Of a stretch of DNA of 64,000 nt, positions 1-64,000 are shown piece by piece. Under the pieces are notes generated by a model. The model was not told where the DNA came from. It was given only the letters and a program-made list of their open reading frames with translations, and made no database searches. The position numbers were made by a program, and so were the translations under genes. Numbering within the stretch: the stretch's first letter is position 1; each line of letters begins with the position of its first letter. Source of the stretch: an uncultured Pseudomonadota bacterium (GTDB taxonomy: Bacteria > Pseudomonadota > Alphaproteobacteria > Rs-D84); contig CASEJM010000015.1 in the NCBI GenBank assembly GCA_949288265.1, forward strand, positions 2,052 to 66,051, given 5' to 3'.

Positions 1-9016: not shown

Positions 9017-10018
9017 CTATCCAATTTCATCTAATATTGCTTTCAATTCCAACATATCATCTGGTAAACGCGCTTTAAAATGCATTTCTTTTCCCGTAAC
9101 TGGATGATTAAAATCTAACACTTCGGCATGTAACATCTGACCATTATGTCTTCTTAAAAAATCAAGTAATTCTAAATTCTTTACACTGGCCAGTCGTACG
9201 GAAGAACGCCCGTAAACAGGGTCACATAATACAGGAAAACCATGTGCAGATAAATGTACACGAATTTGATGCGTTCTGCCAGTTAATAAAGTACACCTAA
9301 ATTCTGAAACACCGGCACGTGGCCACACATCTGCAACGGCGACTTTAGTATGTGCAGGTTTTCCCCCAGTTTTCACCATCGTCATTTTCTGACGATTACG
9401 AGAAGAACGGGCAATATTTCCTGTAATATCCGCACCTTCCCAATTTGGTACCCCCCATACAAACGCTAAATACTTACGCGTCAAATCATGCGCCGTAAAA
9501 ATTTTAACCAGACCGCGAAAAGCTGCATCTGATTTGGCAAAAACCATCACCCCACTGGTATCCTTATCAAGTCTGTGTACCACCCCAGGTCGAACATCCC
9601 CACCAAGTGTAGATAAATTAGTATGATGTAAAATATTCTGAACCAAAGTACCAGTATTGTTACCAGCTGACGGATACATAACCACGCCACGCGGTTTATT
9701 TATTACGATTATATCGTCATCTTCATATAAAATATCTAAATCCAAATCACAAGAAACGTTTTCCGCCGCAATATTACTTATTCTTTCTGGTATAATTACA
9801 GAAATTTTATCCCCTGCACGAAGACGAGTTGAAAACTTCGTATTTCCACCATTTAAACTTACATTAAACTTTTGAATCTCGCTGCGGGAAAACGCTGGCA
9901 ATAGATCTGCCAAAAACTTATCTAACCTTACGCCAACATCTGAATCAGCTGCCACAAAATCACGAACTTCCTGCATGGAATACCTATTTATATTCAGACC
10001 AATCGGGCCCTTTTTCAC
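9017..10018 (-). CDS. rluD: RluA/RluD-family 23S rRNA pseudouridine synthase (S4 domain plus catalytic domain)
   Basis: HRLDKDTSG catalytic motif, an S4-like N-terminus (RLDKFLADLLP...SRSEIQK) and GRTHQIRVH. The likely true start is the internal ATG at 9976 (MQEVRDF), which avoids overlap with the upstream ORF. Confidence 0.75.
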   Translation of the reverse strand: MKKGPIGLNINRYSMQEVRDFVAADSDVGVRLDKFLADLLPAFSRSEIQKFNVSLNGGNTKFSTRLRAGDKISVIIPERISNIAAENVSCDLDLDILYEDDDIIVINKPRGVVMYPSAGNNTGTLVQNILHHTNLSTLGGDVRPGVVHRLDKDTSGVMVFAKSDAAFRGLVKIFTAHDLTRKYLAFVWGVPNWEGADITGNIARSSRNRQKMTMVKTGGKPAHTKVAVADVWPRAGVSEFRCTLLTGRTHQIRVHLSAHGFPVLCDPVYGRSSVRLASVKNLELLDFLRRHNGQMLHAEVLDFNHPVTGKEMHFKARLPDDMLELKAILDEIG

Positions 10019-10514
10019 ACTTTCCTAAATCAATCGTTAATTCACGCCCTGAACTTTCAACAGGACATATTAACATTCCCGTACTTTCTGCCTGATCCGC
10101 ATCACGTGTTGCATTACGCCATGTAAATTTTATTTCTTCTGGTGCATACAAACACGCAATATGCAGTTCACCATCATGCTTATCATTTGGTCCCAACCAA
10201 ACGCGTACACCATACCCAAGCCCATAACAAGGGAAACCATCTAAATAATACAATACCAACCCTCGACCAACCAAACTAGATGAAGTTATAAAATTTCCGC
10301 GATATTCCGAATAACGCAAACCCGTCAACCCTTCCCAATCTGTACTAGTAGAAAAAATGCTGACGCGCGCTTGCTGATTAGGCTTTGACGGATTATTCCC
10401 CCCCTGTTCTCTTACCTGAGGATGACTTGGTTTTGAATCCTCCGCAATTGCCGGATTTAAAAACAAACTAATCGCGAATAACGTATACAGAAAAACTTTC
10501 ATCTTTTCCCCCAT
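9984..10514 (-). CDS. Secreted hypothetical protein (signal peptide), last gene of the pilin-like operon
   Basis: N-terminal signal MKVFLYTLFAISLFLNPAIA. No known domain. Its start overlaps the stop of the 10514..11020 gene. Confidence 0.45.
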   Translation of the reverse strand: MGEKMKVFLYTLFAISLFLNPAIAEDSKPSHPQVREQGGNNPSKPNQQARVSIFSTSTDWEGLTGLRYSEYRGNFITSSSLVGRGLVLYYLDGFPCYGLGYGVRVWLGPNDKHDGELHIACLYAPEEIKFTWRNATRDADQAESTGMLICPVESSGRELTIDLGKCEKGPDWSEYK

Positions 10515-11020
10515 TATTCTTTACTATCTAATTCAACGGCTATTTTTTCTACGTTTGATACGGGTACAGATAATTTATGAGAAAACTTAACTTCACTGCC
10601 TGCATCTAATAATGTCGCAGAAGGTAAAAATTTTTGTCGTGCTATAACGTTTCCATTAACGTCATATGAAACGATGACCAAACCTGGAGCCCCATAAATC
10701 TGTTCAGACCGATTTACAACCCGCCCCGATACAACAAATTTAGTAATACCACTTTCATCTGTATCGGTTTTTACGTCCATAATTTCCGCAACAATAGGCT
10801 TTTCTTGAATCTCTTTTACCTTATGTTGATACAAAACTGCAACCGCAAATATTAATGCCGCCAATAAAGCACATAATGCAGCAATGAATACTAATACCGA
10901 ATTACGTCGCTGTGGTCGCTGAACAACCCACGTATTACCACAAATCGCACATTTAACGGGTCCAGAAGGAACGACGTCTAAAGAATACTCTGTTTTACAA
11001 AAATTACATACTGTTTTCAT
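10514..11020 (-). CDS. Zinc-ribbon (MJ0042-type C-x2-C...C-x2-C) membrane protein with a DUF3426-like C-terminal domain
   Basis: N-terminal CNFCKTEY...CAICGN zinc-ribbon, then a single TM helix (VLVFIAALCALLAALIFAVAVL), then a ~100-aa beta-rich domain. Confidence 0.5.
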   Translation of the reverse strand: MKTVCNFCKTEYSLDVVPSGPVKCAICGNTWVVQRPQRRNSVLVFIAALCALLAALIFAVAVLYQHKVKEIQEKPIVAEIMDVKTDTDESGITKFVVSGRVVNRSEQIYGAPGLVIVSYDVNGNVIARQKFLPSATLLDAGSEVKFSHKLSVPVSNVEKIAVELDSKE

Positions 11021-11040
11021 AATATGATTTATACCATAAA

Positions 11041-12399
11041 TTATTCTAAATTCAACTGATGATATTTTAACCCCACTGCATTTTGAATTTCATTTATTGC
11101 GTTCATATAATCTGATGCTGTTGCGTTCTTATTAGTAGCTACCGCATTAAATATACGCCAAGTATCTGTATCCGTATCATCTTCTTCATACACAACCGTC
11201 TGCGCCATACGACTTAATTCTTGCAAAGAAACATCCATAAAATTTGCAACACCATAAGAAGCATCCCAATAATAATCAGGGTTAACAGAATCTTCTATTC
11301 TATCATGCACTTCTAACCTTGGTGTAATAGATCCAGCAAAACCAACTGTTACAAACATTGCATCAATGTTTCCACCTGTCATATCCAAAGATTTATTAAT
11401 ATTTAATACAACGGGACCATCGTCTGAATATGTCGACAATCCCCCCAAGGTCATATTAGAAACCCATAAATCCCCCGTAGAAAAACTTGTAAATTTTCCA
11501 GTATCCGCCATGGAAAATGTCTTAGCCACTTCCATTGTTCTGGAATCTGATGACAATGTGCCAGAAACAGTTGCATTTTGTACTTCTAGTATCTTATCTA
11601 ATGTAGTTCTATTTTGAAAAATTGTATCAACTGTTACGGCAACCCCCAGGGTAAGACTTTCTGTAAATTCAACCGCGTCGGCATTAAAAAAAGTAGAATT
11701 ACTTATATCATGTCCACCTAAATTTAAATCAGACAGCATTGTCGCATCTGAAGCATTATCCGTTGGTACTCTGTACAAATACAATGCATTATCACGATTA
11801 ACTGCGGTTGTCTCGACCAACCCATCTGAAACGTTTAAGCCTAAATCTATCGTGTCTGCTCGCCATGCACCAAACGTACCATAGGCACGATTTCCTTCAA
11901 TAAAGCCCATAGAATCACCACCCATAGCAACTATTTCACGGGTACGCATTGGCGTTATCTCATCTGAAGAAAAAACTATTACCCCTTGTAAAGTTGCCCG
12001 ACCATCTATATCACTAGACTTTAAAACACGTAATTGATAACTGCCGGTATCATCTGATGCTAAATCTGGGTTTAAACCGTATTCCGCTAAATCCGCAATA
12101 TTTACTCTTATAATATTTCGTCCAACTGTATTTAAAAACTCTTCACGATGATCTACTATATAACGTTCCAAAGCAGTTTGAATACTTTCCATCTGTTCTG
12201 CAATAGCAACGTTTTCTGCCCGCTGAACAACGCTTTGCTGATACTTAAAAATAAATGGCATAACTATTGCAGCCAGCGCAACGGTCATCAACAATTCAAC
12301 TAACATTGACCCCTTTTGAGAGTCTTTTCTTAATCTTAGACCAAAATTTTTACTTATGTAACTCATCATTGAATTTCCTTTGGCATGGCAAATTGCCAA
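11041..12399 (-). CDS. Large type IV prepilin-like protein (class III signal: KG|SMLVE, Glu at +5), 452 aa in the ORF track
   Basis: Basic leader ending in Gly, then a hydrophobic N-terminal helix SMLVELLMTVALAAIVMPFIF. The probable start is the ATG at 12366, which overlaps the stop of the upstream gene (TGATG-type coupling). The C-terminal 400 aa have no recognised domain. Confidence 0.55.
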   Translation of the reverse strand: MAICHAKGNSMMSYISKNFGLRLRKDSQKGSMLVELLMTVALAAIVMPFIFKYQQSVVQRAENVAIAEQMESIQTALERYIVDHREEFLNTVGRNIIRVNIADLAEYGLNPDLASDDTGSYQLRVLKSSDIDGRATLQGVIVFSSDEITPMRTREIVAMGGDSMGFIEGNRAYGTFGAWRADTIDLGLNVSDGLVETTAVNRDNALYLYRVPTDNASDATMLSDLNLGGHDISNSTFFNADAVEFTESLTLGVAVTVDTIFQNRTTLDKILEVQNATVSGTLSSDSRTMEVAKTFSMADTGKFTSFSTGDLWVSNMTLGGLSTYSDDGPVVLNINKSLDMTGGNIDAMFVTVGFAGSITPRLEVHDRIEDSVNPDYYWDASYGVANFMDVSLQELSRMAQTVVYEEDDTDTDTWRIFNAVATNKNATASDYMNAINEIQNAVGLKYHQLNLE

Positions 12400-13574
12400 T
12401 CTGATGACATTATCGTATCAAATTCCTTTGGGTCTGGCATCACAGGAATCGTACCACGCGATAAATATAATTCAGAAAAACTTGGTGGCGTCAAAGACGG
12501 AAATACCCAACTACCTATTTTTAACGGCGGCGTCGTTGACATTAACAATTCACCAGATATCGTCAAACCAAAATCTTCATAAAATATTATTTCTTCTGCC
12601 GACACAAATGAAGTAAGGACAGTGTGTGCAACAATTCCTGTAAATCCACTGATTGTACGACTAGAATCAGACTTTAACGTTAAAACATTTCCAACATTTA
12701 CCGAATTTACAACAGTCGCCCTGTCTGTTATTATTCTTCCAGATGTTGTGTAATTATCACCATTTAAAGTATCCGCATATATATTTCTAAAACCAGAAAC
12801 ATCGCCAGTAACGCGCATAGAACCAAACCAAGATTTATCCCCGTCAAGATTTGCACCGGACGAAAAATACAATGTATCCGCTGACAAATTACTTGTTTCT
12901 ATAAATTGACTGGTCGCATTTTTAATTTTTGCCGATTTAGCAAAAATTCCACCTACGTCATAAACGCGATTATAATTCATATTTAAATCACGAAGCATTA
13001 CATTAAGATGTTCTTCACCTGTTTCCGTTTGATGTAAATATTTTGTTTTATCTTCACCGTCTAAATCCCGTGATATTCGATATATTAAATCACCAGACTT
13101 AAAATCTGGTGCAGACACGGCCCACGTTTGTCCGTATGCTATACCATCGTCACCTACGACAGCAGCATCAGAGCCTATATGCCTTGCAACTTTTGAGGTA
13201 CGTAAATCTGTTTCATCTAAATCAAAAGACAAATACACATCAGTAATAGTTGCCCCATTTACGACATATTTATCAACAAAACCTGCTATAGGTAAGGTGG
13301 ATATTTCATCTAATTCTTCGTCTGATAATTTTATTTGAGCAACATCCGGCCAGTCATTCTGATTTAAACGAACAAAATTTAATACTTTATCACGCAAACC
13401 GATAATTTTATTTGCTTCTGCAATATCTCGCAACGTATCGTTTGTGTCGGAAATTTGACTGTATAACAGTGGCGTTGCCATTGCAACAATCGCCATTGCC
13501 AGTAATACTTCCAGCATACTAGCGCCATATTGAATATTAGTAAAAAATTTCATTTTACTTACAGTCACTGCCAC
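12366..13574 (-). CDS. Large type IV prepilin-like protein (YG|ASMLE, Glu at +5), about 400 aa
   Basis: Prepilin-peptidase-type N-terminus MKFFTNIQYG|ASMLEVLLAMAIVAMATPLL. Overlaps its neighbours by 20 and 34 nt, so it belongs to the same operon. Confidence 0.55.
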   Translation of the reverse strand: MAVTVSKMKFFTNIQYGASMLEVLLAMAIVAMATPLLYSQISDTNDTLRDIAEANKIIGLRDKVLNFVRLNQNDWPDVAQIKLSDEELDEISTLPIAGFVDKYVVNGATITDVYLSFDLDETDLRTSKVARHIGSDAAVVGDDGIAYGQTWAVSAPDFKSGDLIYRISRDLDGEDKTKYLHQTETGEEHLNVMLRDLNMNYNRVYDVGGIFAKSAKIKNATSQFIETSNLSADTLYFSSGANLDGDKSWFGSMRVTGDVSGFRNIYADTLNGDNYTTSGRIITDRATVVNSVNVGNVLTLKSDSSRTISGFTGIVAHTVLTSFVSAEEIIFYEDFGLTISGELLMSTTPPLKIGSWVFPSLTPPSFSELYLSRGTIPVMPDPKEFDTIMSSDWQFAMPKEIQ

Positions 13575-14964
13575 CTTCTAATAAACATTGCTTTATTTTT
13601 ATTCTTTTCTCTAAACGCTGCCAGAAATAGTATTGACATATTATATACTGAGACAAAGACTTTGCATTATAGCGCCCTTCAAGTTTTGATATGATGTCAC
13701 GACAACTTTGTGTTTTATCGTCATCTGCAGATGGGCGATTTATTATCGAAAAACCATCATTACTAATTGTATTCAAAAGTACATCTGGTAATACTGACGT
13801 ACCAGCAGGCCTAATATCCAAAACCACAGCCCCAGTTTCCCCTTGGTTCAACGCATCAGATGTCTGATCGCGCATAGTTATATTGGAAACAATTATTGTA
13901 TTAGTCTCAAGACCTGTACGAGAACTATATTCTAAATTATCTGGGTCAATATACACGTCTTGTCCGCGCGATGCATCTATATAAGAATCTATATCTAAAC
14001 GTTCCAAACTAAAATTAATATTTTCACTTATAACGTCTCCATTCACAGTCCAATTAGGCGGGCCTGAAAAACTTGTTCGCCCCGCTGTCATTGCAAAATC
14101 ATAAACGGATGCAGTATTTGAAGTAAAATTACCGGTATCACCAAACATTGATACAGTTCTTGTAGAAAAGTCGTCAACGTATAAAGAACCGCGCGTCAAT
14201 GATAAAGCAGATTCACCTAAAGGGCTTTGAAAAACGGCACGATCTGCCATCATAACTTCTATTGTGTTACGTACTTTTCTTCCGTCTTCTACCCCATACA
14301 AAGACAATGTATTAAATTGCCCGCTATCAAACTCGCCACGACGAGCAAAAATTTCACCGCCATTATTAAAAGAAAATCCCCCCATATCAAGATTAGTTAA
14401 AAAAGCGTTATCATCTAAGTTTTGTTCATTTCTTCGCACAACATCCGAATAAGCAGAATCTAAGGCCAAACCAACTAAAATCGCATCACCGGATACAGAA
14501 GCATAAAAACCTATTCTTCTTGCCAGTTCGGCCAATTCTACTGCGGATAAATCGCCACCACTTAACTGCAAATACGCGCTAACCGCCATTGGCGTTTTAT
14601 TTATCACCAAAGATATATCTTGTCCCAAAGCCGTGCGTGGCACAAACCCAAGCGGTAAACCATAAGATTCCAACAAATCAGAAAAAGTATTACCAGAAAC
14701 AACGGTTGTATTATAAGGTAAATCATTTGCCCGCTCACGAATGAAAATTCTTGCGGCAGTTTGCGCAACTTCTACTTTCTGCGTAGAAGCATACATCTGC
14801 GCATCAATATCTCTTGCCGCCAACCGTTGTGCAAAAAACGGTATGAACGAAAATATCAGCGCCAGCGCAAGCAATGCTTGTAACAAAAAATTACCACTTT
14901 GTCGCTGCAAGTCCGTCACCCTCCTACACCTGTAAATATTAGCAATTGAAAAAAAATATTGCAA
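13555..14964 (-). CDS. Large prepilin-like protein (SG|NFLLQ, Gln instead of Glu at +5, as in GspK/PilX-type minor pilins), 469 aa
   Basis: A hydrophobic N-terminal helix LLQALLALALIFSFIPFF follows a Gly-ending leader. First gene of the operon. Confidence 0.45.
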   Translation of the reverse strand: MQYFFSIANIYRCRRVTDLQRQSGNFLLQALLALALIFSFIPFFAQRLAARDIDAQMYASTQKVEVAQTAARIFIRERANDLPYNTTVVSGNTFSDLLESYGLPLGFVPRTALGQDISLVINKTPMAVSAYLQLSGGDLSAVELAELARRIGFYASVSGDAILVGLALDSAYSDVVRRNEQNLDDNAFLTNLDMGGFSFNNGGEIFARRGEFDSGQFNTLSLYGVEDGRKVRNTIEVMMADRAVFQSPLGESALSLTRGSLYVDDFSTRTVSMFGDTGNFTSNTASVYDFAMTAGRTSFSGPPNWTVNGDVISENINFSLERLDIDSYIDASRGQDVYIDPDNLEYSSRTGLETNTIIVSNITMRDQTSDALNQGETGAVVLDIRPAGTSVLPDVLLNTISNDGFSIINRPSADDDKTQSCRDIISKLEGRYNAKSLSQYIICQYYFWQRLEKRIKIKQCLLEGGSDCK

Positions 14965-15055
14965 TCGCTTTTAAGATTCAGTATCATTTAATCTGTTGAA
15001 TAAGCGATAGTGATAAAACACTATTAAACATTTTCCTAAAAACAGAAAAAAGAAT

Positions 15056-15364
15056 ATGCAAAACAAAAAAAATCAATCGTCTGTCGGGCTGATGATTCAG
15101 CGCTGTCATAAATGGCGTCAGAAAAGAAAACAATATATGGATCAGGCTCGTCAAACTGCGGATGAAATTGAACGTGAACGTTTAATGCAAGCGGCAGAAC
15201 ATTATGGGCGTATAGTAAACGCAGAACAGGGTAAAATAGATTCTACTCGTGACCCTAAAGACAAAACGCCTGTCATCGAAGAAACCACAGATATTGTCGA
15301 TACGATGGAAACTTCTGACGATGATGATGTATCTTTTCCGGATTTCATCACAAACGAAAAATAA
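15056..15364 (+). CDS. Small basic/acidic hypothetical protein
   Basis: 102-aa ORF upstream of dnaX on the same strand. Basic N-terminus and an acidic DDDD C-terminus. No recognised domain. Confidence 0.3.
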   Translation: MQNKKNQSSVGLMIQRCHKWRQKRKQYMDQARQTADEIERERLMQAAEHYGRIVNAEQGKIDSTRDPKDKTPVIEETTDIVDTMETSDDDDVSFPDFITNEK

Positions 15365-15444
15365 ATTTTTAGCGCGTAAACCATACTTTACTTCTTGAAA
15401 TTTTACTATGTTTTGGTATGCTTGCCCCAAAGGAAGTTTAAGCA

Positions 15445-16989
15445 ATGGATAGCAATTATACAGTTTTAGCGCGCAAATACCGCAGTCAAGATTTTAAATC
15501 ATTAATCGGTCAAGATGTATTAGTCAAAACTTTGACTACTGCCATAAATACGGGACGCATTGCACACGCTTATATTTTTACGGGCATTCGTGGTACGGGG
15601 AAAACCAGTACTGCTCGCATTTTAGCAAAAGCTTTAAATTGTCAATCCTCTGACGGGCCGACTGCTTCACCATGTGGGACTTGTGAAAACTGTCGCGCAA
15701 TTGCAGCAGGACAACATATTGACGTGTTAGAAATTGACGCGGCGTCGCATACGGGTGTTGATAACATGCGTGATATATTAGATGCCTCTCAATATCGTCC
15801 TACGAATGGCAGATACAAAGTATATATAATTGACGAAGTACATATGTTATCTACCAGTGCATTTAACGCGTTACTAAAAACACTGGAAGAACCACCAGCA
15901 CACGTAATATTCATTCTTGCGACAACAGAAATTCGTAAGGTACCGGTTACAATTTTATCACGCTGTCAGCGATTTGATTTAGTTCGCGTACCCGTAGAAA
16001 CACTAAAACAACATTTTTCTTGGATTGCATCACAAGAAAAAATAGAACTAAGTGACGCCGCAAACGAACTTTTAGCACGGGCCGCGGATGGTTCTGTCAG
16101 GGATGGATTATCATTACTTGACCAAGCGATTGCACAAACGGGTGGACACGTTGACGAACAGGCTGTTCTAGACATGTTAAAGCGCGCAGACCGTGGGGTT
16201 GTTGTCAATTTTATGGAAACTTTATTATCTGGTGACACTGCCGCTGCTTTGGCAAAAGCAGACGAAATTTATACAAACGGTGCCGACCTTGCAATGTTAC
16301 TAAATGATATGATGGAATGGACGCATTGGGCGACGCGTATGCATCCTTCAATTCATGCTGGCGAAGTTATAAATTCTCCGTATACTGCCGATCAACGTGA
16401 ACAAATTAAAAAAATTGATTCTCAGGTATCATTAAACACATTATCAAGAATTTGGCAAGTAATGGTCGCTGCGGTACCAGAAATGCAAGCATCTGGTAAT
16501 CAGAAACAATGTTTCGATATGTTAATTGTTAGATTAATGCATATTGCCGACATGCCTTCTGTAGCAGATATATTAAAAAACCAAAAAAACCAACAAGCCT
16601 CTTCTTCGGTAACGCCACAACCCGTAACGCAACAAAAGCAGGAAACCAATCAAAAATTTAATATTGAAAACGCAAACGATTTGGCTTGCGCATTACAAGC
16701 TTCCAAAGAAATATTATTATATTCATATTATACAAGTAATATAGAAGTTATAGAAATATCTAATACAACCATAAAATATTTCGACAGGCGCGGTGATGCG
16801 GATTTCGCGCACAAAATGACAACATGGTTGAATGACAAGACCGGAAAAATTTGGACCATGGAACGGATTGAACAATCTCAGAACACGCACACAATTACCG
16901 AACAGAAAAAAGAAGAGTTAGAAGCAGACCCAATGGTTGCCAGTGCAATGGATTTATTTACCGACGCCGAAATTGTTGGTGTAAAATGA
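15445..16989 (+). CDS. dnaX: DNA polymerase III subunit tau (DnaX)
   Basis: Walker A GIRGTGKTSTARILAK, a Cys4 zinc module (CQSSDGPTASPCGTCENC), DEVHML, and SRC in sensor 2. A-rich heptamers are present, but the -1 frame stays open, so only tau is predicted. Confidence 0.9.
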   Translation: MDSNYTVLARKYRSQDFKSLIGQDVLVKTLTTAINTGRIAHAYIFTGIRGTGKTSTARILAKALNCQSSDGPTASPCGTCENCRAIAAGQHIDVLEIDAASHTGVDNMRDILDASQYRPTNGRYKVYIIDEVHMLSTSAFNALLKTLEEPPAHVIFILATTEIRKVPVTILSRCQRFDLVRVPVETLKQHFSWIASQEKIELSDAANELLARAADGSVRDGLSLLDQAIAQTGGHVDEQAVLDMLKRADRGVVVNFMETLLSGDTAAALAKADEIYTNGADLAMLLNDMMEWTHWATRMHPSIHAGEVINSPYTADQREQIKKIDSQVSLNTLSRIWQVMVAAVPEMQASGNQKQCFDMLIVRLMHIADMPSVADILKNQKNQQASSSVTPQPVTQQKQETNQKFNIENANDLACALQASKEILLYSYYTSNIEVIEISNTTIKYFDRRGDADFAHKMTTWLNDKTGKIWTMERIEQSQNTHTITEQKKEELEADPMVASAMDLFTDAEIVGVK

Positions 16990-17465
16990 AACAGGAGATC
17001 AACATGACACAAGAACGAGGGGCATCAATTATAGAAGTAATAGGGGTGTTAGCAATTGCTGGATTAATGAGTGCGGCGGCAATTGGTATGTATAACGTAA
17101 TAAGAAATAATCAGGCACGAAAAATTGCTTCTGTTGAATTGGAACAGATTGCAAAGAACACAGAACTATTAATGGGTATGCGTGATGACTACACAGGCTT
17201 ATCAATTAAATATCTTGTATCTGCGGGCGCATTAAATAGCTCTAAAGCACCTATTGGGGGTGACGATTGGTCTGTATCGGCGACAAATGACGGTAAAGGT
17301 TACTCAATAAATCTTACTCAATTAAGTGAAAGCGAATGCCAGTATTTTACTTCGACGCAACCTAAATGGGCAACTAGTATGACGGCAAATGGTGTAAAAG
17401 TAACAGCGACGCCAAATTGTTTTTCAACCAGAACGAATAAAGTTTCTTTTTTAGTGGAAAAATGA
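16986..17465 (+). CDS. Type IV pilin-like protein (RG|ASIIE, Glu at +5), 159 aa
   Basis: Prepilin-type N-terminus followed by the hydrophobic helix VIGVLAIAGLMSAAAIGMY. Overlaps the dnaX stop (ATGA). Confidence 0.6.
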   Translation: MKQEINMTQERGASIIEVIGVLAIAGLMSAAAIGMYNVIRNNQARKIASVELEQIAKNTELLMGMRDDYTGLSIKYLVSAGALNSSKAPIGGDDWSVSATNDGKGYSINLTQLSESECQYFTSTQPKWATSMTANGVKVTATPNCFSTRTNKVSFLVEK

Positions 17466-17474
17466 ATTAAGTAA

Positions 17475-18149
17475 ATGAATTTACATAAATATATTTCTTT
17501 ATTTATATTCTTAATTATGACGGCGTGCGTGCAATACCATAGTCCTGAAAGATCAACATGGTCGCAATATCTTCGAGGGGCCAGTTTTACCGACATGACA
17601 GAAACCGCTCGTATTGCTAAACGTCCTGTTTTTCTTGGTGCGGGGGGTAAACTTATAAGTTCTGTTGAAAGCCCGGCAAAAATGGATTATGGGGACAAAT
17701 CTCAAAATGATACAGCCATAAGCGTCAATTATATGGCAAATTTAGAGTATGAATTATATGATGCACTTAGAAAGCCTGGTATATCTGTTCAGAGGGCTGG
17801 AACAGATGTAGTTATAATTTTAGTCCGAGACGCAATTATGGAACTGAACGTTGCCGACATATCAGCAGACGGGGCAGACACTCTTAAAACAATCACAAAA
17901 ATCTTAAATAAATATGATGCGACGTTCATGGAAATTGCGGGTTATACAGACGCAATGGCAAAAAAACAGGCCGACGCTTTATCATTAGATATGGCCCAAC
18001 GCGTTGGTGTATTCTTTTCGCAACAAGGTATTAGTACTACTCGTATGTTTATAGTTGGTCGCGGCTCGGCAAGACCTATTGCGGGTCAAGATGACATCGG
18101 TCGTTTAACCAATCGTCGGATTGAAATTCGCTTAGTACCTGCACGATAA
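17475..18149 (+). CDS. OmpA-family lipoprotein (lipobox ...MTAC; C-terminal OmpA/MotB peptidoglycan-binding domain)
   Basis: Signal plus Cys (LIMTAC). C-terminus GYTDAMA...NRRIEIRLVP matches the OmpA_C motif (GHTD...NRRVEI). Confidence 0.65.
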   Translation: MNLHKYISLFIFLIMTACVQYHSPERSTWSQYLRGASFTDMTETARIAKRPVFLGAGGKLISSVESPAKMDYGDKSQNDTAISVNYMANLEYELYDALRKPGISVQRAGTDVVIILVRDAIMELNVADISADGADTLKTITKILNKYDATFMEIAGYTDAMAKKQADALSLDMAQRVGVFFSQQGISTTRMFIVGRGSARPIAGQDDIGRLTNRRIEIRLVPAR

Positions 18150-18237
18150 ATTAAACTTAAAAACGAAATAACTTTCACTTTGAAATTCATAATTTTATTG
18201 CTATACTGCCAACATAACATAATAAAAGGATGGAAAC

Positions 18238-18900
18238 ATGGCAAATAAAACACCAGCTAACTCGGCTGTAAAAAAATATGTAAAATTTGGTGTAATCGCT
18301 GCAGTTGTGATTGTAGTGGCTGCACTAGGTGCATGGGGTATCAGCGCTTTGCGTGGCGGTGGTGCAACCGTTGAAGAAGCAATGGAAGTCGTCACAACAG
18401 ACGCTGCAAATGCTGCGGATTTACGCATAGCCGTAATTCGTATGGACGCAATTCAAAACGATGCGACCGTATTAAAAGATTTGGCAAAACAACGTGAAAA
18501 TTATGAAAACAAATTACGTGATGAACTGGAAAAAAGACAAAAAGAATTAGAAGCAGAAAAAGCAGAAATTGAAAAATCTCAGGACGTTTTGTCTCGTGAT
18601 GCTTTACAACGTCGTATTGTAGACTACCAAAATCGCGTTAATGAATTACAGCGTGATTTAACAGAACGTGCACAAAGCATTGAAATTGCATTTCAAAAAG
18701 CTTTGAATGAAGTTCAGAACGAACATTTAAATCCTGTAATTGAAGGTATTATTGAAAAGAAAAATCTATCTATGGTAATAGATGGTCGGTTTACTCGCGT
18801 TGGTAAAAACGCTTTAAATTTAGATATAACAGATGAAGTCGTTTCTGCCTTAGATAAAAAAGTATCTAAAGTAAAAATGGACACACCACAAGGTTTCTAA
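18238..18900 (+). CDS. skp: Periplasmic chaperone Skp/OmpH-like
   Basis: Sits immediately upstream of lpxD-fabZ. N-terminal TM/signal, then a long charged coiled-coil (KLRDELEKRQKELEAEKAEIEK), typical of OmpH. It is 220 aa, longer than E. coli Skp. Confidence 0.65.
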   Translation: MANKTPANSAVKKYVKFGVIAAVVIVVAALGAWGISALRGGGATVEEAMEVVTTDAANAADLRIAVIRMDAIQNDATVLKDLAKQRENYENKLRDELEKRQKELEAEKAEIEKSQDVLSRDALQRRIVDYQNRVNELQRDLTERAQSIEIAFQKALNEVQNEHLNPVIEGIIEKKNLSMVIDGRFTRVGKNALNLDITDEVVSALDKKVSKVKMDTPQGF

Positions 18901-18907
18901 ATTAAAA

Positions 18908-18935
18908 ATACCGCCGACACGGCGGTATTTTTTTT
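18908..18935 (+). terminator. Rho-independent terminator after skp (ATACCGCC-gacac-GGCGGTAT + T8)
   Basis: Read directly from the sequence. Confidence 0.65.
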
Positions 18936-18981
18936 ACTAATATTTACTTTCATTTTTAATTTAAACGGGTATAATCGCGAT

Positions 18982-20025
18982 ATGTTAAACAGAATTAAAT
19001 CGTGGTTTCTGCCGGCAGCCACCCAAACAACAGCCGGTCAATTGGCCGAAAAATTCGGTCTAAAATTACAAGGTAACCCAGAAACAATCGTTCGTGGGGT
19101 TGCACCTATTGCGGACGCAAGACCAGGGCAATTGGCTTTCTATTCTACGGAACAAAATAGCTCTGCTTTTAAAATATTACCAATCGAAGTTTTAAAAAAC
19201 ACCAGGGCAAGCGTGATTTTGCTTCAACCAGAACAAGTTTCCAACGCCCCTAAGGGTGCCACATTATTAATCACTGAATCTCCACGTGGTAATATTGTAA
19301 AAATATTAGGTGAAATTTATAAAGAACCTCCTCGCTTTGGTATCAGTAAACACGCAACCATTGAACGTGGGGTATTTTTTCGCAAAAAAAACACTGTATA
19401 CGTTGCTCAATATGCAACTATTGAACGCGGCGCAGTAATAGAAGAAGATGTAAAAATTTACGCGGGTGCTTATATAGGTAGAAATGTCACAATTGGTCGG
19501 GGTACAATCGTTCAGACTGGTGCACATATAGAAAATGCAACCATTGGGGCAGAATGTGTCATAAACGCGGGTGCTGTAATCGGTAAGGACGGTTTTGGTT
19601 ATACTCGTCAGAACGGTCACAACGTATTTATTCCTCATGTTGGTCGTGTCGTTATAGGCAACCGTGTTTCAATCGGCGCAAATACATGCATTGACCGTGG
19701 TGCATTAACAGACACAAAAATCGGAGACGGAACAAAAATTGATAACTTATGCCAGATTGCTCATGGGGTTGTAATTGGATCAGAATGCTTTCTGGCCGGC
19801 GGGGTCGGTTTAGCAGGTGGTACCGTTATCGGGGATCGCGCTTTATTAGCCGGGCAAGTAGGAATTGCGAATGGCGTCCATATTGGTAACGACGCAGAAG
19901 TTGGTGCACATAGCGGGGTTTTCAGAGACGTTCCTGATGGTCAACGCCATATGGGTTATCCAGCTGGTCCAGGAACAGAATTTATGCGTCATTATGCTTG
20001 GTTACGCAAAAACGCAAAACATTAA
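18982..20025 (+). CDS. lpxD: UDP-3-O-acylglucosamine N-acyltransferase
   Basis: N-terminal LpxD domain plus extensive left-handed beta-helix hexapeptide repeats (IGxxVxIGxxxxI). Confidence 0.9.
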
Positions 20026-20042
20026 AAATAGGAGAGTAATAA

Positions 20043-20495
20043 ATGATTGATGCAAAAGGTATCGAAAAAGTCATACCGCACCGCGGTGATATGCGTTTAG
20101 TTGATGAAATTCGTGAATACAATCAAACAAGTGGTGTTGGCATTAAATACGTACGTGAAGACGAGTTCTGGTGCAAAGGTCACTTTCCTGGGAACCCAAT
20201 TATGCCTGGTGTTTTGATTGTAGAAGCGTTAGCTCAAACTGCATGTTTTATCGCAATGTCTCAATTAGGTATCACAGGCGGGAAAAGTCTTGGTTATTTT
20301 ACAACCATGGAAAGAATCAAATTTTCTCATATGGTAAAACCTGGTGACGTTCTTGAATTGCACGTGGAATTAGTTATGTCAAAAATGCGTTTATATAAAT
20401 TCCACGGTATAGCCATGGTAAGCGGTAAAAAAGTATCTGAAGCTACTTTTACGGCAATCATAGACGCCGCGGCAACTTCTCCGGAACAAAAATAA
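20043..20495 (+). CDS. fabZ: 3-hydroxyacyl-ACP dehydratase FabZ
   Basis: Hot-dog fold motifs IPHRGDMRLVD and FWCKGHFPGNPIMPGVLIVEALAQ. Confidence 0.9.
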   Translation: MIDAKGIEKVIPHRGDMRLVDEIREYNQTSGVGIKYVREDEFWCKGHFPGNPIMPGVLIVEALAQTACFIAMSQLGITGGKSLGYFTTMERIKFSHMVKPGDVLELHVELVMSKMRLYKFHGIAMVSGKKVSEATFTAIIDAAATSPEQK

Positions 20496-20524
20496 AAATC
20501 CCGCCAAAGCGGGATTTTTATTTT
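20496..20524. terminator. Bidirectional terminator (ATCCCGC-caaa-GCGGGAT flanked by A/T runs) between fabZ and the convergent TPR gene
   Basis: Read directly from the sequence. Confidence 0.6.
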
Positions 20525-20541
20525 ATCACAAATCAAAGTAA

Positions 20542-21531
20542 CTATTGTAATTCCGCAATAAGATTTTGAATTCTACTCATACTAGTATTATCAACCAAAG
20601 CTACAGCTATTGTATATGCAGAATCTAAATCGCTACGTGCGGCATCTGTATTACCCAAAGCTAAATTCAAAGCAGCAGACTTTTCAAAATAGGACATTGC
20701 GTTACCAGACAAACTTTCACGTTCTGCCGCACTTGTTGCCCCTTGAATCTGTTCTGATATTACACGAATAGCAGAAGCATAATCATTTATTGCGTCCGCA
20801 TAATTACCTAATTGAGTATAAGCTTCTGCGCGTTCCGCATAAACCGAAGGTGAAACCACGCCATCTGGACGCGCCAAAGAATTCGTATAATCTGCAACGG
20901 CACCTTCCCAATTTTTCAACCATAAATTCAACTGCCCTCTTTTTGCATACAAATCACGTACTTGTAAAACAGCCGAAGGTTTCGCTGTTTGTGCCGCCAA
21001 CGCATTATTTATATCAGATAATGCCGTCGCATAATCTTCCAATCTCATATTCAACAGCGCACGGTCATAATAAGCAATCGCATTTACCTGATCCATTTCA
21101 ATTGCACTATTAAAATCTGATAAAGCCTCACGATAGTTTGCGCTTTGCATATAAGCTTCGCCACGCAATATATACATTTCTACGGTTGCATTTCCAGCAT
21201 CAATCGCGGTGGTTAAATCAGAAATAGCTTCAGAAATATTACCAGCAACAAGCTTTACTTTTGCATTTTCATAATAATCTGATGCCTGTAACAACGCCTC
21301 TTCTGTAATTTCGACATTATTTGCCGGTGCATTTACATCCGTACACGTACCATGGCTGCGCCCTAAAATATAAAAAGTTGCAGCAATAAAGAATAATATT
21401 ATGAACCAATAAACGTAAATAGACAAAGACCACGGACTAAACGATTGCTTTGCATTTGCGGTCTTAGGTGCAATAACTGCACGAGCGTTTTTCTTAACTA
21501 CCTGCTTCTTATTGGTGGTATTTTTTTTCAT
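20542..21531 (-). CDS. Membrane-anchored tetratricopeptide-repeat (TPR) protein
   Basis: N-terminal basic region plus one TM helix, then repeated AxxYxxRAxxY/TPR-like 34-aa units. Confidence 0.55.
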   Translation of the reverse strand: MKKNTTNKKQVVKKNARAVIAPKTANAKQSFSPWSLSIYVYWFIILFFIAATFYILGRSHGTCTDVNAPANNVEITEEALLQASDYYENAKVKLVAGNISEAISDLTTAIDAGNATVEMYILRGEAYMQSANYREALSDFNSAIEMDQVNAIAYYDRALLNMRLEDYATALSDINNALAAQTAKPSAVLQVRDLYAKRGQLNLWLKNWEGAVADYTNSLARPDGVVSPSVYAERAEAYTQLGNYADAINDYASAIRVISEQIQGATSAAERESLSGNAMSYFEKSAALNLALGNTDAARSDLDSAYTIAVALVDNTSMSRIQNLIAELQ

Positions 21532-21561
21532 GCTAAAACTCCCTCTTCCTTTAAAAGGATT

Positions 21562-22260
21562 TTAGAGAGTTTTTAACAACGCGTCAATTGTTTTCTGTTC
21601 AATTTTGCGTATTTTTCCAACAGATAAATTTCCCAGCTTTATCGTCCCAAAAGAAACCCTATGTAATTTTATCACGGGGCACCCACAAGCACGTAAGACA
21701 ATACGTACCTCATTCTTTTTACCTTCTGTAACCCGAACTCGTAACATATTATTCTTACCAATTCTTATTTCCATTGGTCTGTATTGAATACCATCAACAA
21801 CCATGCCTTGCCGCGCACGTTCTAAACCAACAACATCTAACTTAGAGACTCTTGCTATATATTCCCTAGGGATATTAGAAGCCGGTAACGTTAAACGACG
21901 CGCTAAATCGCCATCATTCGTAAGCAGCAATAACCCCGTAGTTTTAAAATCCAATCGCCCAACATATTTAAGATTTTTATATTCTTTATCAAGATAATCA
22001 TATATTGTTTTACGCCCCATCGGATCGTGAGCCGTAGTCATAACATTTATGGGCTTGTTAAACGCATATAACTTTATTTTTTCTTTTCCGTAAATAACTT
22101 TACCGTTAACAGAAACGACGTCTGTATCTTCAATAAAAACAACAGGGGTATCAATTATTTTTCCGTTTACGCTTACAAGACCGCGTGCTATTAAGTTTTC
22201 TGCCGCTCTTCGTGACGCAATACCACTATCTGCAATAAATTTTGCCACACGCACACTCAT
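21562..22260 (-). CDS. rluB: RsuA/RluB-family pseudouridine synthase (S4 domain plus catalytic domain)
   Basis: S4 motif GIASRRAAENLIARGLVSVNGK and catalytic GRLDFKTTGLLLLTNDG. Confidence 0.75.
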   Translation of the reverse strand: MSVRVAKFIADSGIASRRAAENLIARGLVSVNGKIIDTPVVFIEDTDVVSVNGKVIYGKEKIKLYAFNKPINVMTTAHDPMGRKTIYDYLDKEYKNLKYVGRLDFKTTGLLLLTNDGDLARRLTLPASNIPREYIARVSKLDVVGLERARQGMVVDGIQYRPMEIRIGKNNMLRVRVTEGKKNEVRIVLRACGCPVIKLHRVSFGTIKLGNLSVGKIRKIEQKTIDALLKTL

Positions 22261-22913
22261 AACACAATCCGTCCTACTGCAATTGCTGCGGCTAATTCCG
22301 CGCGCAATATAGTTTTACCTAAACCGATCCCCTTCGCACCAGAAGCATCCAAAGCCTTAAATTCAGAATCAGAAAAACCACCCTCTGGTCCAATGAAAAT
22401 TGTATTCGCATTCTTTATCGTTTCTGTTACTTTTGCGCCATAAACCACACGTTCATCTGCAAAAACAATTTTAGATAAATCTAATTCATTAAATTTAACC
22501 TCAGGTAAAATCTGAGGGATACTATTTCTGTTTGACTGTTCTGCAGCTTCTATAATAATTTTCTTCATACGGTCCCAGTTTATATGTTGTGCAACTGTAC
22601 GTTCAGTAATTACGGGTTGAAATGCCCGTACCCCCATTTGCGTTGCCATATTTAATAAATCATCCGTACGTTTTATCGGAGCAAACATTAAAGTTATACC
22701 ATTTGCTGGGTCCTTATGTTCCGTTTCATTACCTATAATTATGAAATTACCATCATAAGTTAAATTAGCTTTAAACTCTTTGCCTGCCCCGAAGCCAAGG
22801 AATTCGTCACGTCTCATCACGTGCTTTAAATAATGTACAATATCACGAGAAGCAGGTATTTGCATTCCTGATTCTAAAACTTCACCAAGATAAACCCGAG
22901 GAATATTTTTCAT
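22257..22913 (-). CDS. rsmE: 16S rRNA m3U1498 methyltransferase RsmE
   Basis: RsmE-like N-terminus MKNIPRVYL (the ORF-track start at 22970 is probably too long) and the C-terminal SPOUT motif GPEGGFS. Confidence 0.7.
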   Translation of the reverse strand: MKNIPRVYLGEVLESGMQIPASRDIVHYLKHVMRRDEFLGFGAGKEFKANLTYDGNFIIIGNETEHKDPANGITLMFAPIKRTDDLLNMATQMGVRAFQPVITERTVAQHINWDRMKKIIIEAAEQSNRNSIPQILPEVKFNELDLSKIVFADERVVYGAKVTETIKNANTIFIGPEGGFSDSEFKALDASGAKGIGLGKTILRAELAAAIAVGRIVL

Positions 22914-22969
22914 AAAGTTTTTTAATTCTGATTTATAATCTTTAAAAATTCTGATATAATCATAACACA

Positions 22970-25192
22970 ATGGTTGAAAAATTCAAGATTTTATCCGCAG
23001 GTGGTAAGTCTAAAGGCTTGAATATATTCAAGTCCTCTGCTTATAAAGAACATCAGCGAACCCCGATGGCTTCGCTGTTTTGGTCTTTACGCTGGTCTGT
23101 CGGTATATGGCTGGTTTGTGCACTGGCATTTGGACTATCTTTCTGGATTGAACACATATGGCGTTATGGTTGGTCACCTGCAACTGCACATTGGTCTGCT
23201 TTATATTTCAATAATATGTTAACAAGCGGTGGAATATCTATATTGGCAGAAGTACCTGCATGGTTCATAAGAACGCTGTTACGTACGGATATTGCTTGTA
23301 TGGTACCGTTGCTACCCATAATCGCTTATTTCTTTATGTCAGATGCGACACTAGTCAAAGAATTTAACCCATATGGTAATGATAAATTTGACGAGAAATC
23401 TTCTAATAAAGCCACGAAAGAAGATATAGAAAAAATGGGACTTTTAAAGGGTTTTATGATGGTATTAGGGTATTTTAAGAAAAAACCCTTAATGATGAAC
23501 GAATGTTTATCCGCATTATGTGTTGCGCCTCCGGGGACAGGTAAAACATATGGCGTTGTTGTTCCTACCATATTTGAATGCAACGAAGTATCTATGATTA
23601 TTAACGATCCGAAACCAGAATTGTACCAATGTACGTCTGCATACCGTTCTACGATTGGGCCTGTGTTCATTATGAACTGGGCGGGTCAAGACGACCCAGA
23701 ACGTGGAATTTACTATCCGTCTTGGAATCCGTTATCACCGGAACACGTGCCATTTAACCAAGAACAACGTGATTTGTATGTTGATTCAATATGCAACGTT
23801 TTGGTAGCAGACAAAGCGTCTTCAACCGCGGATCCACACTGGACTATTTCTGGGCGTGCCGGATTATCTGGATTAATTCAATTCATGATTTCTAAAGTAG
23901 AACGCGCGAAAGCCGATGATTATTTTTATTCGCGTATAACTTCCGGTACGTTTGATGAAGAAGACGCGGCAGTTCTTGGTGATTATTACTTATCAATGAT
24001 GAACGATCCTAACGCTTACGCGGCATACGCTTTGCTACAAAAAGGCGAATTGAATGCTATGAATTATGTTCACATTGGTACGTGGGATAAAATACCCGAT
24101 TCTTGGAAAGGTAAAGAAGCGTCTTTGTCAATGATTTTAGACTGGATAAATTCCAGTCAAATTGGTCTTGCACAACAACAAGAAGAACGCCGCCGTCAGG
24201 GCGATCAAATGGTAATGATGGAAGACCCTATGCACGACTTATTTATGAATGCCGTTGATGAAGCGCGTAGGTATTCATACGCACATAGGGCTGTTTTAGA
24301 ATTAACGCAATTAGCAAATACACCTGACAAAGAACGCGGGTCCATAATATCTACTATAATGGCGGGACTATCAATATTCCGTAACGCAGCTGTACGCAAT
24401 CGCACCAGCCATTCAGATTTCCACTTTTCTGATTTACGCGGACTACGCGATCCACGCGACGGTAAGATAAAGCCCGTTACAGTATATCTATCAATTAACA
24501 TGGTTGATGCAGAAGCTTTAAACCCAATTACAGGCATATTCATTGAATTAATGACTAACTTCTTATTGGCAAATAAACCAGAGCAAGAAAATAACGGTGA
24601 AAGACTGGGGCCATATCCTGTATTATTCATATTAGACGAAATGCCAAAGATGCAAAAATTACAGGCAGTTATACAAGGTCCAGATCTTGGGCGCGGTCAG
24701 AAAGTTTCATATTTAATCATCGGTCAAGACTTACACCAAATTCAAGAAAAATATGGGGCAGATGCGGCAGCTACTATTATATCCACTACGGCGGCAAAGG
24801 TTGTTTTACGACAAAACGACCCAGATACAGCCCAACGTTTCTCTGGCATGATGGGGTATAAAATTAAAATAAAGACAGTAAAAGGTCCTGACGGCAAAGA
24901 AACAGAAGAGAAAAGCCAAGAACCATTATATTCCCCGATGGACATTATGAAGCTTGATGATAAAAAACAATTGGTTATATTCCAAGGGTGGTATCATCGC
25001 CCTATAGAAGCCGACAAACAAATGTCATTTGCGGACCCACGTTTATCCAGTTATATGGCAATGGGGGCATGCAGTCCGCTGCCAGAATTCTTAATACCAG
25101 CGCATCATGTGGCCCTTGGTTATTCTGGTAATCCACGAATGTATATTCCGCAAACAAAAGAAATAAAGGAACTTGAACCAATAAAAAAATAA
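22970..25192 (+). CDS. virD4: Type IV secretion coupling protein, VirD4/TraG family (T4CP)
   Basis: N-terminal TM segments. Walker A-like region CVAPPGTGKTYGVVVPT followed by NDPKPELY...AYRSTIGPVFIMN...WNPL, which parallels VirD4 (APTRSGKGVG...NDIKGELY...GYR...FNPL). Walker B-like VLFILDEMPKM. No other T4SS genes in the window. Confidence 0.7.
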   Translation: MVEKFKILSAGGKSKGLNIFKSSAYKEHQRTPMASLFWSLRWSVGIWLVCALAFGLSFWIEHIWRYGWSPATAHWSALYFNNMLTSGGISILAEVPAWFIRTLLRTDIACMVPLLPIIAYFFMSDATLVKEFNPYGNDKFDEKSSNKATKEDIEKMGLLKGFMMVLGYFKKKPLMMNECLSALCVAPPGTGKTYGVVVPTIFECNEVSMIINDPKPELYQCTSAYRSTIGPVFIMNWAGQDDPERGIYYPSWNPLSPEHVPFNQEQRDLYVDSICNVLVADKASSTADPHWTISGRAGLSGLIQFMISKVERAKADDYFYSRITSGTFDEEDAAVLGDYYLSMMNDPNAYAAYALLQKGELNAMNYVHIGTWDKIPDSWKGKEASLSMILDWINSSQIGLAQQQEERRRQGDQMVMMEDPMHDLFMNAVDEARRYSYAHRAVLELTQLANTPDKERGSIISTIMAGLSIFRNAAVRNRTSHSDFHFSDLRGLRDPRDGKIKPVTVYLSINMVDAEALNPITGIFIELMTNFLLANKPEQENNGERLGPYPVLFILDEMPKMQKLQAVIQGPDLGRGQKVSYLIIGQDLHQIQEKYGADAAATIISTTAAKVVLRQNDPDTAQRFSGMMGYKIKIKTVKGPDGKETEEKSQEPLYSPMDIMKLDDKKQLVIFQGWYHRPIEADKQMSFADPRLSSYMAMGACSPLPEFLIPAHHVALGYSGNPRMYIPQTKEIKELEPIKK

Positions 25193-25217
25193 TACCAGAA
25201 ATTCTGGTATTATTTTT
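25191..25217. terminator. Bidirectional terminator (perfect palindrome AATACCAGAA-a-TTCTGGTATT + T5) between virD4 and the convergent porin gene
   Basis: Read directly from the sequence. Confidence 0.6.
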
Positions 25218-26238
25218 AGAAAGTCAACCGCATACCAACTGCTAAGAACGGTGTTTCGGTTGTCATTCCCAGCGACATCCAAACATCGACATTTTCACTG
25301 TATTTATACCTGAATGACGCAATTGCCGTGTGGTCCATATAATCTTTAACATCACGATTCCAAACGCCAGTATCAGAAAATATATAAGTTAATGATACAC
25401 TATAATTCAAAATATCATAACTAATACCCGTACCAACTGCCAAACCGTCTGAAACAGGTCCGATTGGATTTTCATCATAAATTAATCTTGCCGTAACACC
25501 CCAAATCCAACTATTATATTGCAAATTCATTCCGCCAGAAACCTGGGCCCGCCAATCTGCATAAACGCGCGGCGTATACGCGTCTGTACGATAACCATCA
25601 GGATGCGACATAAAGGACGCCCCAAAAGCATATGCTGTTTTTACCTTACCAGAAGGCTTACGAATTTTTATCGCGGCGTCTAACGCATAATCATAATCAT
25701 CTGTTATACCAGAAATTGACAGCCCATATTGATTATCACCAATCGGCATAGTTGCAAGATTTAACCGCAACGCACTACGTCCAGTTGTAATTGTTGTATC
25801 AGAAATGACGGGACCCGCCGGATTTATTTTTTTATAAAATAAAGGTTTATCATTTACACGCAACCCACCAACGTCAGGCAAACCTACCCCCAACTTTCTA
25901 GCAATAGAATCTGTAAAACCTATTTCTGCCCGACCATAATTTACATTCTGCCAATATGTAAAAGCCTCTCGCATAAATTTATCTTCATCTATAGCCGCAG
26001 CATCTATAGCATATACCAAACCCAAAGTATTTCCATCTGTAACAAGATAGTCCATTTCCCCGCGAACCCGCCAGTCACCAATGAAATTTGGGGTTTCAAA
26101 ATCTGGTTCTAAAACACCTGCCGTACCATAACCCGTTAATTTCAAACCAAAGCGCCCACTATCATATTGTAAAGCACTTGCGGAATTAGAAATTACTGCT
26201 GCTAAAAATGCAGAAATTGCAAATATAGATATTTTCAT
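25216..26238 (-). CDS. Outer-membrane beta-barrel protein (porin-like)
   Basis: Signal peptide ending ASA, alternating amphipathic beta-strands, aromatic C-terminus ...GMRLTF. Confidence 0.5.
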   Translation of the reverse strand: MKISIFAISAFLAAVISNSASALQYDSGRFGLKLTGYGTAGVLEPDFETPNFIGDWRVRGEMDYLVTDGNTLGLVYAIDAAAIDEDKFMREAFTYWQNVNYGRAEIGFTDSIARKLGVGLPDVGGLRVNDKPLFYKKINPAGPVISDTTITTGRSALRLNLATMPIGDNQYGLSISGITDDYDYALDAAIKIRKPSGKVKTAYAFGASFMSHPDGYRTDAYTPRVYADWRAQVSGGMNLQYNSWIWGVTARLIYDENPIGPVSDGLAVGTGISYDILNYSVSLTYIFSDTGVWNRDVKDYMDHTAIASFRYKYSENVDVWMSLGMTTETPFLAVGMRLTF

Positions 26239-26240
26239 TA

Positions 26241-27152
26241 TTATGCTTCCTCGGCTTCTTTAAGTATCGCGGCTCTTAATTTATTATAAGCACGTTCTTC
26301 TATCTGACGCACGCGTTCACGAGATATACCATATTTCTGAGATAAAGACTCTAGCGTTGCAACAGGATCTGACAGGCGCCTTGCCTGTAATATTTCTCTA
26401 TCTCTTTCAGGTAACTTTTCTAGATTTTTGCGTAACAAATCATACCCGCGACGCCGAAATTCAATTTGCTCCATATTATCTTCAACGCTTGTTCTATCAT
26501 CTGGCATATTAGATAACACATCACGCGCATCGTCATCAGAATGTACAGGAGAATTTAATGAAACGTCACGTGCAGATAGTCGCGTTGACATACGTTTTAC
26601 ATCATTTTCTGGAACCTTAAGATAATCTGCAATTTGTTTTGTCTGTTCCTCGGACAAATTACCGTCCATTATACCCAAGGCTCGCTTGGCCCTATTTAAA
26701 TTAAAGAAAACGCGCTTCTGATTAGCAGACGTACCAATCTTTACGATTGACCAATTGTCTAAAATCGTTTCATATATTTCCGCTTTTATCCAGAACATAG
26801 CGTATGTAGAAAACCTGAACCCCTTTTCTGGATCAAATTTCTGTAACGCCTGCATCAACCCCATATTACCACTTGCTATTAATTCTGCAAAGGGTACGCC
26901 ATAATTTCTAAAATCATATGCAACAGAAACCACCATACGCAAATGACTGGCGACTAACTTTTCTGCAGCATTTTTATCTTTATCGCGCACCCATTTTTTT
27001 GCGTATTCATATTCCTCTTCGGCAGATAAAATAGGGAATTTCTGTATATTTTGAATATACTGGGCCAAACTGGTTTCGTCGTTTACCCCACGGGCTGCGA
27101 CCAGACTTTGACTTTGTACTGCCGGTAAAGCGTTCTTGATTTGCTTTTTCAT
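26241..27152 (-). CDS. rpoH: RNA polymerase sigma-32 factor RpoH
   Basis: Sigma-70 regions 2 and 4 plus the RpoH box (QKRVFFNLNRAKR, cf. QRKLFFNLR). Confidence 0.85.
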   Translation of the reverse strand: MKKQIKNALPAVQSQSLVAARGVNDETSLAQYIQNIQKFPILSAEEEYEYAKKWVRDKDKNAAEKLVASHLRMVVSVAYDFRNYGVPFAELIASGNMGLMQALQKFDPEKGFRFSTYAMFWIKAEIYETILDNWSIVKIGTSANQKRVFFNLNRAKRALGIMDGNLSEEQTKQIADYLKVPENDVKRMSTRLSARDVSLNSPVHSDDDARDVLSNMPDDRTSVEDNMEQIEFRRRGYDLLRKNLEKLPERDREILQARRLSDPVATLESLSQKYGISRERVRQIEERAYNKLRAAILKEAEEA

Positions 27153-27218
27153 AACTTTTATAGTATAGCAATAAAATAAGAATTATCAAGCCACCATAAT
27201 TAAGAGGAGAAATTTCAA

Positions 27219-27869
27219 ATGGCATCCATCTTGGAAAGAAATAAAAAGTTAAAACCAGCTAAAAAAACGCGCGAAGAATATGCAGAAGACGCTTTGTATC
27301 GCGAAGTTTGGGAAGAAGTAAATAATGATAAAACCATGGCTTTTATTAAAAAATATTCCCGACACATAATTGCAGGCGCACTGGCCGTAATGATTATTGC
27401 AACAATGGTTGTAATAGGCGTCAGAACTTATCATTCTCATAAAATAGCAATCGCAGAAAATTACGAATTAGCTGTACAAAAGTTAGACTCAAACATGTTA
27501 AATTCTGTTGCAGAAAACGCCGGGGGTGCAACGTCTGATTTAGCTTTATTTCAAGCATACTTATTAGACAACGACATTGAAAAATTAGAACGTTTAGCAA
27601 ACGAAGGTCATTCTCGTGATTTCCGTGATTTGGCGCGTCTTCATATTATAGGATTACGCGGTGACGATATGAGTGCCGAAGAAATTGAAAAATATTTATC
27701 ACCGTTAAACACGAAAAAATCACCGTATTATTATACAAGCAGACTGACAGTCGCAGAAAAATACTTAGCCGAAGGTGATAGAAAAAGCGCAAACAAATGG
27801 CTAGACATCATAATAAATGACGCAGAAGCTCCAGGGATGATTTCTGCTACCGCTCAGGCATTAAGATAA
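27219..27869 (+). CDS. yfgM: YfgM-like membrane-anchored TPR-like protein (UPF0070)
   Basis: Cytoplasmic N-terminus, a single TM helix (IIAGALAVMIIATMVVIGV) and an alpha-helical periplasmic domain. Position upstream of the bamB-like gene matches the yfgM-bamB-der order known from E. coli. Confidence 0.5.
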   Translation: MASILERNKKLKPAKKTREEYAEDALYREVWEEVNNDKTMAFIKKYSRHIIAGALAVMIIATMVVIGVRTYHSHKIAIAENYELAVQKLDSNMLNSVAENAGGATSDLALFQAYLLDNDIEKLERLANEGHSRDFRDLARLHIIGLRGDDMSAEEIEKYLSPLNTKKSPYYYTSRLTVAEKYLAEGDRKSANKWLDIIINDAEAPGMISATAQALR

Positions 27870-27884
27870 TACAGGTATAAACAG

Positions 27885-28616
27885 ATGCGAAAAATTGGAA
27901 CGATTTTTTGTTGTTTAATATTAGTGTCAGGTTGTGCAGAGCACGACCCCATATTACCAGGTGAACGTATACCAATTTTTAATACTAAAAACATAAAAAT
28001 ATTAAACCAGAAAATTGAAAACCTTCCTGAAACGGTAGACGTTACAACAGAAGAAGATTGCCCTTATACCCAAGATTCTTCTAATGTTATACGAAATGGG
28101 GACACAAAAATATTCAGTGGTTTTCCGACAAATAACGCCGTTGAAAGCGCACAAAAACCAATATGCAAAAGCGGTTATGTTTATGCAGGACTTACGACTG
28201 GGGAAGTTATAAAAATCGCCCCTAAAAGCCGTAAAATTATTTGGATAGCAGACGTGTTTCGCACCAGTAATATGACAGGTGGCGCATCAATAGTAGATAT
28301 TGTGGCCCCATTAATTGTACAAGATGGTTATGTATATGCCGGCGGTTTAGGTGACGCATTCTGTAAAATAAACGCCGCGTCCGGAGAAAAAAAATGGTGT
28401 ACAGAAATAAGTACTGCACTGCCATTTATAGTTATGGGGAATGCCGTATTTGTTACGGGTACAGATAACAGTCTTTACGCGGTTCGTACGTCAGACGGGG
28501 CAATATATTGGAAAACAGCGATAAAAGAACAAAACAAACCAACGTATGAAAAGAAAGTTATTACTGTTGGTAATGAAAAAATAAATGCCGAAACCGGCGA
28601 GAAATTATCTAAGTAA
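27885..28616 (+). CDS. bamB: PQQ-repeat (beta-propeller) lipoprotein, BamB-like but short (243 aa)
   Basis: Lipobox LVSGC. At least three blade-like repeats (GYVYAG...IIW, GYVYAGG...KKW, VFVTGTDNSLYAV...IYW). Full-length BamB is about 390 aa with 8 blades. Confidence 0.5.
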   Translation: MRKIGTIFCCLILVSGCAEHDPILPGERIPIFNTKNIKILNQKIENLPETVDVTTEEDCPYTQDSSNVIRNGDTKIFSGFPTNNAVESAQKPICKSGYVYAGLTTGEVIKIAPKSRKIIWIADVFRTSNMTGGASIVDIVAPLIVQDGYVYAGGLGDAFCKINAASGEKKWCTEISTALPFIVMGNAVFVTGTDNSLYAVRTSDGAIYWKTAIKEQNKPTYEKKVITVGNEKINAETGEKLSK

Positions 28617-28650
28617 TGAAAAGCCCGCATATTCTTGCGGGCTTTTTATT
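28617..28650. terminator. Rho-independent terminator (AAAGCCCGCA-tattct-TGCGGGCTTT + T-run)
   Basis: Immediately after the bamB-like stop; also downstream of the convergent tfa gene. Confidence 0.6.
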
Positions 28651-28976
28651 TAACCTTTATATTGATCAAACGTTTTAATTACAATCTCAGGAAAATCCTT
28701 TTGCTGCGGTATATCGCGCAAGTATTGCCGATATGATTTATAAAGCTTCTTTTCTTCGTCAGTAATAGGGAAATCAATAACCATATACTTATCTGTCTGC
28801 TTTAGCAAAAAATCTCGTTCTATGCGCTTTTCTTTGGCCAGATCTTTTATCACTTCTTCTAAGCGATATGTACCATTACCCAACGAAACGCTTTGTAAAT
28901 TTTTACCATTACGGTTATTCCAGTTTACAAAATCAATATGCTGTTCTTTATTAATAACTTGTCCTGATATAAACAT
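28650..28976 (-). CDS. tfa: Phage tail-fibre assembly protein (Tfa / Caudovirales tail fibre assembly chaperone)
   Basis: C-terminal motif YKSYRQYLRDIPQQKDFPEIV matches the Tfa signature (W..YR..LRDVPQQ.GFP). Lies directly downstream of the tail-fibre gene. Confidence 0.6.
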   Translation of the reverse strand: MFISGQVINKEQHIDFVNWNNRNGKNLQSVSLGNGTYRLEEVIKDLAKEKRIERDFLLKQTDKYMVIDFPITDEEKKLYKSYRQYLRDIPQQKDFPEIVIKTFDQYKG

Positions 28977-28991
28977 TGTCTGTCCTCCTCT

Positions 28992-31145
28992 TTATGCTGC
29001 TTTACCTGAAACAAACCAATAACCATAGTTAGACCCAGATACACCGGCATATCTACAAACGAATACGAAACTAGTTTCTGTCTGGTTGTTATATCCTGTA
29101 TCGTAACCACTTGCCGATGTCTTGCCGTAAAAACCCTGAACGATAGTATAATGGCTATCAGACATAGGAATCGGTAAACTTACAGTATTTTCTGGAGATG
29201 TTGGGGGCATAATATATCCACCCTGCTCAACCCACCCAGACTTATACATACGATACCAAGTGTAACTATTATCTTCTGTGGGTAATTGAGAAGCAACCAC
29301 ATAATCGCAATTAGTTGATAAGTTAGATAAATCAGTTTTTAAAAAACTGGTCGCAGAGATAACGCCATCTGATATATTAATGTTCTCACCGGCCGTAAGT
29401 TTATCCTGTTTATTTTCAACCGCGTCTTGAATAGTTTTTAAGTCAATTACCCGAAAAGCATTTGCCTGATTTATGCTGTTTATGCGAGTTCCATCATTAC
29501 CTATATCGGCAATTTTTGCATAACTTCTATTAGTTCCATCTGGAATATATTTTATAAAATTGCTTTCTTCATCATACTTATAAATTCCCACATCAACAGC
29601 GACCAAACCGGAAGCATTTGCCCATAATTCCTGTCTGGAAAAATCAGGGAAAGTATAAACTTTCACTTCATTTTGAACATTCATAGAGTTTTTCAAACTT
29701 CCATCCGAGTTTATGCCATTAGGTGCCAAAACTTGTAATCCAGGCAGTGTGAATGCAGTTATACCAATAAATCCGACGCAGTTGAAAATCTGGTCTATAC
29801 TTATTACTGTGCCAGCAGAATTCATAGAAACTATCGCAATAGGTAATGATATATTATATACATTCCAGGTGCTGCCAGCATTATTTGTATATTTTATCTG
29901 ATTGTTTGCAGTATCATACCATATATGAGTATTACCTGTTAAACCTGTTGGGACTGTATTACCTGACCATTCTCTTTCAAAAGGAAAATAATCATCAGAA
30001 GATGGGTTATAAACTAAAAGTCCTTGTGATTCACCAAAATTTTGAACAGTTAATGTTTTATCGCTTTGTAAAACTGTTTCTGTAAAGACCCCAACGCCAT
30101 TAGGAACATAAACAACGCTTCCAGCTTTTAATGTAAGGACTCCGTTTTCTAGCGTAATTTTTACCTTTTGCGGTTTTTGTACTATACAATTAGTGATTTT
30201 ATTACTTAATTTTTCAATATTTGAAACGCTTAATGGCAAAGCATTTGTACCGGCACCAGACAAACTTTCATCGTGACTTACAGCCAACAAACCTTCTGCC
30301 CCCGAAGAAGCCATTGCCGAAGTAATAATGTTACCATCTATACCAACTTGTAAAAACTTTCCTGCGTTTTCTGAACCTTGCTGAATACTTATTTTACCAG
30401 ATATCTGGTTTGCATAAGCATCATACGTAGCCACTTTAGTTGATGTAATACCAGAATTAGTTGCTTGCAATTGTACATTTGTTAGTAGATTCTGTTTTTC
30501 CGCCAATGCACTAGAAACTTCGCTTTTGGTTGCATACAAAGACATATCATGAGTATGATTTGCTAATGCAAAATTACTTGTATCTGGTATTTCGTCTTTA
30601 GTTGCGAAATCACTTGTGTCTGGAATTTCATCTTTAGTTACAAAGTCGCTTATGTCCGGGAACTCATCTTTTTTTACAAAATTACTAACGTCTGGTATTT
30701 CATCTTTTCTTGCCAGTTCGTCAAGACCACCCAAATTATCTATTTGCTCCTGTATAGAATCTACGAATTGCACAGCATTTTCAATATTTGCTATATCCCC
30801 ATCTAATTCATATATATCTTTCATAAACTCTAACATAAAATTAAAGTCAGCATTTAAACTTTCTGTTTGTATAGGTAAAGTCGGTTGATAATCTATGACA
30901 CGTGATAAATCTATTTTACGCCATATACGAATAGTCGCGCCTGATACAGGTGCTGTATTTAAAACAATTTTACCACCTGGATACATACCATCACTTTGTA
31001 AATTTTTAGAAAAAACTACGGTATATTCACTAATTTTTAAGATCTCAGAATTTATAGAAACTTTTACATCGGCAGCTTTAAAAAAGGGAAATGCAAAATC
31101 AAACTCTGTTGTTGAACCGTCACCGGTATATTGTATCAGATACAT
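28992..31145 (-). CDS. Phage tail-fibre protein with a T7 gp17-like N-terminal tail-attachment domain, 12-aa tandem repeats and a C-terminal receptor-binding region
   Basis: N-terminus MYLIQYTGDGSTTEFDFAFPFF...VKV...ATIRIWRK...LNADFNFM parallels T7 gp17 (DGSNRDFNIPFEYL...VVV...IELRR...DGSILRAYDLN). Repeats KDE(I/F)PD(V/I/T)S(N/D)F x4. The long, low-Cys, Gly/Ser/Thr/Asn-rich C-terminus is typical of fibres. Confidence 0.7.
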   Translation of the reverse strand: MYLIQYTGDGSTTEFDFAFPFFKAADVKVSINSEILKISEYTVVFSKNLQSDGMYPGGKIVLNTAPVSGATIRIWRKIDLSRVIDYQPTLPIQTESLNADFNFMLEFMKDIYELDGDIANIENAVQFVDSIQEQIDNLGGLDELARKDEIPDVSNFVKKDEFPDISDFVTKDEIPDTSDFATKDEIPDTSNFALANHTHDMSLYATKSEVSSALAEKQNLLTNVQLQATNSGITSTKVATYDAYANQISGKISIQQGSENAGKFLQVGIDGNIITSAMASSGAEGLLAVSHDESLSGAGTNALPLSVSNIEKLSNKITNCIVQKPQKVKITLENGVLTLKAGSVVYVPNGVGVFTETVLQSDKTLTVQNFGESQGLLVYNPSSDDYFPFEREWSGNTVPTGLTGNTHIWYDTANNQIKYTNNAGSTWNVYNISLPIAIVSMNSAGTVISIDQIFNCVGFIGITAFTLPGLQVLAPNGINSDGSLKNSMNVQNEVKVYTFPDFSRQELWANASGLVAVDVGIYKYDEESNFIKYIPDGTNRSYAKIADIGNDGTRINSINQANAFRVIDLKTIQDAVENKQDKLTAGENINISDGVISATSFLKTDLSNLSTNCDYVVASQLPTEDNSYTWYRMYKSGWVEQGGYIMPPTSPENTVSLPIPMSDSHYTIVQGFYGKTSASGYDTGYNNQTETSFVFVCRYAGVSGSNYGYWFVSGKAA
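30571..30714. repeat. 4 x 36-bp imperfect tandem repeat within the tail-fibre gene (encodes the KDEIPDxSxF repeats)
   Basis: Units at 30571-30606, 30607-30642, 30643-30678 and 30679-30714, about 75-85% identical to each other. Confidence 0.7.
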
Positions 31146-31288
31146 TTATTCTCCTTTTATTTTTTATAAAAAATAACCCGCGCAAAAGTCTTGCTCGGGC
31201 AATTTAAAAGTCCGCCGGTGGCGGACTAAAACTTAATTTTTATGTGGCGCTATTATATCATAAAACTCGAAAAAAATCAAGCATACAA

Positions 31289-31885
31289 TTATAATAAACA
31301 TGCCAAAGTTGCACTGGCATTTTTCAACATAAACCAACCTATACGGTAATCTGTTACATAAATTGTAATTAGAAACAAAGCCAATATTGCAATTACTATA
31401 ATTACGTTGCTACGCTTTCCGCGCATACAATACAATGCGATGTTATAAAATAGAAACAATACGTATGTATCAACCAACAAGCTTATAACCCACATTGAAG
31501 TACAATTAAAAGCCAACGCGTTTAAAACCAAAACAACTGGGTAAATGAAAAATACAGAAGCCAAGCCTTTGATAGCAATTTCCCAGTCTCGTTCACCACC
31601 CGTTATTTCTGAAACAAGCATCATCAAACCACCAAACACGAAAAGCAAAGCCACAGCAAGCACAGGAACGATTATAAGAGCTGTAAAAACAGCACCTATT
31701 GTTATAGTTGCACCGCCAATTAAACGAAGGAACAATACCAAACAACCGCCAAGCAATCCATAAATGAAGGCTTTTAACATGGATTCTTCCATATTTCCAT
31801 CAGCCACTATTTTAGTGAAATAACGTTTTGGGTTTATCAATAAATTTTTTAAGCGTTTTAAGCCCTTTTTAATTTTTTTCATCAT
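31289..31885 (-). CDS. Multi-pass inner-membrane protein (Yip1/DUF1282-like)
   Basis: About 5 predicted TM helices after a basic N-terminus. Followed (minus strand) by the hairpin AGTCCGCC-accg-GCGGACT. Confidence 0.4.
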   Translation of the reverse strand: MMKKIKKGLKRLKNLLINPKRYFTKIVADGNMEESMLKAFIYGLLGGCLVLFLRLIGGATITIGAVFTALIIVPVLAVALLFVFGGLMMLVSEITGGERDWEIAIKGLASVFFIYPVVLVLNALAFNCTSMWVISLLVDTYVLFLFYNIALYCMRGKRSNVIIVIAILALFLITIYVTDYRIGWFMLKNASATLACLL

Positions 31886-31939
31886 TTTGTACCCCCAATT
31901 TGATTATTTCTATTTTTGCTTTATAATTAAAAAAAATCA

Positions 31940-33286
31940 ATGGAAAAAGTTATGTTAAAACTAACAATTGTAGGTCGCCCAAATACTGGTAAGTCGACTT
32001 TATTTAATGCATTAACCGGAACACGTGATGCCTTGGTACACGATCGCCCTGGGGTTACGCGCGACACAATCAGCGGTCAAATGCGCGATCGCGCTTGGGA
32101 AATATTCGACACGGCGGGCCTTGAAAACGCAAAATCTGGTATTGCGGCAGACTCTACGAACATGGCTTTAGACGCAATATCTTCGTCTGACGCGATACTT
32201 TTCGTCGTAGACGGGCGCGTTGGTTTAACCTCGTCCGATATTGATTGGGCTCGTTTAGTTCGCAGAAAAACACATTCACCAGTATTACTAATAGTAAACA
32301 AATCTGAATCTGCTAAGCGTTTAGCTGATATACACGACTTTTATAAATTAGGTTTTGGCGAACCTGTAACAATTTCTGCAGAACATAAAAAAGGTTTCGA
32401 TAAAATATATGAATTTCTTGATAATATATTACCTGAAAACCAATCAGATAAATTAGAAGAAGAACCGCAGAAATTAAAAATCGCAATTATGGGGCAGCCT
32501 AACGTTGGTAAATCAACATTAGTAAACCGCGTACTTGGTGAAAAACGACAAATAGTTATGGACGCGCCCGGTATTACAAGAGATACGGTAAAAATACCAA
32601 CAAAATTTTACGGTCGTGCTATAGTTATTATGGACACAGCGGGACTTCGTCGTAAAGCCGGGGTTAAAGATGACGTTGAAACACTATCTGCATTAAAATC
32701 ATTAGACGCCATTGAAAAATCAGACGTCGTAATATTGGTTATAGACGCAACAAAGAACATAGAAAATCAAGCCTTAGGTATCGCAGCACGCGTATATGAT
32801 GCTGGTAAAATATTATGCGTAGCATTGAATAAGTGGGATTTAGTAGAACCAGAAGTCCGAGATGAAAAATTGCTAAAACTAAAACATCAGTTTACAAATT
32901 CTTTTCATCAGATAATAAAACCAATGATATTGGCAATCTCGGCCGAAACCGGTACGGGTGTTCAGAACATGTTCCGCCGTATATACGAACAATGGGATAT
33001 ATCTAATACAGATGCTCCAACAAGTTTGATAAACCGTATAATTGAAAAATTAATAGACGCACGGCAACCACCAATGTCACGTTTAAAACGCCCTATGAAA
33101 ATAAAATTCGCACGACAAACCGGACGTCATCCAATGAAAATAACCATAAACGTCGGTGGGGCTTCTGACATCCCAGAATCTTATACTAGATACCTTCGAC
33201 GTGGTCTGGCAGAGGCGTTGCATTGGGAACATTTACCGATCATAATTGAATACAAAAAAGAAGAAAACCCATTTGGTGAAAAATAA
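31940..33286 (+). CDS. der: Ribosome-biogenesis GTPase Der (EngA), double GTPase plus KH-like domain
   Basis: Two G-domains (GRPNTGKSTLFN...DTAG...NKSE and GQPNVGKSTLVN...DTAG...NKWD) and a C-terminal KH domain. Confidence 0.9.
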   Translation: MEKVMLKLTIVGRPNTGKSTLFNALTGTRDALVHDRPGVTRDTISGQMRDRAWEIFDTAGLENAKSGIAADSTNMALDAISSSDAILFVVDGRVGLTSSDIDWARLVRRKTHSPVLLIVNKSESAKRLADIHDFYKLGFGEPVTISAEHKKGFDKIYEFLDNILPENQSDKLEEEPQKLKIAIMGQPNVGKSTLVNRVLGEKRQIVMDAPGITRDTVKIPTKFYGRAIVIMDTAGLRRKAGVKDDVETLSALKSLDAIEKSDVVILVIDATKNIENQALGIAARVYDAGKILCVALNKWDLVEPEVRDEKLLKLKHQFTNSFHQIIKPMILAISAETGTGVQNMFRRIYEQWDISNTDAPTSLINRIIEKLIDARQPPMSRLKRPMKIKFARQTGRHPMKITINVGGASDIPESYTRYLRRGLAEALHWEHLPIIIEYKKEENPFGEK

Positions 33287-33289
33287 AAA

Positions 33290-33319
33290 AAAACACCGGT
33301 AAAAATCGGTGTTTTTTTC
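33290..33319. terminator. Bidirectional terminator (AAACACCG-gtaaaaat-CGGTGTTT flanked by A9/T7) between der and infB
   Basis: Read directly from the sequence. Confidence 0.6.
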
Positions 33320-33328
33320 AAAAGAAGA

Positions 33329-35719
33329 TTATAATTTCGCGCGAATTTCTTCTACCTCGTAACATTCTACGCGATCACCTTCTTTCAAATCATTATACTT
33401 ATCAAAAGACATACCAAATTCGACGCCGGCACCAGAAACTTCTTTTACTTCGTTTTTCTCACGACGTAACTCTCCGATTTTACCGTCATAAACAACCACA
33501 TTATTACGTAACAAACGAACAAAAGCATCTTTCTTTATAACACCCTCACTTACACGGCAACCGGCAACTTTAATTCCTTTGCCTACTGTAAACAAAGCTA
33601 TGACGTCGGCGTAACCAATAAAGTTTTCTTTTCTTTCTGGTGCTAATTTACCAGATAAAATTTCTTTAATTTCATCTGTAATTCGATAAACAACACTGTG
33701 ATAACGAATATCAACCCCAGATGCACGCGCCATATCACGAACCGCCGCATCCGCACGAACATTAAACGCAATTATTACGGCCCCAGACGCAGCAGCCAAA
33801 CGAATGTCGCCTTCTGTAATCTGTCCGACACCAGATGATAATATATCAACCCCAACCTTATCAGTATTTATATCTTTTAACATATCGTTAATTGCTTCAA
33901 CGCTGCCTTGTACATCGGCACGTAAAACAATTGGCAAAACTAATTTTTTATTTGCATCACGTTTTGCAAACAATTCTTGTAAAGAAGAACGTTTTACAGC
34001 ATTTGCCTTATCACGTGCTTTCTGTATACGATATGTAGCAACCTCACGCGCTTGAGCTTCTGTTTCCATAACGTGTAATTCGTCACCGGCGCTTGGAACT
34101 GCATCCAACCCCAAAACAACTGCAGGTTGCCCAGGTTTCACAGATTTTACGCGTTCGCCAAAAGAATTTATCAAACCACGTACACGCCCAAAAGTTTCAC
34201 CCACAACGAACACATCACCAATAGCTAAAGTTCCCTGACGCATCAATACAGTTGCAGTTGCCCCAAGACCACGTTCCATTTTTGCTTCAACCACATACGC
34301 AACGGCAGGCATATCAGGATCCGCCTTTAAATCCATGATGCCGGCTTGTAATAAAATAGCTTCTTCTAGCTTTTCTAAGCCTATATGTTTAGTAGCCGAA
34401 ATTTCAACGCATTGAACGTCACCACCAAGTTCTTCAACCTGAACTTCTTGCTGAAGTAAATCCATCTTTACGCGCTGCGGGTCAGCATCAGGTAAATCAA
34501 TCTTATTTATTGCCACAATAAAAGGTACTTTTGCTGCTCTAATATGATTAATAGCTTCTATTGTCTGAGGCATGATAGAATCGTTTGCCGCAACAACAAG
34601 AACAACTATATCCGCTATCTGCGCACCACGAGCGCGCATAGCCGTAAACGTTTCATGACCAGGCGTATCCAAAAACGTAATCATAGAACCTGATTTTGAT
34701 TTTACCTCATATGCAGAAACATGCTGTGTAATTCCCCCTGCTTCACGTGCTGCAACATTGGCATGACGAAACGCGTCCAACAAAGAAGTCTTACCATGGT
34801 CTACGTGTCCCACAACAGTTACAACAGGAGAACGTGGCTGTAAATGTTCCGGATCAGGTTGACGTTCCAATTGTTCTGCATAAGGTTTAACATCAACGCG
34901 CTTTACTTTAGCCCCAAATTCACCTGCAATTAATTCGGCAGTATCAGCATCAATTGATTGGTTCTGAGATACCATCATCCCCATTTCCATCAACTTTTTA
35001 ATTACGTTACCAACCTTTTCCGCCATAGCAGCCGCTAAATCTTTAACCGTAATCGTATCACCAAGACTTACAATATGTTCCACTTTCTGTGGGGCATTAA
35101 ATATAGCCCTAGCTTTTTCACGAAAACGCTTTAATGACGCCTCTGAACGGCGGCGATTCGCCCCGCGTAAACCTATTTCATCATCATCGTCATCACCACC
35201 GATAACAATGTCATGCAGTGATATCTTACCCGCTTTTTTAAAATCTTTTTTAGAACCAGAAAACTTAGATGATCGGCCCATATCCATATCATCTTCGTCA
35301 CGGTTTGGTTTTGTACGTTGTTGCGGTGAAGAAAACTGCTTTTTCTGTGGTACCACTGCTTTTTCAACAGGTACATCAACGATATCCTCGACGACATTTT
35401 CACGTGCAGCAAGCTGTTCTTTTACCTGTTCATATTCACGATTTTCACGAGCAATCTCAGCTTCACGTGCAGCGCGTTGAGCCGCCTCTTCAGCGGCCCT
35501 TTTCTGCCGCTCTTCTTCACGTGCACGCGCAGCTTCTAATACCGCCCGTAATTTTTCATCTGCTGCGCTTTTAGGTGCGGTTGGTGTTGTTGGTTCTTCC
35601 CGCAATTCCTTGCTGCCAGGAGCCACAACACGGCGGCGACGTTCAACAAATACCGCGTCGCCTTTCTTACTTTGTACCGCATCTATCGTTACTGATTTTC
35701 CAAGTGTCAATGTCGCCAT
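33329..35719 (-). CDS. infB: Translation initiation factor IF-2
   Basis: Charged, repetitive N-terminal region. G-domain VTVVGHVDHGKTSLLD...DTPGHE...NKID. C-terminal beta-barrel domains. Confidence 0.9.
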   Translation of the reverse strand: MATLTLGKSVTIDAVQSKKGDAVFVERRRRVVAPGSKELREEPTTPTAPKSAADEKLRAVLEAARAREEERQKRAAEEAAQRAAREAEIARENREYEQVKEQLAARENVVEDIVDVPVEKAVVPQKKQFSSPQQRTKPNRDEDDMDMGRSSKFSGSKKDFKKAGKISLHDIVIGGDDDDDEIGLRGANRRRSEASLKRFREKARAIFNAPQKVEHIVSLGDTITVKDLAAAMAEKVGNVIKKLMEMGMMVSQNQSIDADTAELIAGEFGAKVKRVDVKPYAEQLERQPDPEHLQPRSPVVTVVGHVDHGKTSLLDAFRHANVAAREAGGITQHVSAYEVKSKSGSMITFLDTPGHETFTAMRARGAQIADIVVLVVAANDSIMPQTIEAINHIRAAKVPFIVAINKIDLPDADPQRVKMDLLQQEVQVEELGGDVQCVEISATKHIGLEKLEEAILLQAGIMDLKADPDMPAVAYVVEAKMERGLGATATVLMRQGTLAIGDVFVVGETFGRVRGLINSFGERVKSVKPGQPAVVLGLDAVPSAGDELHVMETEAQAREVATYRIQKARDKANAVKRSSLQELFAKRDANKKLVLPIVLRADVQGSVEAINDMLKDINTDKVGVDILSSGVGQITEGDIRLAAASGAVIIAFNVRADAAVRDMARASGVDIRYHSVVYRITDEIKEILSGKLAPERKENFIGYADVIALFTVGKGIKVAGCRVSEGVIKKDAFVRLLRNNVVVYDGKIGELRREKNEVKEVSGAGVEFGMSFDKYNDLKEGDRVECYEVEEIRAKL

Positions 35720-35736
35720 AAAACATACTCCGTTAA

Positions 35737-37275
35737 TTATTCTTCACCCTGCGTAATACCATATGCCAATTCACGTGCTTTCATTATAACGCGCCCAGCC
35801 AAACGCTGACTCATAGTATCTTCACCTAAGATTTCAATCAATTCATCCACAGACAAATCCGCAAGATCTTCCAAAGATTTTATCCCGGCATTACCTAACT
35901 GCATTATAATAGGACGTTTTATAAAATCAAAGTCTAACAAATCGTCTTTCATCCCAAGTTTATGACCTTCTTCTTTATACTGGGCTTCTTGACGTGTCAA
36001 ATAAGCCTTTGCACGGTTTTGTAATTCTGCCGCCAATTCAACGTTAAATCCTTCTATACTCTGCAATTCTGATACATCAACAAAGGCAATTTCTTCAATT
36101 GTTCTAAAACCTTCTGTGATCAATAAATGAGCCAACATTTCATCAACGTCAAGCGCACTTATAAACAATTCCGTCTTTTCTTTTACTTCTTTAGCTCTAC
36201 GTTCTTGTTCTTCGGCTTCATTCATAACATCAATATTCCATCCTGTTAATTGGGAAGCCAAGCGAACGTTTTGACCGCGGCGACCAATTGCCAAAGACTG
36301 CTGATCTTCATTCACAACAACAGCTGCGCTACGAGTATCTTCATCAACGATGATTTTTGCAACTTTTGCCGGTTGCATTGCATTGACAATAAATACGGCC
36401 GGATCATCTGAATACAATATAACGTCTATTTTTTCACCGTGGCATTCGTTAATAACAGGTTGAATTCGAGTTCCTTTAATACCAACCGTCATTCCAACCG
36501 CGTCAATAGAAGGGTCTTGTGTTTCAACGGCGATTTTCGCGTGACTACCTGGGGCACGTGCGACAGATTTTATTTTAATTATGCCCTCATAAATTTCTGG
36601 TACTTCTTGAACAAAAAGCTTTTCCATAAACATAGGATGTGTACGAGTCAGGAAAATCTGCGGTCCAGAATTAGAACGGGCAACGTCCATGATCAACGCC
36701 CGAACGCGATCACCAACCCCAAGACGTTCACCTGGTATTAATTCAGTACCTTTAATGTAACCTTCTGCCTTACCGTTAATGTCAACGAAAACATTACCGA
36801 ATTCGATACGTTTAACAACACCGCTGACGATATCGCCAATATTATCCTTAAATTCTTCATACTGGCGCCCTTTTTCAGCATCACGAACACGAGCTGTCAT
36901 AATCTGCTTAGCCGTTTGAAACGCCATACGACCAAACTCAGGTTCCGGCAACTGATCTTCAACTATGTCACCAACCTTTGGATCTTTCGCATATTTTTTT
37001 GCTTTTTCAACGGTCAGCATAGTATTTGCATCATAATCATCACCTTTTGATTCCGGTGAATCAATAACCTCAAACAAACGCTTTACGTGGATGGCCCCAT
37101 TCTTACGGTCAATCTCTGCCGTAATATTAAATTCTTCGCCATATTTATGTTTTGCTATTTTTGCAATGGCAGCTTCTAATGAATCAATAACTATTTCACG
37201 GTCAATCTGCTTTTCCTGCGCCAAAGAATCAATCGCCAGCAACAGGTCTTGACGGGGCATAGAAACAAAAGACAT
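35737..37275 (-). CDS. nusA: Transcription termination/antitermination factor NusA
   Basis: S1 and KH domains and a C-terminal acidic repeat. Likely start ATG at 37275 (MSFVSMPRQ), preceded by AAGGAG with an 8-nt spacer; the ORF track extends 30 codons further. Confidence 0.85.
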   Translation of the reverse strand: MSFVSMPRQDLLLAIDSLAQEKQIDREIVIDSLEAAIAKIAKHKYGEEFNITAEIDRKNGAIHVKRLFEVIDSPESKGDDYDANTMLTVEKAKKYAKDPKVGDIVEDQLPEPEFGRMAFQTAKQIMTARVRDAEKGRQYEEFKDNIGDIVSGVVKRIEFGNVFVDINGKAEGYIKGTELIPGERLGVGDRVRALIMDVARSNSGPQIFLTRTHPMFMEKLFVQEVPEIYEGIIKIKSVARAPGSHAKIAVETQDPSIDAVGMTVGIKGTRIQPVINECHGEKIDVILYSDDPAVFIVNAMQPAKVAKIIVDEDTRSAAVVVNEDQQSLAIGRRGQNVRLASQLTGWNIDVMNEAEEQERRAKEVKEKTELFISALDVDEMLAHLLITEGFRTIEEIAFVDVSELQSIEGFNVELAAELQNRAKAYLTRQEAQYKEEGHKLGMKDDLLDFDFIKRPIIMQLGNAGIKSLEDLADLSVDELIEILGEDTMSQRLAGRVIMKARELAYGITQGEE

Positions 37276-37317
37276 TCTGTAATCTCCTTCAATTTGTTTT
37301 TTATGTCTCTTTATTAA

Positions 37318-37345
37318 AAGAGCGGGGTTTTTCAACCCCGCTCTT
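37318..37345 (-). promoter_or_regulatory. Strong GC-rich hairpin (AAGAGCGGGGTT-gaaa-AACCCCGCTCTT) in the nusA 5' leader
   Basis: 12-bp perfect stem 43 nt upstream of the nusA start. On the transcribed strand it is followed by TTTTAAT. Could be an attenuator or the terminator of an unseen upstream element. Confidence 0.35.
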
Positions 37346-37485
37346 AAAAAAACTTTTAAGAACATAGTAATTATTTACGCCGAATCGAATAAAATCAAGA
37401 AAAATCTGTAATTTTTCTATCAAATCTTAATGCCTGTTATAAATAAGATTTGACGCTATCGCTTTTGGGCTTTATACTGCGAAAT

Positions 37486-38544
37486 ATGAGAATACTAAAC
37501 AGATATTTCACGCGTCAATTAGTCGCGATTTTTGTCTTGCTTTTACTGGTATTAACCGGTTTGGCTTGGATGTTACAAATCATGTCCATGATGAAATTTC
37601 TACTTAATTATGGCGTTGATTTATCCAGCTTTATCGGTATGACAATGCTAATGATACCTTTCATAGTATCAATCATAGTACCATTCGTTACATTCATCGC
37701 AATCATTTTTATATACAATAAACTAATATCAGATAACGAAATCACAGTTATGACAGCTTCTGGTCTTGCCCCAAAGCAATTGGCTCGACCGGCTTTGGTA
37801 ATGGCATTAGTATTAACTATATTACACTTCATATTAAACGTATGGATTGTACCGCAAAGCCAATATATGTTTTACGCAACGCAATGGAACTTACGTTACG
37901 GATTAGCACACTTAAAATTACAAGAGTCCGCGTTTACACAATTAGCTGATGGTTTGGTCGTATACGTTGATAAAGTCTCTGGTCACGATTTAAGCCAAGT
38001 AATGCTATCAGACATGCGTGATAAAGCTTCACCCATGACTATATTTGCAGAAAAAGGAAAATTAGTACCAACAGAACGCGGTTTATCAATCGTCATGAAA
38101 AACGGTTCTTTACAATCTAAAAATAAAACGCTTACCACAGGAACTTTTGATAACTTTGATATGGATTTAAACGTTGGCGACAAAGAGGGGGAAAATTCTT
38201 TCCGAGTGCGCCGCGTACCTACGTCAACGCTTTTAAAATCTGTTCTAGATTCTCCGTCTGAAAAACAACATAAAATGGTACTAGCAGAGTTAAGTTCCAG
38301 AATTCTTGGTCCAATTATGAATCTTGTGCTTGCCGCGTTATGCGTAACGATACTTTTACGTTCATCTTTACTACGTCGTAGGGCAAGTTTCGCACCGGCG
38401 ATGGCAGTTGCGGCAATGGCGCTAATTATGTCATTATTTATGTCTTCTTCAAATATGATAAGCAGCGTAACAGAATTTCTTTTATTAATGCTTGCGATCA
38501 TTGTAACATTGGGTGGAATATTATTTATATTATTTAAAAAATGA
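37486..38544 (+). CDS. lptF: LPS export ABC permease, LptF/LptG (YjgP/YjgQ) family
   Basis: N-terminus MRILNRYFTRQLV, typical of YjgP/YjgQ. Six TM helices with a periplasmic beta-jellyroll insert. Only one copy lies adjacent to lptD. Confidence 0.7.
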   Translation: MRILNRYFTRQLVAIFVLLLLVLTGLAWMLQIMSMMKFLLNYGVDLSSFIGMTMLMIPFIVSIIVPFVTFIAIIFIYNKLISDNEITVMTASGLAPKQLARPALVMALVLTILHFILNVWIVPQSQYMFYATQWNLRYGLAHLKLQESAFTQLADGLVVYVDKVSGHDLSQVMLSDMRDKASPMTIFAEKGKLVPTERGLSIVMKNGSLQSKNKTLTTGTFDNFDMDLNVGDKEGENSFRVRRVPTSTLLKSVLDSPSEKQHKMVLAELSSRILGPIMNLVLAALCVTILLRSSLLRRRASFAPAMAVAAMALIMSLFMSSSNMISSVTEFLLLMLAIIVTLGGILFILFKK

Positions 38545-40550
38545 AAAAGTTTAACCCCATTTTAATAGCTTGTCTTATACCTGCTGCAAGTACAGCAGCC
38601 ACTCTTGACATAGAAACGCCAAAAACGATTACGTCAGAAAAAATCGTATATAACGTAAAGACAGAAACCATACAAACTTCTGGTGAAACAGAAATTGTAA
38701 ATCAGACAGGTCAACGTATGACTTTGACGGATTCATATCTATCCCAGAATGGCAAATCTTTGTCTGGTGATGATATAAAGTTATGGTTGGGTGATCATGT
38801 GTATGTAGAATCTGACAACGTCGTACACGAAGGTGATAAAACCATAGCTTATAAAGCGATGTTTACAGCCTGTGATGACTGTGACGCATATGGGGATGCG
38901 TGGGAAATTCGCGCTTCTAAAATCATCCATAACATGGATGAACATATGTTATTATTTTTTAACCCAGTATTATGGACTTATAACGTACCTGTATTTTGGT
39001 TGCCTTTTTATGAAATGCCAGATCCAAGCGTTAAATATAAAACAGGTTTTTTAATGCCGGACTTTGGTTCAACTAATAAAATGGGTACTCAAATAAACGT
39101 GCCATTCTACGTCAATTTTTCTGACACTCACGATTTAACGTTTACAACATCGTATTTGACCCAGGAAAATCCATTATTCCAAATTGAACATAGACTAAAC
39201 TTAGACCACTCTGAATATCGCACACACGGTGCATTTACACACAACCGTTTGGGTGAAAACCGCTGGTATATATTTAATAACGACGTAATAGAGTTAGGTG
39301 AATATACACGAGCTACAGTTTTCTTAGAAAGAGCATCTGATAAAACGTTTATGCAGAAATACGGTTTTTATGATGATCAGCCATATTTGGATTCTGGGGC
39401 TAAAATAGAAGTTTTCGGACAGTCAAGTTACGTAGTTGCTGACGCACATATATTCCAAGAATTACGTCGTTCTACTGGTATATACGCATCTCCGTCGGGT
39501 AATATTTTACCAAACATACGGGGAACTTATCAAACAGCACCAATATTTAAAGAAACATATCTTGTATTTGATGCCGATATGTTAGGTATATCTGGTGACG
39601 GAACATCTTCACAGCGCTTAATCGGCGACGCAAGAATTGTATCCCCATGGACTTTGTGGGGTGGAAATAGAATAACCGCAAGTTTATCGGCTCGGTACGA
39701 TATATATAACTTTAATAATACTGAAATGGTTGATACGTCAGAATTTTCTGGTTTCAAAGATCGTTTCTTACCAAGTGGATACGTAGAATGGGGATTGCCT
39801 CTTTTTAAGACAACCACTAATTGGACCCAGATTATAGAACCTAAAGCGCGAATGACCATTATGCGAAAGACGGATGAGGAGCAATTTGCGTTAAACAATG
39901 ATTCTTCTGGTGCTTTTTTATCAGATACAACACTATTTTCTGACAACCGCTTTGCGGGTTTAGACCTTTGGGAAAACGGAACTTATGCAGATTATGGTAT
40001 AAGGTATTCTGCGTTCAATACCAAAGGAAAAATGTTCGAGTTATTTTTAGGGCAAACTTATGACTTTTATGATAGAGCAGACACAAACCCTAACAGCGGC
40101 TTTAATAACGGCGCATCAGATTACGTTGGAAGAATAAGTTATAATAATACAAAATGGTTAAGTATAACTTCTCGTTTTAGACTTAACGAAGAAAATCTTT
40201 CTTTACGCCACTTAGAAACATCTGCATATTTATGGAAATCGAAAAATTTCTTAAACATAGGGCATATATGGTCTCAAAATTTAGATGAAAACACTACCGG
40301 TGAAGATATAAATGAAATAAAAGCAGGTATAGGATTACAAATTACAGAACGTTGGTCCATACGTTTTAATGCAGTTTATAACGCAACGTTTGATAGGTTT
40401 CAACGTCACACTGGTGGTATATTCTATACCCACCCTTGTTATTATCTATCTTTACAATACCGTCTTGATAATACGAATAAGTATGATTACGTTGGTAACA
40501 CAACATTCCAATTTAAATTTGGAATGACTATCAATGGTCAACGGTATTAA
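38541..40550 (+). CDS. lptD: LPS-assembly outer-membrane protein LptD (OstA/Imp)
   Basis: Signal peptide, an OstA-like N-terminal domain and a large C-terminal beta-barrel ending with an aromatic residue (...NGQRY). ATGA overlap with lptF/G. Confidence 0.8.
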   Translation: MKKFNPILIACLIPAASTAATLDIETPKTITSEKIVYNVKTETIQTSGETEIVNQTGQRMTLTDSYLSQNGKSLSGDDIKLWLGDHVYVESDNVVHEGDKTIAYKAMFTACDDCDAYGDAWEIRASKIIHNMDEHMLLFFNPVLWTYNVPVFWLPFYEMPDPSVKYKTGFLMPDFGSTNKMGTQINVPFYVNFSDTHDLTFTTSYLTQENPLFQIEHRLNLDHSEYRTHGAFTHNRLGENRWYIFNNDVIELGEYTRATVFLERASDKTFMQKYGFYDDQPYLDSGAKIEVFGQSSYVVADAHIFQELRRSTGIYASPSGNILPNIRGTYQTAPIFKETYLVFDADMLGISGDGTSSQRLIGDARIVSPWTLWGGNRITASLSARYDIYNFNNTEMVDTSEFSGFKDRFLPSGYVEWGLPLFKTTTNWTQIIEPKARMTIMRKTDEEQFALNNDSSGAFLSDTTLFSDNRFAGLDLWENGTYADYGIRYSAFNTKGKMFELFLGQTYDFYDRADTNPNSGFNNGASDYVGRISYNNTKWLSITSRFRLNEENLSLRHLETSAYLWKSKNFLNIGHIWSQNLDENTTGEDINEIKAGIGLQITERWSIRFNAVYNATFDRFQRHTGGIFYTHPCYYLSLQYRLDNTNKYDYVGNTTFQFKFGMTINGQRY

Positions 40551-41389
40551 TGAAAAGGAAAAACAATATGAAAAAAATATTCATTACAATGTTTTTGCTT
40601 ACTTTTGTACTTCCTGCTGATGCCGCATCAGTTATAGCATCTATAAACGGGACTCCGATAACAGATGCCGATATAACAGCGCGCACAACGTTAATGGCTA
40701 AACAAGGTAAAGCGTCAACGGATAATCGCCGTATTGCTTTACAGAACATAATTGATGACAGCGTAAAATTATCTTACGCACAAAATTTTAATGCCGTACC
40801 AGACGACGAAACTGTTGAAAAAGAACTAAAGAAAATGAATCTTGGCGAATTATCTGAAACAGAAAAGGCTATGGCCTTATCTGCAATTAAAGCAGAAATT
40901 GCTTGGCAGATAATAGTTGCCAGAACGATTCTTCCAACAGTTGATATTACAGATGCAGAAATTGCAAAAGAACGGGCTGAAATTGCAAAAGAACAGGGAC
41001 TACCAATAGAAACGACTTTAATCCGTCTTATTGACATTCCCGTAGAAATAGCAACAAGCTTAAAAAAACCAAATAGTTGTGATGAAGCTATGCAAATTGC
41101 CAAAGATTTGGGGGGTGCCCCACAAAAATTCACAGCATTACAATATGAATTGGCTCCGGATATTCGTGAACGTATTGCAAATCTACCGCTTCTTACTTGG
41201 TCACCTGTTGTAAACCGGTCTGTTTTACTTGTTTGTGAAAACAAAAAGACATCAGAATACGGAAAGCTAGACGACATGATAAAACAAAATGCGCTGTTTA
41301 AACAAGCAATGTTCATAGCAGACCAACAATTAAAACAACTACGTAGGAAGGCCGTTGTTGTAATAAACGATGATAGATATAAATTATGA
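40550..41389 (+). CDS. surA: SurA-like periplasmic chaperone (SurA N-terminal domain only, no obvious parvulin domain)
   Basis: Signal peptide. SurA_N-like SVIASINGTPITDADI. Position downstream of lptD matches the lptD-surA synteny. Its start overlaps the lptD stop (TAATG). Confidence 0.55.
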   Translation: MKRKNNMKKIFITMFLLTFVLPADAASVIASINGTPITDADITARTTLMAKQGKASTDNRRIALQNIIDDSVKLSYAQNFNAVPDDETVEKELKKMNLGELSETEKAMALSAIKAEIAWQIIVARTILPTVDITDAEIAKERAEIAKEQGLPIETTLIRLIDIPVEIATSLKKPNSCDEAMQIAKDLGGAPQKFTALQYELAPDIRERIANLPLLTWSPVVNRSVLLVCENKKTSEYGKLDDMIKQNALFKQAMFIADQQLKQLRRKAVVVINDDRYKL

Positions 41390-42492
41390 AACCTATATTA
41401 TTTAATTTAACAGACGCTGAACTAACGGATTTCATAACGAAACTTGACCAACCTAAGTTTCGAGCAAAGCAAATTCGCGAATGGTTAAATCGCGGTGCGC
41501 CAGATTTTAAATCGATGAAAAATCTTCCGGAAAAACTTCGTACAGATTTAGATGCTTCTGCAAGAACTTTGCCTGTTCAAATAATAAAAAAATTAGAATC
41601 ATCAGACGGTCAGACAACAAAATTTTTATTAGAATTAAACGATTGTGAACAAATTGAATGTGTATTAATGCGTACAAGCTATGGTAATAGCGTCTGCGTT
41701 AGCTCTCAAGCAGGATGCGCGATGGGTTGTAAATTCTGTGCCAGTACATTGTTAGGTCTAAAAAGAAATTTAACTGTAAACGAAATTTATTCTCAAATTT
41801 TGGTTGCTCAATGGGAATTACGAAATGACAAGCTTTCGGACAACCATATACGACCTAATGGTGACGCAAATAACGGTGATGTTTCTCACATTGTTATAAT
41901 GGGGACTGGTGAACCTTTGCAAAACCTAGAAAACGTTATCGGTTTTATAGAACGAGCCAATTCGGAAATGGGTATAGGATGGCGTAAAATAACCGTTTCT
42001 ACGTGCGGAATTGTTCCGGGAATAAAGGAATTGACAAAATGGGGGCGACCGATAAACCTGGCAATATCGTTACACGCTCCGACGAACGAATTACGCAGTC
42101 ATATTATGCCTATAAACAATAAATATAAATTAGACGAAGTACTAGATGCAGCATTTGAATTTTCTGCCCTACACAATCGTCAATTAATGATTGAATACAT
42201 ATTACTTGGCAAAAAGAATTCTTCTGGCGAAACAGAACTGTTTAATTGTGATGCAGAATATGCAAAAAAACTGTCCGATCTATTAAAGGGTAAGAATTGT
42301 ATGGTGAACTTAATCCCCTGGAACGCGGTTGATGAACGTGATTTTGCTTCACCTTCTGGAAATGCCGTTCACAATTTTCAAGACATTCTTATCAAAAACG
42401 GGATACACACCAGAATAAGACGCGAACGTGGGCAGGATATAGGGAGTGCATGCGGTCAATTACGTTTAAATAATGCAAAAGGAATAAAATGA
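41386..42492 (+). CDS. rlmN: 23S rRNA/tRNA m2A methyltransferase RlmN (radical SAM)
   Basis: CxxxCxxC radical-SAM cluster (CAMGCKFCAS) and the C-terminal motif GSACGQL. Confidence 0.9.
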   Translation: MKPILFNLTDAELTDFITKLDQPKFRAKQIREWLNRGAPDFKSMKNLPEKLRTDLDASARTLPVQIIKKLESSDGQTTKFLLELNDCEQIECVLMRTSYGNSVCVSSQAGCAMGCKFCASTLLGLKRNLTVNEIYSQILVAQWELRNDKLSDNHIRPNGDANNGDVSHIVIMGTGEPLQNLENVIGFIERANSEMGIGWRKITVSTCGIVPGIKELTKWGRPINLAISLHAPTNELRSHIMPINNKYKLDEVLDAAFEFSALHNRQLMIEYILLGKKNSSGETELFNCDAEYAKKLSDLLKGKNCMVNLIPWNAVDERDFASPSGNAVHNFQDILIKNGIHTRIRRERGQDIGSACGQLRLNNAKGIK

Positions 42493-43232
42493 GACTACGT
42501 TACATAACCTGTTCAGACCCAAGAGAAACCGTTGCCGTAGAAGCAGTGTTACGATTATCTCAAACTGCACCGATTGTAGAAATAGCCGTACAGGCACACC
42601 CATCTAAAATGTCGGACGGTATGCCACGTAACCAATGGTTTAATAGACTTTTAAAAGAAAGTTTATATATGCCAAAGGCCCCAAATCTGGCAGTTCATGT
42701 AAACATGGAATGGTGTGATAATTTCTGCCAAGGAATCTTGGCACCAGAGATAAAAAATTGGTTATCATTAACTCGTACAGACGGTACCCCAGTAATATGT
42801 CGCTGGCAAATAAATGTTTATGGCAGTAAAACTAAAATTTTTAATCCAGAAGAAATCGCTAAATTATTAAAATCATTTTCTGATAACGAGTTTATTTTTC
42901 AATATGGACCATCAGAATGCTATAACATAAAGCGTTTAAATGAAACGGAATCAAATTTCTCGTTATTATATGATGTATCTTGCGGTACGGGAAAAACAAA
43001 CAAAAATTGGGCTGCGCCTTTATATAAAAATCACCCCCAGGGTTATGCAGGCGGTTTGTCACCAGAAAACGTTACGGAAAACCTTGATAAAATCAATCAC
43101 GTTACCAAAGATAGAACAGACGTATGGATTGACGCAGAAAGTAAACTAAAAAATCCCGAAACAAAAAAATTTGATATAAATAGGGCTAAACAATACATAA
43201 ACGCCGCCTTAAAATGGCAAAATTCTAAATAA
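42489..43232 (+). CDS. Phosphoribosylanthranilate isomerase (TrpF)-like TIM-barrel protein, paralog 1
   Basis: N-terminus M(K/R)LRYITCS, cf. TrpF MxVKICGIT. C-terminus LLYDVSCGTGKTNKNW...YAGGLSPENV...VWIDAESKLK...KFDINRAKQYI parallels TrpF LLDTKTPEYGGSGKTFDW...LSGGLNPENV...AVDVSSGVE...KDxxKIxxFI. ATGA overlap with the rlmN stop. Confidence 0.55.
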   Translation: MRLRYITCSDPRETVAVEAVLRLSQTAPIVEIAVQAHPSKMSDGMPRNQWFNRLLKESLYMPKAPNLAVHVNMEWCDNFCQGILAPEIKNWLSLTRTDGTPVICRWQINVYGSKTKIFNPEEIAKLLKSFSDNEFIFQYGPSECYNIKRLNETESNFSLLYDVSCGTGKTNKNWAAPLYKNHPQGYAGGLSPENVTENLDKINHVTKDRTDVWIDAESKLKNPETKKFDINRAKQYINAALKWQNSK

Positions 43233-43246
43233 TAAAAGGGTAATAA

Positions 43247-43999
43247 ATGAAATTACGTTATATAACTTGTTCTGACATAAGAGAAAATATTCCAGAATAC
43301 AAAGTTATTGACTTACTAAAAACATCGGAAAAAGTGGAACTTGGCATACAAGCCCACAGCCCAAATATGAATAAAAACATGCCCAGAAATATTTGGTTAA
43401 ATAAATTACTGAATACATCAGATATAAATACTTTTCCATTAAACATTGCCATTCACGTAAATTACGATTGGTGTTCTGATTTCTGTATGGGGAATATCCC
43501 AGAAGAATTAAAGTATTTATTAAACTTTAGACATACTTCAACTGGTAAACCAATAATAAAACGTTGGCAATTAAACATAGGTGACGGAACTATAATACCA
43601 AACGCCAAAACTGTATCTAATATAATAAAATCTTACCCCTATCAAGAATTTATATTTCCTTACAACGAAAAACCAGATTTACGAAATTTCATACATGAAC
43701 TTAACGACACCGGGGTAAGTTTTTCTTTACTATTTGATTCTTCTTATGGTGCAGGCATCGCCCCTTCATCTTGGAATGCTCCAATATATAAAAATCACCC
43801 CCAGGGTTATGCAGGCGGTTTATCGCCAGAAAACGTTACGGAAAACCTTGATAAAATCAATCGCGTTACCAAAGATAGAACAGACGTATGGATTGACGCA
43901 GAGGGACGGTTGATGAAACCAGGAACCAGAATTTTTGATATAGATCGCGCAAAAGAATATATAAAAAAAGCCTTAAATTGGGAACAAAAGCAAAAATAA
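43247..43999 (+). CDS. TrpF/PRAI-like TIM-barrel protein, paralog 2
   Basis: Same motifs as paralog 1. About 45% amino-acid identity overall, but a 119-nt tract of about 97% identity (43785-43903 vs 43021-43139). Confidence 0.55.
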   Translation: MKLRYITCSDIRENIPEYKVIDLLKTSEKVELGIQAHSPNMNKNMPRNIWLNKLLNTSDINTFPLNIAIHVNYDWCSDFCMGNIPEELKYLLNFRHTSTGKPIIKRWQLNIGDGTIIPNAKTVSNIIKSYPYQEFIFPYNEKPDLRNFIHELNDTGVSFSLLFDSSYGAGIAPSSWNAPIYKNHPQGYAGGLSPENVTENLDKINRVTKDRTDVWIDAEGRLMKPGTRIFDIDRAKEYIKKALNWEQKQK

Positions 44000-44022
44000 A
44001 AACCCGCATAAGCGGGTTTTTT

Positions 44023-44670
44023 TTACTTATTAGGAATAATTTTGATTTCAACACGGCGGTTTTGCTGACGTCCTTCAGCAGTAGAATTAGAAGCAATCGG
44101 ATTTGAAGAACCTAAGCCCATAATTTCAAACCGAGATGACTTTACACCCTGCCCCTGTAAATATGCCGCGACTGCATTAGCACGTTGCTGAGACAATGTT
44201 TGATTATATTCTGCAGTACCAGTACTATCTGTATAACCTAAAACCATTACCGTAGAATTATCATATTTATTTAATACCTTGGCCACAGAATTTAGCGTAG
44301 CATAGAAACCCGCGTTTATATCAGAAGAATCTGTCTTAAATGTTATATTTCCAGGCATTATTAAACGTATGCTATCACCATCACGAACAACGCTTACACC
44401 TGTTGAAGCCAATTCTTGGCGCAATTCTGCTTCTTGTACGTCCAGATAATACCCCACGCCTGTACCAACAGCCGCCCCAGCAAGCCCACCAACAAGTGCC
44501 CCTGCACCACTATTTTTTGCAACCAAAGCACCCGTTGCAGCACCTGTTGCAGCACCAATAGCAGTACCCCATACAGCTTTTGAAGTTTGCGCCTCACCAG
44601 TATATGGATTAACAGTTGCACAGGCACTTAACATAGAAATAATCGCGATAAAAGCAAAAATTTTTTTCAT
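44023..44670 (-). CDS. OmpA-family lipoprotein with a glycine-zipper region (YiaD-like)
   Basis: Lipobox MLSAC. Gly-zipper GTAIGAATGAATGALVAKNSGAGALVGGLAGAAVG. C-terminal OmpA_C motif (GYTDSTG...NRRVEIKI). Confidence 0.7.
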   Translation of the reverse strand: MKKIFAFIAIISMLSACATVNPYTGEAQTSKAVWGTAIGAATGAATGALVAKNSGAGALVGGLAGAAVGTGVGYYLDVQEAELRQELASTGVSVVRDGDSIRLIMPGNITFKTDSSDINAGFYATLNSVAKVLNKYDNSTVMVLGYTDSTGTAEYNQTLSQQRANAVAAYLQGQGVKSSRFEIMGLGSSNPIASNSTAEGRQQNRRVEIKIIPNK

Positions 44671-44829
44671 ATAAATACTCCTTTCTTACAGTAAGCTCAT
44701 TATAAACACAATAAAAACGAAGCGCAACAAAAGACAACGAAGTTATTATCTATGATCATTGACAACATATATAAATTTGTACTAACATAAACGCATAAAT
44801 CTTAAAGATAAAATTTCTTAAATTTTAAT

Positions 44830-45594
44830 TTGAAAAGGCAAAACATGAAATTACGTTATATAACTTGTTCCGGTGCAAATGAAAAAACCCCGTATAAAGA
44901 TTTAATAGAATTAAGCAATTTATCAAAACTAGTAGAAATTGGAATTGCCGCCAATTCTAACATAATGAAAAAAACGACCCCACAATATGATTGGTTTGAA
45001 GAACTATTAAATACCGAAGAAGCTTCCAATATGAATTTATCAATGCACATCAACAACGATTGGTGCGTTGATTTATGCAACGGTAAAATGGTACCTGAAA
45101 TAGAAAAATTGTTAAATATTTGTAATAAAAAAAGAAATCCTGCCATACGACGCTGGCAATTAAATATCAGCAATCATATGAATCTACAAGACATAAGTCA
45201 TATACAATCATTAATAAAATCTTACCCAGAACAAGAATTTATATTTTCTTTTAATAATGGTCCTATTGTCATGTCATTTTTAAAGAAACTATCTAAAACA
45301 AATACCCGTTTTTCCTTACTATATGATTCATCTTATGGCAGCGGTCGCAATCCTCAAAATTGGGAAGGTCCCTATTTCCCTGGTCGCGATCATGGTTATT
45401 CTGGTGGTCTATGCGGTGAGAATGTATATAAAAATCTAGAAAACATATCTTACGTAGTACCGACTTTATATAATACTTGGATTGACGCAGAATATAAATT
45501 AAAGACTCCCAACACAACAAACTTTGACTTATTGCTTGCAAAAGATTATGTAGAAAAAGCCCTTGCATGGCAAAACAAATATATTTCGCATTAA
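44830..45594 (+). CDS. TrpF/PRAI-like TIM-barrel protein, paralog 3 (most divergent)
   Basis: MKLRYITCS N-terminus after a 5-aa extension. Conserved SLLYDSSYGSG...YSGGLCGENV...TWIDAEYKLK. AAAGG Shine-Dalgarno before the ATG at 44830. Confidence 0.5.
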   Translation: MKRQNMKLRYITCSGANEKTPYKDLIELSNLSKLVEIGIAANSNIMKKTTPQYDWFEELLNTEEASNMNLSMHINNDWCVDLCNGKMVPEIEKLLNICNKKRNPAIRRWQLNISNHMNLQDISHIQSLIKSYPEQEFIFSFNNGPIVMSFLKKLSKTNTRFSLLYDSSYGSGRNPQNWEGPYFPGRDHGYSGGLCGENVYKNLENISYVVPTLYNTWIDAEYKLKTPNTTNFDLLLAKDYVEKALAWQNKYISH

Positions 45595-45600
45595 ATTAAA

Positions 45601-45627
45601 AACCGCCTAAAAAGGCGGTTCTCTTTT
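45601..45627. terminator. Bidirectional terminator (AACCGCC-taaaaa-GGCGGTT + CTCTTTT) between paralog 3 and tRNA-Val
   Basis: Read directly from the sequence. Confidence 0.55.
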
Positions 45628-45629
45628 AC

Positions 45630-45706
45630 TGGTGGATGTTGAGGGACTCAAACCCCCGACCCTCTCGGTGTAAACGAGATGCTCTAATCAACTGAGCTAA
45701 ACATCC
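45630..45706 (-). tRNA. tRNA-Val (anticodon UAC), CCA encoded
   Basis: Reverse complement is GGATGTTTAGCTCAGTTGATTAGAGCATCTCGTTTACACCGAGAGGGTCGGGGGTTTGAGTCCCTCAACATCCACCA. It folds into a 7-bp acceptor stem, a D-arm (GCTC/GAGC), an anticodon stem TCTCG/CGAGA with loop TTTACAC, and a T-arm GGGGG/CCCTC. Confidence 0.85.
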
Positions 45707-45756
45707 GAAACGGTGGGCAAATCATAAATCATTTTTTATGACTTGTCCAGTTTTTT

Positions 45757-46056
45757 TTATTCGGGCATCGGTATACCAGCGGTTGCCTCGCCCATGACAT
45801 CATCAATTAATTTATCTGCTTTTTCTTTTGCGTCATTATATGCCACAGAAATTAAATCAGCCAAACCTTTCGCACCAAGGTTCATAACATCGTCACGTAT
45901 CGTTATATTAGCTAAATCATATTTACCAGTCATATCGATGATAACCGCACCATTATCAGCAATACCTTTTACATGCATTGACGCTAATTTATCTTGTGCT
46001 GCTGTAACTTTATTTTGTAATTCGCTTGCTTGTGCCATTAATGCTTCCATATCCAT
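45757..46056 (-). CDS. ybaB: Nucleoid-associated protein YbaB/EbfC
   Basis: 99 aa with YbaB-family conservation (MxxLMxQAQxxQxKxxxxQxxL...GxAGxGxVxVxMxG). Confidence 0.8.
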   Translation of the reverse strand: MDMEALMAQASELQNKVTAAQDKLASMHVKGIADNGAVIIDMTGKYDLANITIRDDVMNLGAKGLADLISVAYNDAKEKADKLIDDVMGEATAGIPMPE

Positions 46057-46111
46057 TTTAATCTCCGTATTCCCTAAAAGCGCCCCAACACAAGGGCGCT
46101 TTTATATACTT

Positions 46112-48292
46112 TTATTTTTCTATTTCTTTACCAGTTTTTTGATCTATACCAACCATTGACATACGTGTTTTACCACGTTTATCGGCCCCCAGGTACTTTA
46201 CAAATACCTTATCGCCTTCTTTGATCTTAGTATCTTCAATCTTTGCGATTCGATCCCCTGTAATTTCTGAAATATGAACCATAGATTCAAAACCATTCAG
46301 GATTTTTACGAACAACCCAAAGTCTTTTACACCAGATACAACCCCCGGGTAAATAACGCCAACTTCTGGTTCTGCGACTATTTCTTTAATGCGAGCCATT
46401 GCAGCATCAGCATCTTCTTTTGAAGTCGCCATAATTTTTATTGAACCATCGTCTTCTAGATCAATTTGTGTATTCGTTTCGCGTGTTAATGCCTGAATTA
46501 CAGCCCCACCCTTACCGATTACCTCACGTACCTTATCTGGATTGATTTTCATCGTATAAGCTTGCGGTGCAAATTCAGAGACATGCTTACGTGGTGCCTT
46601 AATAGCTTTTTCAATCTTACCTAAGATGTGCATACGACCATCTTTTGCCTGAGCCAGCGCATGTTGCATTATCTCAAATGTGATAGAAGTAATTTTAATA
46701 TCCATCTGTAATGCCGTGATACCACGATCCGTACCAGTTACTTTAAAGTCCATATCACCTAAGTGATCTTCATCCCCTAAAATATCCGTCAGAATGGCAT
46801 AATCATCACCTTCTTTAATTAATCCCATTGCAATACCTGCAACTGGGCGCTTTAAAGGAACGCCACCGTCCATCATCGCCAAAGTCGCCCCACAAGTAGT
46901 AGCCATTGACGAAGAACCATTAGATTCTAGAATATCTGATACTACGCGAATTACATAATCAAATTCAGAACGCGCAGGAACCATTGGGTGTAAAGCACGC
47001 CATGCCAAATTACCGTGCCCAATTTCACGACGTCCCGGTGACTTTAACCCCTTACATTCACCAACAGAATAACCTGGGAAGTTATAATTTAAAATGAAAT
47101 CGCGCTCTTCATCACCATCCAAAGACTCAATCGGCAAAGCGTCTTTCCCGCCACCAAGCGTCAATGATACCAAAGCTTGTGTTTCACCACGAGTAAATAA
47201 CGCAGAACCATGTGCCCGCGGTAAAACTCCTAATTCAATTTCAATCGGACGAACTGTTTTATTATCACGTCCATCAATACGTGGTTTTCCAGCTAAAATG
47301 TTACCGCGCATTATACGCGCCGTCAACCCTTCGACAATTTCATCAGCCCAAGATTCTAATGTAGAAACCGCAGTTACAGTTTCTGGAAATAATTCAGGTA
47401 TACGAGCCTTTGCTTCAGCATGAATATTCCCCAAAGTTTCTAAACGGACTAATTTTTCTTTAATTTGCAACGCAGCTTCAATCTGGTCAGAAAAAGACTC
47501 AAAATTCTGCTCCATTGCGATATATTCTTCTGACTTTTCTGGAACAGCCCAACGTTCTTTACCTGCTTTTTCAGTCAATTCATTAATTGCTTTAATTACA
47601 TCCTGTTGAGCATCGAAACCAAATTTTACAGCCCCCAAAGTTGTTTCTTCGTCCAATTCACCGATTTCAGATTCAACCATTAAAACACCGTCTTTAGTTG
47701 CCGCAACGACTAAATCCATTTCTGAATCTTCTGTCGCTTTTTTAGACGGATTTAAAATATATTTACCATCGGCATAACCGACACGCGCCGCCCCAATAGG
47801 CCCCGCAAAAGGAACGCCTGATAAAGCCAACGCTGCAGAAGATGCAATCATAGCCAAAATATCAGGTTGATTTTTCTTATCATAAGAAAAAACCTGCGCA
47901 ATAATTTGAACTTTATTTTTAAACGTTTCCGGAAACAGTGGACGAATTGGTCTGTCTATTAAACGAGCAATTAAAGTTTCACCAGTTGATGCCTTTCCTT
48001 CGCGTCTATCACGAGAACCAGGAATACGACCGGCAGAAGCGAATTTTTCTTGATAATCAACTGTTAACGGGAAGAAATCCTGCCCTTCAACCGCCGTTTT
48101 TTCAGCACACACCGTTGCAAGAACCATTGTCCCCCCCAAAGTCGCCAAAACAGAACCATTTGCCTGTTTTGCCATGCGCCCAGTTTCCAGACGCAAAACT
48201 TCGTCACCATAAGGTATTTCAACGGCAACAGGGTTATTCAAATTTGTTTTTTCATCTTTATTAAATAAACCAAATAACATGTATTTCTCCAT
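46112..48292 (-). CDS. pnp: Polynucleotide phosphorylase
   Basis: Two RNase PH domains plus KH and S1 domains; 726 aa. Confidence 0.9.
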   Translation of the reverse strand: MEKYMLFGLFNKDEKTNLNNPVAVEIPYGDEVLRLETGRMAKQANGSVLATLGGTMVLATVCAEKTAVEGQDFFPLTVDYQEKFASAGRIPGSRDRREGKASTGETLIARLIDRPIRPLFPETFKNKVQIIAQVFSYDKKNQPDILAMIASSAALALSGVPFAGPIGAARVGYADGKYILNPSKKATEDSEMDLVVAATKDGVLMVESEIGELDEETTLGAVKFGFDAQQDVIKAINELTEKAGKERWAVPEKSEEYIAMEQNFESFSDQIEAALQIKEKLVRLETLGNIHAEAKARIPELFPETVTAVSTLESWADEIVEGLTARIMRGNILAGKPRIDGRDNKTVRPIEIELGVLPRAHGSALFTRGETQALVSLTLGGGKDALPIESLDGDEERDFILNYNFPGYSVGECKGLKSPGRREIGHGNLAWRALHPMVPARSEFDYVIRVVSDILESNGSSSMATTCGATLAMMDGGVPLKRPVAGIAMGLIKEGDDYAILTDILGDEDHLGDMDFKVTGTDRGITALQMDIKITSITFEIMQHALAQAKDGRMHILGKIEKAIKAPRKHVSEFAPQAYTMKINPDKVREVIGKGGAVIQALTRETNTQIDLEDDGSIKIMATSKEDADAAMARIKEIVAEPEVGVIYPGVVSGVKDFGLFVKILNGFESMVHISEITGDRIAKIEDTKIKEGDKVFVKYLGADKRGKTRMSMVGIDQKTGKEIEK

Positions 48293-48400
48293 TTTTTATT
48301 TTACTAAGCGCGAAGAAAAATCATTCGTTTTTGCATTCTAAAAAAATGCAAGAATGAACAATTTCCCCTTCGCACCTGCTGATTATAAAAGATATTTGTG

Positions 48401-48433
48401 TATTTGCAAATAAAAACCGGCACTTGCCGGTTT
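48401..48433 (-). terminator. rpsO terminator / pnp leader hairpin (AAACCGGCA-ag-TGCCGGTTT)
   Basis: Sits immediately 3' of the rpsO stop on the minus strand and is followed by TTATTT. The rpsO-pnp intergenic hairpin is a known RNase III/attenuation site in E. coli. Confidence 0.55.
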
Positions 48434-48706
48434 TTATTTACGCAGACCTAACTTTTTAATCAGATCTTCATATTCCGCAGGATTACGTTTCTTAATATAC
48501 GATAATAACTTCTTGCGGCGATTAACCATCAACAATAAACCACGTTTAGAATGTTGGTCATTGTGATTGTTTTTCATATGTTCTGTCAAATTGCGAATAC
48601 GTTCCGTCAGAACCGCAACCTGAGATGCTGCAGAACCACCGTTATCTTTTTCAGTTGTTTTATACGCCTGAATTAATTCGCTTTTCTTTTCTTTTGTGAC
48701 GGACAT
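48434..48706 (-). CDS. rpsO: 30S ribosomal protein S15
   Basis: 90 aa; GSxEVQVAxLTxRIxxLTEHxKxHxKDHHSRRGLL signature. Confidence 0.9.
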
Positions 48707-48722
48707 TATTTTTCCTTTTTAT

Positions 48723-49598
48723 TTAAATTGTTCTTTTTGGTCGCAAAACGCCGTCAATAAAAACGCCTATTCCGACAAAGTCAGAACCGTTATATACTCG
48801 ACATAAACCGTCTTGCCCGTTAATTTCGATAAACCCGCCGTTTTTGTATAATCTGACTTGCTTATCGTCTAAATTCTGAACCGGAATGTCCCCCAGCCCA
48901 AAATCAATTGGTTTCAAGATTTCCTTGAAATCTGCACTATTATTAAACAGATTTTCCAAAAAATCAAGTTGTACAGTATCTTTTATTCCGAACCCAAGAC
49001 TTTCCGTGCGCCGTATCATATCAACTGTTGCAATGGTTCCGCATAATTTTGCCACATCTCGTGCAATAGATCGTACGTACGTTCCGCGACTGCAACGCAC
49101 TTTAAACGTCCACCTATTATCTTCTACTTCTAACAAATCCAGTGCCTCTATACGAACGTTACGCGAAGGAATATTATCTATTACCCTGCTCTGACGTGCC
49201 AAATCATATGCACGCTTACCGTCTATATGTATCGCACTATAAACTGGTGGCACTTGCTTTATGTCTCCAACCAGTTTTGACAATATTGATAAAACTTCTT
49301 TTTTATTTGGTATAATATCCGTACGTTCAATTTCCTTTCCTGTTATATCCAGTGTATCTGTTTCAAAACCAAACTGTAACGAAAACATATACTCTTTGAT
49401 AGTGGGTCTAATTTCTTCCATGAACGGAATCATTTTTGTCGCGTTTCCAATAGCAATGGGTAATACACCAGATGCCATAGAATCCAAAGTCCCAATATGT
49501 CCGAATGTTTTATTGCCAAACATACGTGCAACTTTCGCACCGGCTTTACGGCTTAATATACCAGAAGGTTTATCTAAAATGATCCAGCCTGATAACAA
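48723..49598 (-). CDS. truB: tRNA pseudouridine-55 synthase TruB
   Basis: TruB catalytic motif GxGHxGTLDxxAxGVL (GHIGTLDSMASGVLPI) and a PUA-like C-terminus. Confidence 0.85.
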   Translation of the reverse strand: MLSGWIILDKPSGILSRKAGAKVARMFGNKTFGHIGTLDSMASGVLPIAIGNATKMIPFMEEIRPTIKEYMFSLQFGFETDTLDITGKEIERTDIIPNKKEVLSILSKLVGDIKQVPPVYSAIHIDGKRAYDLARQSRVIDNIPSRNVRIEALDLLEVEDNRWTFKVRCSRGTYVRSIARDVAKLCGTIATVDMIRRTESLGFGIKDTVQLDFLENLFNNSADFKEILKPIDFGLGDIPVQNLDDKQVRLYKNGGFIEINGQDGLCRVYNGSDFVGIGVFIDGVLRPKRTI

Positions 49599-49601
49599 TA
49601 T

Positions 49602-50105
49602 TTAACGTTCCTTAATAATTGCTTTTCTTATTTTAGCATTGTTTTTTTCCGTCTGCTTAAAAAACTTTTCCATAACGCTGTCACATAAATATTTTTTAGG
49701 CCATACCTGCGATAAAGAATTCAAGTGTAACACGGCATCTGCCATACCTTTATTAAACCTAATTTCCCTATAAACGCGATTAACATTACCATTTTCGTCA
49801 TAGTTAAAATCATCCATTGGAACCAAAGCCCAAAAATTTCCATTTTTATCTTTTCTTAAAAATTTAGCCACAATAAACTTTGGTCCCCACTTAATTTCGG
49901 ACACAAAGGCACCCTCTTCCGTTAGAATTCCAAATTTATGCCCCAATTGAAATTCAGGTAAACCAACTGAAATATCAAAATTCTTATGAGATTTCATAAA
50001 ATCAAAATTTTGTATAAAACATTTTAATTCATTAAGATTATAAAATTCTTTGTACTTTGGACTATAAAAAGAAGTTTTAAACGAATAAATATTATAAACG
50101 ATCAT
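49602..50105 (-). CDS. Hypothetical protein (AT-rich, N/K/F/Y-rich) occupying the position where rbfA normally sits
   Basis: 167-aa ORF whose stop overlaps the truB start. No RbfA (KH) signature and no recognised domain. Confidence 0.4.
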   Translation of the reverse strand: MIVYNIYSFKTSFYSPKYKEFYNLNELKCFIQNFDFMKSHKNFDISVGLPEFQLGHKFGILTEEGAFVSEIKWGPKFIVAKFLRKDKNGNFWALVPMDDFNYDENGNVNRVYREIRFNKGMADAVLHLNSLSQVWPKKYLCDSVMEKFFKQTEKNNAKIRKAIIKER

Positions 50106-50117
50106 CTTTTACCCCTT

Positions 50118-52670
50118 TCATCCAAATAAATTCAATTGTGTCTTACCATTATCTGATTGAGACACCTTTGTTACCTTCTTCTCTCCATTTTTATTTTCCG
50201 ATACTTTTTCTATTGGTGCAATATCTTGACATAAAGTTTCATTATGAGATTCCAAACCTTCTAAAACTTCTTCTGCGCGCATAACGACAGATTTGGGCAT
50301 TCCAGCCATTTTAGCAACCTGAATTCCATAAGAACGATTTGCAACCCCAGAAACGATTTTATGCATAAATATAATTTCATTATTATGCTCACGTACGTCT
50401 ATCGTCAGACAAGAAACATTTTGCAACTGCCCGGGGCGACAGCCAACCAAAGCGGTTAATTCATGATAATGGGTTGCAAATAATGTTCTTGGTTGCATTT
50501 CATTCAAGAATTCCAATACGGCCTGCGCAATAGCCATACCATCATAAGTAGATGTCCCGCGTCCTATTTCATCAAAAATTATGAACGAAATTTTCGTTGC
50601 TCGTTGCAGGATATTTGCTGTTTCACTCATTTCCACCATAAACGTAGATTGTCCTGCCGCTAGATTATCAGATGCCCCGACGCGACTAAACAACTGATCG
50701 CAAATACCAATTGTTGCACGAACAGCCGGTACGAAAGAACCAAGATGAGCCAAAACCACCAATAAAGCATTTTGACGCAAATAAGTAGATTTACCCGCCA
50801 TATTTGGTCCTGTTAACAATGCAATTGATTTTACGTTTAAATTACAATCATTTTTAACGAAATTATCACCGCGACTACGCAATACAAAATCGATTACGGG
50901 ATGCCTGCCCCCCACTATATCAAAAGCTACATCATCCGTTATTTCTGGACGTACCCAAGAATATTTATCAGCCACATATGCCAACGAATACCAAACATCC
51001 AAATCAGCCAACAACTCTGCCGTGGCCAGTAAATCATCTGCGACAAGACGTATTTTTTCAATCAGCTTTGATATAATATCCGCTTCTATAGCAGCAGATT
51101 TTTCAGCAGCACTACGAACGTCATTATCCAAATCAATTAATCTAGCGGTTGTAAAGCGCATATTACCCGCCATTGTCTGACGATGTATGAAACCAGATTC
51201 AGGTTTCATCAGCCCATCAGCTTTTGCGCTTGGTATCTCTATAAAATACCCCAAAATATTATTATATTTTATTTTTAGATTATGAATTCCCGTTGTTGCG
51301 GCATACTCGGCTTGCATACCAGCAATTGTTTCTTTTGCCCCATGCGCCAAACCACGCATATGATCAAGTGTAACATCAAAACCAGATCTGATAACATCCC
51401 CGTCACGAAAGAAAGTCGGCAATTCATCATTTAAAGCCGAACTTAATTCTAATGCCAATGCGTCATGAGTATTAATTTCTGAAAATCTTGCGAATAAATC
51501 AGCATCTAAACGATTACCTAACATTTTAGCATTAGGTAAATCAATCAAAAAGTTTGTTATATGTCGCATATCACGTGGAGTTCCGCGTCCCGATAAAAGT
51601 CGTGACAAACTACGTCCGACATCAGGCACAGACGATAGAATTTCAGAAACCGTCCCCATAACATCCGTGTTTAATATCAAGTGTCCTATATGCCCCTGAC
51701 GACGTTTTATCTCGTCTTTATCACCCGACAAAGTACGCAAGTACGCCCGAAGTTTACGAGCACCGGCCGCAGTTTTGGTGTTATCCAATACATCAATCAG
51801 ACAAACACCGCCATCATTTATAGGGGAATCAATTTCTAAACTTTTCCACGTGGCAGAATCAATTAATAATTGCCGACCTGACTTATACAAATACGGCGCC
51901 CTAAAAGTTATAGAAGCACCACGCTGAGTGTTAAATAAATAACCTGCAAGTAATCTTACTGCGCTATCATAACTTGTGAACACAACATCCGAAGGTTTTA
52001 CTGCCCCACCAAAAACGCTAGAAACAATTTTATCTATGTCGGCACGGTGGTATAATTTTTCATATACTGGGGTCGTTTTGAAAACGTCTCGCAGATGCAT
52101 AATTGTTTCATTTTCGGCAATATTTTCAGGATATATAATTTCCGCTGGGTTTATACGAACCAAATCATCCAAAACGTCCGACGTTTTTCCTATAAAGAAC
52201 TCACCAGTTGAAATGTCGCACCCTGCAATATCAAATATTCCGTCTTCTGCCATTACAACCGCGATTAAAAAATTAGAATTTTTCGGCGTAAGCAAATTTT
52301 CATCAGTCAATGTCCCAGGCGTTAAAACGCGAATGATTTTTCTATCTATAAATTTATGCCCACGAGCCTTTGCCTCAGCCGGTGTTTCCATCTGTTCTAC
52401 CAGCGCAACACGAAAACCGGCACGTACCAAACGACCGAAATAATTATCAGCCGCATGCCAAGGAATTCCGCACATTGGTATATCCTGCCCATCGGCATCT
52501 GTTCCACGTTGCGTCAAAACCAAACCTAAATTTTTACTGATTACTTTTGCGTCTTCAAAAAAAGCCTCATAAAAATCCCCTAAACGAAACATCAGCAGGG
52601 CGTCAGGATTTTCTTCCTTCATATCAACGTACTGCTGCATAACTGGGGTCAACTTACTTCTATCTGCCAC
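50118..52670 (-). CDS. mutS: DNA mismatch repair protein MutS
   Basis: N-terminal mismatch-binding motif (GDFYEAF), Walker A GPNMAGKST, DEIGRGTSTYDG. Confidence 0.9.
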   Translation of the reverse strand: MADRSKLTPVMQQYVDMKEENPDALLMFRLGDFYEAFFEDAKVISKNLGLVLTQRGTDADGQDIPMCGIPWHAADNYFGRLVRAGFRVALVEQMETPAEAKARGHKFIDRKIIRVLTPGTLTDENLLTPKNSNFLIAVVMAEDGIFDIAGCDISTGEFFIGKTSDVLDDLVRINPAEIIYPENIAENETIMHLRDVFKTTPVYEKLYHRADIDKIVSSVFGGAVKPSDVVFTSYDSAVRLLAGYLFNTQRGASITFRAPYLYKSGRQLLIDSATWKSLEIDSPINDGGVCLIDVLDNTKTAAGARKLRAYLRTLSGDKDEIKRRQGHIGHLILNTDVMGTVSEILSSVPDVGRSLSRLLSGRGTPRDMRHITNFLIDLPNAKMLGNRLDADLFARFSEINTHDALALELSSALNDELPTFFRDGDVIRSGFDVTLDHMRGLAHGAKETIAGMQAEYAATTGIHNLKIKYNNILGYFIEIPSAKADGLMKPESGFIHRQTMAGNMRFTTARLIDLDNDVRSAAEKSAAIEADIISKLIEKIRLVADDLLATAELLADLDVWYSLAYVADKYSWVRPEITDDVAFDIVGGRHPVIDFVLRSRGDNFVKNDCNLNVKSIALLTGPNMAGKSTYLRQNALLVVLAHLGSFVPAVRATIGICDQLFSRVGASDNLAAGQSTFMVEMSETANILQRATKISFIIFDEIGRGTSTYDGMAIAQAVLEFLNEMQPRTLFATHYHELTALVGCRPGQLQNVSCLTIDVREHNNEIIFMHKIVSGVANRSYGIQVAKMAGMPKSVVMRAEEVLEGLESHNETLCQDIAPIEKVSENKNGEKKVTKVSQSDNGKTQLNLFG

Positions 52671-52680
52671 GATGAATCCA

Positions 52681-52884
52681 TTATGATTGTGATGGGGTAA
52701 CTTTTAAAGTTTCTATTTTCAATTCCGCTTCTTTCAACAGTTGCTCGCAATAAGCTTTTAATTTAATACCTTGCTCATACGCTGCAACAGAATCGGCCAA
52801 AGGCAATTCCCCTGATTCCATTTTTTTTACTAATTCTGTCAGCTGTTTATATGCGTCTTCAAAAGATAATTTTTTTTCATCCAT
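52681..52884 (-). CDS. xseB: Exodeoxyribonuclease VII small subunit
   Basis: 67 aa; FEDAYKQLTELVKKMESGELPL matches the XseB family (FExxLxxLExIVxxLExGxLxL). Confidence 0.8.
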   Translation of the reverse strand: MDEKKLSFEDAYKQLTELVKKMESGELPLADSVAAYEQGIKLKAYCEQLLKEAELKIETLKVTPSQS

Positions 52885-52975
52885 AAATAACCCTTTTTAG
52901 TATATCGCAACCATACAAAAATAAACATCAAAAGGCAAAGATTTTTTAATAAAAAAACCGCCAATTGGCGGTTTT

Positions 52976-53524
52976 CTATTTTGCTGGGGCAATTATTATA
53001 GACTTAGTTCTTTCGTCTGGTTTGGACTTAGATTCCAATACACCTTTTTCTCCGACCAAATCCATAATTTTGGCAAACAATTCTGGAACAGCATCTTTAC
53101 CGCGCGCCAATACTTTTTTTGAACCACGGGTCATAACTGCAATTCTTACTTTGTTACCTTCCCCCAAAAATTCAAAAACTTTCCTCATTTTTATGTTCAG
53201 ATCATTTTCTTCAATGAAAGGTTTTACCCAAACTTCTTTAATTTCTATAGTTTTCTGATTTTTTCTGGCTTCTGAAGCTCTCTTTTTCTGCTCATATTTA
53301 AACTTACCGAAATCCATAATTTTTGCGATGGTAACTTCACCATTTGTACTGATTTCGACAAGATCTAAACCTTCATCACCAGCCATCTGCAACGCTTGCG
53401 ATGTAGGCATAATTCCTAAATTCTGACCAGTTGAACTAATTACTTGAACGGATTTAGCAAAAATCCGATTGTTTATGCGCGGGCCCGTATCCCGGCGATT
53501 ATCACGGTTAAACGACGTCTTAAT
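52976..53524 (-). CDS. infC: Translation initiation factor IF-3, initiating at an AUU codon
   Basis: The ORF track begins at an internal Met (53410). Translating upstream in-frame gives ...GPRINNRIFAKSVQVISSTGQNLGIM, which aligns with the E. coli IF3 N-terminus ([27 protein letters not shown]). The frame opens at ATT (53524-53522), preceded by AAGGAG with a 6-nt spacer. An in-frame TAA lies 4 codons upstream. Confidence 0.75.
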   Translation of the reverse strand: MKTSFNRDNRRDTGPRINNRIFAKSVQVISSTGQNLGIMPTSQALQMAGDEGLDLVEISTNGEVTIAKIMDFGKFKYEQKKRASEARKNQKTIEIKEVWVKPFIEENDLNIKMRKVFEFLGEGNKVRIAVMTRGSKKVLARGKDAVPELFAKIMDLVGEKGVLESKSKPDERTKSIIIAPAK

Positions 53525-53561
53525 CTTACGCTCCTTTTAAAGGTTACTTGGCAATTATTAT

Positions 53562-54356
53562 CTATTTGTCTGCGCTTTTCAACAAATTTTGAAGCGCCTG
53601 CAATGCATCCCAAGCCTCTCTTTTAGCTGCAGGTTTTAATATTAAATAATTAGGATGATATATCGGCATAACGCTAACGCCCGACGGTAAAACAACCGTC
53701 ATACCATGCCCCCTAGGTAACGCAACCCCTGCCATTTCATTCGCCGACAACGTTCCCAGCGTTAAAACCACATTCGCTTTTAATAATTCTAAAATTCTAT
53801 TAACGAATGGGCGTGCTAAATCCAACTCATTTCTTGTAGGGGTTCGCCCTCCGGGTGTGCGCCAGAAAACCAGTGGGACAATTGATACGTTCTCACGAGA
53901 CATATCTATAGCAGCCATCATTTTATCTAAAAGTTCACCCGCAGCACCGGAAAGAATGCTCCCAGTGGCATCGTCGTCACCACCTGGAACGTCTGTAACT
54001 ATAACTAAACCATTAGGTTTTGTCGCAATATGAGGCAACACAACATTTGTAGCACCGGCTCGTAAAGGATGATTAAACTCAGAAATCATACGACACAAAG
54101 CACTAATATCAACGGGACGCGCGGCCATTGCAGCCGCGGTATCAACAGAAATAACCTGTTGCGGCGCAATTGGTGGAACGATTGAAGTCTGGGTACGCCC
54201 TGCCCCAATGCTTTTTTCTGCAACAGGAACAGCTTTTCGTTCTTCTTTTGCGTCTGTAAACACTGTTTTTGCCAAAGGAATTAAAACCATCGGCATATCC
54301 GATAATTCCCATTTAACCCCCGACAATACTAAATCTCTTAAGTCGAAATCATCCAT
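53562..54356 (-). CDS. Uracil-DNA glycosylase, family 4-like
   Basis: LVIVTDVPGGDDDATGSILSGAAGELLDKMM parallels the family-4 motif A region (GEAPGxxEDxxGxPFVGxAGQLLDRML). C-terminal PIYHPNYLILKP parallels HPAYLLRNP. It has an N-terminal extension of about 90 aa. Confidence 0.65.
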   Translation of the reverse strand: MDDFDLRDLVLSGVKWELSDMPMVLIPLAKTVFTDAKEERKAVPVAEKSIGAGRTQTSIVPPIAPQQVISVDTAAAMAARPVDISALCRMISEFNHPLRAGATNVVLPHIATKPNGLVIVTDVPGGDDDATGSILSGAAGELLDKMMAAIDMSRENVSIVPLVFWRTPGGRTPTRNELDLARPFVNRILELLKANVVLTLGTLSANEMAGVALPRGHGMTVVLPSGVSVMPIYHPNYLILKPAAKREAWDALQALQNLLKSADK

Positions 54357-54434
54357 AGCGTGTTTTTCCTTGATTTTCTAAACCTTTTATTCTAAAATAG
54401 AACACGAGCAACAGAAACTCAAGGGAGTATTTTC

Positions 54435-54851
54435 ATGAAAATAAAAAACTTTGCTATGTTGGCTGGCGTTGCTGGTTTGTTGGCTGCTTGCGGTGGCTCA
54501 TCAATCGTAGAACCAGCTGATTTAAATGATCAACGTGTATTCTTCGCGTTTAATTCATCTGAAATTTCTGATGAAGCACGTGATAACCTGTTGGGTCAAT
54601 CATTGTACATGAAAAACCATGGCGACGTAAAAATCCAGATTGCTGGTAATTGCGACGAACGCGGTTCTACAGAATACAACTTGGCCTTAGGTGCTCGTCG
54701 TGCAAACGCTGCGAAAGCTGTCTTGGTAAATGACGGTATCGAATCATCACGTATTTCCACTATTTCTTATGGTAAAGAACGTCCATTGGTCCAGGGTACT
54801 GGCGAAGAAGTATGGAAATGGAATCGTAATGCCACAACAACAGTTAAATAA
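54435..54851 (+). CDS. pal: Peptidoglycan-associated lipoprotein Pal
   Basis: Lipobox LLAAC and OmpA_C domain (NCDERGSTEYNLALGARRANAAKAVL). Confidence 0.85.
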   Translation: MKIKNFAMLAGVAGLLAACGGSSIVEPADLNDQRVFFAFNSSEISDEARDNLLGQSLYMKNHGDVKIQIAGNCDERGSTEYNLALGARRANAAKAVLVNDGIESSRISTISYGKERPLVQGTGEEVWKWNRNATTTVK

Positions 54852-54951
54852 TTATTATTTAATTGTAAAAACGCCGGTTTATACCGGTGTTTTTTTTAAT
54901 TATATACAAACGTATAACTAAAAAACAAATGCCGGCAAATACCGGCATTTA

Positions 54952-55827
54952 TCACTTTATTAACTTATCAACTAATTCCTGCATTTGAGTACGCGTAGAA
55001 AAAGACAAAACAATCTGCCCTGCCCCACCCCGTCTTTCTTGTAATTTTGCCTTGACTCCTAAAACGCTTGATATCTTATTTTCTATATCACGAACCAAGG
55101 CAGAATCTATAGTTTTTGCATTATATGCGCGACTTGTTGATTTACGCGTTGCACCTTTTACTAATTTTTCTGTTTCTGCAACGGATAATTTTTTATTAAT
55201 TATTACCTGCGCTAATTCTGACGGATTTTCTGCCACAACAATTACTCTGGCATGAGAGGCAGACAAATCACCTTTTTCCACCATCTGTTTAACGTCTTCT
55301 GGCAAAGGCTCTAAGCGCATAATATTTTTTATATAGCTTTCAGACTTACCTATTAAACGCGCAACATCGGTCAGCTCATAACCGCACTTTTCCATTATAT
55401 TCTTATATGCATTTCCCTCTTCTATCGGGTTTAAATTTTCACGTTGAACATTTTCAATCAGCGCTATTTCCATAGCGTTTTCTGGCGTAATTTGTTTTAT
55501 TAAGGCAGGTATTTCTGTTAAACCAGCCATTTTACTTGCCCTATACCGGCGTTCACCGGCAACTATTTCGTACATATAAGATTGTCCAGAAACCGCACGC
55601 AATAATATGGGCTGCAAAACACCTTTTTCTTTAATAGATGCCGCCAAATCGCTCAATTCATCTTCTGTAAAAGTTTTACGTGGCTGATCGGGATTTGCCC
55701 CTATTTGTACCAAAGGAATTTGTTTAACAACTACGCGTTCTGCACCGGTTAAGATAGAAATATCCGGGATACTTCCCATTTCCTTATTTAAATCCGCCAA
55801 ACCACGCCCTAAACCAAATTTAGACAT
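54952..55827 (-). CDS. parB: Chromosome partitioning protein ParB
   Basis: ParB box GERRYRA, helix-turn-helix and C-terminal dimerisation region. Immediately downstream of parA. Confidence 0.9.
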   Translation of the reverse strand: MSKFGLGRGLADLNKEMGSIPDISILTGAERVVVKQIPLVQIGANPDQPRKTFTEDELSDLAASIKEKGVLQPILLRAVSGQSYMYEIVAGERRYRASKMAGLTEIPALIKQITPENAMEIALIENVQRENLNPIEEGNAYKNIMEKCGYELTDVARLIGKSESYIKNIMRLEPLPEDVKQMVEKGDLSASHARVIVVAENPSELAQVIINKKLSVAETEKLVKGATRKSTSRAYNAKTIDSALVRDIENKISSVLGVKAKLQERRGGAGQIVLSFSTRTQMQELVDKLIK

Positions 55828-55830
55828 ATT

Positions 55831-56652
55831 TTATTCCCCCTGTGTTTTTTGAATTACTTCCGTTGCTACACGTAAATACGCCTGAGCCCCACTTGAATTA
55901 AAATCATAGAACAAAGCCGGTTTGCCATGGCTAGGTGCCTCAGACACGCGGATATTACGCGGGATAACCGTTTTAAAAACCGTATCACCAAAAGTTTTTC
56001 TAACGTCATCTTCTACCACCCGCGTTATCCCATACCGCTTATCATACATAGTCAATAAAACGCCCAAAATTTCTAATTCTGGATTCCATTTATTTTTTAT
56101 TTCACCAATAGAACGTACTAAATGACTAATCCCTTCAAGGGCATAAAACTCACATTGCAAAGGGATAATCACATTGTTTGCCGTAGTCAAGGCATTCAAA
56201 GTTAAAAAACCCATAGCAGGTGGACAATCTAGCAATATATAATCATAATACTCAAACAAAGACATCAACGCATCCCGCAAACGATATTCACGATTTTCCA
56301 TATCTAATAAATCAACTTCTGCGCCAGCCAAAGCCATTGAAGATGGCATAATATGCAACCCCGGAACCGCAGTAGATAAAATATTATCAGCTGCCTTTGC
56401 CGTCCCCATAATAACCCCATAAACACTTTGCGGATGAGCCGCACGAACAAACCCCAAACCCGTACCGGCATTTCCCTGGGGATCCAAATCAACTAATAAA
56501 ACACGCTTTTTTATCGTTGCCAACGAAGCAGCAATATTTATTGCCGTTGTCGTTTTTCCAACACCACCTTTTTGATTTGCAAACGCAATTATCTGTACCA
56601 TCACACCTTTCCTATCAATTTTATTTCTTTTTTTCAAGATTAGAATAAACAC
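55831..56652 (-). CDS. parA: Chromosome partitioning ATPase ParA (Soj)
   Basis: Deviant Walker A NQKGGVGKTTTAINIA. Confidence 0.9.
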   Translation of the reverse strand: MFILILKKRNKIDRKGVMVQIIAFANQKGGVGKTTTAINIAASLATIKKRVLLVDLDPQGNAGTGLGFVRAAHPQSVYGVIMGTAKAADNILSTAVPGLHIMPSSMALAGAEVDLLDMENREYRLRDALMSLFEYYDYILLDCPPAMGFLTLNALTTANNVIIPLQCEFYALEGISHLVRSIGEIKNKWNPELEILGVLLTMYDKRYGITRVVEDDVRKTFGDTVFKTVIPRNIRVSEAPSHGKPALFYDFNSSGAQAYLRVATEVIQKTQGE

Positions 56653-56718
56653 ACCGATTCGGTCAAGACAATATATTTGTTAAAAATAAAAAACAGCTAT
56701 AAACAATAAATTACACTT

Positions 56719-56734
56719 TGTTTCACATGAAACA
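56719..56734. promoter_or_regulatory. parS-like site TGTTTCACATGAAACA (one mismatch to the consensus TGTTTCACGTGAAACA)
   Basis: 16-bp near-palindrome in the parA-rsmG intergenic region. Confidence 0.5.
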
Positions 56735-56812
56735 AAAAAGATTTACACTCTTTAAAAGAGTCTTGTTTTTTGTTTATATGTAAAAAATTGCTATTTTCAA
56801 TGAGTTAAAACA

Positions 56813-56828
56813 AGTTTCATATGAAACT
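56813..56828. promoter_or_regulatory. Second parS-like perfect palindrome AGTTTCATATGAAACT
   Basis: Perfect 16-bp palindrome overlapping the rsmG stop codon, related to parS (GTTTCAC half-site variant GTTTCAT). Confidence 0.4.
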
Positions 56829-57384
56829 ACCGGTATTTTTTGATGATTATTATATATCCGTCACCGGTTTTTGATGGGATTAATTCATAATCAAAATTGT
56901 ATTTTTTAAAAGCCTCTTCTATTTCTGCCGATATTTCCCGGCCTTTTAATAAGAAAAGTGGCATACGGGTTTGGGCCACATAATCCATAATCTTTATCAA
57001 TGGTGCAAAAGCGCGCGCAGTAAAAACTATTTTTTTATCGTGGGGCAGGGTAGAGACATAATTTTCCACCCGTCCATGATAAATAGTTAAATTATCTAAC
57101 TTTAAATCTTCTTTTACTGCGGTTAAAAACGCAACTTTTTTACCAATAGATTCAATACATACCACCTGCCATCCAAGAATAGCCAACACAACACCGGGAA
57201 AGCCAGCGCCACTTCCTAAATCTATTATGTGTGCGTCTTTTGGTAAAACGTCAGATAACTGTGCGCTATCTGCAAAATGTCTGTTTTCTATATCATCAAG
57301 TGTACTTGGTGCAACCAAGTTCATGCGTTTTGACCATTCTTTCAATAGTGTAGAATATCTATTAAATTTTGCTTTATTATTCAT
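56827..57384 (-). CDS. rsmG: 16S rRNA m7G527 methyltransferase RsmG (GidB)
   Basis: SAM-binding motif DLGSGAGFPG. Position in the parAB-rsmG cluster. Confidence 0.85.
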   Translation of the reverse strand: MNNKAKFNRYSTLLKEWSKRMNLVAPSTLDDIENRHFADSAQLSDVLPKDAHIIDLGSGAGFPGVVLAILGWQVVCIESIGKKVAFLTAVKEDLKLDNLTIYHGRVENYVSTLPHDKKIVFTARAFAPLIKIMDYVAQTRMPLFLLKGREISAEIEEAFKKYNFDYELIPSKTGDGYIIIIKKYR

Positions 57385-57410
57385 AAAGATTATTGTAGCA
57401 TATTTTTACT

Positions 57411-64000: not shown

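What the first reader, a model, noticed from the sequence alone, without database searches (positions are those of the whole stretch)
9984..14964. Operon of three giant (about 400-470 aa) type IV prepilin-like proteins plus a zinc-ribbon/DUF3426-like membrane protein and a secreted protein
Three consecutive, overlapping ORFs each begin with a class-III signal (basic leader, Gly at -1, hydrophobic helix, and Glu or Gln at +5: G|SMLVE, G|ASMLE, G|NFLLQ). They are 2-3 times longer than typical minor pilins and have no recognisable C-terminal domains. They are translationally coupled by stop/start overlaps (e.g. ATG at 12366 overlapping the upstream stop). Two further genes follow: an MJ0042-type zinc-ribbon single-pass membrane protein and a signal-peptide protein. 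No pilus ATPase, platform, secretin or prepilin peptidase is encoded nearby. This could be a tip or priming complex of an unusual type IV filament (adhesion, DNA uptake or secretion) whose machinery is elsewhere, or a new pilin-like surface structure.
Basis: partly seen in the sequence, partly recalled or inferred. Interest (0 to 1): 0.7.

Follow-up and report, generated by a model that had tools for sequence, protein, structure and literature searches.

The report
Triad of PilV-like pilus tip proteins
A gut bacterium with a very small genome (Candidatus Enterousia) carries an operon of three large, related pilin-like proteins that are distant relatives of PilV, the tip adhesin of conjugative type IVb pili, and they are probably the adhesive tip of a thin pilus that holds the cell to a partner.

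Summary
On the minus strand there are three coupled genes: A 13555-14910, B 12366-13574 and C 11041-12369. A zinc-ribbon/TM/DUF3426 gene, a signal-peptide gene and rluD follow, and a hairpin terminator lies at about 9000. The window comes from Candidatus Enterousia (Alphaproteobacteria, order Rs-D84, genomes under 1 Mb, animal gut). The five-gene order is identical in 80/80 related species. Gly-1 is invariant in all three families. Glu+5 is invariant in B and C. A always has Gln+5.

The three proteins are paralogs with no Pfam assignment. Profile-profile comparison shows all three are remote homologs of the N-terminal constant region of IncI-plasmid PilV, the type IVb minor pilin and tip adhesin (probability 98-99%, E 1e-14 to 1e-17). 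The same A-B-C triad recurs in distant lineages, in places at 1,100-1,200 aa per protein.

Congeners carry a conserved pilO-pilP-ATPase-platform module. In one species it lies 4 kb from the triad operon.

I found no prepilin peptidase or secretin. I could not locate the assembly module in this genome.

Verdict: a new variant of a known kind.

The parts
13555..14910 (-). Gene A: PilV-like pilin-like protein, 451 aa. It has a 6-residue leader (M)QRQSG|NFLLQ and Gln instead of Glu at +5. Four conserved C-terminal Cys.
   Evidence: ORF. TTG start 9 nt after AGGAGG. The position of the start codon reads L/V/M in 19 of 20 orthologs checked. Motif conserved in 80 loci. Alignment A4. hhalign against PilV gives probability 98.2%, E 4.7e-14.
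12366..13574 (-). Gene B: PilV-like pilin-like protein, 402 aa. Leader of about 17 residues ending in G|ASMLE.
11041..12369 (-). Gene C: PilV-like pilin-like protein, 442 aa. Leader of 20 residues ending in G|SMLVE.
   Evidence: ATG overlaps B's stop as ATGA. P0121 is 100% identical at 442 aa. hhalign against PilV gives probability 98.7%, E 4.1e-16 over 250 columns. Serratia PilV hits C orthologs directly by tblastn, E down to 3.5e-10 in a small database.
10514..11020 (-). Gene D: ZitP-like bitopic protein, 168 aa. It has an N-terminal CxxC-x15-CxxC zinc ribbon, one TM helix and a periplasmic DUF3426-like domain.
   Evidence: Pfam hits are sub-threshold in the window protein. Zn_ribbon_4 is found in 20/21 orthologs and DUF3426 in 14/21. 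Cysteines are invariant. Architecture as described for ZitP in PMC5182063.
9984..10514 (-). Gene E: secreted or periplasmic protein of unknown function, 176 aa (or 172 aa from ATG 10502). Conserved motif R-I-S-I-F-S-T-S-T-D-W.
   Evidence: No family hit. Always follows D in 80 loci.
9017..10018 (-). rluD-like pseudouridine synthase. It is the last gene of the same transcription unit and a housekeeping passenger.
   Evidence: Pfam PseudoU_synth_2, E 6.8e-28. Overlaps or abuts E. Always follows E in 80 loci.
8986..9008 (-). Intrinsic-terminator-like hairpin (10 bp stem plus T run) that closes the A-B-C-D-E-rluD unit.
   Evidence: This is a consensus match only.
14911..15055 (.). Divergent intergenic region, 145 nt, between gene A and the DUF4167 gene. 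It is the presumed promoter region of the operon.
   Evidence: No promoter was demonstrated; the scan is at chance level.
17004..17465 (+). PilS-like type IV pilin, 153 aa. Leader MTQERG|ASIIE and two conserved Cys (C112, C139). It is the candidate major pilin and lies between dnaX and an OmpA lipoprotein gene.
   Evidence: Pfam PilS is found in 15/21 orthologs (best E 2.6e-5) and N_methyl in 15/21. It keeps this position in 78 of 80 loci, and where dnaX has moved (L033) it moved with dnaX. The link to PilS is weak when tested against a single sequence.
17475..18149 (+). OmpA-family lipoprotein, 224 aa, directly after the pilin gene in all species. Whether it belongs to the pilus system is uncertain.
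   Evidence: Pfam OmpA, E 9.4e-10. Lipobox visible in the sequence. Synteny.

Best explanation
Genes A, B and C encode three paralogous, PilV-like minor pilins of a type IVb pilus of the R64/IncI thin-pilus kind.

Each protein has three parts:
- a class-III signal;
- an N-terminal pilin domain homologous to the constant region of PilV;
- a private C-terminal half of about 200 residues.

Proposed mechanism (inferred):
1. A prepilin peptidase, not yet located, cleaves after Gly-1.
2. The three hydrophobic alpha1 helices dock together at the platform of the PilO/PilP/ATPase/PilR machine that congeners encode.
3. This primes polymerisation of the 153-aa PilS-like pilin beneath them.
4. The three proteins end up at the tip, where their C-terminal domains bind a surface ligand on a partner cell. 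This parallels PilV binding recipient cells in conjugation.

A, which lacks Glu+5, would be the topmost subunit.

The co-transcribed ZitP-like protein D and periplasmic protein E would position or help assemble the apparatus, as ZitP does for Caulobacter pili.

Shown: homology, pilin fold, conservation, operon structure, and machinery in congeners. Inferred: processing, tip location, 1:1:1 complex, adhesion, and the role of D and E.
For: Homology to PilV:
- Profile-profile comparison of each family with an IncI-plasmid PilV alignment gives probability 98.8% (E 4e-17) for B, 98.2% (E 5e-14) for A and 98.7% (E 4e-16) for C. It covers the first 190-250 columns, including the shared signature YL(H/Y)R...LN.M...(D)(L/M).M...(I/L).N(V).
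- Serratia PilV hits C orthologs and distant triad members directly.
- Pfam Shufflon_N gives a weak hit on a distant A-type protein.

Pilin fold:
- AF2 residues 20-172 of B have pLDDT 85-93, forming alpha1 plus a sheet.

Class-III signal under selection:
- Gly-1 is invariant in four gene families (A, B, C and the 153-aa pilin) across 80 species. Glu+5 is invariant in B, C and the small pilin.

Operon:
- Overlapping stops and starts, a single downstream terminator, and identical order in 80/80 loci.

Triad is the conserved unit:
- The same A-B-C order occurs in unrelated genomic contexts in L082 and L083. L094/L095 also hold three consecutive family members, 1236/1083/1188 aa.

Machinery exists in the genus:
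- A module of PAP_PilO, a PilP-like protein (TIGR03021, 31 bits against a cutoff of 34.65), a T2SSE ATPase (31% identical to R64-type PilQ, E 4e-53) and a T2SSF platform (E 3e-32) is complete in 76 of 87 related loci. The other loci are short or cut contigs.
- It lies on the same contig or in the same MAG as the triad in at least three verified genomes: L098=L043, L048, and L097 with L029. Matching longest-contig lengths suggest two more.
- In L098 everything lies within 13 kb.

Function of the homologs:
- PilV is a minor pilin and adhesin that selects recipient cells (PMC9045228).
- The type IVb minor pilins TcpB and CofB initiate assembly (PMC5207764).
- The DUF3426 domain of ZitP is required for pilus biogenesis in Caulobacter (PMC5182063).
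Against: - No prepilin peptidase (A24) and no secretin was found in the 64-kb window or in any locus around the triad or the ATPase module. I used Pfam on window ORFs, tblastn with Serratia PilU and PilN, motif scans and a multi-TM ORF census. These are local samples, not whole genomes.
- The pilO-P-Q-R module is not in this window and could not be located for this genome.
- A genome survey of Rs-D84 reported type IV pili only for another lineage (PMC12306168).
- Single-sequence N_methyl and pilin models stay below threshold.
- The +1 residue is A/S/N/G rather than F/M.
- A lacks Glu+5.
- The C-terminal halves could not be modelled (pLDDT below 50). They are almost as conserved as the N-terminal halves (55-62% against 61-66% median identity). 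There is therefore no direct sign of an adhesin domain or of diversifying selection.
- The link of the 153-aa pilin to PilS is weak.
Confidence: 0.6

Rival explanations
1. Same proteins and same machine, but A, B and C are three alternative tip adhesins. Each pilus would carry one kind. They would be a hard-wired equivalent of shufflon-generated PilV variants rather than a 1:1:1 heterotrimeric tip.
For: In IncI plasmids one PilV N-terminal region is combined with alternative C-termini to change target specificity (PMC9045228). A, B and C share the PilV-like N-terminal domain and differ most in their C-terminal halves.
Against: The number three and the order A-B-C are fixed in every lineage seen, including distant ones and giant versions. 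The genes are translationally coupled, which favours equal stoichiometry. A differs systematically from B and C in having a 6-residue leader and no Glu+5, which suggests different positions in one complex. The C-terminal halves are not hypervariable.
Confidence: 0.2
2. A, B and C form a short periplasmic pseudopilus. It would act as a type II secretion-like piston that exports proteins such as E or the neighbouring Cys-rich secreted proteins, not as a surface adhesive filament.
For: The best NCBIfam match of the ATPase is GspE, and of the platform GspF. Weak N-terminal matches of A, B and C to GspI, GspK and ComGG. No retraction ATPase was seen. Several large secreted proteins are encoded next to the operon. 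The type IVb system TCP also secretes TcpF (PMC5207764).
Against: All GspE, GspF and Gsp-pseudopilin scores are far below the equivalog cutoffs (218 against 630 bits, 77 against 424 bits, and 12-15 against 44-130 bits). The accessory proteins are the R64-type PilO (PAP_PilO) and PilP. The specific homolog of A, B and C is the pilus tip adhesin PilV. A PilS-like pilin with a C-terminal disulfide is present. No GspC, GspL, GspM or GspD was seen.
Confidence: 0.12
3. The N-termini are not cleaved. A, B and C would be bitopic inner-membrane proteins with large periplasmic domains, forming an envelope or polar complex with the ZitP-like protein D and independent of any pilus.
For: No prepilin peptidase was found in any sampled region. 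The published survey does not list type IV pili for Rs-D84. The operon is co-transcribed with a ZitP-like polarity protein and never sits beside the assembly genes, except in L098 and L048.
Against: Strict conservation of Gly-1 and of a charged Glu five residues into a membrane helix, in four families over 80 species, is hard to explain without peptidase recognition and filament packing. A dedicated assembly ATPase, platform, PilO and PilP are kept at 72-100% ATPase identity in genomes under 1 Mb. That would be pointless without pilin substrates. The only pilin-like genes seen in the sampled regions are these four.
Confidence: 0.1
4. The locus is a decaying remnant of an integrated IncI- or ICE-like conjugative element and no longer has a function.
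For: The closest characterised homologs are plasmid- and ICE-borne. A VirD4-type coupling protein gene lies 8 kb away. The full plasmid gene set (pilL, M, N, T, U) was not found.
Against: All ORFs are intact and syntenic in 80/80 species. Identity is 53-86% with motifs preserved. The genes sit among housekeeping genes in genomes that have shed most dispensable genes. No integrase, shufflon repeats or composition anomaly is present.
Confidence: 0.02

Closest known systems
PilV, the minor pilin and tip adhesin of the type IVb thin pilus of IncI1/IncI2 plasmids (R64, TP114) and PAPI-1-type ICEs; Pfam Shufflon_N (PF04917)
   Same: - Class-III signal and similar size (430-460 aa).
- Homologous N-terminal 200-270 residues, including the LYR...LN.M...DM...LNNV signature.
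- Accompanied in the genome by homologs of PilO, PilP, the PilQ ATPase, the PilR platform and a PilS-like pilin.
   Different: - Identity is only about 20%, and single-sequence Pfam finds nothing in the window proteins.
- Three fixed paralogs in tandem instead of one gene with shufflon-switched C-termini. No sfx-like repeats or recombinase.
- Chromosomal core genes of a genome-reduced alphaproteobacterium, in an operon separate from the assembly genes and joined to a ZitP-like gene.
- C-terminal halves are unrelated to those of PilV.
- A has Gln at +5.
TcpB (Vibrio cholerae TCP) and CofB (ETEC CFA/III), the large minor pilins of type IVb pili
   Same: - Large (over 400 aa) pilin-like proteins of type IVb systems, present at about one unit per pilus. 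They initiate assembly from the tip (PMC5207764).
- From my own knowledge, CofB acts as a trimer. That matches the idea that three subunits cap the filament.
- The pilin domain of B superposes best on the major pilins of these two systems, TcpA and CofA.
   Different: - No sequence similarity to any solved chain was detected.
- Here there are three different genes rather than one gene acting as a homo-oligomer.
- The C-terminal fold is unknown.
Minor (pseudo)pilin priming complexes: GspH-I-J-K of type II secretion and FimU-PilVWX of type IVa pili
   Same: - Several co-transcribed pilin-like proteins are thought to form the filament tip.
- From my own knowledge, the topmost member (GspK, PilX) lacks Glu5, as A does here.
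   Different: - Only sub-threshold N-terminal matches (12-15 bits against cutoffs of 44-130).
- Three members rather than four.
- Each is 2-3 times larger.
- All three are paralogs of one another.
ZitP of Caulobacter crescentus and other Alphaproteobacteria
   Same: - Same order of parts: cytoplasmic CxxC...CxxC zinc ribbon, one TM helix, periplasmic DUF3426.
- ZitP's DUF3426 domain is needed for pilus biogenesis (PMC5182063).
   Different: - D is 168 aa against 311 aa.
- The cysteine spacer is 15 rather than 19 residues.
- Pfam scores are below threshold in the window protein.
- ZitP serves a Tad/Cpa (type IVc) pilus through CpaM, and no CpaM-like gene is seen here.
- Orthology was not tested against a ZitP sequence.

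Membership tests
Type IV pilin-like proteins (class-III signal peptide) | Short positively charged leader ending in Gly at -1 | tested here: met
   A (M)QRQSG|, B ...NIQYG|, C ...KDSQKG|. Gly-1 is kept in every ortholog of 80 loci.
Type IV pilin-like proteins (class-III signal peptide) | Glu at +5 of the mature protein | tested here: inconclusive
   Invariant in B, C and the 153-aa pilin. A has Gln in all Enterousia orthologs, but Glu in the distant A-type proteins of L082 and L083. From my own knowledge, some tip-located minor pilins also lack Glu5.
Type IV pilin-like proteins (class-III signal peptide) | About 20 hydrophobic residues forming alpha1-N, followed by an alpha-beta pilin domain | tested here: met
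Type IV pilin-like proteins (class-III signal peptide) | Match to the curated N-terminal methylation models (Pfam N_methyl PF07963, TIGR02532) above threshold | tested here: not met
   B scores 12.8 bits against a cutoff of 21.2. A and C have no hit. TIGR02532 scores 9.6 against 16.3.
Type IV pilin-like proteins (class-III signal peptide) | Cleavage, and usually N-methylation, by an A24 prepilin peptidase | not testable with these tools
   No A24 gene was found in the window or in any fetched locus. Whole genomes could not be read.
PilV / Shufflon_N (PF04917) | Sequence homology to the N-terminal constant region of PilV | tested here: met
   hhalign probability 98.2-98.8%, E 5e-14 to 4e-17, for all three families. 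The Pfam HMM itself does not report the window proteins. It gives only a weak hit on a distant relative.
PilV / Shufflon_N (PF04917) | C-terminal segments exchanged by a shufflon (repeated sfx sites plus an Rci recombinase) | tested here: not met
   Only chance-level short repeats occur in 8900-15500. No recombinase was found in the window. The three C-termini are fixed and conserved.
PilV / Shufflon_N (PF04917) | Last gene of a pilL-V operon on a conjugative plasmid or ICE, directly after the prepilin peptidase gene | tested here: not met
   In plasmids pilV follows pilU. Here the genes are chromosomal, flanked by dnaX and rluD, and separate from the assembly genes.
PilV / Shufflon_N (PF04917) | Located at the pilus tip and binds recipient-cell surface (LPS) | not testable with these tools
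   Function is known from PMC9045228. There are no data for these proteins.
Type IVb pilus system of the R64 thin-pilus type | Assembly ATPase (PilQ) and polytopic platform (PilR) | tested here: inconclusive
   Present in congeners: ATPase E 4e-53 and platform E 3e-32 against the Serratia plasmid proteins. They occur in every related locus whose contig is long enough. They are absent from this 64-kb window and were not located for this genome.
Type IVb pilus system of the R64 thin-pilus type | R64-type accessory proteins PilO (PF06864) and PilP (TIGR03021) | tested here: inconclusive
   In congeners, PAP_PilO scores E 3.7e-11 and 43 bits against a cutoff of 26.7. pilP_fam scores 31 bits against a cutoff of 34.65. 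Neither is in this window.
Type IVb pilus system of the R64 thin-pilus type | Major pilin of the PilS type | tested here: inconclusive
   For the 153-aa pilin, Pfam PilS scores 16.5 bits (cutoff 22) in the window protein. It matches 15/21 orthologs at E<0.05, best 2.6e-5. hhalign against one PilS is not significant.
Type IVb pilus system of the R64 thin-pilus type | Outer-membrane secretin (PilN) and prepilin peptidase (PilU) | tested here: not met
   Not found in the window or in any of the loci fetched around the triad or the ATPase module. The search covered neighbourhoods only, so absence from the genomes is not shown.
ZitP (zinc-finger targeting protein) | N-terminal CxxC...CxxC zinc ribbon, one TM helix, periplasmic DUF3426 | tested here: met
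   Four invariant Cys and a TM helix. Zn_ribbon_4 in 20/21 orthologs (best E 7e-7) and DUF3426 in 14/21 (best E 5e-6). The window protein itself is below the Pfam cutoffs.
ZitP (zinc-finger targeting protein) | Binds PopZ and recruits CpaM to the pole | not testable with these tools
   Described in PMC5182063. No PopZ or CpaM gene was identified here.
Type II secretion minor pseudopilins (GspH/I/J/K) | Match to the equivalog models | tested here: not met
   GspI 15.2 bits against 44.35. GspK 12.7 against 130. GspH 12.9 against 80. All matches are confined to the N-terminal helix.

The most novel reading that the evidence does not exclude
The triad is an obligate 1:1:1 heterotrimeric tip, with A (no Glu5) on top. 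It caps a conjugation-type type IVb pilus that was captured from a mobile element and fixed in the core chromosome of the partner-dependent order Rs-D84. A ZitP-like protein aims it at the cell pole. It works with the chromosomal type IV secretion system (VirD4/VirB4) as the device that recognises and holds the host cell. This would be an alphaproteobacterial counterpart of the pilus-driven episymbiosis of Saccharibacteria. The 1,100-1,200-aa versions in related lineages would be long-reach variants of the same tip.
Probability: 0.3. Interest if true: 0.75.

Novelty: new variant of a known kind. Interest (0 to 1): 0.55.

Why it matters
Candidatus Enterousia and the rest of order Rs-D84 are widespread, uncultured gut bacteria. 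Their genomes are under 1 Mb and lack most biosynthesis. They are suspected to live off other cells, but no attachment or exchange apparatus has been described for them (PMC12306168).

This work identifies candidates for that apparatus:
- three PilV-like tip proteins;
- a PilS-like pilin;
- a PilO/PilP/ATPase/platform module;
- a ZitP-like partner.

All are kept in genomes that have discarded almost everything dispensable.

It also assigns a homology-based role to a protein family of more than 1,000 database members that has no name and no Pfam domain. It further shows that the PilV adhesin fold, known from conjugative plasmids, exists as a fixed three-gene set in chromosomes. If the three proteins form one heterotrimeric cap, they would be a natural dissection of what homo-oligomeric type IVb minor pilins such as CofB and TcpB do.

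Tried and rejected
- Single-sequence Pfam, NCBIfam and PDB sequence searches of A, B and C gave only sub-threshold N-terminal hits.
- The first AF2 model, built on a shallow alignment, and a Foldseek search of the PDB gave nothing usable. The afdb50 library was unavailable.
- tblastn of window protein A against plasmids found nothing.
- hhalign of the 153-aa pilin against one PilS was not significant.
- I considered a Tad/Flp system (TadE/TadF/TadG) because the host is an alphaproteobacterium and some NCBI names for the ATPase say 'TadA'. No TadE or Flp model matched. The accessory proteins are R64-type PilO and PilP, and the specific homolog is PilV.
- I considered a shufflon. No repeats or recombinase were found.
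- I looked for the peptidase and secretin with tblastn (Serratia PilU, PilN), motif scans and a census of multi-TM ORFs over all fetched loci. Nothing was found.
- I tried to reach beyond the window end. All assemblies break after tolC, next to recF.
- The paper by Begmatov et al. 2023 on Enterousia is not held, and no supplements are held for PMC12306168.

Full report
**What is there.** The region holds six minus-strand genes that form one unit:
- A, 13555-14910
- B, 12366-13574
- C, 11041-12369
- D, 10514-11020
- E, 9984-10514
- an rluD-like gene, 9017-10018

A terminator-like hairpin at 9008-8986 closes the unit. A and B overlap by 20 nt. B's TGA and C's ATG overlap as ATGA. D and E abut.

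Two starts differ from the mechanical ORF list:
- A begins at TTG 14910, 9 nt after AGGAGG. In 19 of 20 orthologs checked this codon position reads L, V or M, and several stop-to-stop frames are too short for any longer leader.
- C begins at ATG 12369, which matches a 442-aa database protein that is 100% identical.

The corrected sizes are 451, 402 and 442 aa.

**Where it comes from.** The best relatives are MAGs named Candidatus Enterousia or 'uncultured Alphaproteobacteria/Rickettsiales' from human, chicken and ruminant guts. The window has 38% GC and is otherwise filled with housekeeping genes: dnaX, lpxD, fabZ, infB, nusA, pnp, mutS, parAB, lptD/F and others.

Enterousia belongs to order Rs-D84. 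Its genomes are under 1 Mb and lack respiration and most biosynthesis. It is suspected to depend on partner cells. The published survey reports type IV pili only for a different lineage (PMC12306168).

**Is the class-III signal real?** A, B and C each start with a basic leader, Gly, and about 20 hydrophobic residues. Across 80 species loci with strictly conserved gene order:
- Gly-1 is never replaced in any of the three.
- Glu+5 is never replaced in B or C.
- A always has Gln+5 and a 6-residue leader.

It has the leader MTQERG|ASIIE, invariant Gly-1 and Glu+5, and two conserved cysteines. Pfam PilS and N_methyl each match 15 of 21 orthologs. It is the obvious candidate for a major pilin, but the PilS link is weak.

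**What A, B and C are.** They are paralogs of each other: 24-26% identity, pairwise E 1e-4 to 2e-3. Curated libraries and the PDB give nothing significant on single sequences.

B has 1122 and C has 876 database homologs. All those listed are unnamed or called hypothetical, and none has a Pfam domain. At 50% clustering the B profile finds only 185 representatives worldwide, so the family is narrow.

Two leads pointed to PilV:
- a weak precomputed Shufflon_N hit on a distant A-type protein;
- an E = 0.9 tblastn hit to a plasmid pilV.

I fetched seven IncI-type PilV sequences, aligned them and compared profiles:

| Family | Probability | E-value | Aligned columns |
|---|---|---|---|
| B vs PilV | 98.8% | 4.4e-17 | 245 |
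| A vs PilV | 98.2% | 4.7e-14 | 191 |
| C vs PilV | 98.7% | 4.1e-16 | 250 |

The aligned part is the PilV constant region: leader, alpha1, the globular pilin domain and the signature ...YL(H/Y)R...LN.M...DL.M..n.I.nV. In the small local database, Serratia PilV also hits C orthologs and distant triad members directly by tblastn.

The C-terminal halves, about 200 aa each, remain unmodelled. They are not hypervariable: median identity is 55-62%, against 61-66% for the N-terminal halves. There is no shufflon.

**The triad is the unit.** More distant family members again come as three consecutive genes:
- L082: 487/423/544 aa, followed by recO.
- L083: 469/455/489 aa, followed by recO.
- L094/L095: 1236/1083/1188 aa.

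In L082 and L083 the third gene matches C, the second matches B, and the first is A-like with a short leader. In L094/L095 all three genes hit PilV, but I did not map them individually to A, B and C. In L082 and L083 all three members have Glu+5. None of these triads sits beside assembly genes.

A fixed number, a fixed order, translational coupling and one member with a distinct N-terminus are what a 1:1:1 complex would predict. This is an inference.

**Machinery.** The 64-kb window has none. However, when the thin-pilus proteins of a Serratia plasmid were searched against all fetched loci, two Enterousia species gave strong hits to the ATPase (E 5e-49) and the platform protein (E 3e-28).

The ATPase has at least 120 clusters at 87-100% identity in 'Alphaproteobacteria bacterium' MAGs. 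Its surroundings always read:
- PAP_PilO (420 aa)
- a PilP-like protein (223-233 aa; TIGR03021, 31 bits against a cutoff of 34.65)
- T2SSE ATPase (542 aa)
- T2SSF platform (356 aa)

This four-gene order is complete in 76 of 87 loci drawn from genomes and metagenomes; the other loci are short or cut contigs.

The module shares a contig or MAG with the triad in at least three verified genomes, and matching longest-contig lengths suggest two more. In one of them (L098) the whole set lies within 13 kb, in this layout: D<-C<-B<-A | DUF4167-dnaX-pilin-OmpA-OmpH-PilO-PilP-ATPase-platform.

The system is therefore a recognisable relative of the R64 thin pilus, with homologs of PilO, PilP, PilQ, PilR, PilS (weak) and PilV (three copies).

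**What is missing.**
- No A24 prepilin peptidase and no secretin was found in the window or in any sampled neighbourhood.
- The module could not be located for the genome of this window. All assemblies of this strain break just past tolC, next to recF.
- Whole genomes could not be read with the tools available, so this remains the main gap.

**D and E.** D has four invariant cysteines (CxxC-x15-CxxC), one TM helix and a DUF3426-like periplasmic domain. This is the architecture of ZitP. ZitP's DUF3426 domain is required for pilus biogenesis at the Caulobacter pole (PMC5182063).

D and E follow the triad in all 80 Enterousia loci but not in the distant triads. E is a conserved secreted protein with no known relatives.

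**Most likely mechanism (confidence 0.6).** After cleavage at Gly-1, A, B and C assemble through their alpha1 helices on the PilR/ATPase platform and prime polymerisation of the 153-aa pilin. They then ride at the tip, with A on top, and present their C-terminal domains to a ligand on a partner cell.

This follows what is known for homologous and analogous proteins:
- PilV selects and holds recipient cells, including in the gut (PMC9045228).
- The type IVb minor pilins TcpB and CofB initiate assembly at roughly one unit per pilus (PMC5207764).

Rivals:
- three alternative adhesins rather than one complex (0.2);
- a secretion pseudopilus (0.12);
- uncleaved membrane anchors (0.1);
- a dead mobile-element remnant (0.02).

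**Comparison and novelty.** The proteins work like PilV, and by profile homology they belong to its superfamily. They fail three features that define plasmid PilV:
- shufflon switching;
- position after pilU in a plasmid pil operon;
- a match to the Pfam model on single sequences.

They are best filed as a new variant: a chromosomal, three-paralog, ZitP-linked PilV-like set in a genome-reduced alphaproteobacterial lineage. I found no paper describing it in the searches run.

Interest is moderate (0.55). The kind of system is known. What is new is the fixed triad, the giant versions, the host lineage and the link to a suspected partner-dependent lifestyle. These give a concrete, testable handle on how these uncultured gut bacteria might attach to other cells.

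Noticed in passing
window 17004-17465 (+) and 17475-18149 (+): A 153-aa PilS-like type IV pilin gene sits directly after dnaX and is followed by an OmpA-family lipoprotein gene. The arrangement dnaX-pilin-OmpA is kept in nearly all 80 related species. In L043/L098 and L048 it continues through ompH into pilO-pilP-ATPase-platform.
   Followed up: yes
window 5792-8902 (-), 1881-3914 (-), 1072-1878 (-), 4-861 (+): A run of large, Cys-rich proteins lies just downstream of the operon. Three have signal peptides (1036, 677 and 268 aa); the 285-aa ORF at 4-861 has none that I could see. None has a Pfam hit. They evolve much faster than their neighbours (44-74% identity for the 1036-aa protein where dnaX is 73-91%). 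They are possibly surface or effector proteins.
   Followed up: partly
window 3703-5757 (+): A 684-aa ORF rich in Lys, Asn and Ile lies in the lowest-GC stretch of the window (30% GC at 4001-6000). It overlaps the 5' end of the neighbouring minus-strand gene by about 200 nt and has no family hit. Its real start and function are unknown.
   Followed up: no
window 22970-25192 (+); also L096 3034-5286 and L100 1-1873: A chromosomal VirD4-type coupling protein gene lies 8 kb from the operon. In another species the same VirD4-rsmE-rluX-TPR block is directly followed by pilO-pilP-ATPase-platform. In a third species a VirB4 gene lies 6 kb upstream of pilO. The type IVb pilus genes and the type IV secretion genes may share an origin or a function, as on IncI plasmids.
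   Followed up: partly
window 28992-31145 (-): A 717-aa protein whose first 88 residues match the N-terminal domain of the phage T7 tail fibre (Pfam E 1.3e-6). It sits in an otherwise housekeeping region.
   Followed up: no
L094 3551-14143 and L095 5798-12770: A giant version of the triad, with three consecutive pilin-like proteins of 1236, 1083 and 1188 aa, in an unidentified low-GC organism. L081 holds a single 1146-aa relative with a PilS-domain gene 3 kb away.
   Followed up: partly
L100 6437-7969: In one Enterousia lineage a 138-aa lipoprotein and a 321-aa protein with an outer-membrane beta-barrel-like C-terminus (ending ...GLRFEF) lie directly upstream of pilO. Neither has a family hit. 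They could be outer-membrane parts of the pilus system in place of a classical secretin.
   Followed up: no
window 63944-64000 and L183 1-480: All eight assemblies that carry this strain's HlyD-like gene break within about 500 bp past tolC, next to the 5' end of a recF-like gene. This suggests a repeat or a variable region there.
   Followed up: no
window 15056-15364 (+): A small DUF4167-like protein gene lies divergent from gene A and shares the 145-nt intergenic region. This pairing is kept in all 80 loci, even where dnaX has moved away (L033, L060).
   Followed up: no

What the first reader, a model, noticed from the sequence alone, without database searches (positions are those of the whole stretch)
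27885..31288. Orphan phage tail-fibre plus Tfa chaperone cassette inserted between a short bamB-like gene and der
E. coli has yfgM-bamB-der. Here yfgM and a PQQ-repeat lipoprotein are present, but the lipoprotein is only 243 aa (about 3 blades versus 8 in BamB) and ends at a terminator. Immediately after it, on the opposite strand, lie a 717-aa tail-fibre gene (T7 gp17-like N-terminal adaptor domain) and a Tfa-type assembly chaperone, then a Yip1-like membrane protein, then der. No capsid, terminase, tail-tube or integrase genes are present. A lone fibre plus chaperone next to envelope-biogenesis genes could be a domesticated adhesin, part of a dispersed gene-transfer-agent or tailocin system, or the scar of a degraded prophage that truncated bamB.
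Basis: partly seen in the sequence, partly recalled or inferred. Interest (0 to 1): 0.6.

Follow-up and report, generated by a model that had tools for sequence, protein, structure and literature searches.

The report
Spare fibre of a domesticated phage
A lone phage tail-fibre gene and its chaperone in a tiny-genome gut bacterium (Candidatus Enterousia) is not a prophage scar but a conserved, selected gene that shares its unusual control region with a phage-derived particle gene cluster found elsewhere in this genus, so it is most likely the swappable "targeting" fibre of a domesticated virus-like particle.

Summary
The window carries a 717-aa fibre with a T7 gp17-type N-domain (28992-31145, -) and a Tfa-type chaperone (28650-28976, -). 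They lie between a 243-aa PQQ/BamB-like lipoprotein and a 198-aa membrane protein next to der, with no other phage genes nearby.

The organism is Candidatus Enterousia (Alphaproteobacteria, order Rs-D84; genomes under 1 Mb).

- **Short BamB-like gene:** it is 239-246 aa in all 13 related loci, including four with an empty site. Nothing truncated it.
- **Inheritance:** the fibre sits at the same site in 7 of 11 syntenic species. Its N-domain tree matches the species tree.
- **Selection:** the N-domain is under strong purifying selection (dN/dS about 0.07). The stalk repeats, central module and tip vary, and one module is 85.5% identical in DNA to a podovirus contig.
- **Partner cluster:** the closest N-domain relatives lie in a conserved 12-kb podovirus-like cluster (scaffold, capsid, adaptor, nozzle, split terminase, portal). 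Part of this cluster occurs in a named Enterousia genome.
- **Shared control region:** the fibre and the cluster's first gene have the same leader, a conserved strong promoter followed by two intrinsic terminators.

Best reading: an accessory fibre of a GTA-like podovirus-derived particle, switched on by antitermination. Co-occurrence of both loci in one genome was not shown.

The parts
27885..28616 (+). Short PQQ/BamB-like lipoprotein (243 aa). A native, genus-wide short protein that neighbours the fibre but is not part of the fibre module.
   Evidence: PF13360 E 5e-16. TIGR03300 scores 55.6 bits against a cut-off of 285. A profile of the orthologues matches BamB residues about 177-300 only. 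The protein is 239-246 aa in all 13 related loci, with or without the fibre.
28619..28647 (.). Bidirectional intrinsic terminator between the convergent lipoprotein and chaperone genes (AAAA-GCCCGC-loop-GCGGGC-TTTTT).
   Evidence: Read directly from the sequence. Sub-threshold Rfam leader and terminator-type hits fall here only. Empty-site relatives keep just such a hairpin.
28650..28976 (-). Tfa-type tail-fibre assembly chaperone (108 aa).
   Evidence: PF16778 E 1.6e-17; phrog_4912, 4628 and 8746 'tail fiber assembly'. Present next to the fibre only in clade A species (window, L001/L005, L003), at 57-61% identity.
28992..29315 (-). Fibre C-terminal tip (aa 611-717, YTWYR.YKSGWVEQGG motif). 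The distal knob and likely chaperone-dependent receptor-binding tip.
   Evidence: Weak PF21882 Gp53-like_C match (E 0.004). pLDDT is about 85-95. Foldseek matches R1/R2 pyocin fibre C-terminal parts. The tip is present in every Enterousia fibre but very divergent (dN 0.4-0.96; alignment).
29316..30455 (-). Fibre central module (aa 231-610). A widely shuffled phage fibre module, present only in the long forms (window, L001/L005).
   Evidence: Most of the 321 database homologues match only this part, within varied architectures. The L001/L005 copy is 85.5% identical in DNA over 685 bp to podovirus contig L002 (82% amino-acid identity, dN/dS 0.115/0.356). pLDDT is at least 90 for aa 310-570.
30569..30713 (-). 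Four 36-nt (12-aa, KDEIPDxSxFxx) tandem repeats in the fibre stalk. Copy number differs between species.
   Evidence: Tandem Repeats Finder and repeat family D1. The alignment shows about 1 to 9 copies in relatives.
30726..31145 (-). Fibre N-terminal tail-docking domain (aa 1-140, T7 gp17 N type). This is the conserved, constrained part.
   Evidence: PF03906 and phrog_1640. Foldseek matches fibre N-domains in podovirus tail complexes. It is 57-69% identical across Enterousia. dN/dS is 0.055/0.74 for L008 versus L010. It is 40-54% identical to the 181-188-aa protein of the podovirus-like cluster.
31177..31227 (-). Two successive intrinsic-terminator hairpins with U runs in the fibre leader (hairpin 1 at 31209-31227, hairpin 2 at about 31177-31200), upstream of the RBS AAAGGAG and the ATG at 31145.
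   Evidence: Terminator scan. The fold has z = -4.07, and all 12 related leaders fold the same way with z from -3.3 to -8.6. All 6 pairs of hairpin 1 show compensatory changes.
31252..31281 (-). Conserved sigma-70 promoter of the fibre (TTGATT, 17-nt spacer, extended -10 TG-TATAAT) with a conserved spacer. It starts 7 nt after the stop codon of the upstream membrane-protein gene.
   Evidence: Best promoter match in the region, 10 of 12 plus TG. It is unique in the window (0 expected by chance). It is conserved in all 9 fibre loci and upstream of the first gene of the cluster in L027-L031 and L036. A PWM built from these sites scores them at 29.9 bits or more; everything else scanned, in the window and the loci held at that point, scores 20.3 or less.
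31289..31885 (-). 198-aa polytopic membrane protein (context). Conserved at 78-95% whether or not the fibre is present; no family match.
   Evidence: No Pfam, PHROG or NCBIfam hit. Present in every related locus.

Best explanation
The cassette is a vertically inherited accessory module of a domesticated podovirus-like particle system in Candidatus Enterousia. It is neither a prophage scar nor a recent insertion.

The conserved N-terminal domain would dock the trimeric fibre on the adaptor-nozzle junction of a T7-like tail. That tail is encoded by a separate, genus-wide 12-kb cluster: endolysin-like protein, scaffold, capsid, gp11-like adaptor, gp12-like nozzle, a 181-aa protein that is the N-domain paralogue, a split large terminase, and portal.

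The stalk repeats, central module and chaperone-dependent tip are the variable targeting part. They are exchanged with phages and reshaped between species.

Expression is tied to the cluster by a common leader. A strong promoter with a conserved spacer fires into two intrinsic terminators, so the fibre is made only when an antiterminator lets RNA polymerase read through. This resembles lambda Q acting at PR'-tR', or GafYZ in the Caulobacter GTA.

Shown here: gene identities, conservation, selection, module exchange, the shared leader, and part of the cluster (portal half) in a named Enterousia genome.

Inferred: physical assembly of this fibre on that tail, antitermination as the switch, and GTA-like DNA packaging by the particle.
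For: 1. **Not a scar.** Intact fibre ORFs occupy the same site in 7 of 11 syntenic species. The N-domain tree is congruent with a 5-protein species tree, which implies an ancestral gene and at least 3 losses. N-domain dN/dS is 0.055/0.74.
2. **Tail-docking fold.** PF03906 and phrog_1640, plus Foldseek hits to fibre N-domains bound to podovirus tails.
3. **Closest N-domain relatives.** A profile search finds a family of 181-188-aa proteins, 40-54% identical. Each sits in a conserved chromosomal cluster of scaffold PF05396, capsid PF19821, gp11-like phrog_394 (E 4e-29), nozzle phrog_376 (E 1e-83), TerL-N, TerL-C PF22530 and portal PF12236. By contrast, the podovirus L002 N-domain gives no BLAST hit.
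4. **Housekeeping-like conservation of the cluster.** Capsid is 79-91% and portal 76-89% identical between genomes, in a conserved chromosomal context. The portal family has 4490 members, many on 0.86-0.94-Mb contigs. One portal is annotated Candidatus Enterousia avistercoris, and the contig that carries it holds the right-hand half of the cluster.
5. **Shared leader.** The promoter CTTGAyTTTT..TTTgTGATATwAT followed by two hairpins with U runs lies upstream of all 9 fibre loci, of the cluster's first gene in 6 loci, and of another lone fibre, L038. The 5' arm of hairpin 1 (GTCCGC) is shared between the two kinds of locus. Nothing else in the window or the loci scanned reaches the PWM score of these sites.
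6. **Further terminators inside the cluster.** These lie before the capsid gene and fit a need for processive antitermination.
Against: - The cluster and the der-locus fibre were never seen in one and the same genome or contig. The link rests on genus-level presence and the shared leader.
- No antiterminator protein was identified. The cluster regulators are only generic HTH proteins.
- Four species lack the fibre, so it is dispensable.
- Two metagenomic copies are frameshifted, either by assembly error or by decay.
- The cluster has its own N-domain protein, so a second fibre is not strictly needed.
- Nothing shows that particles are made or that they package host DNA.
- The species tree is a neighbour-joining tree of five proteins with short internal branches.
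Confidence: 0.6

Rival explanations
1. A host-resident fibre reservoir or decoy for infecting podoviruses. The chromosomal gene would recombine with, or be incorporated into, virions of phages such as the L002-type podovirus. That would change or spoil their host range, as cryptic-prophage stf/tfa genes do in E. coli. No resident particle would be involved.
For: The central module of L001/L005 is 85.5% identical in DNA to the fibre of podovirus contig L002, which also has an adjacent chaperone. Most database relatives of the central module are phage fibres of varied architecture.
Against: The constrained part is the N-domain. It does not match the L002 fibre N-domain (no hit), and L002 shares no other gene with the Enterousia cluster. 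The fibre leader is absent from L002 but shared with the chromosomal cluster. A pure recombination reservoir would not explain dN/dS of about 0.07 on the docking domain.
Confidence: 0.13
2. A free-standing domesticated fibre used by the cell itself, for example as an adhesin for attaching to a partner cell or as a glycan-binding surface protein. It would be unrelated to any capsid or tail.
For: Enterousia is thought to depend on partner cells (PMC12306168). The tip varies between species. In L008/L025 and L038 the lone fibre lies next to polysaccharide-synthesis islands. A VirD4 coupling protein lies 4 kb away.
Against: The protein has no obvious signal peptide or lipobox by eye; it begins MYLIQYTGDG like virion fibres, though no predictor was run. 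The strongest constraint is on the tail-docking domain rather than the tip. The leader is shared with head and tail genes.
Confidence: 0.12
3. A decaying prophage remnant. The last surviving genes of a phage that integrated next to der and clipped bamB.
For: A fibre plus chaperone with no other phage genes nearby. GC content is slightly lower than in the flanks. Two metagenomic copies are frameshifted.
Against: The short lipoprotein is conserved in all relatives, including empty-site species. There are no att-like repeats and no integrase. ORFs are intact in 7 species despite saturated synonymous divergence, and the N-domain is under purifying selection. The gene tree is congruent with the species tree. 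A dedicated promoter-terminator leader is conserved.
Confidence: 0.04

Closest known systems
Dispersed loci of gene transfer agents (RcGTA tail-fibre and head-spike genes outside the main cluster; the two-locus podovirus-like FpGTA of Faecalibacterium, PMC12946183)
   Same: Phage-derived structural genes are fixed in a host lineage. An accessory fibre or receptor-binding gene lies away from the head-tail cluster and is co-regulated with it. There is no integrase or phage replication module nearby.
   Different: The Enterousia cluster is T7-like (scaffold PF05396, gp11/gp12-like tail, gp17-type fibre N-domain). It is not RcGTA-like siphoviral, and it lies in an alphaproteobacterium with a genome under 1 Mb. 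It has a split large terminase with dnaB between the halves. Neither particle production nor random DNA packaging has been shown.
Lambda late-gene control: PR' promoter, tR' terminator and Q antiterminator. Also GafYZ antitermination of the Caulobacter GTA cluster (from my own knowledge of that literature).
   Same: A strong promoter is followed within about 25-90 nt by intrinsic terminators ahead of late or structural genes. The sequence between -35 and -10 is conserved, which is where the lambda Q binding element lies. More terminators lie inside the operon.
   Different: No Q, GafY or GafZ homologue was identified. There are two tandem terminators instead of one. The leader is used at several unlinked loci. 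The mechanism is inferred from anatomy only.
T7 gp17-type podovirus tail fibres, with Tfa/R-pyocin-type tip chaperones
   Same: The N-domain family and fold (PF03906; Foldseek to T7, LME-1, Carin-1 and PhiM1 fibres). A coiled stalk. A tip resembling R-pyocin fibre ends, which need a Tfa-like chaperone. The chaperone belongs to family PF16778.
   Different: The gene is encoded alone in a bacterial chromosome. There is no sequence relative among 50,697 GenBank phage records apart from one short stretch of about 50 residues (E 1e-3). The central module has no solved-structure match by sequence.
Side-tail-fibre and tfa genes of cryptic prophages in E. coli K-12 (stfR/tfaR, stfE/tfaE)
   Same: A lone fibre plus Tfa pair in a chromosome. 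Modules are exchanged with infecting phages.
   Different: Those lie within recognisable prophage remnants and are strain-variable. This one is at a fixed housekeeping site, inherited with the genus, selected on its docking domain, and has a dedicated leader shared with a resident head-tail cluster.

Membership tests
T7 gp17-type tail fibre (PF03906 N-terminal domain) | N-terminal domain of the Phage_T7_tail family above the curated threshold | tested here: met
   PF03906 scores 28.6 bits against a cut-off of 25.2, E 1.3e-6, residues 4-88. phrog_1640 E 4e-13.
T7 gp17-type tail fibre (PF03906 N-terminal domain) | Fold of the N-domain equals that of fibre N-domains bound at the adaptor-nozzle junction of podovirus tails | tested here: met
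   Foldseek hits 9efk_AE, 8ck1_B, 8vbx_S, 8es4_F and 7boz_c, with probability 1.00 and TM (target) 0.45-0.58 over about 115-120 residues. Model pLDDT is about 87-95 for residues 1-80.
T7 gp17-type tail fibre (PF03906 N-terminal domain) | Encoded together with, and assembled on, a podovirus tail | tested here: inconclusive
   There are no tail genes in the window. A gp11/gp12-like tail is encoded in the genus-wide cluster, but not shown in the same genome. Assembly cannot be tested with these tools.
Tfa-type tail-fibre assembly chaperone (PF16778) | Family match above threshold, with the gene immediately downstream of the fibre it serves | tested here: met
   PF16778 scores 63.5 bits against a cut-off of 26.6. 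The chaperone start is 15 nt after the fibre stop, on the same strand. The same arrangement is seen in L001, L003 and phage L002.
BamB (outer-membrane protein assembly factor, TIGR03300 / NF008351) | Full eight-bladed beta-propeller lipoprotein reaching the equivalog score | tested here: not met
   TIGR03300 scores 55.6 bits against a cut-off of 285, and NF008351 scores 43.4 against 423. The profile aligns only to BamB residues about 177-300. The lipobox is present (LVSGC). The short form is conserved across the genus.
Integrated prophage or prophage remnant | Integrase and flanking att direct repeats; presence or absence as one block with clean target-site junctions | tested here: not met
   No integrase was found, and there are no flanking direct repeats beyond 14-15-nt chance matches. 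Empty sites keep a terminator but no att-like scar. The gene tree follows the species tree.
Gene transfer agent (GTA, viriform) | Phage-derived head-tail genes fixed and vertically conserved in a cellular lineage, without phage replication or integration modules | tested here: inconclusive
   Met for the cluster in relatives: conserved synteny and chromosomal context, capsid 79-91% and portal 76-89% identity, 4490 portal relatives, and no integrase within 10 kb on either side. However, a dnaB gene and HTH regulators lie inside the cluster, and the cluster was not seen in this window's own genome.
Gene transfer agent (GTA, viriform) | Accessory loci elsewhere in the genome co-regulated with the main cluster | tested here: met
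   The same promoter plus two-terminator leader precedes the fibre (9 loci), the cluster's first gene (6 loci) and another lone fibre, L038.
Gene transfer agent (GTA, viriform) | Particles package random host DNA and cannot transfer their own full gene set | not testable with these tools
   This needs sequencing of the particle fraction or genetics.
Q-type (lambda-like) late-gene antitermination | Promoter followed closely by intrinsic terminator(s) upstream of late genes | tested here: met
   Promoter at 31252-31281 and hairpins at 31209-31227 and about 31177-31200, each followed by a U run. The same arrangement is seen in all related leaders.
Q-type (lambda-like) late-gene antitermination | A Q-family antiterminator protein encoded by the element | tested here: inconclusive
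   Pfam and PHROG scans of the unassigned cluster proteins gave only HTH_3-type regulators (81 aa, 335 aa), a weak MarR-like hit, and no Q family.

The most novel reading that the evidence does not exclude
Candidatus Enterousia, and probably the whole order Rs-D84, may carry an undescribed podovirus-derived gene-transfer-agent-like system. It would consist of a 12-kb T7-like head-tail cluster, with a split terminase and dnaB embedded between the halves, plus unlinked lone fibre genes such as this one. All would be wired into one antitermination regulon through a shared promoter plus double-terminator leader. The fibres' targeting modules would be swapped with phages and often sit beside glycan-synthesis islands, so that the particle and its surface receptor could diversify together.
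Probability: 0.45. Interest if true: 0.85.

Novelty: new variant of a known kind. Interest (0 to 1): 0.72.

Why it matters
Bacteria with genomes under 1 Mb shed almost everything they do not need. A 2.5-kb phage fibre cassette and a 12-kb phage head-tail cluster kept intact across a genus therefore imply a real function.

If the particle is GTA-like, it would be a second, independent, podovirus-type GTA lineage in Alphaproteobacteria. It would also be one of very few candidates in gut bacteria; FpGTA of Faecalibacterium was reported in 2026 as the first podovirus-like one (PMC12946183). It would give uncultured, partner-dependent gut symbionts a route for gene exchange.

The shared leader is a directly testable handle. 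It defines a regulon by sequence, predicts a short terminated transcript plus an inducible read-through, and can be searched for in every Rs-D84 genome.

The locus also shows how a fixed docking domain is combined with interchangeable targeting modules drawn from the phage pool.

Tried and rejected
1. **GenBank phages.** A tblastn of the fibre found only a stretch of about 50 residues in an archaeal virus record listed under two accessions. There is no named phage relative.
2. **PDB sequence search of the fibre.** Nothing meaningful.
3. **Link by shared flanking genes.** I tried to tie the cluster loci to the der loci through shared housekeeping genes. None overlap.
4. **Link by contig identity.**
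   - An exact look-up of the window's 198-aa protein returned only 3.6-6.2-kb contigs.
5. **Metagenome scan with a degenerate promoter pattern.** It returned 80 loci, but none has the fibre or cluster genes downstream.
6. **Consensus folding of hairpin 2.** MAFFT and RNAalifold failed because the hairpins are not alignable in sequence. Each leader was folded separately instead.
7. **Rfam.** No family matches at the leader.
8. **attL/attR-like repeats around 28617-31288.** None found.
10. **Idea that the 198-aa membrane protein belongs to the module.** Rejected, because it is conserved at 78-95% whether or not the fibre is present.
11. **Tailocin reading.** Rejected, because the partner cluster encodes capsid, scaffold, portal and terminase.

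Full report
**What is there**

The region holds, in order:
- a yfgM-like gene (27219-27869, +);
- a 243-aa PQQ-repeat lipoprotein (27885-28616, +);
- a bidirectional terminator (28619-28647);
- a 108-aa chaperone (28650-28976, -);
- a 717-aa fibre (28992-31145, -);
- a 143-nt leader;
- a 198-aa membrane protein (31289-31885, -);
- der (31940-33286, +).

The fibre N-terminus matches PF03906 (T7 tail fibre N-domain) above threshold and phrog_1640. The chaperone matches PF16778 and several 'tail fiber assembly' PHROGs. The lipoprotein matches PQQ_2/BamB, but it scores far below the BamB equivalog cut-offs and covers only about three blades.

No other phage genes were found in the window. A tblastx with the cluster locus L027 and PHROG scans of ten unannotated ORFs were negative. 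The same fibre arrangement is assembled in three further sequencing runs.

**Whose genome**

A scan of species-representative genomes with the lipoprotein returned 12 loci, all from gut MAGs named Candidatus Enterousia or 'uncultured Alphaproteobacteria'. Enterousia belongs to order Rs-D84. Its genomes are 0.75-1.0 Mb, lack most biosynthesis, and suggest dependence on partner cells (PMC12306168).

**The bamB question**

In all 13 related loci the lipoprotein is 239-246 aa.
- In four species (L004, L006, L009, L011) it is followed after 46-65 bp, a single terminator hairpin, by the membrane-protein gene, with no fibre.
- In two more distant species (L012, L013) the neighbourhood is rearranged, and the protein is still short.

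The short protein is therefore native, and nothing truncated it. I could not test whether a full-length BamB exists elsewhere in the genome.

**A conserved but polymorphic fibre locus**

Seven of the eleven syntenic species carry a fibre in the same place and orientation:
- 717 aa plus chaperone (this window);
- 596 aa plus chaperone (L001/L005);
- 314 aa plus chaperone (L003);
- 382, 323, 336 and 313 aa without chaperone (L007, L008, L010, L014).

All of these are intact ORFs. The architecture is modular:
- a conserved N-domain (57-69% identity);
- a variable number of 12-aa KDEIPDxSxF repeats, four in the window as 36-nt tandem repeats at 30569-30713;
- an optional 380-aa central module;
- a divergent tip carrying a YTWYRLYKSGWVEQGG motif.

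Flanking proteins are 75-94% identical between the window and L001, but the fibre is 48% and the chaperone 57% identical.

A neighbour-joining tree of the N-domain reproduces the two clades and the L008-L010 pairing of a five-protein species tree. The gene is therefore ancestral and was lost at least three times.

For the closest informative pair (L008 and L010), the N-domain has dN 0.055 and dS 0.74. The tip has dN 0.73. The docking end is strongly constrained, and the distal end diverges or is replaced.

There are no att-like repeats. A decaying scar is excluded.

**Exchange with phages**

Most of the 321 database homologues match only the central module, within many different fibre architectures. 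The closest full-length relative outside Enterousia is the fibre of a podovirus-like contig, L002. In L002 the fibre is followed by a chaperone, a terminase and a portal.

The L002 central module is 85.5% identical in DNA over 685 bp to that of L001/L005, with dN/dS about 0.3. However, its N-domain gives no BLAST hit to the window's, and L002 shares no other gene with the Enterousia cluster. Targeting modules move between phages and this locus, while the docking domain does not.

**Structure**

An AlphaFold model is confident for the N-domain, the central module (aa 310-570) and the tip.
- Foldseek matches the N-domain to fibre N-domains resolved on podovirus tails: LME-1, Carin-1, PhiM1, HRP29, Kp7/Kp9 and T7 gp17.
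- It matches the distal part to R1/R2 pyocin fibre ends, which need Tfa-like chaperones.

**The partner**

A profile of the Enterousia N-domains finds other Enterousia der-locus copies (L025, L026). It also finds a large family of 181-188-aa proteins that are 40-54% identical.

Each of these proteins lies in the same conserved chromosomal cluster of about 12 kb:
- an endolysin-like protein (phrog_938);
- a 64-aa protein;
- a T7-type scaffold (PF05396);
- a histone-H1-like basic protein;
- a capsid protein (PF19821);
- a 76-aa protein;
- a 172-aa gp11-like tail protein (phrog_394, E 4e-29);
- a 570-aa nozzle (phrog_376, E 1e-83; PF25675);
- a 116-aa protein;
- the N-domain protein itself;
- the ATPase half of the large terminase;
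- three genes on the other strand (a 220-aa unknown, a 335-aa double-HTH regulator and dnaB);
- the nuclease half of the terminase (PF22530);
- a portal (PF12236);
- Bbp19;
- an 86-aa protein.

Between genomes with GC content of 36-50%, the capsid is 79-91% and the portal 76-89% identical. That is the same range as InfB or Der among Enterousia. The chromosomal context is conserved. IMG/VR holds the same cluster as predicted proviruses.

A portal profile finds 4490 relatives, many on 0.86-0.94-Mb contigs, which is whole reduced genomes. One portal is MBO8425659.1 from Candidatus Enterousia avistercoris. The contig read for it, JADINC010000072.1, shows dnaB, terminase-C, portal, Bbp19, an Mtd_N protein, glycan genes, VirB8 and BamA.

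The genus therefore carries a domesticated T7-like head-and-tail gene set. It is not in this 64-kb window.

**The regulatory link**

Upstream of the fibre lies a strong promoter (TTGATT, 17 nt, TG-TATAAT; 31252-31281, -) that starts 7 nt after the stop of the membrane-protein gene. It is followed by two intrinsic-terminator hairpins with U runs (31209-31227 and about 31177-31200), then the RBS and the ATG.

- The promoter, including its spacer, is conserved in all nine fibre loci and is unique in the window.
- The same architecture, with a recognisably homologous promoter (CTTGACTTTT..TTTGTGATATTAT) and a shared GTCCGC arm in hairpin 1, lies upstream of the cluster's first gene in L027-L031 and L036.
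- It also lies upstream of another lone fibre gene, set within a polysaccharide locus in a different genome, L038.
- A PWM of these promoters scores them at 29.9 bits or more. Nothing else in the window or the loci scanned exceeds 20.3.
- All twelve leaders fold into two hairpins, with z-scores from -3.3 to -8.6.
- All six pairs of hairpin 1 show compensatory changes.
- Rfam has no match.

A promoter that fires straight into terminators ahead of structural genes is the anatomy of lambda PR'-tR' under Q. More terminators before the capsid gene also call for processive antitermination. I infer an antitermination regulon. The antiterminator itself was not identified.

**Interpretation**

The cassette is best read as an accessory, exchangeable fibre, with its chaperone in one clade, for a resident podovirus-derived particle. 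The particle has capsid, portal and terminase genes, so it is GTA-like rather than a tailocin. The literature library holds no description of it. A podovirus-like GTA-like element was first reported in 2026 in Faecalibacterium.

Three steps remain inference:
- that the two loci coexist in one genome;
- that the fibre assembles on that tail;
- that particles are produced and what they package.

Rivals that are not excluded are a recombination reservoir or decoy for infecting phages, and a free-standing adhesin. Both explain less well the constraint on the docking domain and the shared leader.

**Verdict**

The 'truncated bamB' and 'scar' options are refuted. I rate novelty as a new variant of a known kind, interest at 0.72, and confidence in the best explanation at 0.6.

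Noticed in passing
L036:10590-15289 (also L027, L030, L031, L032, L015-L024): In the podovirus-like cluster the large terminase is split into an ATPase half (180-209 aa) and a nuclease half (257-283 aa). The halves are about 3.3 kb apart, and the gap carries, on the opposite strand, a 220-aa unknown, a 335-aa double-HTH regulator and a dnaB helicase. The split is conserved in every genome seen. It is unclear whether this dnaB is the cell's only replicative helicase, and whether the halves are ever joined.
   Followed up: partly
L008:10803-16835; L025:10922-14796; L038:5997-9074 and 11246-14500; L163:4465-8786: Lone fibre or Mtd_N genes repeatedly lie beside polysaccharide-synthesis islands (DegT-type aminotransferase, glycosyltransferases, acetyltransferases, UDP-glucose dehydrogenase, RgpF). 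In L008 a 6-kb island of this kind is inserted between the lipoprotein gene and the fibre. This may mean that receptor glycan and fibre diversify together.
   Followed up: partly
L027:18117-18617; L032:12020-12535; L163:3971-4456: Small (158-171 aa) Mtd_N-domain proteins (PF18454) are encoded a short distance downstream of the cluster. The L027 copy is 42% identical to window fibre residues about 583-645 (29211-29396). They could be further fibre-like components. They lack the shared leader where I checked (L027; in L163 the 50-bp gap leaves no room for it).
   Followed up: partly
L036:5671-5988: A 105-aa lysine/alanine-rich protein lies between the scaffold and capsid genes and matches histone H1-like HC2 (PF07382, E 4e-17). 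It may be a DNA-condensing protein packaged in the head.
   Followed up: no
L025:10001-10953; L026:10001-10715: Two metagenomic copies of the der-locus fibre are frameshifted relative to near-identical intact copies. L025 has a 19-bp deletion compared with L008. L026 has six gap openings in 719 nt compared with L010. This may be assembly error or real decay in some strains.
   Followed up: partly
window:5792-8902 and 9984-14964 (- strand): A block of six ORFs (1036, 176, 168, 452, 402 and 469 aa) has no Pfam or PHROG match at all. It is lineage-specific genes of unknown function in a genome under 1 Mb.
   Followed up: partly
window:22970-25192 (+): A VirD4/TraG-type type IV coupling protein (740 aa) lies 4 kb from the fibre and is 86-93% conserved across the genus. 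No other type IV secretion genes are adjacent. VirB8- and VirB11-like genes lie next to the podovirus-like cluster in L027, L028 and L163.
   Followed up: no
window:27885-28150 (lipoprotein residues 20-88): The N-terminal third of the short PQQ lipoprotein has no BamB counterpart but is highly conserved, including the invariant AEHDPILPG motif and cysteines C59, C94, C160 and C172. The protein is likely a distinct three-bladed lipoprotein and not a BamB.
   Followed up: partly
L027:217-246 (-), also L028 and L029: A weaker relative of the regulon promoter (TTTGATTCAAGTCACGATTTGTGATAAAAT, PWM 20.3 bits) lies upstream of a VirB11-like ATPase gene, without the two hairpins.
   Followed up: no
L107:742-2025 (-): One chance hit of the metagenome pattern scan carries a distant portal homologue (28% identity to the cluster portal). 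It is unrelated to the leader motif.
   Followed up: no

What the first reader, a model, noticed from the sequence alone, without database searches (positions are those of the whole stretch)
41386..45706. Three tandem, divergent TrpF (phosphoribosylanthranilate isomerase)-like TIM-barrel paralogs coupled to rlmN, flanking an OmpA lipoprotein and ending at tRNA-Val
Each roughly 250-aa protein shares with TrpF the N-terminal M-x-[LV]-[RK]-[IY]-[IC]-[GT]-[IC] strand with a Cys, the GSGKT(F/N)xW phosphate-binding segment, GGL(N/S)PENV, and the terminal [VI]D[VA]SS/ESxxE...KDxxK segment. Outside these blocks they are highly divergent from TrpF and from each other, and no other trp genes are nearby. 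Paralog 1 starts on the rlmN stop codon (ATGA), implying co-translation with an rRNA/tRNA methyltransferase. The array ends at a tRNA gene, a common integration hotspot. This could be a lineage-specific expansion of an isomerase acting on a phosphoribosyl-amine-like substrate other than PRA (for example in nucleotide or cofactor salvage or RNA-modification precursor metabolism), or a catalytically dead scaffold family.
Basis: partly seen in the sequence, partly recalled or inferred. Interest (0 to 1): 0.7.

Follow-up and report, generated by a model that had tools for sequence, protein, structure and literature searches.

The report
Unnamed TrpF-related enzyme family, three copies
Three neighbouring genes encode members of a large, unnamed enzyme family distantly related to the tryptophan-pathway enzyme TrpF; the family is found mainly in bacteriophages and in tiny-genome gut bacteria that cannot make tryptophan, so it must do another, still unknown, job.

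Summary
Three paralogous ORFs (42489-43232, 43247-43999, 44845-45594; 247, 250 and 249 aa; 39-52% identical) follow rlmN. The first overlaps the rlmN stop codon (ATGA). A YiaD/OmpA lipoprotein gene lies between copies 2 and 3, and tRNA-Val(TAC) follows copy 3.

The proteins belong to an unannotated family of at least 3,400 clusters at 50% identity. Most members whose context I checked sit in phages, including megaphages, or in prophage-like regions. One monophyletic branch sits directly after rlmN across uncultured gut Alphaproteobacteria related to Ca. Enterousia (Rs-D84), which reportedly lack amino-acid synthesis.

All three copies keep every near-invariant family residue and show dN/dS well below 1. 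They evolve faster than their neighbours, vary in copy number, show gene conversion, and one copy was exchanged between species.

Verdict: active TrpF-derived enzymes with a role outside tryptophan synthesis; the substrate is unknown.

The parts
41386..42492 (+). rlmN (dual-specificity radical-SAM RNA methyltransferase). It is the upstream gene of the operon, and its stop codon overlaps the start of paralog 1.
   Evidence: TIGR00048 E 6.7e-101, 337.7 bits against a cutoff of 290; RlmN_N and Radical_SAM Pfam domains; ATGA overlap read.
42489..43232 (+). Paralog 1 (247 aa), a TrpF-related TIM-barrel enzyme of the 'Par1-type' subclade. It is translationally coupled to rlmN.
   Evidence: 309.6 bits to the family HMM; weak PRAI hit, E 0.12, residues 144-200; position in the tree.
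42466..43245 (.). Gene-sized tract that is 95-100% identical to another species (L004, L173), while the flanks are about 78% and 68% identical. This points to recent exchange of paralog 1 between species.
   Evidence: Sliding identity profiles; dS 0.04 for paralog 1 against more than 1 for its neighbours; the mosaic is reproduced in independent assemblies L173 and L174.
43247..43999 (+). Paralog 2 (250 aa) of the 'Par2-type' subclade, starting 14 nt after paralog 1. It was the query for the structure model.
   Evidence: 307.9 bits; AF2 model with pLDDT 93.8 and pTM 0.91, showing eight β/α units.
43007..43138 (+). 132-nt gene-conversion tract in paralog 1. It is 94% identical to 43771-43902 in paralog 2 and encodes the β7 GGLSPENV region.
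   Evidence: the repeat finder family D1, set against overall amino-acid identity of 52% between the two genes.
43771..43902 (+). Partner copy of the gene-conversion tract, in paralog 2.
43998..44021 (.). Bidirectional intrinsic-terminator-like hairpin between the converging paralog 2 and yiaD genes.
   Evidence: 10-bp stem with 5 GC pairs and T-runs on both strands.
44023..44670 (-). YiaD-family glycine-zipper/OmpA lipoprotein gene lying between paralogs 2 and 3. It is an unrelated neighbour, not part of the family.
   Evidence: NF053611 E 1.3e-78; OmpA Pfam domain E 5.1e-26.
44759..44788 (+). Sigma-70-like promoter match (TTGACA, 18 nt, TAACAT) upstream of paralog 3.
   Evidence: This is a consensus match only.
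44845..45594 (+). Paralog 3 (249 aa from ATG 44845; the mechanical ORF starts at TTG 44830). It is apparently monocistronic and is the fastest-evolving copy. This subclade is seen only in the four closest genomes.
   Evidence: 288.5 bits; dN 0.28-0.41 against orthologues; tree.
45601..45620 (+). Terminator-like hairpin after paralog 3.
45630..45706 (-). tRNA-Val(TAC), a conserved syntenic neighbour of ybaB-pnp.
   Evidence: ARAGORN; Rfam 66 bits; present at the same place in 12 of 12 relatives.

Best explanation
The three genes are paralogous, catalytically competent members of an undescribed (β/α)8-barrel enzyme family. The family is distantly related to phosphoribosylanthranilate isomerase (TrpF) but is not TrpF.

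Shown:
- The fold is a TIM barrel whose nearest solved structures are TrpFs.
- The C-terminal third keeps the TrpF layout: an Asp at the end of β6 (D164 in paralog 2, equivalent to T. maritima TrpF Asp126), a Gly-x-Gly loop after β6, the β7 'AGGL.P.N' motif, and an Asp in β8. This is the standard site for binding a phosphate ester.
- The rest of the active face carries a residue set of its own that is conserved across the whole family: E31, W50, H70, R106, Q108 and N110.
- The family is very large, has no curated annotation, and is carried mainly by phages and prophage-like elements.
- One monophyletic branch is fixed in the reduced genomes of gut Alphaproteobacteria related to Ca. Enterousia (Rs-D84). 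There it sits directly after rlmN, usually overlapping its stop codon by 4 nt, in one to three tandem copies.

Inferred:
- Each protein binds a small phosphorylated ligand through the β6-β8 loops. The ligand is most likely a 5-phosphoribosyl-type or nucleotide-like compound carrying an aromatic or base moiety.
- It performs acid/base chemistry on that ligand, such as an isomerisation of the Amadori or aldose-ketose kind, or related sugar-phosphate chemistry. D164 would act as the acid. The base would not be the TrpF cysteine; candidates are the acidic residues after β1, or E31 and H70.
- The role is in nucleotide, ribosyl or RNA-linked salvage or modification, which both phages and metabolite-scavenging bacteria need. 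It is not tryptophan synthesis.
- The paralogs probably differ in substrate or partner specificity.

The substrate itself is unknown.
For: Fold and nearest family:
- AF2 models reach pLDDT 93.8 and 93.6 with eight β/α units.
- 43 of 136 family members hit Pfam PRAI at E <= 0.1 (best 2.7e-7), and no other Pfam family is hit by more than 2 members. One member passes the PRAI gathering score. A few carry a precomputed PF00697 match and a JGI 'PRAI' name.
- hhalign against a TrpF alignment gives E 4.2e-5 and probability 70% over β6-β8. PDB profile searches always put TrpF 4aaj first, aligning D164 with the TrpF 'LLD' Asp.

Conservation:
- Sixteen of the near-invariant family positions are present in all three window copies.
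- dN/dS is 0.08-0.30.

Distribution:
- 3,405 clusters at 50% identity match at E <= 1e-3.
- Members sit on phage contigs, in megaphages, in 116 IMG/VR contigs found with a single peptide pattern, and in prophage-like or mobile regions.
- 141 stretches in genome contigs encode a relative; the 77 loci kept come almost entirely from uncultured Alphaproteobacteria, proteobacteria, Ca. Enterousia or 'Rickettsiales' MAGs, apart from three generically labelled and two binned as Muribaculaceae.
- lptD-surA-rlmN-family synteny holds in about 65 of 77 loci. Of 69 rlmN/family pairs, 32 overlap by exactly 4 nt and 62 lie within -37 to +16 nt.

Not tryptophan synthesis:
- No trp genes are found in the window or in 77 loci.
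- Rs-D84 genomes are reported to lack amino-acid and nucleotide biosynthesis (PMC12306168).
Against: - No substrate, partner or pathway could be identified.
- Phage neighbourhoods are heterogeneous and have no conserved partner gene.
- The TrpF general-base Cys has no demonstrable equivalent, so an isomerase mechanism is an analogy, not a result.
- I had no model coordinates, so active-site geometry was not examined.
- Assigning the window itself to Rs-D84 rests on similarity to named MAGs, not on a taxonomic classification.
Confidence: 0.6

Rival explanations
1. Conflict-related enzyme of phage origin. Phage copies would neutralise or rebuild a nucleotide-derived molecule during infection, for example an immune signal, a depleted cofactor, or a nucleic-acid modification precursor. 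The partner-dependent Rs-D84 bacteria would have domesticated the same activity for their own interactions with other cells or with their phages. Diversifying pressure would then explain the copy-number changes and allele swapping.
For: - The family is mainly phage-borne and sits in early or accessory regions next to DNA methylases, HNH and TnpB elements, NadA, nucleoside 2-deoxyribosyltransferase-like and SLOG domains, a PAPS-reductase-like gene and ParB.
- In the window lineage the paralogs have 2-4 times the dN of their neighbours.
- Copy number varies from 1 to 3.
- There is a gene-conversion tract, and a gene-sized inter-species exchange of paralog 1.
- Paralog 3 is the most divergent stretch of the whole block (51-67% nucleotide identity).
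Against: - The PHROG scan was empty and no curated defence family matched; PADLOC was not scanned.
- There is no conserved partner gene.
- In Rs-D84 the gene sits in a housekeeping operon that is conserved across the order and is under purifying selection. That looks more like core metabolism than an arms-race gene.
- Neighbourhood themes are weak, and several counts come from a few related phages.
Confidence: 0.2
2. RNA-linked function. The enzyme would work with RlmN, or on tRNA or rRNA more generally. It might make or remove a ribosyl or phosphate-bearing modification, repair damaged tRNA, or dispose of a by-product of radical-SAM RNA methylation.
For: - Translational coupling to rlmN holds across an entire order.
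- 19 of 60 viral loci carry tRNA or tmRNA genes within 8 kb. The gene is embedded in tRNA arrays in L078 and L106, and a tRNA lies beside it in L081 and L089.
- Immediate phage neighbours include TyrRS, Thg1, RNA ligase, RlaP and HAD_SAK_2 RNA-repair domains.
Against: - In reduced genomes, gene order is conserved for many unrelated genes.
- Non-Rs-D84 bacterial members are not next to rlmN.
- In phages the tRNA and RNA-repair neighbours are a minority, and I did not compute a background rate.
- No RNA-binding domain or fusion was found.
- tRNA-Val in the window is simply syntenic.
Confidence: 0.12
3. Non-orthologous replacement of a missing central-carbon TIM-barrel enzyme. It would be a sugar-phosphate isomerase, epimerase or aldolase-type step of the pentose-phosphate or glycolytic routes that are reported as incomplete in Rs-D84. 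In phages it would act as an auxiliary metabolic gene.
For: - Rs-D84 genomes are reported to lack transaldolase, fructose-bisphosphate aldolase and glucose-6-phosphate isomerase (PMC12306168).
- The phosphate-binding barrel has ribulose-phosphate epimerase, TrpA and PdxJ among its next-best structural matches.
- Phages are known to carry pentose-phosphate auxiliary genes (my own knowledge, not checked here).
Against: - There is no invariant Lys, so it is not a class I aldolase or transaldolase. There is no His-rich metal site, so it is not a class II aldolase or an RPE-type enzyme.
- Up to three diverged copies and fast evolution are unusual for a central-metabolism enzyme.
- No co-location with other sugar-phosphate genes was seen.
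Confidence: 0.07
4. Ordinary TrpF paralogs that serve tryptophan biosynthesis.
For: - TrpF is the closest known family.
- The β6 Asp and the phosphate site are conserved.
- A few family members are auto-annotated as PRAI.
Against: - All three fail the PF00697 gathering score and the NCBIfam equivalog cutoffs by a wide margin (12.6 against 22.7 bits; 14.6 against 215 bits).
- The N-terminal two thirds cannot be aligned, and the catalytic Cys position is not conserved in the family.
- No trp genes are present in about 1.2 Mb of related sequence.
- The lineage is reported to lack amino-acid biosynthesis.
- The bulk of the family is in phages.
Confidence: 0.03
5. Catalytically dead scaffold or structural protein.
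For: None directly. The only point in its favour is that no activity is known.
Against: - About 18 polar or glycine positions at the C-terminal face of the barrel are near-invariant across more than 130 representatives at 23-50% identity, and all are kept in the three copies.
- dN/dS is well below 1.
Confidence: 0.03

Closest known systems
Phosphoribosylanthranilate isomerase, TrpF (Pfam PF00697 PRAI; EC 5.3.1.24)
   Same: - The same β6 Asp is present ('LLD' in TrpF, 'L[YF]D' here).
- A Gly-rich loop follows β6.
- The β7 motif is 'AGGL.P(E/D)N'.
- There is an Asp in β8, and the C-terminal helix is similar.
- PRAI is the only Pfam family repeatedly hit by family members.
   Different: - Sequence identity is 10-15%.
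- Only β6-β8 can be aligned.
- The proteins are about 45 residues longer than TrpF, with two helices after β3 and a long β6 loop.
- The general-base Cys7 is not conserved; it is Thr or Ser by strand register.
- A new invariant set has appeared: E31, W50, H70, R106, Q108 and N110.
- There is no trp context.
- The family is mainly phage-borne and falls below the curated thresholds.
HisA / PriA (ProFAR isomerases, which catalyse the same Amadori chemistry)
   Same: - They are phosphate-binding barrels that catalyse an Amadori rearrangement with two acidic residues instead of Cys plus Asp.
- The family here also has conserved acidic residues just after β1 ('GADD' in phage members, 'SDxRE' in the window proteins) in addition to the β6 Asp.
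   Different: - There are no Pfam His_biosynth hits.
- There is no two-fold half-barrel repeat and no second phosphate site.
- The mechanistic parallel is an inference only.
Other ribulose-phosphate-binding barrels (ribulose-5-phosphate 3-epimerase, TrpA, TrpC, PdxJ, KGPDC/HPS)
   Different: - Members show no sequence-profile hits to these families.
- Their defining catalytic residues are absent: the RPE metal ligands, the TrpA Glu/Asp pair, the TrpC Lys/Glu pair and the OMPDC D-x-K-x-x-D motif.

Membership tests
TrpF / PRAI (PF00697; NCBIfam NF002298) | Score at or above the curated family thresholds | tested here: not met
   Paralog 1 scores 12.6 bits against the 22.7-bit Pfam gathering score (E 0.12). 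Paralogs 2 and 3 give no hit. NF002298 gives 14.6 bits against a cutoff of 215.
TrpF / PRAI (PF00697; NCBIfam NF002298) | (β/α)8 barrel closest in structure to solved TrpFs | tested here: met
   [not shown]
TrpF / PRAI (PF00697; NCBIfam NF002298) | General-acid Asp at the C-terminal end of β6 (T. maritima Asp126) | tested here: met
   D164 (paralog 2 numbering) aligns with the TrpF 'LLD' Asp in the HMMER and hhalign alignments. It is invariant in the three copies and conserved in at least 90% of the family.
TrpF / PRAI (PF00697; NCBIfam NF002298) | General-base Cys at the C-terminal end of β1 (T. maritima Cys7, motif K-I-C-G) | tested here: inconclusive
   The N-terminal region cannot be aligned to TrpF. 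C8 is conserved in at least 90% of the Rs-D84 branch but is Val, Met or Phe elsewhere in the family. By strand register and the 'T-G' versus 'C-G' motif, the equivalent position is Ser9 here and Thr in phage members (inference).
TrpF / PRAI (PF00697; NCBIfam NF002298) | Phosphate-binding loops (GxG after β6, GG at β7, β8 loop) | tested here: met
   G168-x-G170, G190-G191 and D217-A-E align with TrpF G-S-G, GGL and D-V-S-S.
TrpF / PRAI (PF00697; NCBIfam NF002298) | Pathway context: other trp genes in the genome or neighbourhood | tested here: not met
   tblastn with E. coli TrpA-E finds nothing in the window or in 77 related loci (best E 0.36). Rs-D84 genomes are reported to lack amino-acid biosynthesis (PMC12306168). 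The whole genome of this organism was not available.
TrpF / PRAI (PF00697; NCBIfam NF002298) | PRA-to-CdRP isomerase activity | not testable with these tools
   This needs trpF complementation or an enzyme assay.
Unnamed TrpF-related family (defined here by alignments A3 and A7) | Full-length match to the family profile | tested here: met
   The three copies score 309.6, 307.9 and 288.5 bits. The family has 3,405 representative clusters at E <= 1e-3.
Unnamed TrpF-related family (defined here by alignments A3 and A7) | Near-invariant residues E31, W50, H70, R106, Q108, N110, D164, S166, G168, G170, G187, Y188, G190, G191, N196 and D217 | tested here: met
   All are identical in the three window copies and are present in at least 90% of 136 members.
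Rs-D84 rlmN-coupled branch of that family | Gene directly downstream of rlmN within the lptD-surA-rlmN block | tested here: met
   Paralog 1 overlaps the rlmN stop codon. The same arrangement is seen in 62 of 69 loci. The branch is monophyletic in an NJ tree.

The most novel reading that the evidence does not exclude
The family catalyses a chemistry on a phosphoribosyl or nucleotide-derived molecule that has not been described before. Phages would use it during infection, for counter-defence or for nucleic-acid or tRNA modification. Partner-dependent, tiny-genome gut Alphaproteobacteria would have captured it and made it indispensable, wiring it to rlmN, duplicating it into specialised paralogs and exchanging alleles between species. 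Under this reading it is a new enzyme class shared by viruses and parasitic bacteria.
Probability: 0.25. Interest if true: 0.8.

Novelty: new variant of a known kind. Interest (0 to 1): 0.5.

Why it matters
A family with thousands of sequence clusters is carried by phages from 41 kb to 735 kb and is fixed in an entire order of reduced-genome gut bacteria, yet it has no Pfam, PHROG or NCBIfam model. The occasional automatic name, 'phosphoribosylanthranilate isomerase', is almost certainly wrong. Recognising it as a distinct TrpF-derived family prevents false calls of tryptophan biosynthesis in phage and MAG annotation.

It also gives a clean case of TIM-barrel divergence: the phosphate-binding third is retained while the catalytic two thirds are rebuilt. 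Finally, it points to an unknown metabolic need shared by viruses and partner-dependent bacteria. The proteins are small, soluble and confidently modelled, so the question can be tested directly by ligand screening and structure determination.

Tried and rejected
- **Curated libraries.** Pfam, NCBIfam and PHROG scans of the three proteins and of phage members gave nothing significant apart from weak PRAI hits. PADLOC was not run.
- **Sequence searches of the PDB.** Four profile searches gave only borderline TrpF hits, with E 0.03-3.
- **Structure searches.** Foldseek against the PDB was weak, with best E 3.6e-4. The AFDB50 library was unavailable.
- **Phage neighbourhoods.** BLAST clustering of about 2,000 ORFs from 82 viral loci found no partner family in more than 8 loci. 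Pfam scans of the ±1 and ±2 neighbours found no recurrent partner. The NadA and Dcm neighbours come from one group of related phages. The radical-SAM neighbours in phages are not RlmN-like.
- **Domain fusions.** Longer family members carry no recognisable extra domain.
- **Cysteine metal or Fe-S site (C8, C76, C80).** I considered this and rejected it, because these Cys residues are not conserved outside the Rs-D84 branch.
- **tRNA-Val as an integration site.** Rejected, because the tRNA is syntenic in all relatives.
- **hhalign options.** Global-mode hhalign, used to force an N-terminal alignment with TrpF, gave a degenerate result. Single-sequence hhalign with E. coli TrpF was uninformative.
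- **Literature.** Searches for a TrpF-like phage family found nothing relevant.

Full report
**1. The observation**

The region contains, in order:
- a SurA-like gene (40550-41389);
- rlmN (41386-42492; TIGR00048 E 6.7e-101);
- paralog 1 (42489-43232, 247 aa);
- paralog 2 (43247-43999, 250 aa);
- a YiaD-family glycine-zipper/OmpA lipoprotein gene on the minus strand (44023-44670; NF053611 E 1.3e-78);
- paralog 3 (ATG 44845 to 45594, 249 aa);
- tRNA-Val(TAC) on the minus strand (45630-45706).

The rlmN stop and the paralog 1 start share ATGA at 42489-42492.

The three proteins align over their whole length with 52% and 39% identity to paralog 1. Each scores 288-310 bits against a family HMM, and the window holds no fourth copy.

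A bidirectional terminator-like hairpin (43998-44021) separates paralog 2 from yiaD. Paralog 3 has its own promoter-like match (44759-44788) and its own terminator-like hairpin (45601-45620). There are therefore probably two transcription units: (…)rlmN-paralog 1-paralog 2, and paralog 3 alone.

Its quoted motifs are only approximate, and 'highly divergent from each other' overstates 39-52% identity.

**2. Fold and relation to TrpF**

An AlphaFold2 model of paralog 2, built on a 32-sequence alignment, is confident (pLDDT 93.8, pTM 0.91) and shows eight β/α units.

At sequence level the three window proteins fail every curated TrpF threshold. Across the family, however, 43 of 136 members hit Pfam PRAI at E <= 0.1 (best 2.7e-7), and no other Pfam family is hit by more than two members. 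One member passes the PRAI gathering score. Some carry a precomputed PF00697 hit and a JGI 'PRAI' label.

Profile searches of the PDB always place Pyrococcus TrpF (4aaj) first, at E 0.03-0.1. For a profile-profile test I rebuilt five diverse TrpF sequences from PDB alignments and from E. coli trpC. hhalign gives E 4.2e-5 and probability 70%, but only over about 61 columns covering β6-β8. The Viterbi core is the 13-residue 'AGGLsPdN' β7 motif.

In these alignments:
- D164 (paralog 2 numbering) matches the TrpF 'LLD' Asp, which is the general acid Asp126 of the T. maritima enzyme (established knowledge);
- G168-x-G170 matches G-S-G;
- G190-G191-L matches GGL;
- D217 matches the Asp of 'VDVSS'.

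The N-terminal two thirds, including the region of TrpF's general base Cys7, cannot be aligned.

Cys8 of the window proteins is conserved in at least 90% of the Rs-D84 branch, but it is Val, Met or Phe in the rest of the family, whose β1 reads 'VTVTGADD'. By strand register in the two models and the 'T-G' versus 'C-G' motif, the residue at the Cys7 position is Ser9 here and Thr in phage members. This last point is inference.

In summary, the family is TrpF-related. It keeps the phosphate site and the β6 Asp, but it is not a TrpF.

**3. The family and where it lives**

A word-indexed search with paralog 2 found 493 relatives, none with a Pfam domain or an informative name.

A full HMM search of 1.84 billion cluster representatives found 3,405 hits at E <= 1e-3 and 2,045 at E <= 1e-10.

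Distant members sit in the following contexts:
- phage contigs of 52-120 kb or more, alongside a tail-tube protein, a clamp loader, RNA ligase, DUF5131 and many small ORFs;
- megaphages of 635-735 kb, and Microcystis phage Mwe-JY13;
- 116 IMG/VR contigs found with a single peptide pattern;
- a prophage-like region of a Spirosoma chromosome, and next to an integrase in a Patescibacteria contig;
- ordinary bacterial contexts, for a few intermediate sequences.

No PHROG or NCBIfam model matches, and literature searches found no description.

Near-invariant positions over 136 members at 23-50% identity are E31, W50, H70, R106, Q108, N110, I136, L162, D164, S166, G168, G170, G187, Y188, G190, G191, N196 and D217. 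From the model's strand positions, most lie at the C-terminal ends of the strands. All of those cited as candidate catalytic or binding residues are present in all three window copies. This argues against a dead scaffold.

**4. The bacterial branch**

A scan of GTDB species representatives returned 141 stretches that encode a relative. The 77 loci kept come almost entirely from uncultured gut or rumen Alphaproteobacteria or proteobacteria, 'Candidatus Enterousia' or 'Rickettsiales' MAGs, including a circular 958-kb genome. Three loci carry generic labels and two sit in bins labelled Muribaculaceae.

The order lptD-surA-like-rlmN-family gene holds in about 65 of 77 loci. Of 69 loci with both genes, 32 have exactly the 4-nt overlap and 62 lie within -37 to +16 nt.

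Copy number per locus is 1 (62 loci), 2 (10 loci) or 3 (5 loci).

An NJ tree makes the branch monophyletic against phage-type sequences. It resolves Par1-type and Par2-type subclades, each spread across the order, which implies an old duplication followed by differential loss. A long-branched Par3-type is found only in the window and its three closest relatives.

tRNA-Val(TAC) is next to ybaB-pnp in 12 of 12 relatives, whatever the copy number. It is a syntenic neighbour, not a sign of integration.

Rs-D84/Enterousia genomes are reported to be under 1 Mb and to lack pathways for amino acids, nucleotides and lipids. They are also reported to lack glucokinase, G6P isomerase, FBP aldolase and transaldolase, and to be probably partner-dependent (PMC12306168). 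tblastn with E. coli TrpA-E finds nothing in the window or in the 77 loci. A role in tryptophan synthesis is therefore very unlikely.

**5. Evolutionary behaviour**

Against the three closest genomes, dN/dS is 0.08-0.30 for all paralogs. This indicates purifying selection, although dS is saturated. Their dN is 2-4 times that of rlmN, lptD, yiaD or pnp, and paralog 3 is the fastest.

A 132-nt tract (43007-43138 against 43771-43902) is 94% identical between paralogs 1 and 2, which are otherwise 52% identical at the protein level. This indicates gene conversion over the β7 region.

Most striking, paralog 1 (42466-43245) is 95-100% identical to the orthologue in another species (L004). The flanking rlmN and paralog 2 are only about 78% and 68% identical, and dS is 0.04 against more than 1. 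Two independent assemblies of that other species reproduce the mosaic. The paralog 1 cluster at 90% identity is seen on about 20 contigs, whereas paralog 2 has no close relatives. This looks like a recent gene-sized exchange between species. Read-level confirmation is still needed.

**6. Function**

No conserved partner emerged from the phage neighbourhoods.

Weak themes are:
- DNA-modification and nucleotide genes: Dcm, N6/N4 methylases, NadA, nucleoside 2-deoxyribosyltransferase-like and SLOG domains, dCMP deaminase, PfkB and a PAPS-reductase-like gene;
- RNA and tRNA genes: TyrRS, Thg1, RNA ligase, RlaP and HAD_SAK_2. In addition, 19 of 60 viral loci carry tRNA or tmRNA genes within 8 kb, and the gene sits inside tRNA arrays in L078 and L106.

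Several of these counts come from related phages, and I did not compute a background rate.

My best-supported reading is an active enzyme that anchors a phosphate ester in the TrpF-like β6-β8 site. The ligand is most likely a phosphoribosyl or nucleotide-like compound, given the conserved aromatic residues. The enzyme would carry out acid/base chemistry with D164 plus a non-cysteine base, serving salvage or modification needs common to phages and scavenging bacteria. The fold, the conservation and the distribution are shown. The ligand class and the reaction type are inferred.

The rival explanations, in order of weight, are a conflict or counter-defence enzyme, an RNA-linked partner of RlmN, a replacement for a missing central-carbon enzyme, ordinary TrpF, and a dead scaffold.

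**7. Novelty and score**

This is a new, unannotated family within a known fold and superfamily, with a changed catalytic half and an unusual distribution across phages and parasitic bacteria. I class it as a new variant of a known kind.

It is of moderate interest (0.5). It is a real and sizeable annotation gap with a directly testable question, but there is no mechanism yet, and phage genomes hold many families of unknown function.

Noticed in passing
window 42466-43245, compared with L004 7243-7983 and L173/L174 5001-5762: Paralog 1 is 95-100% identical at the DNA level between two species whose flanking genes are only about 68-78% identical. The break-points sit sharply at the gene ends. 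This suggests recent gene-sized homologous exchange between species, although an assembly artefact has not been fully excluded.
   Followed up: partly
window 43007-43138 and 43771-43902: A 132-nt tract is 94% identical between paralogs 1 and 2, which are otherwise about 52% identical at the protein level. It indicates gene conversion over the β7 phosphate-binding motif.
   Followed up: partly
window 28995-31145 (-): A 717-aa chromosomal ORF whose N-terminus matches the phage T7 tail-fibre N-terminal domain (PF03906, E 1.3e-6). It could be a prophage remnant or a tail-fibre-like adhesin in a reduced genome.
   Followed up: no
window 22970-25189 (+): A type IV secretion coupling protein (VirD4/TraG-like; T4SS-DNA_transf E 7e-53). 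It may be relevant to the proposed partner-dependent lifestyle of these bacteria.
   Followed up: no
window 1884-3914 (-), 3703-5754 (+), 5795-8902 (-): Three large ORFs (677, 684 and 1036 aa) have no Pfam match. The stretch 4001-6000 has unusually low GC (28-32%, against about 38% elsewhere). The first two ORFs overlap on opposite strands, so at least one may be spurious.
   Followed up: no
L127 12109-12469; L120 2566-2639: Viral contigs that carry the family also encode suppressor-type tRNAs, called tRNA-Pyl(CTA) twice and tRNA-SeC(TCA). This hints at stop-codon recoding in those phages.
   Followed up: no
L094 6499-6842; L095 3932-4276; L098 5095-5350: tmRNA genes are encoded on viral contigs within a few kb of the family gene.
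   Followed up: no
L078 325-7737; L106 2856-15119: In two phage contigs the family gene is embedded in arrays of 9 and 15 tRNA genes. In L106 the nearest tRNAs lie about 11 nt away on either side.
   Followed up: partly
L138, L139, L143 and L147, around 7900-11400: A group of related phages carries the module tail fibre, family gene, C5 cytosine DNA methylase, quinolinate-synthase (NadA)-like gene (NadA E 7.9e-95). A NadA homologue beside a DNA methylase is unusual.
   Followed up: partly
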